From a virus (lineage: Duplodnaviria; Heunggongvirae; Uroviricota; Caudoviricetes): a DNA stretch of 42,470 bases. This document shows, in pieces, positions 1-42,470 of this stretch. Location: IMG/VR virus record IMGVR_UViG_2909288124_000001; one strand, 5' to 3'. A program made the position numbers and the translations under genes. The first letter of the stretch is position 1, and each line of letters begins with the position of its first letter. Below the pieces are notes generated by a model. That model was not told the origin of the DNA. It made no database searches and was given only the letters and a program-made list of their open reading frames with translations.

Positions 1-1191
1 ATGGACGACAAACAATTGCAGGCTCTGGCTAACGAACTGGCCAAAAATCTCAAAACCCCTGAAGATCTCAGTCAGTTCGATCGCCTGCTCAAGAAAATCA
101 GTGTTGAGGCTGCTCTCAACGCTGAACTGACTCACCATCTGGGACATGAAAAAAATCAGCCCAAATCGGGAACCAACTCCCGTAATGGCTATTCCACGAA
201 AACCGTCACCACTACCGACGGGCCGATGGAATTACGTACTCCACGTGATCGTGATGGTTCCTTCGAACCACAACTGGTGAAGAAAAATCAGACCCGCATT
301 ACCGGCATGGACAACCAGATCCTGGCGCTGTATGCCAGAGGGATGACTACCCGCGAAATTACCTCAGTCTTCAAAGAAATGTACGATGCAGACGTCTCTC
401 CGGCGCTGATATCGAAAGTCACCGATGCCGCAATCGACCAGGTTGTAGAATGGCAAAACCGTCCTCTGGATGCGATTTATCCCATTGTTTATCTTGAATG
501 TATTGTCCTGAAAGTACGGCAGGACAGCCGGGTTATCAACAGAGCGGTGTTCCTGGCTCTGGGTATTAACCTTGATGGTCAGAAAGAGCTGCCAGGTATG
601 TGGCTGGCCGAAAATGAAGGTGCAAAGTTCTGGCTGAATGTACTGACGGAACTGAAAAATCGCGGGCTGAACGATATCCTTATCGCCTGTGTGGACGGCC
701 TGAAAGGCTTCCCGGAAGCGATTAATGCCGTCTACCCGGAGACGCAGATCCAGTTGTGCATAGTACACATGGCACGCAACAGCCTGCGGTTCTTGGCGTG
801 GAAAGACTATAAAGCGGTAACCCGTGACCTGAAACAGGTTTACCGCGCAGCCACGGAAGAAGGCGCGTTGCAGGCGCTGGATGCGTTCGGGAAGGAATGG
901 GATGCACGGTACCCGCAGATAAGTCGCAGCTGGCGGGCAAACTGGCCGAATGTTGCCACCTTCTTCGTGTATTCGGAGGCGATCCGCAAGGTTATCTACA
1001 CCACTAACGCAATCGAATCGCTGAATAGCGTCATCAGACATGCGATAAAGAAACGGAAAGTGTTCCCGATAGATGAATCGGTGAAAAAAGTGATGAGGCT
1101 GGCTATCCAGTCAGCCTCACAGAAATGGACGATGCCACTTCAGGACTGGCGGATAGCCATGAGTCGCTTTATTATCGAGTTCGGTGACTGA
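1..1191 (+). CDS. IS256-family (mutator-type) transposase
   Basis: 396-aa ORF from ATG at position 1; N-terminal motif ...AELTHHLGHEKNQPK... and overall layout typical of IS256-family transposases (recognised from memory, not searched). Confidence 0.85.
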   Translation: MDDKQLQALANELAKNLKTPEDLSQFDRLLKKISVEAALNAELTHHLGHEKNQPKSGTNSRNGYSTKTVTTTDGPMELRTPRDRDGSFEPQLVKKNQTRITGMDNQILALYARGMTTREITSVFKEMYDADVSPALISKVTDAAIDQVVEWQNRPLDAIYPIVYLECIVLKVRQDSRVINRAVFLALGINLDGQKELPGMWLAENEGAKFWLNVLTELKNRGLNDILIACVDGLKGFPEAINAVYPETQIQLCIVHMARNSLRFLAWKDYKAVTRDLKQVYRAATEEGALQALDAFGKEWDARYPQISRSWRANWPNVATFFVYSEAIRKVIYTTNAIESLNSVIRHAIKKRKVFPIDESVKKVMRLAIQSASQKWTMPLQDWRIAMSRFIIEFGD

Positions 1192-1192
1192 A
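1..1192 (+). mobile_element. IS256-family insertion sequence, partial (left IR off-window; right side abuts IS911-like end at 1193)
   Basis: Contains full-length IS256/mutator-type transposase ORF; IS3-family terminal sequence TGAAGTGGTCAACAAAAACTGG begins 2 bp after its stop, so the IS256-like right end appears truncated or directly abutted. Confidence 0.6.
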
Positions 1193-1704
<512 letters not shown>

Positions 1705-1727
1705 CTATTTCCCTGCCTCTCCTCCCC

Positions 1728-1761
1728 GAACCGGACGTGCACCTTTCAGCGCATCCGGCTC
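1728..1761 (-). ncRNA. Group II intron domain V (catalytic hairpin)
   Basis: Minus-strand sequence GAGCCGGATGCGCTGAAAGGTGCACGTCCGGTTC matches the 34-nt domain V consensus (GAGC...GNRA-like loop...GGUUC) and lies just 3' of the IEP stop. Confidence 0.65.
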
Positions 1762-1766
1762 TCCAT

Positions 1767-2648
1767 TTAAATGCTGGCGAACGCCATTGCCACTTCTGTA
1801 AAGCGCGATGTATACGTGTTTCTGGTCTCCGTCCTCAGATAGGGATTACCTTCGGGTAGCCGCCAGCGGAACAGCTTCTTGCCTTGCCCCACCAACCGGT
1901 ACAGTATTTCGCCGCTGAGCTTGCCGTGATTGGTTTTACCAAATAAAACCCACGTTTTGCTCTGACCCGGTTTCGGTGATTTACACCACCACCTCATCAG
2001 GGAAGCGATACCTGTACGGTATTTGCGGGCCAGCCAGTGAGCCAGCTTCCAGAACACGACACGGTCGATATAACTGAAGACTTTGGCCTTAAAATCAACG
2101 AACTGATAGAACATGGCCCAGCCTTTCAGTTTTCGGTTGAGTTGTTCAGCCATATCGACTTTGCTTTCACTGTAGTTGCCTGATAACAGTGCTGTCAGCG
2201 ATGCGGCGAAGTTTCTGGCTTTCTCCTGCGGGATCGTTGAGACCACTCGCATCTCGCCATAACGACTGCGTTTGCGAATGATCCTGTGCCCCAGAAAGAT
2301 AAAGCCGTCATTAACATGGGTGATTTTAGTCTTATCCATGTTCAGCCTGAGTTTCAGACTGCCTTCGAGCACACCCCGACACTCCTCCCTGATGGCTTCC
2401 GCCTGTGCTTTGGTGCCTTTGACGATGAGGACAAAATCATCGGCATAGCGGCAGTACGCCACCGCGGGTTTCCACTGCCAGTTTTCTCTGACCGCCGTAC
2501 TTCGGCCCCGTTGGATACTGTTATTCCAGTACCACCGATCTTTTCTGGCTTTCCCGCTCAGGTAGCGCTCATGCAGGTATTGATCGAACTCATTCAGCAT
2601 GATGTTCGATAATAGCGGCGATATAACACCGCCCTGTGGTACACCTTC
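1767..2648 (-). pseudogene. Group II intron reverse transcriptase/maturase, C-terminal fragment (RT domains 4-7 and X)
   Basis: GVPQGGVISPLLSNIML (RT domain 4) and YADDFVLIV (RT domain 5, YADD) motifs; continues upstream of the listed Met; N-terminal half is at 39616..40256. Confidence 0.8.
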
Positions 2649-2649
2649 A
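2644..2649. repeat. Target-site duplication CCTTCA, left copy (flanks prophage)
   Basis: Identical hexamer at 39610..39615; identity extends to 8 bp CACCTTCA (2642..2649 and 39608..39615) if 2 bp of each phage end are counted. Confidence 0.6.
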
Positions 2650-2727
2650 TGATGCGCCGCGCGATAAATGCACTCTATCTTGTGCGATAAATGGCATCCA
2701 CGCGGCGTTTCATTATTTGAAAAAGAA
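2650..2727. other. Prophage terminal region (Gin-proximal end) with candidate transposase-binding repeats
   Basis: Repeated GATAAATG motifs at 2663 and 2684 plus CGTTTCATTATTTGAAAAAG, reminiscent of Mu attR A-binding sites (CGTTTCACGATAAATGCGAAAA recalled from memory). Confidence 0.5.
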
Positions 2728-3300
2728 TTACATTTCAGGTTGCGTTATGACAGTCCCAACAGGGTGATAGCGGTAGATCGTTGACAGTCCAATATCATAG
2801 ATAATTGCCAGCCGCTTTCTGTCATACCCTTTCTGGAGCAATCTTGCGATCTGCTCATGCTGCTCCTTCGTCAGTTTCGGGCGACGTCCTCCAACTCTTC
2901 CTTGTGCTCGCGCAGCAGCCAGTCCAGCCAGCGTGCGCTCAACTATCAGTTCACGCTCCATTTCTGCCAGTGCACCCATCATATGAAAAAAGAACCTTCC
3001 CATCGGAGTGCTGGTATCGATTGAATCCGTCAGACTGCGAAAATTGACACCTTTTGCGCGTAGCTCTTCTGTGAGAGCAATGAGGTGTTTCATTCTTCTA
3101 CCCAACCGATCCAGCTTCCAGACCACCAATGTATCCCCTCTTTTAAGGCACTTTAAAGCGCGTTTCAGGCCTGGTCGTTCCGACTTGGTTCCGCTCATTT
3201 TGTCCTCAAAAATCTGTTCACATCCTGCGCACATTAATGCATTGCGTTGCAAATCTGTGTTTTGGTCATTTGTTGACACACGTATGTAGCCAATCAGCAT
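2728..3300 (-). CDS. gin: Serine DNA invertase (Gin/Cin/Pin/Hin family)
   Basis: From internal ATG at 3300 (RBS AAGGGAG upstream): MLIGYIRVSTNDQNTDLQRNAL...GDTLVVWKLDRLGR...ALAEMERELIVERT... closely matches Mu Gin as recalled; 190 aa; sits next to an invertible tail-fiber segment. Confidence 0.9.
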   Translation of the reverse strand: MLIGYIRVSTNDQNTDLQRNALMCAGCEQIFEDKMSGTKSERPGLKRALKCLKRGDTLVVWKLDRLGRRMKHLIALTEELRAKGVNFRSLTDSIDTSTPMGRFFFHMMGALAEMERELIVERTLAGLAAARAQGRVGGRRPKLTKEQHEQIARLLQKGYDRKRLAIIYDIGLSTIYRYHPVGTVITQPEM

Positions 3301-3354
3301 TAAAAATACTCCCTTTTGAGTGGTTAAAGTACTGAGATAATGTGGGGAGGATTT

Positions 3355-3380
3355 GAGAGATAAACGTTGGTTTGGGGGAA
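3355..3380. other. gix/hix-like recombination site A (GAGAGATAAACG-TT-GGTTTGGGGGAA)
   Basis: Hin/Gin-type architecture (AAAC-NN-GGTTT core); homology with the fiber-gene site starts exactly at the central TT; crossover would keep the fiber reading frame. Confidence 0.5.
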
Positions 3381-3800
3381 GGCTCGGCGCTGCCCGTTGG
3401 TGTACCTGTTCCGTGGCCCACTGCCACACCGCCAGCAGGCTGGTTAAAGTGCGACGGGCGCGCCTTTACAAAAGAACAATATCCTGTTCTGGCCAGAGTC
3501 TACCCGACCCTCCGTCTTCCCGATTTACGCGGTGAGTTTATCCGTGGATGGGACGACGGGCGAAAAGTGGATACAGGGCGCGATCTGCTTTCACGGCAGG
3601 ATGGTACAAGTTTTTCTCATTACGCAGGTAATTTTGACATTGGGTCTGGTCATTCAATCAATAACTATGACCAAATCGTTGACAACCAACCTGGATTCTC
3701 CCGTTTTTCATTTGCAGGTCCTTCGCTAGGCGATGGGGTTAATTATGTGACCATTCGTCCCCGTAACATTGCGTTTAATTACATCGTAAGGGCGGCATAG
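3369..3800 (+). CDS. Silent alternative tail-fiber C-terminal cassette A (collar-like domain plus variable tip; no start codon of its own)
   Basis: Encodes LGEGSALPVGVPVPWPTATPPAGWLKCDGRAFTKEQYPVLARVYPTLRLPDLRGEFIRGWDDGRKVDTGR... ending RPRNIAFNYIVRAA; in frame from crossover site A. Confidence 0.7.
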   Translation, partial: GLGEGSALPVGVPVPWPTATPPAGWLKCDGRAFTKEQYPVLARVYPTLRLPDLRGEFIRGWDDGRKVDTGRDLLSRQDGTSFSHYAGNFDIGSGHSINNYDQIVDNQPGFSRFSFAGPSLGDGVNYVTIRPRNIAFNYIVRAA

Positions 3801-3819
3801 AAACGTTGGTTTAGGAGAA
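3794..3819. other. gix/hix-like recombination site B (CATAGAAACG-TT-GGTTTAGGAGAA)
   Basis: Second direct copy of the site, 17/19 identical to site A core; followed by a second about 215-bp copy of the collar-domain repeat. Confidence 0.45.
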
Positions 3820-4323
3820 GGCTCGGCGCTACCCGTTGGTGTACCTGTTCCGTGGCCCACCGCCACACCGCCAGCAGGCTGGTTAAAGTGCGACGGGCGC
3901 GCCTTTACAAAAGAACAATATCCTGTTCTGGCCAGAGTCTACCCGACCCTCCGTCTTCCCGATTTACGCGGTGAGTTTATCCGTGGATGGGACGACGGGC
4001 GCAAAGTTGATACAGGACGTAAGTTGCTGTCCGCACAAGGGGCAACGCTGTTAAGAACAGCAATGCTGGATTATTATAACCAGGACACTACGGGAACCTC
4101 GGGGATAGTCGGCATGGGATTCAACAATGAAGATTCCATTACAGACCTTCGTGAGGGCAGCTTTAAAATGCCGGACGGGACAACATTCAGTAATCCTGCC
4201 ATGGCAATGTCAGACAATGGTATGCAGGCTACTATTCTGACCTCTATCAGAAGCGGGTATGCGAAGGGTATCACTGTCAGACCCCGTAGCATTGCACTTA
4301 ATTACATTGTGAGGGCAGTTTAA
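3808..4323 (+). CDS. Silent alternative tail-fiber C-terminal cassette B (collar-like domain plus distinct variable tip)
   Basis: Open frame from site B: same collar-domain sequence then ...KLLSAQGATLLRTAMLDYYNQDTTG...GITVRPRSIALNYIVRAV; immediately followed by a tail fiber assembly gene. Confidence 0.7.
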   Translation, partial: GLGEGSALPVGVPVPWPTATPPAGWLKCDGRAFTKEQYPVLARVYPTLRLPDLRGEFIRGWDDGRKVDTGRKLLSAQGATLLRTAMLDYYNQDTTGTSGIVGMGFNNEDSITDLREGSFKMPDGTTFSNPAMAMSDNGMQATILTSIRSGYAKGITVRPRSIALNYIVRAV

Positions 4324-4937
4324 TGAGTAACACTGCAGTTCTGGATGAAAACGGTATCGCCACTGTAGCGGGCGATATCACTGTATATCACTATGACGAG
4401 GAAACCCGGGAATACACCTCATCCTCTGTGGAGTATCTCGCCCTTGGGGTGGGTACTCCGGCACATTCGTGCGCCGATGCACCGCCGGAAGCAATTTCGG
4501 GTTACGTGGTTTGCCGGACTGCCACGCTGAACGGGTGGGAGCATGTGCCTGATCACCGCGGCGAGACGGTATACAGCACGGAGAACGGTAACCCCGTTCT
4601 GATTACCCAACCGGGTGATTACCCGGCGGACACCACCACAAAACAGCCAGCCACGCCATGGGATACCTGGAACGGTGAGGCGTGGGTAACCGATACTGAA
4701 CGGCAGCGAGCCGCAGAACTGGAGGTTGCCAGACAGCAACGCCAGCAACGGGTGAAACAGGCGATGGCGTCCGTCGATCTTATCAACCTCAAACTGCGTG
4801 CTGGTCGCAGTCTGAAACCAGAAGAAACGGCAAAACTGAACGCCGTGCTGGATTATATCGACGAGCTGAACGCACTGGATATCAGCAAGGCACCTGAAAT
4901 CAGCTGGCCGGAAGCGCCACTGGCGCTTGCCGGCTGA
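4323..4937 (+). CDS. Tail fiber assembly protein (Tfa / Mu U / P2 G family)
   Basis: 204 aa; motifs WEHVPDHRGETVY, TWNGEAWVTDTE, APEISWPEAP parallel lambda Tfa as recalled; located inside the invertible segment, currently opposite in orientation to the expressed fiber gene. Confidence 0.85.
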   Translation: MSNTAVLDENGIATVAGDITVYHYDEETREYTSSSVEYLALGVGTPAHSCADAPPEAISGYVVCRTATLNGWEHVPDHRGETVYSTENGNPVLITQPGDYPADTTTKQPATPWDTWNGEAWVTDTERQRAAELEVARQQRQQRVKQAMASVDLINLKLRAGRSLKPEETAKLNAVLDYIDELNALDISKAPEISWPEAPLALAG

Positions 4938-4943
4938 ACGGTA

Positions 4944-5894
4944 TCACGCCGCCCTCACGATATAGTTAAATGCGATATTGCGGGGGCGAGCTGATACATA
5001 AGCCCACCAGTCATATCTTTGTGCACCTTTAGAGGATGCATCAAATATCCACTTTTTGCCATTTAAGACCCCCAGTTGATTAGAGGTTAAAGCGTCACCA
5101 AATCCGTATTGTGTAGAGCCGAGCGAACTGATATCTCCGGTATCATTATCATCAAAACCGGATACGATAGTCCCTTCCTGAAATGAAAGTAGCGCACGCC
5201 CGGTATCAACCTTGCGACCACCGTCCCATCCACGGATAAACTCACCGCGCAAATCGGGAAGACGGAGGGTCGGGTAGACTCTGGCCAGAACAGGATATTG
5301 TTCTTTGGTGAACGTAGCTCCGTTGCACTGTAACCAGCCTGCTGGCGGTGTGGCGGTGGGCCATGGAACCGGTACACCAACAGGCAATGCAGAGCCTTCC
5401 CCCAAACCAAGGTAATTGAGGACATCTTTTATACTGCCCTTAGCGATAATAGCGCGACCAATAGCTGTAAGGGTTGCCAGCGCTGCGCGGTCTGCTCCGG
5501 TAAAATAAGGCAACCGATCTGCTGCAGTGGCAAGTCCTGCCAGAGCAGTGAGCGTGGCATCTGCCGGTTGTTTTCCGTTTGCCAGGTCGTATGCAGCCTT
5601 GACCGCTTTTGGTGTGGCGGCCAGCGTTTCAGAGGTGCTGTTGGTGGCACTGCTCAGTTGGGTGAACCCCTTAGCTGTCAGTGTCGCGTCCGGGTGGTTA
5701 CGGGAACGTACGTGTTCAGCCAGTGACTGTGCGGCTTCCTCCGTTTTCTTCTTCAGCCATTTCGTCCTGTTTGCCAGTTGCCGGGGGGCTCGATTTGATA
5801 TCCCGTCTGCGCCACCCAGAACCGGATCTGATGTCTCCAGTTGATAGATATTTTCTTCCCACTTTTCTGTTTCATTCAGGTTTCCCATAATCAA
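4944..5894 (-). CDS. Tail fiber protein (constant N-terminal part plus currently joined variable C-terminal cassette F)
   Basis: 316 aa; last gene of the minus-strand tail operon; contains an inverted copy of the collar-domain repeat and ends in RPRNIAFNYIVRAA. Confidence 0.85.
   Translation of the reverse strand: MIMGNLNETEKWEENIYQLETSDPVLGGADGISNRAPRQLANRTKWLKKKTEEAAQSLAEHVRSRNHPDATLTAKGFTQLSSATNSTSETLAATPKAVKAAYDLANGKQPADATLTALAGLATAADRLPYFTGADRAALATLTAIGRAIIAKGSIKDVLNYLGLGEGSALPVGVPVPWPTATPPAGWLQCNGATFTKEQYPVLARVYPTLRLPDLRGEFIRGWDGGRKVDTGRALLSFQEGTIVSGFDDNDTGDISSLGSTQYGFGDALTSNQLGVLNGKKWIFDASSKGAQRYDWWAYVSARPRNIAFNYIVRAA
5397..5422. other. gix/hix-like recombination site F inside the tail fiber gene (inverted relative to sites A and B)
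   Basis: Fiber-strand sequence CTCAATTACC-TT-GGTTTGGGGGAAGG; right half-site and downstream identical to site A, left half-site unrelated; TT falls on codon positions 2-3 of Leu in ...NYLGLGEG... Confidence 0.5.
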
Positions 5895-6469
5895 CTGCTC
5901 CCGTGGTTATAACTGCCATCATGGATGGCGGTATTGTTATAGCGAATGGCCACAGACTGATACTCCAGGCTGGCCAGATGGCAGCGGGCCGGTGCAAATG
6001 CAGCCAGCGTCTGACGCAGCATCGCGGCCTGATCGTTAGTAATGGGCTGTTTCAGAATAACGCGATAAACTGCCCAGGCGGCTGCATCTCCATGAACAAA
6101 CAGTCCGTTATAGCTGCGATTGCCGTCGTAACTGAGACGACCTGTGCCTTCAATCAGATCCACTTCACCAAAGCCAAAACGGCGGATAACTTCCCGGATT
6201 GACCACGGCGTCCCTTTATACCGGTGCAGTTCGATGGCTGCTTTTATAAGCATGCGGCGAACATCGTCCGATTCCGCCAGCTCCCAGCCATCGCCAGACA
6301 GTGAGAACTGCTCGCCCAGCCATGGCAGCGCGGAACTGTCGACGATATCGACGAGAAAGACCATCAGTACGCTCAGGTCGATGTTATCCAGCCGTCCTGC
6401 CAGTCTTCCCAGCGTCCTGAGACTGATATCACCCTCAAGCGGTGGCGGGAGTTGTAATGGCTCAGTCAT
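5891..6469 (-). CDS. Baseplate/tail protein, P2 gpI-like
   Basis: 192 aa, position between gpJ-like and tail fiber genes, consistent with P2 gpI / Mu gp48 (assignment by synteny and size). Confidence 0.65.
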   Translation of the reverse strand: MTEPLQLPPPLEGDISLRTLGRLAGRLDNIDLSVLMVFLVDIVDSSALPWLGEQFSLSGDGWELAESDDVRRMLIKAAIELHRYKGTPWSIREVIRRFGFGEVDLIEGTGRLSYDGNRSYNGLFVHGDAAAWAVYRVILKQPITNDQAAMLRQTLAAFAPARCHLASLEYQSVAIRYNNTAIHDGSYNHGSS

Positions 6470-7565
6470 CAGACACTCCAGTCATGTTAAGAGTGATTGC
6501 CGTACAGTTTGCCCATTCGTTTTCTGCCACCACCCGCAGTGCCGGTGTCACCAGTTCAACCTGGTACACCCCGGAAACGGACAATGCACTGATAATCTGG
6601 CTGGGGACAATATCGCGCCCCAGCGTGGCGGCACGTGATGCCACCCAGTTCTGTATGGCGCTGTTAGCGGCATCTTTTACAGACCTGGCATCCTGATCAC
6701 GATAGATCGTAATCCTGGCTTCAATGGTGTAATCCACCTTCACTGGTGTTTTAGCCCGCACTGTATCAGTGAGTGGCCTGACTTTCTCATCAGAGCAGAA
6801 ACTCTCTACCAGCGTGAGAACACCGCCGTCCGGCAGACCGGTACTGAGCAGCGGATACAGATCTACGGTCCCGGGAACCGGGGAAAGCACAGCAACATCG
6901 ACAATGTTGGGATGGGCCTGCATGGCATGAAAGCGGTATGCGCCACGGCTTCCGGCATTGGTGAATGACTCCGGGGCCAGCCTGATACGCTCCCGGAGCC
7001 TGTCATCGTCTTCCTGTTCTGAACCGCCGGAACTGGCCGTCAGATTGCTCACCAGCAGGTCGACGTTATCAATCTCATCGAGTAACTGACTGACCTGCGC
7101 AGGTTGCCAGCCGTTACCAGCGGTACCGGGTTCGGTACAGGTGGACGTGACATTGACCAGCAGCAATCCGGCCTTCAGTACCACATCTGTATCGGTGGCA
7201 AAAATAACGCTGTCGGAAGCGCTGACGCGGGTGCCTGCCGGGATCAGCACATCAATGGCCAGTGCCTCATCTACGGAGAACTGGAGCGTGGTAGTGGCAG
7301 GCTGCGCGGCAAGACGGTATACACCGACCAGTTCACCGAGGTAATCAATCATCGGCTCACGGGCAAAGGCGACCAGATTCTGCTTTGCTGCCTCCTGTAC
7401 CGCAACCCTGACCAGCATTTCGCGATAGGCCCACAGATCAATCAGCAGACGTTCTGCCTGTGCCGGGTACAGCGTTTTGCCGGTATCCGCTTCATACTTC
7501 GCAATCATTTCTGCCGTGATTTTGTCGGCATCGCGTTCAATAAAATCGGGTTCTGTCAGCGCCAT
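6462..7565 (-). CDS. Baseplate protein J-like (P2 gpJ / Mu gp47)
   Basis: 367 aa ORF in conserved W-J-I order upstream of the fiber gene. Confidence 0.75.
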   Translation of the reverse strand: MALTEPDFIERDADKITAEMIAKYEADTGKTLYPAQAERLLIDLWAYREMLVRVAVQEAAKQNLVAFAREPMIDYLGELVGVYRLAAQPATTTLQFSVDEALAIDVLIPAGTRVSASDSVIFATDTDVVLKAGLLLVNVTSTCTEPGTAGNGWQPAQVSQLLDEIDNVDLLVSNLTASSGGSEQEDDDRLRERIRLAPESFTNAGSRGAYRFHAMQAHPNIVDVAVLSPVPGTVDLYPLLSTGLPDGGVLTLVESFCSDEKVRPLTDTVRAKTPVKVDYTIEARITIYRDQDARSVKDAANSAIQNWVASRAATLGRDIVPSQIISALSVSGVYQVELVTPALRVVAENEWANCTAITLNMTGVSDD

Positions 7566-7903
7566 AGCAGCTCCTGAGTCCGGGTCTGTCCGTCTGAGCC
7601 TTTCCAGCTCACCCGGAGCGTAAGATGTTCGCCGTCGACGGCGGGTTTAACTGACATAAGCTGGCAGCGGGGCTCCCAGCGCCGGATGGCATCGACGGAT
7701 TCGCGCACCACATGCGGAATGGCCCGGTCTACAGGCCAGTCGATATAAAGATGCAGATTGCTGCCGAACTCCGGGCGATGCGGGTCGCTGCCGCGGGGAG
7801 TCCGCAGGATAATTTGAATCGCCTGCCGGATATCATCCAGCCCCCGGACAATTTCGCCGGGAGCCTGCAGGGCTGGTTGCCAGAATACTGAGGTTGTTTT
7901 CAT
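7556..7903 (-). CDS. Baseplate protein W (gpW / T4 gp25-like)
   Basis: 115 aa ORF overlapping the gpJ-like start; size and position typical of the GPW_gp25 family. Confidence 0.7.
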   Translation of the reverse strand: MKTTSVFWQPALQAPGEIVRGLDDIRQAIQIILRTPRGSDPHRPEFGSNLHLYIDWPVDRAIPHVVRESVDAIRRWEPRCQLMSVKPAVDGEHLTLRVSWKGSDGQTRTQELLWR

Positions 7904-7957
7904 GGGGGCAGTATTGCCCCCGTGCGGGAACGCTGATATTAAAGGCGTTTAAAAAGC

Positions 7958-8554
7958 TCAGTGGGAGTGGTGGCTGGAGTTTTCGCCATCAGACAACATA
8001 CTGCCCGTGGCATGGGCATTCCCTTTAATCTCGATATTGCCATGGATGGTCGCGGTAACACCTTCACCACCAGAACCCGCCATGCCTCCTTCGTAAATCA
8101 GCTTCCCCCTGACACGCAGATCTCCGGTAAGTTCGGTTTCCGGTGCGTCAATCGTGGCTTTCTGTGTTTTCAATACCACATCAGCACCACACTCAATGAC
8201 AATATGCTCAATGCCGCCCCGGATGATCAGAGTGTGCGTCTTCCGGTTGTAGCTGTACTCTGCACCATCAGCAAACCGGGTTCCCCGGATATTTTTGTCA
8301 CTGAACGGTGGTTTATCGACGTCTGAATACACCGCGCCCAGAATAACACCATCCTCGCCGTTGGCATCGAGCAGCACCTCAACCTGCTCCCCCACGTCAG
8401 GGAGCCAGTAATCTTTGTTATCCTGGGTATTGCGCTGCAGCACGTTAAGCCAGTTTGTGCGCAGGTTATCGCATTCAGGCAGACGAACGCGGGCCTGAAC
8501 CCTGTCGGCATCAACGGCACTGACCGTACCGACCTGACGAGTGACACCAGTCAT
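7958..8554 (-). CDS. Baseplate spike protein V-like (P2 gpV / Mu gp45)
   Basis: 198 aa, Gly-rich C-terminus, follows gpD-like gene. Confidence 0.75.
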   Translation of the reverse strand: MTGVTRQVGTVSAVDADRVQARVRLPECDNLRTNWLNVLQRNTQDNKDYWLPDVGEQVEVLLDANGEDGVILGAVYSDVDKPPFSDKNIRGTRFADGAEYSYNRKTHTLIIRGGIEHIVIECGADVVLKTQKATIDAPETELTGDLRVRGKLIYEGGMAGSGGEGVTATIHGNIEIKGNAHATGSMLSDGENSSHHSH

Positions 8555-9723
8555 TTTTTCTTCTCTCTTATTACTGTGGACGTGCTGCCGTCCGGTTTAT
8601 AGATGGTCAGCGTCCGGGTTTTGCCGGTTTTTTTACCTTTCTTCGCCTTGCCCTGTGTGACCGGCCCCCGTGCCACTTCCAGCTCTGTGGTGTAGCCGCT
8701 GTTACGCTCAAACGCATGGAGGGCAGTGGTTATGAGCCATGGCCCGGATAACTGCCCAAAACCCACCAGTTCAATTTTGTTGCCTGCTGTCAGTTGAGGT
8801 GTTCCCGTCAGCGTCAGGGAGCCGTTCTGCTGGTATTCGTTATGTCTGGCCAGTGCTGAATCCGCTTTAATCCGGGCACTGTCCGGGTCGCTGACGCGGC
8901 TGTTAACTTTAAGTGAGTCAGCGCTGGTAACCTTACCACCTTTGAGCTTTTTGTCGCTTTCACGGGTACCACCATCAGCTTCGTAGACGATCAGTTTTTT
9001 ACTGCTGCTTTTCTGGTGTTTTACCTTTGCAGATTTATAGACCCGGTTGATGGTGTCACGCAGGGAAAAGCGGGCCACATCCTGCGGTTTTAACTGCCTG
9101 ACCGGCTCCTGACTGCGCAGTGTGGCCAGATGAGAAAAAATCAGCTGGTCACTGACCACTTTCACTGCATAACCATACTCGCTGGCCAGCCGGCGCAGAA
9201 AACCCACGTCGGTTTCAGCATACTGGGTCACCCGGTCGATTCTGATGGACTCAATGCTGCCCACCAGTTTCAGTCGGTGCTTTCTGGCAATCCGCCCCGC
9301 AACAGCTGCCAGCGTGGTGTTCTCAAAACCACGACTGGTTTTAGTCCGCAGGGCACTGTTAACCGAGGTGGCCACCCCACGGATAGAAACAACGGAAGCG
9401 GGCGAACTCACTTCGATCTCGTCTATAGAGAACGTACCGCAGGACAGCAGCTTCTCGCCCTGATAGCCCATTTTCAGCGTCAGCGTGTCACCCTTGCCCG
9501 GATACCATTTATCCAGCCAGCGGCCATCGGTGTCGTCCAGCTCCACCTCAATGGTATCGGACTCATTTTTGATGTTATCGCTCCAGGTCACACGGGTGAC
9601 ATAAGGCGCGATATCAGAGGTGATGTTTTTCTGCAGATACCACAGAGTGAACACCGGTGTCAGCACATCGCTGACGCCGGTTAACGCTGATGTGACTTGC
9701 GCAGTGCTGTTTATCTCAGCCAT
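8551..9723 (-). CDS. Tail/baseplate hub protein, P2 gpD-like (late control D family)
   Basis: 390 aa with Lys-rich C-terminus; conserved position after tape measure/U/X genes. Confidence 0.75.
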   Translation of the reverse strand: MAEINSTAQVTSALTGVSDVLTPVFTLWYLQKNITSDIAPYVTRVTWSDNIKNESDTIEVELDDTDGRWLDKWYPGKGDTLTLKMGYQGEKLLSCGTFSIDEIEVSSPASVVSIRGVATSVNSALRTKTSRGFENTTLAAVAGRIARKHRLKLVGSIESIRIDRVTQYAETDVGFLRRLASEYGYAVKVVSDQLIFSHLATLRSQEPVRQLKPQDVARFSLRDTINRVYKSAKVKHQKSSSKKLIVYEADGGTRESDKKLKGGKVTSADSLKVNSRVSDPDSARIKADSALARHNEYQQNGSLTLTGTPQLTAGNKIELVGFGQLSGPWLITTALHAFERNSGYTTELEVARGPVTQGKAKKGKKTGKTRTLTIYKPDGSTSTVIREKKK

Positions 9724-9926
9724 GGGGCAATATCCTCTTCTGTACGGGCTTCTTCAGCCTCAATCACCGGGATCAGTAACAACAGCCCGGAGGGCAGCAC
9801 CGGCGTGATGGCCACGTGCGGATTGGCGGCAATAATCCGGGGATAGCCCAGCGGGTCACCGTAGTACTGCCATGCCAGCGAATCCCAGCGCTCTCCGTCA
9901 CGGGTAACATGTTCAAGAAACATCAC
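9711..9926 (-). CDS. Phage tail protein X-like (small LysM-like tail protein)
   Basis: 71 aa ORF between U-like and D-like genes with start/stop overlaps on both sides. Confidence 0.55.
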   Translation of the reverse strand: MMFLEHVTRDGERWDSLAWQYYGDPLGYPRIIAANPHVAITPVLPSGLLLLIPVIEAEEARTEEDIAPWLR

Positions 9927-10807
9927 ACACTCCTCGTCAGTATTCTGGCGGCCATTGCACTTAATCCCGGAGACATGCGGTTGAATGCTGTGCCGACGGC
10001 GTTAAGCTGCCCGGAAACGGTATCCAGAGCACCTGCAATATTTCTTTTGTCCACACCACTCAGCGCAGACTGTGCCTGCTGTACATACGTGGCTGCTTCG
10101 CTGGCTGTTCTGGCCAGACTGATGGCATCGGGCATGGATTCAGAGAGTGCGTTAAACGCCGGAACACTTTTCCCCAGAGCCCCGGAGATATTACCCAGTC
10201 CGCTCATCAGCCCCGGCACACGGGTCAGTGCGACAACGGGGTTATCCTTCATTTTCTGTGTCACCCGAACGGCGCTGATAGTGGTCTGGAGTACAGACTG
10301 CGCCTGTTTCGCATAGTTGACGCCGTTGCGGATGAACTGCGCCACCCCTGAAGGTGAAGGTATGGCACCGGAGACCGCCCCGACACCCGGGAGCTTCGTG
10401 CGTATTGCCGGTGGTTGCAGAGGATTTTTCGGGTCACCGGTGTATTCCCGGAGAGACACGGTGGCACTGACAGCCAGCACGTTGCCGGTACTGTCAGTCT
10501 GCTCGCTGGTTGCAGTCACATCGGTGATCACGAACCAGCCGCGATAGTCACCGTTGCCGAAGACCAGCGCCAGTGCCTGATGGGCTTTCATGGCTGTTCG
10601 CAGTCTCGCCAGCTCCACATCGGGTACACAATAATGCTGATGGAAAACCAGAGTTATCTGGATTTCGTCCAGCCTGTCGCCGACGAACTGCAGGCCAGGC
10701 TTACCCCCGATGCGGGCATGCTCCGCATAATCGACGCCGAACGTGGCCTCGAAGCCGTCCCAGTAGGTAATCAGCTCAAACTCAATATCACCCAGTACGG
10801 CAAACAT
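9923..10807 (-). CDS. Tail protein, gpU-like / Mu N (DNA circulation)-like
   Basis: 294 aa ORF immediately downstream of the tape measure gene; assignment by position and N-terminal character. Confidence 0.5.
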   Translation of the reverse strand: MFAVLGDIEFELITYWDGFEATFGVDYAEHARIGGKPGLQFVGDRLDEIQITLVFHQHYCVPDVELARLRTAMKAHQALALVFGNGDYRGWFVITDVTATSEQTDSTGNVLAVSATVSLREYTGDPKNPLQPPAIRTKLPGVGAVSGAIPSPSGVAQFIRNGVNYAKQAQSVLQTTISAVRVTQKMKDNPVVALTRVPGLMSGLGNISGALGKSVPAFNALSESMPDAISLARTASEAATYVQQAQSALSGVDKRNIAGALDTVSGQLNAVGTAFNRMSPGLSAMAARILTRSV

Positions 10808-13758
10808 CAGCGGTACTCCTTACGTTGTTTCTGAGCCAGCAGACGCTCCAGCATTTTTTCCAGCTCATGCAGGCTCATATTCAGGGCGCCAGTCAGTCCG
10901 GCAGGCGCTGTGGTTTCCCTGCCATTGAGGAAAAACTGAGGATTAAAGCTGACCTGGATACCACCAGACGTTCCACCGCCGGTTGCAGCTGCACCACGGT
11001 CTGAATATCCGGCAGCCATGATTTCAGGCGAGGGGATACGGGGAACATCCGGTGTCATCTCATTTGCCAGACGTTGCCCTGGTAAAATCGATGCCCGGGT
11101 GGAGAGCGGGATAGCGGGCATGGAAGACAAACTATTGATTACGGCTCCGATCGCATTTTTAGCAGACGACATAAACCCGTTGATATCGGGCAACGGCATA
11201 CTGAAGCGAACACCTGAAGTGTTATCCCGTATTTCTGGCCCCTGAATGCTCACGGGCATTCTGGGGAGCAGTTCACTGGCCATTCGCTGCCCGGCCAGAG
11301 CTGCAAGCGGAGTGGTCCGCTGCAGGCCAATGGCGGCCCCCTGCGCGATATTGTCACCAAAGCCCATAAACACGCGGCTCGGCGAATGAATACCCAGCTT
11401 TTCACTGAACCAGCCACTGATGCTGTCACCCATTCCGGTTACACTGGATTTGAGCGACTCCCATTTGTTTTTGATACCGTTAATCAGACCGTCGACAAGA
11501 TGGCCACCGAAGTCGGTGAACTTTGCCGGCAGATCAACACCAAGATATTTCAGCGCAGCTGCAAAGGCTTTATAGAGCAGACCTGCCGGCGACCAGTTAA
11601 TCAGCAGCTTACCAGTTCCCGCGATACCGCCGTTAAAGGCTTCCTGAATGTCAGCCCAGCACTGTTTAAACCAGCTACTGATGCTGTCACCCATTCCGGT
11701 TACACTGGATTTGAGCGACCCCCATTTGTTTTTGATACCGTTAATCAGACCGTCGATAAGATGGCCACCGAAGTCGGTGAACTTTGCCGGCAGAGCAACG
11801 CCGAAATATTTCAGCGCAGCCGCAAAGGCTTTATAGAGCAGGCCTGCCGGCGACCAGTTAATCAGTAACTTACCAATTCCCACAATGCCGCCGTTAAAGG
11901 CTTCCTGAATGTCTGCCCAGCGCTGTTTAAACCAGCCACTGACTGCCCCCCAGTTGCGGTAGATAAGGTAAGCTGCTGCCGCGACAGCGGTGATAACGAG
12001 ACCGATGGGATTCATCATCAGCGCACGTCCAATCCAGAGAACAGCACGTCCGGCGAGCATAATTCCGCGAACCAGCCCCCCGGAGAGCACGCCACTCAGT
12101 GTTCTGGCTCCTCTGGCGACGGCGCTAAATCCGGTCACCAGCCAGCGGAGCTTACCGCCTTGCCCCAGTGCGAGCGACAGACGAAGCCAGTTGGCCCGAA
12201 GTAAAACAGCATTTTTCCAGACACTTACAAAGGGGGAAATAAGGAGATTCAGCCCCAGTTTGAGACCAACAGTCGCTATCTTAATCGCAAGGAGCGCACT
12301 GATGAGCTTAAAAGCCCCACTGACAAATTGCGGGTGAGTCGCTACCCAGTGTTTTGCCCCCTGAATGAGTGGAAGCAGTTCCTGAGTCAGAGAAATAAAA
12401 GATGGAGCTAATTGATCGCCCAGCGTAATTGCCAGATCGCGACTGCTGACCATAAGTGTTTTAGTGGCTTCAAGGGGAGATTTCAGCCGCTGATCATAAG
12501 CACTGGCAAGCAAATCGTTATCCGCAGCCCTGAGAGCACCGGCACGGATCTCTCGATATCTGTCCATGTTGGCCAGCATCGGGCGGATAAATGCCATGAC
12601 CTGCATATCCGCGAACATATCGCCCAGACCAAAGTTTTTCGCCAGAGCCTGAAGTGCCTCATCTCTTGCCGTATCATTCTTTATTTTCATGGCTGATTTG
12701 AAGCCGGCCAGCGCTTCGGGGCTTTTGGCATTGAGGTAACGTTCTATAACACTCAACATCCCTTCAATCGGAGAGATCCCCGCAGCTTTATAACTCGCAA
12801 TAGATCCCTGCAAATCAATACCCAGATCAGCAAACTGTTTCTGAGTATCGCGGGCAAAAATTTTGGTAAGAAAGTTTTTAAAATTATTGGCTGCTTCGTC
12901 GGTGGAACCTGCACCGATTTTTGCTATCTGGAGACTGGCCCCGATTTCAGCAACAGCCTCTTTTCCACTGGCAATACCCGCCATCATTGGGGCCAGGGAC
13001 TGCATCCACTTGACCTGATCCGGGATTTCAAATGACCCCTGGTCACCGGCATAAGCCATAATATTCTGAACGGCACCAAAATCTCTGGCCGCACCTTTCA
13101 GGGAGTTTTGCCAGACTGCGGCCACTTTTGCCCAGTCCTGAGCAGACGTGCGTGTTGCCGTTGCCGCGCGGGCAATATCCGGCATCAGAAAACCGATATC
13201 TGACACATTATCAATATTGTCGCTGATGAGTGAACCCACCGCCTCCTGCAGCTCATCCTGATACTGATTGTATTTAAGCGCCCAGCCTTTTATCTGTCCG
13301 GCAAGTCCATCCCGCGTTTTATTGTCATATTTTGCGGTGATCGACATATCAATCATTTTGTCCTGAAAAGACATGGACTGCTGAACGGCAGGGGAAACCG
13401 TATGATAAACAGTCTGTGCCATGCCATACGCTTCAATCCCCTGACCATACAGCGCCATGCGGTTAGCTTTCAGCGCATCACTGGTAGCGGATGCCGCTGA
13501 CAGACGGCGCTGCTGGCGCTCAATTTGCTCCATGGTGCGGCTTACCCGCAGCAGCTCGCTGTTGAGATACTGCATCCGGGAAGAACCCAGTTGACCATAA
13601 CGTTCTGTTGCACGGGTTAAAGCGTTCTGACGTTCCTGCAGGCGGCGTGAGGTATCGCTCAGGGAATCAAGCGCACGGCGGGTACCGCTCATTGCAGAAC
13701 GGAATGTGCTGCCAATCATCCCGCCGATAACAACGCCGACTGAAAACTGTCCAGACAT
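10807..13758 (-). CDS. Tail tape measure protein
   Basis: 983 aa; ATG at 13758 with GGAGGT RBS; follows frameshifted chaperone gene; hydrophobic and coiled-coil segments; carries an internal in-frame 261-bp tandem duplication. Confidence 0.85.
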   Translation of the reverse strand: MSGQFSVGVVIGGMIGSTFRSAMSGTRRALDSLSDTSRRLQERQNALTRATERYGQLGSSRMQYLNSELLRVSRTMEQIERQQRRLSAASATSDALKANRMALYGQGIEAYGMAQTVYHTVSPAVQQSMSFQDKMIDMSITAKYDNKTRDGLAGQIKGWALKYNQYQDELQEAVGSLISDNIDNVSDIGFLMPDIARAATATRTSAQDWAKVAAVWQNSLKGAARDFGAVQNIMAYAGDQGSFEIPDQVKWMQSLAPMMAGIASGKEAVAEIGASLQIAKIGAGSTDEAANNFKNFLTKIFARDTQKQFADLGIDLQGSIASYKAAGISPIEGMLSVIERYLNAKSPEALAGFKSAMKIKNDTARDEALQALAKNFGLGDMFADMQVMAFIRPMLANMDRYREIRAGALRAADNDLLASAYDQRLKSPLEATKTLMVSSRDLAITLGDQLAPSFISLTQELLPLIQGAKHWVATHPQFVSGAFKLISALLAIKIATVGLKLGLNLLISPFVSVWKNAVLLRANWLRLSLALGQGGKLRWLVTGFSAVARGARTLSGVLSGGLVRGIMLAGRAVLWIGRALMMNPIGLVITAVAAAAYLIYRNWGAVSGWFKQRWADIQEAFNGGIVGIGKLLINWSPAGLLYKAFAAALKYFGVALPAKFTDFGGHLIDGLINGIKNKWGSLKSSVTGMGDSISSWFKQCWADIQEAFNGGIAGTGKLLINWSPAGLLYKAFAAALKYLGVDLPAKFTDFGGHLVDGLINGIKNKWESLKSSVTGMGDSISGWFSEKLGIHSPSRVFMGFGDNIAQGAAIGLQRTTPLAALAGQRMASELLPRMPVSIQGPEIRDNTSGVRFSMPLPDINGFMSSAKNAIGAVINSLSSMPAIPLSTRASILPGQRLANEMTPDVPRIPSPEIMAAGYSDRGAAATGGGTSGGIQVSFNPQFFLNGRETTAPAGLTGALNMSLHELEKMLERLLAQKQRKEYR
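11410..11932. repeat. In-frame tandem duplication (2 x 261 bp) within the tape measure gene
   Basis: 11410..11670 and 11671..11931 near-identical; encodes duplicated 87-aa block WFKQ(R/C)WADIQEAFNGGI...GMGDSIS. Confidence 0.8.
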
Positions 13759-13833
13759 AGTGGTTAACCTCCGGGGAAGGTGAAAAGACGTGAGGGGATA
13801 ACGCAGAACAGCCGCTACTGGCGGCTGTCTGTA

Positions 13834-13930
13834 CTATGATTTGTCGCCGTACTCGCTTTTGATTTGCTCTTCAGCCTGCTCCAGCCACATCTCCAGATCG
13901 TCAGTATCGAGGGCATCAATCTCCCCCGGC
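13834..13930 (-). CDS. Frameshift extension of the tail assembly chaperone (E'/GT-like), reached by a +1 (equivalently -2) shift on a GGGGG run
   Basis: ORF 13834..14091 overlaps the chaperone 3' end in the +1 frame and ends 49 bp before the tape measure start; G5 run at 13923..13927 lies just before the zero-frame stop. Confidence 0.5.
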
Positions 13931-14251
13931 TGAAACCGGAACCATCTCGCCAGCAGCCCCTGCGCCTGCGTCAGCGCCCTGGTTGCTCTCACCCATCCCC
14001 GTGATGAGCTGAAATCGTTTCTGTAACTGCAGGTAATCAGCCAGATCCATATTGTCGAGATCTTCCGGGAGAAGACCAGTACTGCGGGCAATCAGCGGTT
14101 CGTCCCAGTCTGCCGGGTTTTTGCTGATTTTGCGCACCTGCTTCAGGTCTTTTACCGTCAGGCGTTTCAGTTCAACCAGCTCAATTCTGGTGCCTGCAGC
14201 AGTGGTGAAGGGATAAGACAATTTAAAAGTATCGGATGGGGTCTGTGACAT
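13916..14251 (-). CDS. Tail assembly chaperone (P2 gpE / lambda gpG analogue), zero-frame product
   Basis: 111 aa; ATG at 14251 with AGGAG RBS; sits between tail tube and tape measure genes; overlapped by a second ORF in another frame. Confidence 0.7.
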   Translation of the reverse strand: MSQTPSDTFKLSYPFTTAAGTRIELVELKRLTVKDLKQVRKISKNPADWDEPLIARSTGLLPEDLDNMDLADYLQLQKRFQLITGMGESNQGADAGAGAAGEMVPVSAGGD

Positions 14252-14348
14252 GATTGTGCTCCTGTGTAAGTTCAGGGCAGTATGTCGGGAGAAGCGCGTG
14301 ACGGATATTAAAGGAGATTAAGAAGAAGGGGCCGGAGCCCCTGTGATG

Positions 14349-14630
14349 TCAGCAAGTGCGAAACCCCTTGCAGTTACGCAGGAAAGCGATGAGAAGCGTC
14401 TTTCCCTCAGATTTGCCGGTGCCGGAGAACCAGTGGTCGGGAGGCTCCCATGCTTCAATCAAATCCGCCAGTTTGCGGGCCTTTGAACGTGTGCAGTCAA
14501 TCGGGTCATTGGTTTTACGGGTATTAAAAAGGGTTTCCACCCCCGGAATATCAAGGAGGGTAAACCACGTACCATTTGACATGCCCAGTGCCGCACATCG
14601 TCCTCCTTTATCCGTCAGTTCAACACTCAC
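14349..14630 (-). CDS. Hypothetical protein (possible moron between tail tube and chaperone genes)
   Basis: 93-aa ORF filling most of the 380-bp tube-chaperone interval; no recognisable family. Confidence 0.35.
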   Translation of the reverse strand: MSVELTDKGGRCAALGMSNGTWFTLLDIPGVETLFNTRKTNDPIDCTRSKARKLADLIEAWEPPDHWFSGTGKSEGKTLLIAFLRNCKGFRTC

Positions 14631-14632
14631 CG

Positions 14633-15154
14633 TCAGCCCCCGATATTGATACGGTAGTCAGTCAGTTGATCAACACCGCCGACCCGGAAGATGTTGGCCA
14701 GATAGTCCAGTTGCAGCAGCTCTTCACCATCCAGTACCTGTCTGATATACGTGCAGGTGAAGCTACTGGAGAACTCGGCGTTCTCGTGCTGTTTGAACGT
14801 CCCCAGCGGGTTCTTCTTGAACATAATCGTCAGGAAGGTGACCAGCGGGATTTCGTCAATCAGCCCCTGCGAGCTGTAGCGCTGGACGCTGGAACGACAC
14901 TGCAGTGCCAGCGACCTGTACGGGTTCGCGGCAGACAGCATCGCATCGCGGTAAAAGCTGTTCCATTTGATTTCGCCTTCCAGTTTGTCAAAACCAGCCG
15001 GGAGTTCCACCTTACCCACCATCCCCAGCGCCTTGTGTTCCTGCATAATCATGGAGACATCGGGGAGTTTAACTTCCTCAGCCCGTCCCAGCAGGTTAGT
15101 ACCATCCAGATAGATGTTGGCATTCGTGATGCGGTTTATCTCAATCTTTGACAT
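14633..15154 (-). CDS. Tail tube protein (P2 FII / Mu M-like)
   Basis: 173 aa ORF directly downstream of the sheath gene (ATGA start/stop overlap at 15154). Confidence 0.85.
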   Translation of the reverse strand: MSKIEINRITNANIYLDGTNLLGRAEEVKLPDVSMIMQEHKALGMVGKVELPAGFDKLEGEIKWNSFYRDAMLSAANPYRSLALQCRSSVQRYSSQGLIDEIPLVTFLTIMFKKNPLGTFKQHENAEFSSSFTCTYIRQVLDGEELLQLDYLANIFRVGGVDQLTDYRINIGG

Positions 15155-16581
15155 CAGTTGCCCCCTTTCAGGGTTAACAGGTATTCCGAGGTGATCTCAG
15201 TCTCAAACGTCAGTCGCTCCAGCGGCGGTGGTGGCGTATATTTGTAGCTCAGCAACAGGTGCCCGGCGGCCAGCTCCGTCTCCGGATTGCGGGCCGGATC
15301 AAACCAGCAACGGAAGCCCAGTACCGCACCATCACCAGTCATTTTGCGACCGTAGGCGTTGACCGACTCCGTCAGTGCATCAATCAGCGCCTGAGTAATC
15401 GGCATGTCGATGTACTGCTGGCTGAAATAACGAATGGACTCGTTGATCACATCACCGGTGCGGCGAACGTTCTCAAAGTTACGCATATGGGTGACCGTTG
15501 GCCATGCTGCCGTCCGGTTACCCCACAGACGAAGGCCGCTGCCGTAACTGCTGAATACCGTGGTGATCCCCTGTTCGTTAAGCAGGTTCACCTCACTCTG
15601 CGGGTCATCAATCATCGCGGACAGCTGGCGCTCCACGCCGGTGATCCCCAGAATCTCCTGATTGGAGGATGACCACCAGTAGCCCTTGTCCAGATCGACT
15701 CTGGCACGCAGACCTGCTGCACGCTGGCTGAGCGGCTCCAGACGCTCTGTGTTTGTCACCGGGTCATATACCTTCACATGCGGATAGCACAGACGGACGC
15801 GGTCGGAGCTGGTATTGAAGTTGATGGTGCCTTCCGGGCCACGACCTGCCAGAGCCTGTGCAAAGGTGGTACCGACAGGCGCATCAATGTAGGTTACCGC
15901 GCCCAGCTTCTCTGCCATGGCGATAAGCTCAACTGCGACACTCTTCTGGGTGCAGAACACCGGCGCAATCAGAATTTTGGCGAAATAGCCGTACAGGTTG
16001 AAGCTGTCGTTAAGCAGCTTCATGCCGGTTCGGTTTCCGGCGCTGTTCACCCCGCCGATGATGTCCGCCGCAGTCACCTTCGACGGGTCCGCGTACTCAT
16101 AGCTCACCTTCACGCTGCCACCGGCCTCAATAGCCTTGCCCAGGTTCGTGAGCACACCCGCCTGCGCATCAACACGGTAGTCCGTGTTCGCCGTGTGGGT
16201 GGTGCTGCCTTCACTGTTTTTCACCACCACATTAGCGACAACCGGATGCGCCAGTCTGGCCTGCCCTGTCGATTTGTCAAAGGTAACCACCTCATCCTCG
16301 ATCGCCGTTTTATGTTTCGCCGGGTCGAGGACGTTAATGACCAGAACGGTGCCTGCACCATGGTCATAAATCGCATCCAGCGCCTGCGGAATGGTAAAGC
16401 CGGTGAACTGGCTGCCAAATGCCGCTGCGTCTTTCTCAGACAGGCACTGTACCAGCGTATTGACATCCCCCATCGGGGCGGTACCAATCAGGCCAATAAC
16501 GGCAGATTTCACCGTTTTAACCGGGCGGGCACCGTTTTCCACCTCAATGGTTTCGGGACCATGCAGATAGTTAGCTGCCAT
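15154..16581 (-). CDS. Contractile tail sheath protein (P2 FI / Mu L-like)
   Basis: 475 aa; ATG at 16581 with GGAGGA RBS; conserved sheath-tube gene pair. Confidence 0.9.
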   Translation of the reverse strand: MAANYLHGPETIEVENGARPVKTVKSAVIGLIGTAPMGDVNTLVQCLSEKDAAAFGSQFTGFTIPQALDAIYDHGAGTVLVINVLDPAKHKTAIEDEVVTFDKSTGQARLAHPVVANVVVKNSEGSTTHTANTDYRVDAQAGVLTNLGKAIEAGGSVKVSYEYADPSKVTAADIIGGVNSAGNRTGMKLLNDSFNLYGYFAKILIAPVFCTQKSVAVELIAMAEKLGAVTYIDAPVGTTFAQALAGRGPEGTINFNTSSDRVRLCYPHVKVYDPVTNTERLEPLSQRAAGLRARVDLDKGYWWSSSNQEILGITGVERQLSAMIDDPQSEVNLLNEQGITTVFSSYGSGLRLWGNRTAAWPTVTHMRNFENVRRTGDVINESIRYFSQQYIDMPITQALIDALTESVNAYGRKMTGDGAVLGFRCWFDPARNPETELAAGHLLLSYKYTPPPPLERLTFETEITSEYLLTLKGGN

Positions 16582-16825
16582 GGGTGTCCTCCGTTTTCAC
16601 TTCGCTGTCACTGCTGCTTCTGCGCTTTGGTGACTGCACAGCCGGTGTGCCGGCGGGTTTAGTCTCTTCAGGTACCGGCGTCAGATGTTTCAGCGCCACC
16701 AGTACCTTCACGTAGTCATGCTCCTCCGGCAGGGAAACCGTCTTCCCCGGCCAGAGCAGGATTTCGGTTCCGTCCGACAGCGTGACGCCGCTGGCCGGGC
16801 CGGAATAGCGGTATTCTTTCATCAC
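16571..16825 (-). CDS. Hypothetical protein, Mu gp38-like position
   Basis: 84 aa ORF between gp37-like and sheath genes. Confidence 0.5.
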   Translation of the reverse strand: MMKEYRYSGPASGVTLSDGTEILLWPGKTVSLPEEHDYVKVLVALKHLTPVPEETKPAGTPAVQSPKRRSSSDSEVKTEDTHGS

Positions 16826-17286
16826 TCGCTTTCCTCATAGTTCACTTCGGTTAACAGCGGGCCGGACGGTAAATCGCTGTCTTCGATAAAGACGCTTTCA
16901 GTCGCGAAGTCGAGGGCGTACTGCCACAGCCCCCTGACTTCACCGATAAACACCTCGCGGGTCAGCCAGATACGGCGGCGGCAGCCGGGCGGGGTGTGGC
17001 CACCGAGAATGCGGCGGACAGCATCCAGGACATTAATCGCCCCTTTTTTACCGTTGAGCTGGCGGAAGACCACCGTGACGCAGAGCTGGATAGTCTGAGA
17101 CTGGATCACCGCACCGGTATCATCCGGCCTGTCAAAGCGCGAACCGGCATAGCTCAACAGCAACGCGCCAACCGGATGGTTCAGGCGATATTCAGCCGGT
17201 TTCTCCGGGAAGTACTCCACCTGCAGTTGCGGCAGCTTCTCGCGTAACCGGGCCAGTACCGCATCAAGGACGGGCAGAACGTTCAT
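16822..17286 (-). CDS. Head-tail joining/tail completion protein, Mu gp37-like
   Basis: 154 aa; conserved position downstream of capsid module. Confidence 0.55.
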   Translation of the reverse strand: MNVLPVLDAVLARLREKLPQLQVEYFPEKPAEYRLNHPVGALLLSYAGSRFDRPDDTGAVIQSQTIQLCVTVVFRQLNGKKGAINVLDAVRRILGGHTPPGCRRRIWLTREVFIGEVRGLWQYALDFATESVFIEDSDLPSGPLLTEVNYEESE

Positions 17287-17732
17287 CAGTATTTCTCCAG
17301 TAAACCGTCACGACCGCCGAAAGTAGCCGGGCGACTGCGTACACGAAACTCGCCAGGCTCAGGCACATCTTTCTGAGTGGACGGCAGCCCCAGCGTGAGC
17401 CTGTTATCACGTAACTCCCTGAGTTGCCGCAGCGCTTCTTTGTGGTCATCCTTCACCGTATCCGGGAGGTCACCTTCCGGGCGGCGGGCGTAGAGCCGGT
17501 AACGGACCAGCGTGATGGCAATGTCCCGCAGAACAGTCGGTATCTCTGCCAGTGGCAGGATATAGCGTCCGCGCAGATGGGCATCAATCAGCTCGTCGGC
17601 ATAGCGGATACAGCTGTCCACCACACGGGTATTCACTGTTGCAGGTGAGTCGAAGTCCATCTCTTCACTGGTGAGCTCGATAAGCGTCCGCTCCGGCACC
17701 TGCGCAAGCAAATCCTCCAGGGTGCAGTACAT
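17286..17732 (-). CDS. Head completion protein, Mu gp36-like
   Basis: Most plausible start is the internal ATG at 17732 (MYCTLEDLLAQ...); conserved position. Confidence 0.5.
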   Translation of the reverse strand: MYCTLEDLLAQVPERTLIELTSEEMDFDSPATVNTRVVDSCIRYADELIDAHLRGRYILPLAEIPTVLRDIAITLVRYRLYARRPEGDLPDTVKDDHKEALRQLRELRDNRLTLGLPSTQKDVPEPGEFRVRSRPATFGGRDGLLEKY

Positions 17733-17733
17733 G

Positions 17734-18072
17734 TCACACCCCGCGCAGGATACGAATGACGTCGCCTTCACCCCCGGCTTCATCAAGTGCAATACCACAG
17801 GATTTACCGTCGCCGGACTGCGGCACGGCTCTGGCCTGAGCATCTGACTGAACAGCCACACCACGGCTGACAGCGGCCCCGGCCTCGACAGCAATAATGC
17901 CCAGAACGCTCACCGGCGTGCTGTCGCCGGTAACAGCATCCACTTCGGCAACCCCGAGCGCTGCGGCACCGGCTTTACAGGGGGTATTATCTGCCCCGAC
18001 AAAACGCTGCTGTGCCAGTGCTGCCCCTGCCGTTACGGTTGTGATCAGAATGACCTGCTGAGTGGTTCCCAT
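17734..18072 (-). CDS. Hypothetical Gly/Ala/Val-rich protein immediately after major capsid gene (possible capsid accessory/decoration)
   Basis: 112 aa; ATG at 18072 with AAGGAGG RBS. Confidence 0.5.
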   Translation of the reverse strand: MGTTQQVILITTVTAGAALAQQRFVGADNTPCKAGAAALGVAEVDAVTGDSTPVSVLGIIAVEAGAAVSRGVAVQSDAQARAVPQSGDGKSCGIALDEAGGEGDVIRILRGV

Positions 18073-18081
18073 AACGCCTCC

Positions 18082-19035
18082 TTATTTACTGATACCGGTA
18101 ATGAGATACCCGGCATCGCCACCAACCACGGCGACTTTGTAGATATCGGTATAACGGCAGTACTTCACCTTGCCACCGGCTCCGTCGTATTTGTCGGCAA
18201 CAGGCATCCCCTTACGACGCAGGGTGTAGCCGAAGGACGGCTCGTTCTCGTCCGCGCTGTCCGCCCCCGGCTGCGGTTTGCCGACATAGTGCAGCATCAG
18301 ATTGTCTCCCCAGATATCCGCCGGCACGCTGTTCTTATCCATTGCCGCTTTCATGGACGGCAGGGAGACTGGGGCACCGATGACGATCTCTTCGATCTGA
18401 AAGAGGTCCTGCAGGATTTCTGTGGTGATGCGCTTGCGTTCGTTGGCTCCGATGGCGGCCTGAATCGCCGGGTGGAACTTCAGCAGCGCCATCACGCCGG
18501 CCCCCATGGTCATCAGGTTAGGACGCAGCCCCGTGGCCGTACGGACCGCTTCCATACCGGCTTCAATCACCCCGATGGGGTCCCCCTTACCACCGGCCCA
18601 GCGATCACTGGCTGTCAGTTTTTTGACGTGCCCGGTACGGTAGACCTTTTCATCCTGAGCCAGACGGGCAGCGATAAGTTCACGGCGCAGGTTCACGCCA
18701 TTCGTGGCGCGACGGATGGCCTTGCTCTCTTCGTTAAACATGGACTCCGCCTGCTCGCGATAGTCCACCGGCGCAGCCAGATCGTGTTCACCCAGCACCA
18801 GGTCCAGCGTGCCTGTTTTTTCACGGACCAGAACATTGCTGTCCGCCCCGACGGCACGCTCGGTGTCATATTCCACAAAGGCGGTTTTCCCGAAGGTCGG
18901 TACACGCACGCCTTCCTTGTCCGTCAGCACGACGGGGAAAATACGTTCGCCGATGAATGCGGCATTTTTATAGCCACGGGCGATACTGGTCAGTACCGGA
19001 TCAACGACACGTTTACCTTTTAAGTAATCAGACAT
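18082..19035 (-). CDS. Major capsid protein (Mu gpT-like)
   Basis: 317 aa, follows the protease/scaffold gene; size and position match Mu T. Confidence 0.8.
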   Translation of the reverse strand: MSDYLKGKRVVDPVLTSIARGYKNAAFIGERIFPVVLTDKEGVRVPTFGKTAFVEYDTERAVGADSNVLVREKTGTLDLVLGEHDLAAPVDYREQAESMFNEESKAIRRATNGVNLRRELIAARLAQDEKVYRTGHVKKLTASDRWAGGKGDPIGVIEAGMEAVRTATGLRPNLMTMGAGVMALLKFHPAIQAAIGANERKRITTEILQDLFQIEEIVIGAPVSLPSMKAAMDKNSVPADIWGDNLMLHYVGKPQPGADSADENEPSFGYTLRRKGMPVADKYDGAGGKVKYCRYTDIYKVAVVGGDAGYLITGISK

Positions 19036-19049
19036 GCTCTCTCCTTAAA

Positions 19050-20165
19050 TTACAGGCAGCGTGCGACAGCAGCCTCATAGCTGATGCCTTCTTTTTTGGA
19101 CAGGGCCACTGCTTTCTGATGCAGGGCCAGACGCTCAGGATCGGCTTCCGCAAACTCTGCCACATCCACCTTCACCGTGTCGCCGACACGCTCTTTTGTG
19201 GCCTGTTCGGCGAAATTCATCACCGGCTCCCCGTCGGAGAGCAATGAACGAAAGGCGGTGGCCAGCGGTGTGCGGCTTTCCCCCTCAGCAAACTCCACCG
19301 GCTTGTCGCCACCGGCGACGGCATCCAGCAGGGCAACCACCACGGAGGAGGCGCGGGGAGCCAGACGGCCCTCTGCGACCAGTTTTTCTGCAAAGGCCAC
19401 ATTGTCCTTATGCAGTTGCTCCTGTCTGACCTGTGCATCACGCGCATCGCGATCAGCAGCCTGCTGCTTCAGGCGGCGGTTCTCCTCCTGAAGGGCTTCA
19501 ATCTCTTCTTTTGTCATCGATGATTCCTCGTTACTTGCGGAAGACGGCCCCGGGCCTGTCTCACTGAATTGTGCACCTGCTGCATCCTGCGACAGTGTGT
19601 CGCGGTACGCCTCTTCGCGCAGACTGTTGAGCTGCCATTCCGGCAGGACTTTTTCTGCCTCGTCCAGACTGAAGCGGGCGATCAGAAAATCGCGCAGCTT
19701 TCCCCACAGGGAGGCATTCGTGATGGCCTGCCAGTCGGCGAACTCCACCACACCTTCTTCCTGCTCACTGAAGGACACCTGTTTCAGCCCCTTGACGGAA
19801 GGTGGCTGTGCCCCGAGAAAGCCCACATGGCGAAGGTAGAGCACGCCGGGCTTCGGATTGGACGGTGAATCCGGGAGGTAGAAAGAGGCGGACACTTTTT
19901 TGAATCGTCCGTCGGTGACCATCTCAGCAAACTGCGGGTCCAGCTGGGCAGGCTCTGCCATCAGATCGACGCCGCTGAGCGACAGGGCTTTCACCCAGCC
20001 CCACGCCGGGTCTTCCGTTCTGGGATGACCAATCACGAGTGGTGCTTCATGGACGGACGGGTCATAGGCTTTCACGCAGGCGGCAAGATCGTCTGGCGTG
20101 AACGGCAGTTTTTTGCCGTGCATATCGGTATGAGTACCGGCTTTAAAAATGTGAATGGCTGACAT
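19050..20165 (-). CDS. Head maturation protease/scaffold (Mu gpI-like)
   Basis: 371 aa with acidic, coiled-coil C-terminal half (...EEIEALQEENRRLKQQAADRDARDAQ...) typical of protease-scaffold fusions. Confidence 0.8.
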   Translation of the reverse strand: MSAIHIFKAGTHTDMHGKKLPFTPDDLAACVKAYDPSVHEAPLVIGHPRTEDPAWGWVKALSLSGVDLMAEPAQLDPQFAEMVTDGRFKKVSASFYLPDSPSNPKPGVLYLRHVGFLGAQPPSVKGLKQVSFSEQEEGVVEFADWQAITNASLWGKLRDFLIARFSLDEAEKVLPEWQLNSLREEAYRDTLSQDAAGAQFSETGPGPSSASNEESSMTKEEIEALQEENRRLKQQAADRDARDAQVRQEQLHKDNVAFAEKLVAEGRLAPRASSVVVALLDAVAGGDKPVEFAEGESRTPLATAFRSLLSDGEPVMNFAEQATKERVGDTVKVDVAEFAEADPERLALHQKAVALSKKEGISYEAAVARCL

Positions 20166-20379
20166 TTTGCTGTCCCGCGTTATGTTGTCGGAGACAGTTT
20201 GTGAGAAATGCAGGCCCGGCGATTTTAATCTGCTTTAGAAAACATCAGGGGAGAAGGACAGGGAAAGCAATGCGGTGAACCGGAGGCGGTTATAAAACAG
20301 AGGCTGTAAAGCCTTTATAAAGGTAATACAGCCCCTCATTCGCTGGCAATGATAAATCACCCGCCTGAAGAGAGAAAAC

Positions 20380-20838
20380 TCAGCGACGGGCCGCTGATTC
20401 AAGATGGCGGACAATGGTATCGAGGATGGGGATTACCACTTCAGGCTGTAGTTCTCCATCCCCCGTCACCGGCAGGAACGGGCGGGCCGGAAGTTCAACA
20501 GACTCATTACGCCCCGTTTTACCCCCGAACTGGTGAATGGCACCGTAAACAACGTTGGTCCCCACAACAGCCTGCCGGTCGTCATGGTCGGTTGATACTG
20601 ACCCCATCAGACGCCCGGTATCCTGCAGTGTCTGCCCGTCACGTTCTTCCGCTGCCAGCGAGGGCATCCACCCCGGACGCCCCTCATCAAGAAAGTTAAA
20701 CTGTGTTTCCGCCAGCAGGGTTCCGGCGATTTTGCGCATCGCGGGCTCCAGGTCTGTGGCAGCAAGATCCAGCGCACGGAGGCTCCGGCGCAGGGACTTA
20801 TCGTTAATGGTGATACTGACCAGGTTATCGGAAGCCAT
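20380..20838 (-). CDS. Virion morphogenesis protein (Mu gpG-like)
   Basis: 152 aa directly downstream of F-like gene. Confidence 0.65.
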   Translation of the reverse strand: MASDNLVSITINDKSLRRSLRALDLAATDLEPAMRKIAGTLLAETQFNFLDEGRPGWMPSLAAEERDGQTLQDTGRLMGSVSTDHDDRQAVVGTNVVYGAIHQFGGKTGRNESVELPARPFLPVTGDGELQPEVVIPILDTIVRHLESAARR

Positions 20839-20840
20839 TG

Positions 20841-21662
20841 TTATCCTCTCAGTTCCTGTTGTGCCAGTGGCTGAAGCGTACCCTGATAGCGGGCCAGGTC
20901 GGGACGGTATGCTGCCCCCGGTGCATAAGACCAGCCGACGTCGGTGGTCACCTTCGTGGTGCCGGTATTAAAGGTGGCCACGTTCCGCATTTCGCCGGTT
21001 TTCTCTGAGACCAGTTTCAGTTCCTGGCCCATGGCAGAGCCGGAGCTGATAACCTTCAGGCCACGGGCACGGACATCCGCCGCACTCAGGGCAATCACAC
21101 TACAGCGGCAGCGCCAGCCGTTCGGCGGGTAAAATGCCTGCCAGAACGGGTCATCCCAGCGCAGCACCAGACCATGCAGCGCCAGATGGCTCCTGCGGGT
21201 ATGGCTGTCGTTGATGCCGGTATACATCCAGTACGGCCTGTCGTCGACGTTTTCCATCTGTTCCGCCCAACGACCGGCGCTGTAGAGTACGGACATATTG
21301 GTGCGAAAGATGGTATCGAGCCGCCACGGACTGCCCTGCTGAATGGTGACCGGCTCACCCGTTACCGGGTCAGTCGTGTCACGTGGTCCCCACCATCCCT
21401 TACGCTTCAGCACCGGCTCCAGCTCCTGCCGGAACCAGCGATCGGTTTTTCCTTCATCGACAGCCTGCTGCAGTGCCCCGCGAATATCTTCCAGGATATC
21501 CAGGCGGGTCACTTTAGCAACGGTAAAGGCGCGGGCATGGGCCTCCTGCCACATTTCTTCCCAGTCCCAGGTAATCTGATACCCTTTGGACTTCAGGTAA
21601 CTGACTGCCCGCTTCGGGGGAAGCGTCATGCAGTACGCCAGTTCAGCCGTTGTCACGCTCAT
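20841..21662 (-). CDS. Head morphogenesis protein, Mu F-like (minor head protein)
   Basis: Conserved portal-adjacent position; likely ATG start at 21662 (MSVTTAELAY...) rather than the TTG at 21689. Confidence 0.75.
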   Translation of the reverse strand: MSVTTAELAYCMTLPPKRAVSYLKSKGYQITWDWEEMWQEAHARAFTVAKVTRLDILEDIRGALQQAVDEGKTDRWFRQELEPVLKRKGWWGPRDTTDPVTGEPVTIQQGSPWRLDTIFRTNMSVLYSAGRWAEQMENVDDRPYWMYTGINDSHTRRSHLALHGLVLRWDDPFWQAFYPPNGWRCRCSVIALSAADVRARGLKVISSGSAMGQELKLVSEKTGEMRNVATFNTGTTKVTTDVGWSYAPGAAYRPDLARYQGTLQPLAQQELRG

Positions 21663-23139
21663 GCAGACGTCCCCGGATATTTGCCACAAAGAGAATACGG
21701 GCCAGCCGTTCCTGCAGATCGTCCGTGTTCATCTGAGGGTAGAGCTCCGCCAGTTCGCCCAGCAGCTCAGTCGGGTTAACCCCGTTTTCGACCCGCTTAA
21801 ACAGAGGTGCCAGGACGGGTTCCAGCGTGCCATTTAACACACCTCCGTTCATCAGAATGTCCAGCGCGTCGTCAAGCTGCTGCTGAGCCTGAATATCGGC
21901 ATCAATCGCCTCGGCAAATGACAGCGGCAGCATGTTATTCTGGCGTTCCGACGGTGATGTCTCGTCAATATCGCCGTCCTGCAGTTGGTACTCACGCTTA
22001 AAGTATTGCGGGGTCAGACGCAGACCCGCCCGGGTGAGTTTTTCGTCGCGGGTGGCGCGGGTGTCATCAATGGTCTCCTGTTCCCACATGGCCCAGACCG
22101 GACACGGCACATCGCCGAAGTTCAGGGTGACCACCGTTCTGATAACCTGATTCACTGCTGCCTGAATGATGTCCGCATCCGCATCGCGGATATCAGCCGT
22201 TACCTCCAGCCCGGCCTGTGCAGAGGCCTTGTTACTGTTCGCTTCCGTGGTCTGATTCTGACCAAGTAATGCAATGGAGATCTCACTGCGTGACAGTGTG
22301 ATCAGCTCGCGGAATACCTCGCTGCTGTCCGCCTTACCATCCGCGGCTTTGAGTTCGATGCTGCTGTCATCGGGGATGGTGGCCACCGCGTCCTCCACCA
22401 TCTGCTCCATGGAGTCCAGCAGTTTTTCAATCTCTGCATCATTTGCACCCCTCGGGTGCTTACCGATCACCCACGGGGAGCCAAACTTTTCGGCAAAGCG
22501 GAGCCAGAATTTCATCCCGCCTTTCTTGAAGGCGACCGGCCAGAAGCACATGGACAGGTCCGGGAAACCGTAAGGATTGTCATACGAGGCATCCTGTGCC
22601 GGCACCACGAATTTTGACGGTGACAGCAGCTCACCCTCCACACCCGCATCACGCGCCCGGAAGCGCAGGCAGTTGTCCGTATCAAACTGAAACCACTCAG
22701 GCGGTTTGCCGACAATATCCGTCACTGCCCACGCCCTGACCGAACGGCCCCACATGATTTCACAGGGCTGATACCCGTAGAGCACGGCATCACTCATCTC
22801 ACCGATGATGCGGGACAGATCCAGATCGTCGAGCATGTCGCGGATGAAACGGAAGACCCGGGCAGAAGCGTGACCGCGCTCCAGTCCACGCTCCAGTGAT
22901 TTGAGCGCTGCTTTACGTCTGCGGATACAGCCCCCAACCAGCGGGTCGGTGCGCAGTTCGCGGTAGATACGGATATCCCGTCCCTGAGCCTTGAGAATGG
23001 GATCAGGATTGGGCAGATACATGCCCAGTCCGTAAAAGTCGATCGCGCGGCTGCGGGAGGCAATCTGCGCGGTCAGTGATTTCTGAGGCTCAGAAAAAGC
23101 AACAAATTCATCGGGTGAAACCCAGATACCCCTCGCCAT
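21643..23139 (-). CDS. Portal protein (Mu gp29-like)
   Basis: 498 aa, immediately downstream of terminase large subunit. Confidence 0.85.
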   Translation of the reverse strand: MARGIWVSPDEFVAFSEPQKSLTAQIASRSRAIDFYGLGMYLPNPDPILKAQGRDIRIYRELRTDPLVGGCIRRRKAALKSLERGLERGHASARVFRFIRDMLDDLDLSRIIGEMSDAVLYGYQPCEIMWGRSVRAWAVTDIVGKPPEWFQFDTDNCLRFRARDAGVEGELLSPSKFVVPAQDASYDNPYGFPDLSMCFWPVAFKKGGMKFWLRFAEKFGSPWVIGKHPRGANDAEIEKLLDSMEQMVEDAVATIPDDSSIELKAADGKADSSEVFRELITLSRSEISIALLGQNQTTEANSNKASAQAGLEVTADIRDADADIIQAAVNQVIRTVVTLNFGDVPCPVWAMWEQETIDDTRATRDEKLTRAGLRLTPQYFKREYQLQDGDIDETSPSERQNNMLPLSFAEAIDADIQAQQQLDDALDILMNGGVLNGTLEPVLAPLFKRVENGVNPTELLGELAELYPQMNTDDLQERLARILFVANIRGRLHERDNG

Positions 23140-24734
23140 CAGAATCCCTCCAGCATACGGGCCGCCTGACGACGACGGCGTGAGCTTGCCTTCACCGGCC
23201 CTTTGTTAATTTCACGGCTGGCGAAATACGCCAGCGCCAGTGCGATGGCTGAATCCCCGTGGCGTTTACCACCGTCAGCCTTTGCTTTTGAGCGTTGCTC
23301 CGGTACGCGGGGGACACCGTTCACCACCTGAACGGCCCGCAGGTCATCCAGTGTGTCTTCATCCTTTGGTAAGTCCACCAGGTTACCGTCTTCCAGTGCA
23401 GCTTTGACCGGAGGCATATGCTCCCGGTACCAGCCTTCGGTTGGCATCACCTGCTGAACCCGGCCGGAGCCGTAGCGCTGCATGGCGTATTCAGCCAGAT
23501 AGGCACCATTACCACGGGCATCAAACGCTGCACCCAGCAGACCGGGCAGGCCATCCATCAGATACCAGGTGATTTGCTCCTGCTGTCTGAACGGCACGTT
23601 ACGCAGCTCCAGTACGAATGGCACGCGTCGTACCAGGTTCTTCTCCTGCAGCAGGGGATAGTCCACCGACAAATCACCGCTACGGCCAAAGTCGCGCCCC
23701 AGGAAAGAGCGGGCATCAGTGGGGAGTGCCTCCAGCAAGGGTTTCAGATACTCATCAAGCCAGTCCTGCGTCTCGCGGAAGCGAACCTCATCAGACAGCA
23801 GTTCATAACCTTCCTTGCAGGTCAGACGCAATACCGGCGTATCAGCGGACATGCGGGACTCTATCAGGGCACGGGACAGCCAGGCACCGCCACCGTTGGC
23901 CGGAATACAGTCAAGCTCTTCGGATGCGCCGGCACCGTAGAATTTGTACACCGATGCCATCCAGGCCTGCTCGGATGCCTCCGACCATTCCTTCCCGGTG
24001 CGCAGACAGACGCGCCGGAACAGCCCCTCAGATACGGCTTCCCGGAAAGTGATGCGATGTATGCTGCCTCCCTGACGTCCGGCACGGATATCCCCGATAA
24101 GCGTATTGAACGGATTGTCGTCACCGTCATGGGTGGAGATAACGCGTACCTTTCCCCCCCAGATAAGCATCGCCAGCGCCGCTTTCAGCAGTTCGTCCAG
24201 TTGCTCATGGAACGCCGCTTCGTCGATAACAATAATACCCTGACGGCCACGCAGGTTAGACGGGCGGCTGGAGAGCGCAACAATACGAAAGCCGGAGTCA
24301 GGAAATTTGATGGTGTAAGTCCTGATGTGTTTGTCGTCGTCGTCCTCTTCCCAGAATCCTTCTTCAATTTCACTGGCCGCATAGTTGAATGCCCGTGCCC
24401 ACATCGCACACGCCTGAATGTATTCGACGGTCATGTCCTGGTTATAAGCGATGTAATACACATTCATCCCGCCTGCTGGCGCAGAAGAGGCGGCGGTCAG
24501 TACGTTATCGGATGCCTCAGCCCATGTAATACCGGTACGACGGCTCTTTTCTATCACCTTAAGCGGAGAGGTGTCTGCCACCCAGCGCTGCTGGTAAGGC
24601 AACAGAACGGGAGGAGCATCCAGCGCCGAGGTATCAGGCAAAACGGGAGCAAGGTTATTCCTCCCGTCCATGGGACTCATCCCTTCGGGGCCACCGCCAG
24701 CGGCGTTTAAAATCACTCCGGATGATTTTGTCAT
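23139..24734 (-). CDS. Terminase large subunit (Mu gp28-like)
   Basis: 531 aa; acidic stretch ...VIDEAAFHEQ...; preceded by small-terminase-like gene. Confidence 0.85.
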   Translation of the reverse strand: MTKSSGVILNAAGGGPEGMSPMDGRNNLAPVLPDTSALDAPPVLLPYQQRWVADTSPLKVIEKSRRTGITWAEASDNVLTAASSAPAGGMNVYYIAYNQDMTVEYIQACAMWARAFNYAASEIEEGFWEEDDDDKHIRTYTIKFPDSGFRIVALSSRPSNLRGRQGIIVIDEAAFHEQLDELLKAALAMLIWGGKVRVISTHDGDDNPFNTLIGDIRAGRQGGSIHRITFREAVSEGLFRRVCLRTGKEWSEASEQAWMASVYKFYGAGASEELDCIPANGGGAWLSRALIESRMSADTPVLRLTCKEGYELLSDEVRFRETQDWLDEYLKPLLEALPTDARSFLGRDFGRSGDLSVDYPLLQEKNLVRRVPFVLELRNVPFRQQEQITWYLMDGLPGLLGAAFDARGNGAYLAEYAMQRYGSGRVQQVMPTEGWYREHMPPVKAALEDGNLVDLPKDEDTLDDLRAVQVVNGVPRVPEQRSKAKADGGKRHGDSAIALALAYFASREINKGPVKASSRRRRQAARMLEGF

Positions 24735-25276
24735 GTGGCAATCCCCAGAATCTCGCGACGAAGCGCCTGTACTGCGTCGCTTGACAGTCCCCCCTTACGG
24801 GCAATTTTCTCGGCGTTGCTGGCTGCCTGCTGCGCTCTGGCCCGTACTTCAGACTGGAACTTTTTGAGGTTGACGGACGCGCGGGACAGCGTAGCCACAT
24901 TCTTCGCCACCTTCGACAGCAGGGCCACGCGTTCTTTAGGATCGACTTCGCCTTCTTCCGCCTCCTGCAACTGGACAATACTCTCGAACAGCTCGGTCTG
25001 AATAAGGGCTATCACAGCCTCCGAACGCGCATCCTGATCGTCTGCTGCGCCTTCGGTCAGCATGCGGGCCGCTTCTGTTGCCGCACGGATAGCACCATAG
25101 CGGCGCTCAATCTTCTGTCCATAGCGATGGATAGCGGATTTGCTGATGACGTACCCCCGCTCACGCAGCAGGGACTCCAGCTCGTTATACCCGCTGAAGC
25201 CGGATTCAGTCAGCGCCCGTTCAAGCCAGCGGCGCACATCTTCCGGCAGCTTTTCTATTGTGCTGCGTCTGGCCAT
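24731..25276 (-). CDS. Terminase small subunit-like DNA-binding protein (Mu gp27-like)
   Basis: 181 aa with N-terminal HTH-like region, overlapping start of the large terminase gene. Confidence 0.6.
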   Translation of the reverse strand: MARRSTIEKLPEDVRRWLERALTESGFSGYNELESLLRERGYVISKSAIHRYGQKIERRYGAIRAATEAARMLTEGAADDQDARSEAVIALIQTELFESIVQLQEAEEGEVDPKERVALLSKVAKNVATLSRASVNLKKFQSEVRARAQQAASNAEKIARKGGLSSDAVQALRREILGIAT

Positions 25277-25587
25277 TATTCACTCCAGTACTTTTCCGGG
25301 CGGGCAATACCCGGACCACATTCCACGGTGTATTCCACCAGGTCTACGCCGAGGCGGGTCAGGTCAGCAAACCAGTCGCCAGAAGGTTTTTTCTCCAGAT
25401 CAACCATTTTACGGTCAGCCAGATAATCCAGTTCGCGGCGCAGTTCCAGCGGTGTGGTGTCCGGGTAGATGGCACGGGACACATCCAGCAGCAGCGTCTC
25501 GCTGGCGGTGTAAGGGCGGGTCTTGTTCAGGGCAACCAGCAGACTCCAGCGCAGGGATTCGCGGCGTACCCGGGTAATATCGACCAT
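25276..25587 (-). CDS. Hypothetical protein (Mu gp26-like position)
   Basis: 103 aa ORF between lysis cassette and terminase genes. Confidence 0.45.
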   Translation of the reverse strand: MVDITRVRRESLRWSLLVALNKTRPYTASETLLLDVSRAIYPDTTPLELRRELDYLADRKMVDLEKKPSGDWFADLTRLGVDLVEYTVECGPGIARPEKYWSE

Positions 25588-25913
25588 TATTGACCTCCGG
25601 TATTGCGGTACTGCTGTACCACTTCCAGTTTGTTATAAAGCGCGTCCAGTTTGGCCTCAATGACTGTCTGGCCACGGATATAATCCTCTCGACGGACATA
25701 ATTCAGCGGTAAATCCGCTTTAAATCGCATAAATTCTTTTTCCAGCTCGCCCCAGTTGGAGGCGGATTGTTGCAGGGCCTGTTCAAGGGAGGCGAATCGT
25801 GCCGCCTGGCGTTCTTCTGTTTTACTGAACAACCATTTGGCGAGCCCTCCCACAAACCCCATGAAGGTGAGCAGAAAACTCACCACCGTCCAGAATTCAA
25901 CCTGCAGTGTCAT
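25587..25913 (-). CDS. Small membrane protein with coiled-coil tail (Mu gp25-like; lysis-associated?)
   Basis: 108 aa; N-terminal TM segment FWTVVSFLLTFMGFVGGLAKWLF. Confidence 0.45.
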   Translation of the reverse strand: MTLQVEFWTVVSFLLTFMGFVGGLAKWLFSKTEERQAARFASLEQALQQSASNWGELEKEFMRFKADLPLNYVRREDYIRGQTVIEAKLDALYNKLEVVQQYRNTGGQ

Positions 25914-26560
25914 TTCTGTAATCCTTCCCGTTCATCCAGTAACGCGTTTATCTGGTTCCGCCAGCGACGACATTGTCCTGCGTTGTCGATGATGTTGGCG
26001 AGAACGTCACGCTGGGAGACACCCGAATCGCGTAACCGGGTGTCAGTGGTTTCAGGTTGCCCGGTCGCTGTGCCAGAGCGGGTGCCAGCGGCGGCAACTG
26101 AGTCTGAATGACCGGTGTCGACGGATGCGTTGTCATATCCGAGTGCGGCGTTGTACTGGCGCACGAAACCGCGAGTAAACACGCACTCAATGGGATGGCT
26201 CTTACCTTTTTCATCAATCCAGCGCTGTGTGACATCGTTAATTTGCCCCTGTAGTTGTTTATTCCGGCTCTCCAGTTGAGCAATCTGCTCAAGATAACCG
26301 GCTTCAGCCCGCTGCCCGGCGGCCACCTGCTCCTGATACCGTCTGGCCCAGGCCCGCAGCGCAGCATTCTCAAGCGTTGCCTGCTCCGTTTTGTACGCGT
26401 CAAATGCTGACTGCAACTGACTGAGCGCGGTATCACCGTCACGCTTTGCAGAGTCATGACCACTTCTGTATCCCATGGCATACAGGCCGACCAGAAAGGC
26501 ATTGATAAGAATGGCCAGCAGAATGCCGCGCCACGGCAGCTTTTTAACCAGATGCCACAC
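25910..26560 (-). CDS. i-spanin (Rz-like inner-membrane spanin)
   Basis: Likely GTG start at 26560 with GGAGG RBS; N-terminal TM (WRGILLAILINAFLVGLYAM) then long coiled coil; contains embedded +1-frame lipoprotein ORF. Confidence 0.65.
   Translation of the reverse strand: MWHLVKKLPWRGILLAILINAFLVGLYAMGYRSGHDSAKRDGDTALSQLQSAFDAYKTEQATLENAALRAWARRYQEQVAAGQRAEAGYLEQIAQLESRNKQLQGQINDVTQRWIDEKGKSHPIECVFTRGFVRQYNAALGYDNASVDTGHSDSVAAAGTRSGTATGQPETTDTRLRDSGVSQRDVLANIIDNAGQCRRWRNQINALLDEREGLQK
25948..26214 (-). CDS. o-spanin (Rz1-like outer-membrane lipoprotein) embedded in the i-spanin gene
   Basis: ATG at 26214; MKKVRAIPLSACLLAVSCASTTP... signal peptide with lipobox-like Cys, Pro-rich mature region (PPLAPALAQRPGNLKPLTPG). 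Confidence 0.6.
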   Translation of the reverse strand: MKKVRAIPLSACLLAVSCASTTPHSDMTTHPSTPVIQTQLPPLAPALAQRPGNLKPLTPGYAIRVSPSVTFSPTSSTTQDNVVAGGTR

Positions 26561-27284
26561 AACTGCTGCCTCCCCATGTGAGATATCGCGGTGCCAGTTC
26601 GCGCAGGATGCGCTGCGGATAATGGCGGTTCTCCCGCCAGCTGGCCGCATTGCGTCCGGCATTCACCGTGGCGACATGTCCGAACCAGCGGGTGCTGTCC
26701 AGACCTTTCTGTGATGCAAGCCGCCTGTCCCGTTGTACCCAGCCCAGACCACCGTTATAGCCCGACAGTGTCATGGCCATACGCTCGCAGTCACTGGCGG
26801 CGCTGACACGCTGCCACAGCCAGCGGTCATAGCTGACCAGCGCCCGGATAGCCCATGCCGGATTAAACGGCTCACGACTGCTCAGCATCGGTATCAACTG
26901 GCTTATCCAGTCGGCAGTGGCAGGCATGAACTGCGCCAGTCCCTGAGCGCCAGCCGGCGAGATCGCATCAGGTCGCCAGCCGCTTTCCTGATGCAGTTGC
27001 GCGGCGAAATCGGCCACCGGCGCAGACAGTCCCCATTCAAGCCGGGCATTACGGATCACATCATCGCGATACTGCAGCGCAGCCTGCGGAGGTTGTGCTG
27101 CGCATGCCTGGCTAAAAAAGCCGCCACACCAGAGCAACATTGCGACAAAGAATACCCATGCCATATGAACCAGAAAGGTCCCGGCGCGGACTGACAGGCG
27201 TTCGGTTCTGATGAAGACCCGAAAGGCTTCGAAAGCCAGTTTCAGGGACATGCATACAATCCAGGTGATCTGCGGCCAGTTCAT
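26544..27284 (-). CDS. Endolysin, lytic transglycosylase (SLT domain) with N-terminal signal-anchor-like segment
   Basis: Motif LHQESGWRPDAISPAGAQGLAQFMPATA (catalytic Glu-Ser plus GLxQ); hydrophobic MAWVFFVAMLLWCGGFFSQA before the catalytic domain; start codon coupled to holin stop (TAATCATG). Confidence 0.8.
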   Translation of the reverse strand: MNWPQITWIVCMSLKLAFEAFRVFIRTERLSVRAGTFLVHMAWVFFVAMLLWCGGFFSQACAAQPPQAALQYRDDVIRNARLEWGLSAPVADFAAQLHQESGWRPDAISPAGAQGLAQFMPATADWISQLIPMLSSREPFNPAWAIRALVSYDRWLWQRVSAASDCERMAMTLSGYNGGLGWVQRDRRLASQKGLDSTRWFGHVATVNAGRNAASWRENRHYPQRILRELAPRYLTWGGSSCVASG

Positions 27285-27286
27285 GA

Positions 27287-27637
27287 TTAAAGCCCCATCG
27301 CAACAGCCAGGCAGACCGCTGCAACAATCAGTGCACGGCGGATTAACGCAGCAGAAAACACCAGGTGAAGGCCGGTCTGTACCGGGAAACGCCCTTCAGC
27401 CATCAGCCTGTCGTCATGTTTCAGGTACTGACCGGGACGGGCTTTGGGGAAGAGCGAACGGTCAAGCCAGTAACCCAGCACTGCTGCCAGCGTGATGAGT
27501 GCCAGCTTGTAGATCACAACAGGCAGCTGCTGTGGTGAGACCAGAGCGATGGTGCCCAGCAACAGCACTGAGGTCAGCAGCCAGCCGCTGAGGCGAGGTT
27601 TTTTAACAGGGGGAATGAATTTTTTCAGGTTTTTCAT
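27287..27637 (-). CDS. Holin-like membrane protein
   Basis: ATG at 27637 with GAGGAG RBS; about 116 aa with 2-3 hydrophobic segments; first gene of lysis cassette. Confidence 0.5.
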   Translation of the reverse strand: MKNLKKFIPPVKKPRLSGWLLTSVLLLGTIALVSPQQLPVVIYKLALITLAAVLGYWLDRSLFPKARPGQYLKHDDRLMAEGRFPVQTGLHLVFSAALIRRALIVAAVCLAVAMGL

Positions 27638-27751
27638 GTGTGTCTCCTCGTTTGGTGGAGACAGCATCACAAATGTGGCGGGATACGGATTTTAAACAGC
27701 GTTAATAGTGAAGATGTAAACGTGCACTGCATGATGACTTTGAAAGAACGA

Positions 27752-27779
27752 CCAGCCCGGTACCCGAACACCGGGCTGG
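27752..27779 (-). terminator. GC-rich stem-loop (10-bp perfect stem CCAGCCCGGT/ACCGGGCTGG), putative minus-strand intrinsic terminator insulating the late lysis operon
   Basis: Perfect inverted repeat with 8-nt loop; on the minus strand followed by UCGUUCUUUC; lies between dam (plus) and holin (minus). Confidence 0.3.
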
Positions 27780-27884
27780 CCATCGCCCCACAGGAATGCG
27801 CTGTGAGCCGACCGAGGTTCAGTCAGTCTCGCGAGACCAGACTAGCCTGCCATATTTTTTATAATTGTAAAAGGCTTACAGATT

Positions 27885-28655
27885 ATGAAAATGCAGACAT
27901 TACCCATCGTTCCATGGATTGGTGGCAAACGCCGCCTTGCAAAACACATCCTGCCGCTGTTTCCGGCGCATGAATGTTATGTGGAGCCGTTTTGTGGGGC
28001 AGCAGCGCTCTATTTTCTTAAGGTACCCGGCAAGATCGAAGTCATTAATGATATCAACGGTGAACTGGTGAACCTGTATCGGGTAGTAAAACATCATCTG
28101 GAAGAATTTGTGCGCCAGTTCAAATGGGCGCTGGTCAGCCGGCAGATCTACAAATGGCTGCAGATCACCCCGGAAGAAACACTGACGGATATCCAGCGTG
28201 CAGCACGGTTCTACTACCTTCAGAAGCAGGCGTTTGGAGGCAAGGTGGCGGAGCACAGCTTTGGTACCTCCACCATATCCCCGCCACGCTTCAACCTGCT
28301 GCGTATTGAAGAAGAACTGTCAGCGGCACACCTGCGGCTTTCCAGAACGGTCATAGAACACATGGACTGGCAACAGTGCATAGAACGATATGATCGCCCG
28401 CATACGTTGTTCTACTGTGACCCTCCATACTGGGGAACGGAAGGTTATGGTGTGGAGTTCGGACTAGAAAATTATGATCATATGGCAGATTTAGCACGCA
28501 GGATCAAAGGGAAGATGATTATATCGGTGAACGATATCCCGGAAATGCGGCAGGCATTCAACGGTCTAAATATTCAGTCGGTTGATATCAGCTACAACCT
28601 CAAGATCACTGGCAAATCCAGTTGCAAGAAGGAACTCATTATCCTCAACTTTTGA
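27885..28655 (+). CDS. DNA adenine methyltransferase (Dam family, N6-adenine)
   Basis: 256 aa; motif I FCGAAALYF and motif IV DPPY (FYCDPPYWG); N-terminal WIGGKRRL typical of Dam-family enzymes. Confidence 0.85.
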   Translation: MKMQTLPIVPWIGGKRRLAKHILPLFPAHECYVEPFCGAAALYFLKVPGKIEVINDINGELVNLYRVVKHHLEEFVRQFKWALVSRQIYKWLQITPEETLTDIQRAARFYYLQKQAFGGKVAEHSFGTSTISPPRFNLLRIEEELSAAHLRLSRTVIEHMDWQQCIERYDRPHTLFYCDPPYWGTEGYGVEFGLENYDHMADLARRIKGKMIISVNDIPEMRQAFNGLNIQSVDISYNLKITGKSSCKKELIILNF

Positions 28656-29850
28656 CCGAATAGTAAGACTTCATGCAGTGAATCAAGTACTGCATGAAGT
28701 CAAGGGCTGGTTTTGTGTACCAAAAATAAACAGTGATAGCGGTAATAATTCCCATAACTAGAACACCACGTATAATCCAGAACGTACGTTTCTGCGTGTC
28801 TAGTCGCGCAGAAATACTGCTAAATACACCAGCCACGTCATCTTTAATGAAGGAATATTCCTTATTAATCTGTTTTTCTTTGTATTCAATTTCTTCGCCT
28901 AAGGCCTTTATAGATTGCATCTGGTTCGAAAGTGCCAGCCAGATTAACGTTGCAGCAAAAATGCATCCCAGAAGAATTATTGTGTTTGTTATCCCTTGGC
29001 CTGACCATTTCGTAGCCACTTTGAATTGGGTAGCTACGATAACAGAGGCAACAGGAATGCCAAGTATATGGTTCTGGATATCTGAAAACGCTTTGTGGAT
29101 TTTACCCATTTCTTCGACTTTTGCAGCACGCAGTTGATCCATTACTTTGTCATAAGAGAATCCAGAAGAGTAGATACGATACCCTTTCAGAAACTTTTCA
29201 TGCAGACGCTGAATATTGTCCAGTAAATAAGCGAATACTAGAGGTGAATCAATTCCATCACTAACTGCTTGGATACTTTCAATCAGAATATCTAGCTTCT
29301 GATCCTTATGGGTATCATCATTGAAACAAGCTATAAGGTTATCAAGATACTCTCTTTGCAAATTTTGTACATTTTCTGCAGCGAAGTGCGGTAATAGCTT
29401 GATAACTTCTTTTTTCAGAAAAACTAACTGACAAGTTGAGTTATCAAAGTAGGCCGCGGCCTCTTTTAGCAGGTTAACGAACTCGAGAATCTTCCGGTAG
29501 TTGCTGATGAAAACGGGGATATCTTCATCATCATTACGAAACTTTGTTTCTAGGATGAAGTAATTAGCTGGCTCAAGGCACTGATGCTTTGGAGCATTTA
29601 GCAATTTTTCATGGGTGGAAAACACAAGTCCCAGTCCACTCCGTGGTGACGTCACACGTAGGATGATCGTGTTACCTGGAGCGATAGTGCCTGTATCAAT
29701 AGAAAGACCATATTCACGAGGATCATCAAGCAAAGTATCAACCAGATCACAATCGGACTGATCTAAGAGCAACAGCGAACCGACACGAAACCCCTCTTGG
29801 AATTCCATACGACGATACAGAGCTGTCAGCATCTCAAATGAAATCGCCAC
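28645..29850 (-). CDS. Hypothetical protein with soluble N-terminal domain and two C-terminal transmembrane helices (candidate effector of a defence/exclusion cassette)
   Basis: 401 aa; predicted TM segments ITNTIILLGCIFAATLIWLALS and FWIIRGVLVMGIITAITVYFWY; AT-rich; 2-bp gap to upstream gene. Confidence 0.6.
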   Translation of the reverse strand: MAISFEMLTALYRRMEFQEGFRVGSLLLLDQSDCDLVDTLLDDPREYGLSIDTGTIAPGNTIILRVTSPRSGLGLVFSTHEKLLNAPKHQCLEPANYFILETKFRNDDEDIPVFISNYRKILEFVNLLKEAAAYFDNSTCQLVFLKKEVIKLLPHFAAENVQNLQREYLDNLIACFNDDTHKDQKLDILIESIQAVSDGIDSPLVFAYLLDNIQRLHEKFLKGYRIYSSGFSYDKVMDQLRAAKVEEMGKIHKAFSDIQNHILGIPVASVIVATQFKVATKWSGQGITNTIILLGCIFAATLIWLALSNQMQSIKALGEEIEYKEKQINKEYSFIKDDVAGVFSSISARLDTQKRTFWIIRGVLVMGIITAITVYFWYTKPALDFMQYLIHCMKSYYSVKS

Positions 29851-29852
29851 GA

Positions 29853-30860
29853 TTAAACCTCAGTCATCCACATTTCCCTAAATTCTTCAGGTACATTACG
29901 TAGGGTGATAATATTTGTTTCCGGATCATAATCAATATAGCCTTCAGTTTTCCCTTCCCGGTCAAACTTAAGTTCCCAATATTTAGACTTGCCTTTAAAA
30001 GATACCAGAGCCCGAATGACTCGACCATCAGGAACGAAGCCATCCGATAACTCCAACTCTTCAGCAGCAAGTTTACCAGATAACTCCTCGGGAGCCTGGG
30101 GCCAAATGGCATTAACAAGGGTTTCAAGACTAAGTGGTTCACCAGCCTTACTTAGTGCATGTAAGTGTTCAAACGCACTCTTAAGAAATGCATCTTTTTC
30201 AGCGCCGTCAAGTCCTTTTTCTGCCGCAAATGCTTTTAAAACGTCACGTAACTTTTCAGACTCTCGTTTGGCGATTAAGACATCATTACAGCCGAGGAAC
30301 TGTTTAAAATAGTTTGAAACATTACCTTGCCCCTTAAGAAAACTGATATAGCGCTCTGCGCCACTTTCCCACGCGGTTAAGTCAATGCGCCCAGCCATAC
30401 GCAGCTTAGCAATATCAAGATAGGTACTATCTTGGATGTTAAAATCATCTGTGACAGTGGATCCAATGGTAGCGCTTACAATAGCTATCAACAGGTGTTC
30501 ATTGTGTCCTATCACGATATTTGCAAAAAGAACATAACCACCAGTAGCCATGTTTTCTCGCTGAGAACGTTCCGTCAGGTGATGCATCATTCGGCAGGAA
30601 CTTTGGTAGAAATCATCAACACCTTCGAGAAAGTCCCCAGCCATTCGTTCCATAGGATAGTTATCCGTATCGCCTTCAAAATAGCCATAACCTTTACCTG
30701 TGCGTCCTGCATATTTTGCACAAATATCGTTTATAAGGCGCTGGGAGGCTTCAGTAACTAGACCTTCTTCAGGACTCAATCTCTCAGAAGCGTCTCCATT
30801 TTGTTGTTTGTCTAAAATGTGAACTACAACGTGTTTAACTTCAATGGTCTGCTCAGACAT
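29853..30860 (-). CDS. NA37 (NdpA/YejK)-like nucleoid-associated-protein homologue (candidate sensor of a defence/exclusion cassette)
   Basis: 335 aa (same length as E. coli YejK); stretches GGYVLF, GRIDLTAWES, RYISFLKG, FLG resemble YejK as recalled from memory; ATG with AAGGTGGA RBS; directly downstream of repressor gene. Confidence 0.55.
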   Translation of the reverse strand: MSEQTIEVKHVVVHILDKQQNGDASERLSPEEGLVTEASQRLINDICAKYAGRTGKGYGYFEGDTDNYPMERMAGDFLEGVDDFYQSSCRMMHHLTERSQRENMATGGYVLFANIVIGHNEHLLIAIVSATIGSTVTDDFNIQDSTYLDIAKLRMAGRIDLTAWESGAERYISFLKGQGNVSNYFKQFLGCNDVLIAKRESEKLRDVLKAFAAEKGLDGAEKDAFLKSAFEHLHALSKAGEPLSLETLVNAIWPQAPEELSGKLAAEELELSDGFVPDGRVIRALVSFKGKSKYWELKFDREGKTEGYIDYDPETNIITLRNVPEEFREMWMTEV

Positions 30861-30930
30861 TAGCTATCCACCTTATTTTTTATTGCTTAATGGCAAATAA
30901 TTTCTGCTATATGTTCTCGTTAGGAACACA

Positions 30931-31338
30931 TTAACCCACATTTTTTAACCGCTCAATCGTTGCGGATAATTCCTTCAGTTGTTTTTCCATCTCAATCACA
31001 CGCTGTTTTTCTTCAGCGCCTCGCATGAGATCTCGCCGAACCTCAGGATCTAACTGGTTTAGAAGTTCAAGCATTTTAAGGTCTGACGGGCTGAATTGAT
31101 GTTGTGTTGGTACAGCAACAATTTCTTTAGATGGAATATGTTCTTTACCGGTAAGTAGCCAATCGATCGATACACCCAAATGGGTACTTAGCGCAACAAG
31201 AGCCTCTGCGTTTGGTTCTCTCTCTCCACGCAAATAGTTTTGAAGTGAGCGATATGGAATTTTTGATAAGTCAGATAATGCCTTTATTGTCATGCCATTA
31301 GCATCCATCACTTCACGCAATCTCTCTTTTGTACTCAT
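30931..31338 (-). CDS. Prophage repressor (HTH XRE-type, c-like)
   Basis: From ATG at 31338: helix-turn-helix region ...MTIKALSDLSKIPYRSLQNYLRGEREP... plus C-terminal coiled coil; divergent from early operon. Confidence 0.7.
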   Translation of the reverse strand: MSTKERLREVMDANGMTIKALSDLSKIPYRSLQNYLRGEREPNAEALVALSTHLGVSIDWLLTGKEHIPSKEIVAVPTQHQFSPSDLKMLELLNQLDPEVRRDLMRGAEEKQRVIEMEKQLKELSATIERLKNVG

Positions 31339-31354
31339 TTGAACATATCTCAAT

Positions 31355-31382
31355 TTGACACACTCATTTGGGTGTGTACAAT
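31355..31382 (+). promoter_or_regulatory. Putative early promoter (TTGACA-16-TACAAT) with embedded inverted repeat ACACAC-N8-GTGTGT (candidate operator)
   Basis: Near-consensus sigma70 hexamers 45 bp upstream of ner-like start and 17 bp from the repressor start codon. Confidence 0.4.
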
Positions 31383-31426
31383 AGACCCAATAGAGTACAT
31401 CATAACCTAACAGGAACACGGTGCAT

Positions 31427-31651
31427 ATGAACAAACAACAAGTTCGGGCACGGCTGGTTGAACGAGGCAGTAGCTTGCGCCAGTTCGCGCTTAACGCGGG
31501 CTATGAACCACGAACAGTCACCCAGGCAGTCAGTCGCTGGGCTGGTAAAAGTGAACTACCTCGCGGTCGTTTGACTTATCGGATTTTGCGAGATCTATCG
31601 GTTGCAATAGGTAAAGAAGTTACCCCCGGTATCCTTAAGGAGGCGTCATGA
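31427..31651 (+). CDS. ner: Ner-like DNA-binding protein
   Basis: 74 aa from ATG at 31427; pattern ...SLRQFALNAGYEPRTVTQAVSRW... parallels Mu Ner (...LSALSRQFGYAPTTLANALERHW...) as recalled; first gene of early operon. Confidence 0.6.
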   Translation: MNKQQVRARLVERGSSLRQFALNAGYEPRTVTQAVSRWAGKSELPRGRLTYRILRDLSVAIGKEVTPGILKEAS

Positions 31652-31956
31652 ATAAACCAAATACATCAAGCTCAGGTACCCGTATTTTGCGCGTTCTTAA
31701 GGCCTTACGTGGCCACGCTTTGAACGGTGTTTCTAACGGGGAACTAGCGGTTGCACTGCACGAATCACCGGCAAACATCAACCGGGCACTTAACACGCTC
31801 ATTGAAGAAGGGTTGGCTCTGAAACTAGAAAACGGGCGTTTCGCACCAGGCATCCAGTTGCTGCAGATCGCCATGGCCCACAGTAACGAGATGGCACGTG
31901 CACAGGATCGCATTAACGAAATCAACCAACGTGTTATTTCAGGTAGTCGTTTGTAA
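31648..31956 (+). CDS. Hypothetical early protein (possible winged-helix DNA-binding)
   Basis: 102 aa ORF overlapping ner-like stop. Confidence 0.45.
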   Translation: MNKPNTSSSGTRILRVLKALRGHALNGVSNGELAVALHESPANINRALNTLIEEGLALKLENGRFAPGIQLLQIAMAHSNEMARAQDRINEINQRVISGSRL

Positions 31957-31966
31957 GGAGTAATCA

Positions 31967-32878
31967 ATGGGACGCACCAAATCACCGGTTAGCACTGAAC
32001 TGAACGTCGAGGTACCGCTGTCGGATGATCTCAATGTCAGTCTAAACGCCATGACACAGCATCGCATGGAAATCATGCAACAGTTCGGCGATGGTCTGCC
32101 CTATGAGCGCGATCGTGTTGTCCATGAGGCACGCTTTTATATGGCACAGAGCGCTGAGGCCATGCTGGAGGCAGGTAAGCGGCTGATAATCCTTAAGGAA
32201 AATGAACCACACGGGGAGTTTATAAAGATTCTTGAAAGTGAGTTGGGGCTGGCATACCGGACATCTGTGAGAATGATGCAAGCATCGACAAAATACTTAT
32301 CCCCGGCGCTGAAACCAAATGTGCCAACGTTGGCACATTTGGGAAAAGCCAAACTTTTCGAATTAATGACAGAAGACGACGAAGAGCTTGCCGAACTGGC
32401 CGACGGCGGCACAGTTGCCGGCCTGACGCTTGACGACGTTGATCGCATGTCAGTACGTGAATTGCGTCAGGCCCTGCGCGAAGCGCGCGAAACCAACGCA
32501 GCACAACAGCGCGTACTCGCTGACAAAAATGAAAAAATAGACTCACTCTCCACCAGACTGGAGAAGAAATCCCGTATTCAGCCGCCTGAGCCTGATGAAG
32601 AGGTTAAGAAGCTGCGGGCGGAAGTGACAGCATTAGCGGTTGAGGCGGAATCTGCTATCGCCGTTCGACTGTCCAGCGCTTTTGAGACGCTGTGCGCATA
32701 TTGTGCTGAAAACATGATTGATACCCCCAGAGACTTCATGGCAGGCCTGGTCTGTCAACTGGAAAGCACAGCGCGTAGCCTGCGCTCCACATTTGACCTG
32801 CCGGATGAGCCAACAGGCAATGCCGCGCCTTCATGGCTGACTGAGCCGACGCCACAGATTAACGGGCTGGAGGCATAA
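31967..32878 (+). CDS. Hypothetical early protein
   Basis: 303 aa ORF between ner-like and transposase genes; no recognised motif. Confidence 0.5.
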   Translation: MGRTKSPVSTELNVEVPLSDDLNVSLNAMTQHRMEIMQQFGDGLPYERDRVVHEARFYMAQSAEAMLEAGKRLIILKENEPHGEFIKILESELGLAYRTSVRMMQASTKYLSPALKPNVPTLAHLGKAKLFELMTEDDEELAELADGGTVAGLTLDDVDRMSVRELRQALREARETNAAQQRVLADKNEKIDSLSTRLEKKSRIQPPEPDEEVKKLRAEVTALAVEAESAIAVRLSSAFETLCAYCAENMIDTPRDFMAGLVCQLESTARSLRSTFDLPDEPTGNAAPSWLTEPTPQINGLEA

Positions 32879-32881
32879 CCA

Positions 32882-34651
32882 ATGAATGCTGCCCTGACTG
32901 AACGACTGGTTTATGTCGCCCGCGCGGCACGTGACGCGGGGCATGGTAAACGCGGTGCAATATACGACGCTGCCTGTGCTGAACTTGGCATGTCCCGCGC
33001 CACTCTGCTGCGCAGGCTGAAGGAGGTCTCTGTGACTGATAAACGCAAAAAACGCGCTGATGCCGGACGCAGCGCCCTGACCCGCGACGAAGCCGCGCTG
33101 ATATCTGCCACACTGCGTGAGGCCACCCGCAAGAACGGTAAGCGCCTCTATTCCATCGCAGATGCAGTGGAAACCCTGCGGGCTAACGGCTTTATCACCG
33201 CAGGCAGAACAGATGAAACCACCGGTGAGTTTTTCCCGTTGTCTGAAGATGCCATCAGCCGTGCTCTGCGTAACTATGGCCTGCACCCGGAACAACTGGA
33301 TGCTCCTGCACCGCATACCGAAGTGGCCAGTCTGCACCCCAATCATGTCTGGCAGATTGACGCCTCACTCTGCACGCTTTACTACCTGAGCAATGGACAT
33401 AAAGGGCTGCAGGTGATGGACAGCGCGAAGTTCTACAAGAACAAGCCCGCTAACCTTGCCCGTATCGCCAGTGACCGCGTGTGGAGTTACGAGATTACCG
33501 ACCATGCCAGCGGCTGGATTTACGTTGAGTATGTGACGGGCGCGGAATCAGGTGAGAACCTGTGTTCTGTGCTTATCAACGCCATGCAGGAGCGTGGCGG
33601 CGCAGACGTGCTGCACGGCGTGCCAAAAATACTCTATCTCGACCCCGGCTCGGCAAACACCGCGGGTATGACGAAAAACATGTGCCGCTCACTGGGCATC
33701 GACCTGATAGCGCACAAGCCGCATAACGCCCGCGCCACCGGACAGGTGGAAAAGGCGCGAGACATTATCGAACGCAAGCTGGAGCCGGGTCTGAAGTTCC
33801 GGCCGGTTCACAGTCTGGAAGAACTCAACGCGCTGGCCGCGAAATGGCGCAGCCACTTTAACGCCACGGCTGTTCACAGCCGCCACGGTAAAACCCGCAC
33901 GGATATCTGGCTGAAGATTACTGCTGAGCAGCTGAAAAAAGCGCCTTCCGTTGAGGTATGTCATGAACTGGCTGTGGCGGCACCAGAACTCCGCAAAGTC
34001 ACGCCAAAACTTCGTGTCTCGTTCCGGGGCACTGAATTTGACGTATCAACGGTACCGGGCGTACTGGTTGGTGAAAAACTGATGATTACCCGTAACCCAT
34101 GGCGCAGCGATGTGGCACAGGTGGTTCTGACCGGTGAGGACGGCCACGAGACGTTCTTCCTGGTCGAAGAGGTCAGAAAGAACGAGTTTGGCTTTGCTGA
34201 AGGCGCGGCGGTATTTGGCGAAAGTTACAAAGCCCTGCCGGAAACCCCGGCACAGATGGCGGCAAAAGAAACCGAAGCGCTGGTTACCGGTACAGACAAC
34301 GCCGCAGATGCAGCCGCCGCACGCAAGGCGAAGGCGCTGCCGTTCGGCGGGCGGCTTGACCCGTATAAACATATCGACGACACCACACTTCCGGCCTATA
34401 TGCCGAAGCGTGGTCAGGCCTCTGACGTACGCGGGCCGCGCACTGAACAACGTCCCATGACTCATGTGGAGGCCGCGAAAGCCCTGCGCGATAAGTTCAG
34501 CGCCGACGGCCTTACCTGGACGCCGGAACATTACCGCCAGTTAACGGCACAGTACCCGGACGGCGTACCGGAAGCCGCACTGGATGAAGTCATGGCCACG
34601 CTGACCACACCGGCCCGCAGCAGTGTTATCAGCATTGTTAACGGCAACTGA
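32882..34651 (+). CDS. Phage DDE transposase (Mu A functional equivalent; integrase-core type)
   Basis: 589 aa; candidate catalytic residues in HVWQIDASL, YLDPGSANT and a downstream Glu; N-terminal HTH-like region; followed by AAA+ ATPase gene. Confidence 0.8.
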   Translation: MNAALTERLVYVARAARDAGHGKRGAIYDAACAELGMSRATLLRRLKEVSVTDKRKKRADAGRSALTRDEAALISATLREATRKNGKRLYSIADAVETLRANGFITAGRTDETTGEFFPLSEDAISRALRNYGLHPEQLDAPAPHTEVASLHPNHVWQIDASLCTLYYLSNGHKGLQVMDSAKFYKNKPANLARIASDRVWSYEITDHASGWIYVEYVTGAESGENLCSVLINAMQERGGADVLHGVPKILYLDPGSANTAGMTKNMCRSLGIDLIAHKPHNARATGQVEKARDIIERKLEPGLKFRPVHSLEELNALAAKWRSHFNATAVHSRHGKTRTDIWLKITAEQLKKAPSVEVCHELAVAAPELRKVTPKLRVSFRGTEFDVSTVPGVLVGEKLMITRNPWRSDVAQVVLTGEDGHETFFLVEEVRKNEFGFAEGAAVFGESYKALPETPAQMAAKETEALVTGTDNAADAAAARKAKALPFGGRLDPYKHIDDTTLPAYMPKRGQASDVRGPRTEQRPMTHVEAAKALRDKFSADGLTWTPEHYRQLTAQYPDGVPEAALDEVMATLTTPARSSVISIVNGN

Positions 34652-34661
34652 GGAGGGAAAC

Positions 34662-35828
34662 ATGCTGGTACTGAAGCAGCAACTGAAAGAGGCCCGTATT
34701 CCACAGGCGGTGGTGGCGAGAGCTGTCGATGTTTCTGAGGCCACGCTGGCCCAGATTGTGAATCATAACGCGTGGCCCCGCACCAGCCCCGGAGAAGTGC
34801 GCCGGCGTCTTGCGTCCTGGCTGGAAAGTCAGGGGATTGATACAGCGAAGAGTTTTGATGCTGTACAGGGCGCGGCCACGCCCCGTACAGCGGGTACCAC
34901 AGATAAAACGAGCCTCAGTGAGGAAGAGAATATGTTACTCAAAAAACAGGTGTTATTTCCAGCAACCAAAAAAGCGTTTGGTCTTTTCCGTGACCCGTTC
35001 GCCGACGAAGCCATGCAGGGTTCTGATGATGTGTTCACCACCCCGGACATTCGCTACGTGCGTGAGGCGTTGTACCAGACAGCCCGTCATGGTGGGTTTA
35101 TGGCCGTCATCGGTGAGTCCGGTGCGGGTAAATCCACGCTGCGCCGTGACCTGACTGAACGTATCAACCGCGAGAATGCGCCGGTGATTGTTATCGAGCC
35201 ATACATCATCGCTATGGAAGACAACGATGTGAAAGGGAAAACCCTGAAGGCAGCAGCGATTGCCGAAGCCATTATCAGTACCATCGCACCACTGGAAAGC
35301 ATCAGACGCAGTCAGGACGCCCGCTTTCGCCAGCTGCATCGCGTCCTGAAAGACAGCAGCCAGGCGGGGTTCAGCCACGTTCTGGTGATTGAGGAGGCCC
35401 ACAGTCTGCCCATTCCGACACTGAAACACCTCAAACGCTTTTTTGAGCTGGAGTCCGGTTTCAAAAAACTGCTGTCCATCGTGCTGATTGGCCAGCCGGA
35501 ACTGGCGACAAAACTGTCTGAACGCAATATGGAAGTCCGTGAAGTCGTTCAGCGCTGTGAGGTGGTCGAACTTCTGCCTCTGGACAATAACCTTGAAGAG
35601 TTTCTGACGTTCAAACTGCAACGGGCCGGTAAACAACTGACGGACATTATGGACGCCAGCGCAGTGGATGCCATACGTGCCCGCCTGAGCAATCCGGGAA
35701 GTCATCGTAAAAATATGGTCAGCCTGCTGTATCCGCTGGCCGTCAGTAACCTGGTAATAGCCGCCATGAATCTGGCCGCTGAAATCGGGGTTCCACAGGT
35801 CAACGCTGACGTTGTCAAAGGGGTTTAA
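34662..35828 (+). CDS. Transposition ATPase (Mu B-like AAA+ target DNA activator)
   Basis: ATG at 34662 after GAGGAGGGA RBS; Walker A GESGAGKST; Walker B-like HVLVIEEAH. Confidence 0.8.
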   Translation: MLVLKQQLKEARIPQAVVARAVDVSEATLAQIVNHNAWPRTSPGEVRRRLASWLESQGIDTAKSFDAVQGAATPRTAGTTDKTSLSEEENMLLKKQVLFPATKKAFGLFRDPFADEAMQGSDDVFTTPDIRYVREALYQTARHGGFMAVIGESGAGKSTLRRDLTERINRENAPVIVIEPYIIAMEDNDVKGKTLKAAAIAEAIISTIAPLESIRRSQDARFRQLHRVLKDSSQAGFSHVLVIEEAHSLPIPTLKHLKRFFELESGFKKLLSIVLIGQPELATKLSERNMEVREVVQRCEVVELLPLDNNLEEFLTFKLQRAGKQLTDIMDASAVDAIRARLSNPGSHRKNMVSLLYPLAVSNLVIAAMNLAAEIGVPQVNADVVKGV

Positions 35829-35830
35829 TA

Positions 35831-36100
35831 ATGAAATCCACCACAGGTATCAACCAGCAAATCAGCAAAGTGCAGTCAGCCATTATGGCGCTTAAGGCGA
35901 CGAACACGGATGTACAAAGCATCACCATCAGGGGTAACAAACCTGTCATCCGCGTTTCCCGGAGTGCGCATTGCATGCGCATGCTTGAGCAGGGAAAGGC
36001 CTGTTATCTGTATACCGGACATGACCACAGGGGATATTTCCGTCAGGGCGTTTTCGAACTGCACGGCTGTCGCGTCGTGTGGCCGGAATCTTTGTGGTAA
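35831..36100 (+). CDS. Hypothetical early protein
   Basis: 89 aa ORF immediately after B-like gene. Confidence 0.4.
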   Translation: MKSTTGINQQISKVQSAIMALKATNTDVQSITIRGNKPVIRVSRSAHCMRMLEQGKACYLYTGHDHRGYFRQGVFELHGCRVVWPESLW

Positions 36101-36127
36101 TCAGCACAACCGGAGAAATCATAAAAT

Positions 36128-36658
36128 ATGGCAAAAAGTACAAAAGGGGCAAAACGTATCAAGTCCGCAGCGGCACTCTGGGTACCGGGGACACGCGAAG
36201 AGGTCATTGAGGGCATCAGACTGCTCGGTGACGCACAACGTGAACTGGTCAGGGCTGAAACAGAAATGAATGACGCCATTGGCGATATCACCGCACGTTA
36301 TGCCCCGCTCACCGAGAGCCTGAAAAAACGCATGTCAGAACTGCAGTCCGGTATCCAGACATGGTGTGAGGCACACCGTGATGAACTGACCGGCAACGGG
36401 AAGGTGAAGTTCGCTAACCTCACCACCGGCGAGGTGCAGTGGCGAAACCGTCCGCCATCAGTCAGTATCCGTGGAGCGGATAATGTTATTGAACTACTGA
36501 GACGTCTGGGGCTTGAGCGCTTTATTCGTGTAAAAGAGGAAATAAATAAAGACGCTATCCTGAATGAAAAGGACGCCGTGAAAAATATTCCCGGTATTAC
36601 CATAAAAAGTGATATTGAGGATTTTTCAATAATTCCTTTTGAGCAGGATGTGCAGTAA
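36128..36658 (+). CDS. gam: Host-nuclease inhibitor Gam (Mu Gam family)
   Basis: 176 aa; ...ETEMNDAIGDITARYAP...WCEAHRDELTGNGKVKFANLTTGEVQWRNRPPSVSIRG...IEDFSIIPFEQ closely parallels Mu Gam as recalled. Confidence 0.85.
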   Translation: MAKSTKGAKRIKSAAALWVPGTREEVIEGIRLLGDAQRELVRAETEMNDAIGDITARYAPLTESLKKRMSELQSGIQTWCEAHRDELTGNGKVKFANLTTGEVQWRNRPPSVSIRGADNVIELLRRLGLERFIRVKEEINKDAILNEKDAVKNIPGITIKSDIEDFSIIPFEQDVQ

Positions 36659-36755
36659 ACACACCACGTTAATTATTTAATAAAAACATTTTCTTTTTTA
36701 TTCCGGCGTCAGCGCCGTGGGCTTCTGCACGCCGGAAACAGAGGAGAATTAAATT

Positions 36756-36950
36756 ATGATATTTAAATGTATTCAGTGCGAGAGGGATATAACAGCCCTG
36801 CGTTTTCACAGCGCCATCGCCGTGATGTCCGGTAAGTACCACGTACCTGCAGTACGTGTCACCCTGGTCTGTCCGTACTGCAGCCAGCATTTTTCGGCGA
36901 ACGTGCCCGTCATGGAATTCTCCCGCCCTGACAGGGAGGACGCGCAATGA
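36756..36950 (+). CDS. Small Cys-rich (zinc-ribbon-like) protein
   Basis: 64 aa with CxxC...CPYC. Confidence 0.4.
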   Translation: MIFKCIQCERDITALRFHSAIAVMSGKYHVPAVRVTLVCPYCSQHFSANVPVMEFSRPDREDAQ

Positions 36951-37219
36951 TTACCCCACAGGAAGCACGACAGCGCACCCGAACCCTTGTTGAACACTAT
37001 GTCAACGAGTGTGAATGCCGCGACCTCACCGATGTGAAGCACGTCCTGACGGCGTTAATCAGCATGGCCGCTCAGGCCATTGTGGCAACCAACGGAAAGG
37101 CGGCTGCCCTGCAGGTACTGATGAACACACTCACCCACACGGCAGAGCACGAGGTGCCGTACCGGGTGGAAACCACTGCAGAAGGCGGCCTGAACATCAC
37201 CGTCGACCGGAAACACTGA
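36947..37219 (+). CDS. Hypothetical early protein
   Basis: 90 aa ORF, overlapping stop/start with neighbours. Confidence 0.4.
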   Translation: MITPQEARQRTRTLVEHYVNECECRDLTDVKHVLTALISMAAQAIVATNGKAAALQVLMNTLTHTAEHEVPYRVETTAEGGLNITVDRKH

Positions 37220-37228
37220 GGGCGCGGC

Positions 37229-37534
37229 ATGACACGGAACACCGAACTCACCCGCACCGCCCTCTACCGTCTGGCCCTGCAGCGTTTCGGTCCGGATGCA
37301 CAGGCCCTGAAACTGACAGAAGAGGCTGCTGAACTGGCGGCCAGTGCCGCCCGCAACCTGAACGGACAGGGCAGCGAAAGTGACCTCGCGGCAGAGCTGG
37401 CAGACGTGGAAATCATGACAGAGCAGCTGCGCCTTCAGGGAATGGACCGGCTGATTGACTTCCACAAACAGAAAAAACTGGAACGCCTTGCCGCACGGCT
37501 GGGCGTCATGTACACCGGAGATACTGAACAATGA
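37229..37534 (+). CDS. Small all-alpha protein, possibly MazG-like nucleotide pyrophosphohydrolase
   Basis: 101 aa with EEAAELA...ELADVEIMTEQL acidic helix pattern; weak assignment. Confidence 0.3.
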   Translation: MTRNTELTRTALYRLALQRFGPDAQALKLTEEAAELAASAARNLNGQGSESDLAAELADVEIMTEQLRLQGMDRLIDFHKQKKLERLAARLGVMYTGDTEQ

Positions 37535-38214
37535 CAGACCAGGATAAGCACATTGAGAAACTGAAAAAGTTGCTGGCGCTGGCAGCATCCGGCAACCCGC
37601 ATGAGGCTGCTCTGGCACTGCGCCGCGCCCGTAAACTGATGGATGTTCACGGCATCACACATTCCGACATCGCCATGAGTGATATTGATGAAACCATCAG
37701 TCACTACTGGCCGACAGGCAGCCTCCGTCCGCCGCGCTACATGCTGGGCCTGATGAACATCATCCGCGAGGCATTTGGTGTTAACTCCATCATTCACCCC
37801 GGCACATATCCGGGTGTGGGGTTCTACGGCAACCGGGAACGGGCCGCACTGGCCGCGTACACCTGGGAAGTGCTGGCCCGTCAGCTGAAAAAGGCGCGTC
37901 AGCAGTATATCAGTGCACAGAACAAAAGAATAAAAACCGCCACCCGCACCAGCCGTGGAGACCAGTTTGCTGAAGGCTGGGTGCTGGCCGTTATCAGTGA
38001 AATACAGTCCTTCGCCTTGACCGATGACGAACGTGAACTGATGCAGCAGTGGCTGGAACATAAATACCCGCAGACGCAAACCACCAGGGCGCGTAAACCG
38101 GGAAGAAGCCGCAATGGCGACGCCTCGCGCTATGCGGGGTTTCGTGAAGGGCAGAACGTCAGACTGCACCGCCCGGTCAGTGGGCAGGAACAACAGAAAC
38201 TGGAGGCCAGATGA
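37531..38214 (+). CDS. Hypothetical early protein
   Basis: 227 aa; conserved-looking N-terminal motif IEKLKKLLALAASGNPHEAALALRRARKLM seen in Mu-like early regions (memory-based). Confidence 0.45.
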   Translation: MTDQDKHIEKLKKLLALAASGNPHEAALALRRARKLMDVHGITHSDIAMSDIDETISHYWPTGSLRPPRYMLGLMNIIREAFGVNSIIHPGTYPGVGFYGNRERAALAAYTWEVLARQLKKARQQYISAQNKRIKTATRTSRGDQFAEGWVLAVISEIQSFALTDDERELMQQWLEHKYPQTQTTRARKPGRSRNGDASRYAGFREGQNVRLHRPVSGQEQQKLEAR

Positions 38215-38430
38215 TTACGCTATCAGGTAAAAGCCGGAAATTAAAAGCCTGCCGAATATCTGCCAGATACCTTTTTGCCCGCGCCTTTTTTAAGAACGTC
38301 AGGCCGGGGATCACAATTGGTGTTATTGCCGGACGCGAACAGGTTGAAAAATACATGTCAGGTGCATGGTGGAATAACGACCCTGTCATTGCTGCCCGTA
38401 ATATTCATATCAGTTGGGGGGATATTCAGA

Positions 38431-38646
38431 ATGACGGCTGAATCTGTTGTATGTGCCCTGTTCTGGTATTGTTTTGTCGGTTGGTGTACTGCTGAACTGC
38501 ACCGCCGTTCAGGGTTTTATTCACGTTACAGTGGTGCCGGCTACTGGATTAGCTGGTCGGTGATGTTCCTGTGCTGGCCTGTGGCGCTTCCTTTATATGT
38601 CGATTATATCGGTGGCGCAGGTAAAAGGAGCAACGATGATGACTAA
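38431..38646 (+). CDS. Small hydrophobic protein
   Basis: 71 aa from ATG at 38431; Trp/Cys-rich hydrophobic segments. Confidence 0.3.
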   Translation: MTAESVVCALFWYCFVGWCTAELHRRSGFYSRYSGAGYWISWSVMFLCWPVALPLYVDYIGGAGKRSNDDD

Positions 38647-39088
38647 ACAACGTCTTATCCAGCTCATTAATATTGCCCGTAATGAACTGGGTATGGATGA
38701 AGACACCTACCGCCAGATGTTACAGGGGCTGACCGGTAAAGCCTCAACCAAAGGAATGGATACCACACAACTAAACTGCGTGCTGGAATCCATGAAAAGG
38801 AAAGGCTTTCGCGTTAAGCCTGCCAGAAAAGCCAGCTCCGGTTTACCGCTGGATAACCATCCGCAGTCCAGGAAAATCCGTGCGCTATGGCTTGAAATGG
38901 CTGCTGCCGGCATTGTTCGTGACCGTTCAGAAAATGCATTAGCGCGGTGGATCAAGCGGGAAACGGGCATCAGCGCCCTGCGCTGGCTCAATACTGAACA
39001 GGCAAGCAGTGTTATTGAGAAACTGAAGAAGTGGCAGCACAGAGCTGCGGGAGTAAAACATGAGCGACCTGAATCAGTTTCGAAGTAA
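38636..39088 (+). CDS. gemA: GemA-like protein (Mu gp16 family)
   Basis: ATG at 38636 with AAGGAG RBS; MMTKQRLIQLINIARNELGMDEDTYRQML... resembles Mu GemA N-terminus as recalled. Confidence 0.65.
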   Translation: MMTKQRLIQLINIARNELGMDEDTYRQMLQGLTGKASTKGMDTTQLNCVLESMKRKGFRVKPARKASSGLPLDNHPQSRKIRALWLEMAAAGIVRDRSENALARWIKRETGISALRWLNTEQASSVIEKLKKWQHRAAGVKHERPESVSK

Positions 39089-39449
39089 AGGGCCGGAACT
39101 CCTGGTGGAACTGGCACAGCATACCTCTGAGACCGTTCGCGAGATTATTGATATTGAGCCCGCAATTGCCGACCAGATTGGTCAGGCCGTCGCGAACCGC
39201 ATGATGCAGGTCTGGGGCGGGCAAAACGTTTATTTCCCGATGGGCATGGTATGGAAGGTCAGTCAGCGCGACCGGGAAATCTTCAGGGAGTTTAACGGAC
39301 GTAACCACCATGAACTGGCCCGCAAATTTGGTGTTTCGCTTCAGTGGGTCTACAGCGTGGTTAAGCGGGTAAGAAAAGAAGAACTGGATCGGATGCAGGG
39401 CAAGCTATTTGCTGATGAACCCGATGTAGATACGGAGAAAAAAGAGTAA
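39060..39449 (+). CDS. mor: Mor/C-family transcriptional activator (middle/late gene activator)
   Basis: 129 aa (same length as Mu Mor); C-terminal HTH-like ...HELARKFGVSLQWVYSVVKR...; last gene of early operon. Confidence 0.75.
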   Translation: MSDLNQFRSKGPELLVELAQHTSETVREIIDIEPAIADQIGQAVANRMMQVWGGQNVYFPMGMVWKVSQRDREIFREFNGRNHHELARKFGVSLQWVYSVVKRVRKEELDRMQGKLFADEPDVDTEKKE

Positions 39450-39609
<160 letters not shown>

Positions 39610-39615
39610 CCTTCA
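39610..39615. repeat. Target-site duplication CCTTCA, right copy
   Basis: Identical to 2644..2649. Confidence 0.6.
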
Positions 39616-40256
39616 CTGGCCGCCCGAAAGAGACCGACATCGATATGTCCCGCCTTGATGGTTTTCCACAGCAGAGTCATGAAACGTGCGTCACTGATCC
39701 TGCGGCGTACAGCCTTCATCAGCAGTCGATGATGTACGGTGTCGAAGTAACTGGACAGGTCGCCTTCAATCACCCAGCGTCCCCGGGTTTCACCACAGTC
39801 TGTGAGCTGTAATTTCACCGTGCGGATCGCGTGGTGGACACTGCGCTCAGGCCGGAAGCCATATGAGAGCGTATGAAAATCACTCTCCCATATCGGCTCC
39901 ATCGCCATCAGCATGGCCCGCTGAACAATACGATCCCGCAACGCGGGGATACCCAGTGGTCGCAGTTTGCCGTTGCTTTTAGGGATGTAAACCCGTCTGG
40001 CGGGCAAGGGCTGGTAGTGGCCTGAGAGTAATTCATCCCTGAGGATTTGCAGCTCAACAGCCAGTCTGGCCTGTAGCATTGTTTTGTTCACGCCATCAAC
40101 GCCGGGGGTATGGGCCCCCTTTGATGAAAGCGTGATCCGCGCCGCTTCAGCCAGCCATTCTGGTTGTGTTATCAGACGCAGCAGCCGTTGAATCCGTAGG
40201 GACGGATCGGTGGCTGCCCATGTGGCAAGCTTGCGTTGCATTTCGCTGATTATCAA
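39616..40256 (-). pseudogene. Group II intron reverse transcriptase, N-terminal fragment (RT domains 0-3)
   Basis: ...IPKSNGKLRPLGIPALRDRIVQRAM...LSYGFRPERSVHHAI...WVIEGDLSSYFDTVHHRLLM...; last two codons (Asp-stop) come from the prophage end. Confidence 0.8.
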
Positions 40257-40912
40257 AGGTCTTCACCTCGTTAGGTCAGTTAATTCACGTCGCAAACACA
40301 TTCAAACTGCTTCCCTTCGCCATGTAATGGGCTTTCCCCATCGCGGACTACTACGGAAGCTCCGCCAGCCAGCGCGTCATCGGAGCCATGCCCCCTTAAC
40401 ATCCGTCGCTGACCTTCCCCGGTTTACCTGCCTGGACTCAGGCATACTGAGGAGGCTGCCCGTCGCACTCTTTATCCTTGCTTGCCGCAAGTTGGCAGAA
40501 GTCAGCAACGCAAGCGTGATAGACGCTGCTGCCCCGGTGTTTCGCATACATGTCAAAACACCTTCGACCGGCAGTGCTTACGTATCACTGCCAGTTCCTC
40601 CTGCACGGCCTGTCAGATCACGTAGGCCGTGGTGACGTTTTCAACCCACAGAGGCGGATTAACGGGTTCATGTTCTTCAGCCTTTCAGTACTTAACCTTG
40701 AGGATCATCTCGGCTTAGTGATCTCGCCTCAATCCCCGTTGTCAGCGGGTTACATCACCCTGCGGGCATGCCGCAGGTCACTGCCGCTCAGGTTCTCCAC
40801 CGTCACACCCGGTGGGATTGTTGGGTTTCTCATCGTGAGTTACCGGTTCAATATTCCAGACAGACTCGCGGTTCATTTAAGCATCCATGCCCGCCCTGAA
40901 CTCCGGGCACAC

Positions 40913-41341
40913 TATAGGTCACATCACCGCACCACACCTGATTTGGTTCCGTTACGGCGAACTGTCGCTCAAGATGATTCGGGATAGCAACGTGCTCATG
41001 ACCGCCACGCTTATACCGGTGAGTCGGCTGCTGGCAACTGACCAGCCCCAGCTCTTTCATGAGTCTGCCAGCAAGCCAGCGCCCCATCTGGTAGCCTCTC
41101 TGGGTTGCCATTGTGGCGATGCTTCTTGCTCCGGCAGAGCCGTGGCTGATGCCATGCAGTTCAAGTACCTGGCTGCGTAATACAGCCCGTCTGCCGTCTG
41201 GCTTTTCAGGACGGTTTTTCCAGTATTTGTAGCTGCTGCGATGGACCCCGAACACATGGCAGAGAGTGGCCACAGGATAACGCGCCCTGAGTTTCCCGAT
41301 TATCGAGAACTGTTCAGGGAGTCTGACATCAAGAGCGCGGT
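40913..41341 (-). pseudogene. IS911-like (IS3 family) fragment: 3' end of orfA and N-terminal half of orfB, truncated by IS30
   Basis: ...[35 protein letters not shown]...QVWCGDVTY then intron; upstream boundary is the IS30-like terminal repeat at 41342. Confidence 0.7.
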
Positions 41342-42139
41342 TGTAGATTCAATCTGTCAATGCAACACCCCTTTCAATTATCTCTTTCGGTGTTTTGAAC
41401 TTCAGTGTCTTTCTCGGTCTGTTGTTTAGCTGAGCAGCAACCAGATCTAGTTCATGTTGAGTATATTGGGCAAGACATGTCTTTTTAGGAAAGTACTGCC
41501 GAATTAGCCCATTTGTGTTCTCATTTGTTCCCCGCTGCCAAGGACTCTGAGGATCGCAGAAGTAAACTTTAACGCCGGTGCTGACAGTAAATTCTAGATG
41601 TCTGGCCAGTTCCATTCCTCTGTCCCATGTCAGTGATTTTCTGAGTTCTGACGGTAAACTCAGGAATTTGTCGGTAAGAGCCTGATTTACTGAGACAGAA
41701 TCTTTGCCCCTGAGTCTAAGGATGATCGTATAACGTGATTTTCGGTCTACAAGTGTGGCTATATGAGAGTTTTTTGTACCTGAGACTAAATCGCCCTCCC
41801 AATGCCCCAGAGAGCGTCTGTTATCGATATTTCGGGAACGTTCGTGAATTGGTGTTCCGTTCACTATGTTAATCGTACCTCTTTCGCCTTTGCGGGTATG
41901 ACGCCTGCCATGGCGAAGGCTATGCGACCGTCGCAGATGCTGTATATTCAGGTGGTGTAGCGCTTCACGGCTACGAAAGTACAGCGTTTTATAAATTGTC
42001 TCAGGTGATATTCGCAGCGTTTTTTGACGTGGTTTTGTTCGCCTTAACCATCCTGATATTTGCTCTGGAGACCATTTCATCTCCAGCTTTTCCAGAACAA
42101 GCTTTCGCAATGGTAAATTTTGATCCAGTAAGCACGGTT
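41342..42139 (-). mobile_element. IS30-like element, truncated by IS1 insertion
   Basis: Terminal sequence TGTAGATTCAATCTGTCAATGCAACA at 41342; transposase ORF lacks N-terminal part; IS1 left end begins at 42140. Confidence 0.7.
41349..42139 (-). pseudogene. IS30-family transposase, N-terminally truncated
   Basis: ...HWEGDLVSGTKNSHIATLVDRKSRYT...FCDPQSPWQRGTNENTNGLIRQYFPK... matches IS30 transposase as recalled. Confidence 0.8.
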
Positions 42140-42470
42140 GGTGATGCTGCCAACTTACTGATTTAGTGTATGATGGTGTTTTTGAGGTGCTCCAGTGGCT
42201 TCTGTTTCTATCAGCTGTCCCTCCTGTTCAGCTACTGACGGGGTGGTGCGTAACGGCAAAAGCACTGCCGGACATCAGCGCTATCTCTGCTCTCACTGCC
42301 GTAAAACATGGCAACTGCAGTTCACTTACACCGCTTCTCAACCCGGTACGCACCAGAAAATCATTGATATGGCCATGAATGGCGTTGGATGCCGGGCAAC
42401 CGCCCGCATTATGGGCGTTGGCCTCAACACGATTTTCCGCCATTTAAAAAACTCAGGCCGCAGTCGGTAA
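42140..42470 (+). mobile_element. IS1, left part (continues beyond window)
   Basis: IS1 left end GGTGATGCTGCCAACTTACTGATTTAGTGTATGATGGTG at 42140 followed by insA. Confidence 0.85.
42195..42470 (+). CDS. insA: IS1 InsA
   Basis: 91 aa [43 protein letters not shown]... ending at the last base of the window. Confidence 0.9.

Follow-up and report, generated by a model that had tools for sequence, protein, structure and literature searches.

We conclude, with a probability of about 93%, that two adjacent genes in the 42,470-nucleotide stretch of DNA analysed here (the window), tnpA and tnpB, encode the transposase and the AAA+ ATPase partner of a BcepMu-like transposable prophage (genus Bcepmuvirus), which lies in E. 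coli and appears to be complete (Table 1). The preliminary description had held that this transposase is not MuA-like and had proposed a mosaic, in which a phage with Mu-type structural and accessory genes carries a transposition module from a different lineage. The first point is correct and already known. The second finds no support, because the whole prophage and its ends are of the BcepMu type; a P2-type tail combined with a Mu-type head and BcepMu-type transposition genes and ends is the standing architecture of the established genus Bcepmuvirus.

Table 1. Features of the prophage, with positions in the 42,470-nucleotide window
Feature	Position	Strand	Basis
Left copy of 6-bp target-site duplication, CCTTCA	2644..2649		Single copy in empty site LC727904
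BcepMu-like transposable prophage (Bcepmuvirus) of 36,960 bp, apparently complete	2650..39609		Ends against LC727904 empty site; tblastn collinearity with BcepMu; PhiKM DNA identity
Tail-side end: terminal TGAT and two putative sites, CGCGATAAAT (2660-2669) and TGCGATAAAT (2683-2692), 23 bp apart	2650..2692	+	Layout common to both BcepMu ends
cI/Cro-type HTH repressor, divergent from early operon	30931..31434	-	Pfam HTH_3, Phage_CI_repr; PHROGs transcriptional repressor
Small Ner-like HTH protein, first early-operon gene	31421..31651	+	phrog_8503, weak HTH_35; position as BcepMu gp16, B3 ORF17
IclR-type winged-helix regulator (BcepMu gp12-like)	31648..31956	+	Pfam HTH_IclR; 35% identity to BcepMu gp12 region
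DUF3102 protein (BcepMu gp10-like)	31967..32878	+	Pfam DUF3102, phrog_1748; 41% identity to BcepMu gp10
tnpA, 589-aa DDE (rve-type) transposase; D160, D254, E290	32882..34651	+	Pfam, BLASTP, profiles, model
tnpB, 388-aa AAA+ (AAA_22, ExeA-like) ATPase with N-terminal HTH; presumed MuB/TnsC-like partner	34662..35828	+	gp08 identity, Pfam, phrog_296
Gam, host-nuclease inhibitor protecting DNA ends	36128..36658	+	Pfam Phage_Mu_Gam E=4e-41; 63% to Mu Gam
GemA-like protein	38597..39088	+	Pfam GemA E=9e-41; 43% to BcepMu gp02, 35% to Mu GemA
Mor-family activator of middle/late transcription, last gene before prophage end	39060..39449	+	Pfam Mor E=1e-43; 54% to BcepMu gp01, 31% to Mu Mor
Mor-side end: terminal ...ATCA and two inverted putative sites, TGAGATAAAT (39590-39599) and TGAGATATTT (39567-39576)	39567..39609	-	End alignment
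Right copy of 6-bp target-site duplication, CCTTCA	39610..39615		Single copy in empty site LC727904

An apparently complete prophage of the BcepMu type

The late genes (about 2.7-27.7 kb) are encoded on the minus strand and the early operon (31.4-39.4 kb) on the plus strand, and this inversion of the early operon is the BcepMu/B3 organisation (PMC5977238). By tblastn the whole prophage is collinear with BcepMu, through the tail, head, lysis, DUF3102, IclR-HTH, A, B, GemA and Mor genes. Matches to BcepMu in the same order were found for 31 of the 44 ORFs tested, covering tail, head, lysis and early module, whereas only 11 of the 44 match Mu and most of these match BcepMu better. The prophage DNA is 95-99% identical to that of E. 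coli phage PhiKM, which is filed under Bcepmuvirus, and the same backbone occurs across Enterobacterales at 80-98% identity. The BcepMu family has been described since 2004 (Summer et al., 2004, as cited in PMC2771037 and PMC2628397), and its transposase has already been described as Tn552-related rather than MuA-related, the primary accounts being taken here from PMC2771037, PMC2628397 and PMC5977238.

These observations weigh against the proposal that a Mu-type enterobacterial phage had its A and B genes recently replaced by a BcepMu-like or Tn552-like module. Mu-type domains are present in the head genes, and Gam and a Gin-like invertase, 63% and 76% identical to their Mu counterparts, have no BcepMu match by tblastn; judged by these identities, such accessory parts look recently shared with Mu. 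However, the tail genes are P2-type and not Mu-type, as PMC2771037 describes for BcepMu, both prophage ends are BcepMu-type, and the gene order, the inverted early operon and the widespread backbone all speak for a BcepMu-like phage throughout, so that we consider a recent replacement very unlikely. Among the genes originally regarded as Mu-like, the assignment stands for Gam, GemA, Mor and the gene with the Portal_Mu domain.

TnpA and its catalytic core

The tnpA ORF has GGAGG before its ATG start and ends with a TGA stop codon. Three catalytic residues had been suggested from the translation, and they are present as D160 in WQIDAS, D254 in YLDPGSAN and E290 in GQVEK, with DD(35)E spacing. 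None of the three varies among 27 close relatives or among 65 diverse family members (31-75% identity), and in alignments E290 falls on the catalytic E of both foamy-virus integrase and Tn552 p480. The family itself is large, since an exhaustive HMMER search returned 1076 representative clusters (at 50% identity), 389 of them at E<=1e-30, with proteins mostly of about 560-640 aa.

Pfam recognises only rve in TnpA (E=1e-8, 35.8 bits against a cutoff of 32.6). From N- to C-terminus, an HTH is followed by a winged helix, an RNase H-like core, a beta-barrel and a helical C-terminal region. The AlphaFold model, built on an alignment of the 65 diverse members, has a mean pLDDT of 87.5; a first model from 27 close homologues (67-94% identity) had been discarded with pLDDT below 50 across the catalytic core. 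The beta-barrel is modelled confidently at TnpA 369-430, and hhalign pairs it with MuA 476-577 and p480 355-410. This predicted equivalent of Mu-transpos_C is seen only in the model and the profile alignments: Pfam searches of isolated TnpA segments at E<=10 gave neither Mu-transpos_C nor the Mu HTH domains, and returned only a weak Fis-type HTH_8 match.

Relationship of TnpA to MuA and other transposases

The statement that TnpA does not look MuA-like is confirmed. The best BLASTP match to MuA has E=0.46 over 25 residues. MuA carries the Pfam domains DDE_2 (the core; 2e-136), HTH_Tnp_Mu_1 (I-alpha/I-beta; 1e-57), HTH_Tnp_Mu_2 (I-gamma; 3e-48) and Mu-transpos_C (II-beta), and none of these four is found in TnpA by Pfam. 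A single-sequence PDB search with TnpA gave only marginal matches to retroviral integrases, so a profile search was needed; the 65-sequence TnpA profile returned no MuA chain among the best 60 of its 69 PDB matches (E<=1). Comparison of the A2 profile with the single MuA sequence gave an hhalign probability of 0.1%.

Family-level comparison gives a different picture. In hhalign, TnpA matches the MuA-family profile with a probability of 96.9% (E=1.7e-10, 361 columns), in a collinear alignment of TnpA 28-456 with MuA 124-577 that places D160 opposite D269 and D254 opposite D336, and the Mu transpososome is a significant Foldseek match to the TnpA model (E=5e-10). By profile comparison MuA is a remote homologue of the TnpA family with the same domain order. 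Together with the shared A-then-B order and the downstream Gam, GemA and Mor genes, this might suggest that TnpA is a true but sequence-diverged MuA orthologue and that kinship with Mu extends to the transposition module of the phage. We regard this as highly improbable given that BLASTP shows no similarity to MuA and Pfam none of the four MuA domains, that MuA 1-123, which includes the enhancer-binding I-alpha region, has no counterpart in TnpA in the hhalign alignment, and that the length of the duplication, the end sequences and TnpB all differ from those of Mu. TnpA is not a MuA orthologue, but the claim of a different lineage has to be qualified, as the two families are remotely homologous.

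The earlier guess of a BcepMu-like or Tn552-like enzyme was well founded. TnpA is 68% identical to BcepMu gp09 (annotated 'Tn552/IS1604 rve transposase') over 581 of its 589 residues, and by tblastn it matches 69 phage records, every one with at least 80% query coverage, including PhiKM (98.8% identity), KP12 (93.7%), BcepMu and phiE255 (68-69%) and B3-like phages (50-57%); transposase A of Pseudomonas phage B3 is 57% identical over its full length. The match to Tn552 p480 is more distant (hhalign probability 98.4%, E=7.2e-15, 344 columns, TnpA 36-423; BLASTP E=5e-5 over the core). By hhalign, p480 matches the MuA-family profile at least as well as the TnpA family (E=2.3e-21 versus 7.2e-15, values that are not strictly comparable because the profile depths are unequal). 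"Tn552-related, not Mu-related" is therefore a simplification, p480 linking both families. Foldseek with the TnpA model ranked ShCAST TnsB (E=5e-18, 528 columns), IstA and Tn7 TnsB highest, and the TnpA-family profile HMM matches Tn7 TnsB at E=1.9e-5. Sequence profiles and the model thus point to Tn552 p480, TnsB of Tn7 and of CRISPR-associated transposons, IS21 IstA and retroviral integrases as the nearest non-phage relatives.

In NCBIfam, TnpA has sub-threshold matches to IS21 transposases and to IS481 (E=1.5e-18; 67 bits, the cutoff being 224), and the window is rich in IS elements. This could be read as an IS481-, IS21- or Tn552-like insertion sequence or transposon lying inside the prophage and unrelated to phage replication, but this reading was rejected on synteny and terminal repeat positions and deserves almost no credence. 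The position of A and B is conserved in BcepMu, B3, phiSHP3 and PhiKM, and the ORFs scanned include no other prophage transposase or integrase, the sole other recombinase being the Gin-like invertase. Moreover, it is the 37-kb prophage, and not the A/B pair, that is bounded by the repeated sites and TG...CA termini and flanked by the 6-bp duplication.

Prophage ends and target-site duplications

The two ends of this prophage can be aligned with the two ends of BcepMu without any shift, and in all four the sites occupy positions 11-20 and 34-43. The motif YGMGATAWWT occurs in the window only at the four end positions, against 0.82 occurrences expected by chance, an enrichment that is partly circular, the motif having been derived from the same ends. 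The end sequences are unlike Mu L1, and their TG...CA termini are of the kind that PMC2628397 presents as typical of BcepMu-related prophages with an Rve core.

An apparent 6-bp duplication had been noticed at the outset, and comparison with the empty site bears it out (Table 1). Since we found no usable published duplication length for BcepMu, B3 or Tn552 in the literature, the length was measured directly on insertions. Five prophage copies were examined, and they lie at five different loci, as in transposition and unlike site-specific integration: a group II intron ORF (the present copy), hycE, dmsC, gspL and the gadC/dgcM junction. Four independent E. coli insertions are flanked by 6-bp duplications, which are CCTTCA in the group II intron ORF, ATCAGC in hycE, CGATGG in dmsC and CCCAGG in gspL. 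One of the five copies, in strain C 237-04, has no duplication, probably as a result of secondary rearrangement. A paper on 'Tn552-II' deals with a tnpABC element whose att is 7 bp long and gives no information on duplication length.

TnpB and the early operon

TnpB is 59% identical over its full length to BcepMu gp08, an ExeA-like AAA+ ATPase, and belongs to phrog_296, 'DNA transposition protein', in PHROGs. Its start is almost certainly ATG 34662 and not the mechanically listed GTG 34623, because GGAGGG precedes the ATG, the gp08 alignment begins there, and PGAP likewise annotates 388 aa. MuB contains AAA_22 and Phage-MuB_C, whereas Pfam finds AAA_22 but no Phage-MuB_C in TnpB; the similarity between the two is weak and confined to the AAA+ core (hhalign probability 37%), and a TnpB profile searched against solved structures gave only generic P-loop matches.

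In this phage group the DUF3102 gene lies directly upstream of tnpA, as it also does in B3 and phiSHP3, and the order HTH, IclR, DUF3102, A, B is kept in BcepMu, B3, phiSHP3 and PhiKM. It is conceivable, though on balance unlikely, that the DUF3102 and IclR-type proteins are dedicated transposition parts, for example with an end-synapsis, enhancer or regulatory function of the kind MuA gets from I-alpha, which the TnpA family lacks. If so, the transposition module would comprise four proteins rather than an A/B pair.

Proposed mechanism and significance

By homology, TnpA would recognise, close to each TG...CA terminus, the two putative 10-bp sites (YGMGATAWWT) that lie 23 bp apart, and bring the ends together. 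After nicking at the 3' CA, it would join the 3' OH ends to the target at positions staggered by 6 bp, and the 6-bp duplication would result. TnpB, loaded on DNA, may act as an ATP-dependent target selector and activator in the manner of MuB, TnsC and IstB. Lytic growth would then presumably proceed by replicative transposition, after which the Mu-type terminase and portal would package the DNA by the headful mode; PMC2771037 reports replicative transposition and variable host DNA at the virion ends for BcepMu. That TnpA transposes the phage and binds these sites, and that TnpB has the role given here, are predictions from homology, and the replicative mode is presumed.

The discovery value of these findings is small, given that the rve-type, Tn552-related transposase of BcepMu-type phages has, by the accounts cited above, been in the literature since 2004 and that a 98.8% identical transposase is already in GenBank, in a Bcepmuvirus. 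A modest refinement is offered by the place of Tn552 p480 as a link between both families and by MuA as a remote homologue with the same domain order. The tnpA gene is present in 636 of 5426 complete E. coli genomes and Mu A in 89 of 5426, which makes the BcepMu-like phage about seven times commoner than Mu. The PGAP labels 'integrase catalytic domain-containing protein' (tnpA) and 'ExeA family protein' (tnpB) hide a transposable phage. Wherever the phage inserts, it inactivates host genes, hycE, dmsC and gspL being examples.

Comparison with known systems

Phage Mu shares with the present phage a transposase and ATPase doing the same job in A-then-B order, remote homology from I-beta/I-gamma through II-beta, TG...CA termini, a partner ATPase with AAA_22, and downstream Gam, GemA and Mor. 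There is no pairwise similarity to MuA/MuB, and TnpA lacks the Mu-specific Pfam domains and I-alpha. The duplication is 6 bp here and 5 bp in Mu, and the present early operon runs opposite to the late genes. Each end has two recognisable sites here, against three in Mu (six in total; PMC2628397).

Tn552 p480 (Staphylococcus aureus, pN315 copy) has a homologous HTH region, rve-type DDE core and beta-barrel. At 480 aa and about 22% identity, it lacks the C-terminal 150 residues of TnpA, and it matches Pfam Mu-transpos_C, which TnpA does not. Tn552 is a small transposon with a resolvase, whereas TnpA is carried by a 37-kb phage; Tn552 makes 6-7 bp duplications, and its p480 is paired with an ATP-binding protein, p271. 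TnpA is hence a distant relative of p480 and not a member of its group in the narrow sense. TnsB, from Tn7 and type V-K CRISPR-associated transposons, and IstA each work with an AAA+ partner (TnsC and IstB). They are 12-18% identical to TnpA, differ in end-binding repeats and target selection, and are not phage replication enzymes.

Among phages, B3 (Beetrevirus), JBD25, JD18 and PM105 have transposases 50-57% identical to TnpA over the full length, and their early genes keep the same order in an operon that is likewise inverted (PMC5977238). The comparison with B3 concerns the early module; PMC2771037 describes B3 as a siphovirus and not a P2-type myovirus. BcepMu itself agrees in Pfam content (rve only in A, AAA_22 only in B), in neighbours (DUF3102 and IclR-HTH upstream of A, GemA and Mor at the end), in the divergent early/late layout, in TG...CA ends with two sites each, and in its P2-type tail and Mu-type head. 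The present phage differs in its E. coli host, in other cargo beside the immunity region, and in a Mu-like Gam and a Gin-like invertase with an invertible tail-fibre segment, both absent from BcepMu by tblastn; PMC2771037 likewise describes BcepMu as without a tail-fibre inversion system. Closest are PhiKM (PQ738613), Klebsiella phage KP12 (OM835952) and Phi06_2974 B (KM389306), with TnpA 98.8%, 93.7% and 93.7% identical and DNA 86-99% identical over most of the prophage; PhiKM differs in that a small additional ORF separates the DUF3102 gene from tnpA and that the variable slot near the repressor holds other genes.

TnpA is a BcepMu-type transposase

The interval 32882-35828 holds two genes in the same direction, tnpA and tnpB (Table). 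A mechanical ORF listing starts the second gene at GTG 34623, but the actual tnpB gene is likely to begin at ATG 34662, because the BcepMu homologue alignment to the second protein begins only there and 388-aa products are given in the PGAP annotation of other genomes. The catalytic residues proposed in the preliminary description were all recovered in TnpA as D160 (WQIDAS), D254 (YLDPGSAN) and E290 (GQVEK) with DD(35)E spacing, and they are invariant in alignments of 27 close homologues and 65 diverse family members. TnpB carries an N-terminal HTH, a Walker A (GESGAGKST) and a Walker B motif (LVIEEAH), both of which align with those of MuB.

The same description held that the transposase does not look MuA-like, and the HMM searches it had proposed bear this out: Pfam detects the rve integrase core alone in TnpA (E=1e-8, slightly over the curated cutoff) and none of the MuA domains DDE_2, HTH_Tnp_Mu_1, HTH_Tnp_Mu_2 and Mu-transpos_C (E 1e-15 to 1e-136 in MuA). 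BLASTP between TnpA and MuA gave chance fragments only (best E=0.46), and the NCBIfam matches, to IS481 and IS21, were both sub-threshold. A 65-sequence TnpA profile searched against all PDB sequences matched retroviral integrase cores (E ~2e-10) and Tn7 TnsB (E=1.9e-5), and MuA chains were absent from the best 60 of 69 matches at E<=1. Likewise, TnpB belongs to AAA_22 and lacks the C-terminal domain of MuB in Pfam, and BLASTP detected no similarity between TnpB and MuB. At the levels visible to simple sequence comparison, the predicted TnpA is thus not MuA-like.

The family suggested earlier, BcepMu-like or Tn552-like, proved the right one. TnpA shares 68% identity across 581 residues with gp09 of Burkholderia phage BcepMu, annotated in its record as 'Tn552/IS1604 rve transposase', and TnpB shares 59% with gp08. 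A tblastn search of 50,697 phage records returned 69 that match TnpA, none with query coverage below 80%. They comprise PhiKM of E. coli (98.8% identity; classified in Bcepmuvirus in its record), Klebsiella phage KP12 (93.7%), the BcepMu/phiE255 group (68-69%), Pseudomonas phages of the B3 type (50-57%) and a handful of remoter matches. The existence of a BcepMu-type transposase is already known.

Table. Features of the prophage, its flanks and its relatives (window positions unless stated)
Feature	Position	Strand	Details
Prophage	2650-39609		36,960 bp; starts TGAT, ends ATCA
IS-dense flank segments	1-1191, 40848-41273, 41349-42110, 42195-42470
Split maturase ORF	1767-2649 / 39608-40256	minus	RVT_1 on one side; RVT_1 + GIIM on the other
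Gin/Hin-type serine invertase with tail-fibre and tail-fibre-assembly cassettes	2728-5894		invertase 76% identical to Mu Gin (tblastn)
Dam-like methylase	27885-28655
Two-gene cargo	28645-30860	minus	GC 40-45%; between Dam-like methylase and repressor
IclR winged-helix + DUF3102 gene pair	31648-32878
Same pair, comparison phage records	L003 6485-7974; L015 7341-8586; L016 4729-5970
tnpA	32882-34651	plus	589 aa; ATG preceded by GGAGG; TGA stop
tnpB	34662-35828	plus	ATG after GGAGGG
Gam	36128-36658		63% identical to Mu Gam (tblastn)
NCTC9022 copy	in hycE		duplication ATCAGC
GN04275 copy	in dmsC		duplication CGATGG
M9682-C1 copy	in gspL		duplication CCCAGG
C 237-04 copy	NZ_CP109921 2604500-2647500		ends intact; target duplication not found

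Ends and target duplications indicate transposition

The window flanks 2113-2649 and 39608-40940 are contiguous by megablast in the Stx-phage record LC727904, and we therefore conclude that the prophage has split a group II intron reverse-transcriptase/maturase ORF by insertion; LC727904 and OR844776 hold the uninterrupted maturase sequence and so provide the exact empty site. Eight bases (caccttca) are common to both flanks, of which we count the 6-bp CCTTCA as the target-site duplication proper, because the terminal CA of the element coincides with host 'ca'. The two prophage ends and the two BcepMu ends align in register, each with TGA(A/T) followed by a YGMGATAWWT-type site at 11-20 and a second at 34-43. 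Within the window this motif has four occurrences, all of them at the prophage ends (0.82 expected), a count that speaks to specificity and is not independent discovery, as the motif was derived from the same ends. The surrounding flanks carry a Mutator/IS256-family transposase, an IS3/IS911-like fragment, an IS30-like rve transposase and an IS1 InsA-like ORF, and the prophage thus resides in an IS-rich region that is probably mobile or degraded.

We also fetched four further E. coli copies, and the 6-bp duplication suspected earlier was exact in four of the five copies, all five of which lie at different loci. These directly observed duplications and insertion sites therefore show that the copies arose by transposition, and the measured length is a valuable by-product: it is one base longer than the 5-bp stagger of Mu. 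The exception, in C 237-04, has dgcM and a truncated glycoside-hydrolase gene as its neighbours, which suggests a deletion or rearrangement beside the prophage of a kind that transposable phages can cause; this locus has probably been secondarily rearranged.

By homology, TnpA would occupy both sites of each end, bring the ends into synapsis, introduce nicks at the 3' CA and join the strands to target DNA with a 6-bp stagger, and transposition would be replicative. TnpB would serve as the ATP-dependent target-DNA partner, in a role like that of MuB, TnsC or IstB.

The backbone is that of an established genus

The preliminary description proposed a mosaic of Mu-type structural and accessory genes with a foreign transposition module. 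When we compared 44 prophage ORFs with the whole BcepMu and Mu genomes by tblastn, however, the prophage was collinear with BcepMu across the tail (sheath 76%, tube 67%, baseplate 48-63% identity), head (TerL 63%, portal 58%, F 60%), lysis genes and early module. Matches to Mu comprised TerL (49%), F (48%), portal (26%), G (29%), GemA (35%), Mor (31%), a tail-fibre fragment, Gam and the invertase, and none of the other ORFs among the 44 matched the Mu genome. Mu-like character holds for Gam, GemA and Mor and for the portal, which carries Portal_Mu, but not for the tail, whose Pfam domains are P2-type (Phage_tube FII, Phage_P2_GpU, Tail_P2_I, Baseplate_J, GPW_gp25, Phage_GPD). Given this collinearity, the P2-type tail and Portal_Mu, the combination represents the settled layout of a known genus and not a new mosaic.

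Only Gam and the Gin/invertible tail-fibre segment, both absent from BcepMu, look from these comparisons to have been exchanged with Mu-like coliphages. Prophage Gam had no counterpart in the BcepMu genome by tblastn and looks like a module common to enterobacterial Mu-like phages, outside the BcepMu backbone. At its tail end the prophage has tail-fibre and tail-fibre-assembly cassettes, in opposite orientations, beside the invertase; a system for tail-fibre inversion is reportedly missing from BcepMu (PMC2771037), and a Mu-like switch of host range seems to have been acquired in the E. coli lineage.

Of the two products of the low-GC cargo, one is a 335-aa nucleoid-associated protein of NdpA/YejK type (Pfam NA37, E=1e-80) and the other, of 401 aa, matches PADLOC KwaA weakly. 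Against the NCBIfam 'anti-phage protein' models DS1_1 and DS1_2 the pair scores far under the cutoff (E=1.4e-17 and 3e-21), and the cargo is probably a defence cassette carried by the prophage and distantly akin to the DS-1 system; in the other E. coli copies that were inspected, different genes occupy this slot. Directly upstream of tnpA, the window prophage, B3 and phiSHP3 share an IclR-type winged-helix gene and a ~300-aa DUF3102 gene, whereas in BcepMu the small gene gp11 lies between the two. The DUF3102 protein may act as an accessory factor in transposition or in regulation.

Frequency and relationship to MuA and Tn552

Of 5426 complete E. coli genomes, 636 carry BcepMu-type tnpA, at up to three copies each, and 89 carry Mu A. 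More widely, the TnpA family gave 2324 matches among the candidates scored in a word-indexed search, in which a single 90% cluster gathers 5173 sequences from across Enterobacterales, and 1076 clusters at 50% identity in an exhaustive search. RefSeq/PGAP names tnpA and tnpB just 'integrase catalytic domain-containing protein' and 'ExeA family protein', and so conceals a transposable phage that is far more common than Mu in E. coli.

In an AlphaFold model of TnpA from the 65-sequence alignment (mean pLDDT 87.5), residues 1-50 and 68-140 form two helical DNA-binding domains at the N terminus, followed by an RNase H-like core (about 150-345) and a beta-barrel (369-430). Helices span 456-482, and beyond them a disordered linker leads to a C-terminal domain of three helices (528-575). 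The TnpA-family profile matched Tn552 p480 (pN315) over residues 36-423, comprising HTH, core and beta-barrel (probability 98.4%, E=7.2e-15). Against a single MuA sequence the probability was 0.1%; against a six-member MuA-family profile it was 96.9% (E=1.7e-10, 361 columns, 28-456 against MuA 124-577), with D160 and D254 aligned to D269 and D336 and the third acidic residue locally shifted. The MuA-family profile in turn matched p480 at 99.4% (E=2.3e-21, 423 columns), so that p480 fits it at least as well as it fits the TnpA family, although the profiles are of unequal depth and the comparison of E-values is not strict. On these profile alignments MuA is a remote homologue of the TnpA family and, since p480 matches both profiles, Tn552 forms the bridge between the two phage transposase families. 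The customary label 'Tn552-related, not Mu-related' understates the single superfamily to which all three belong.
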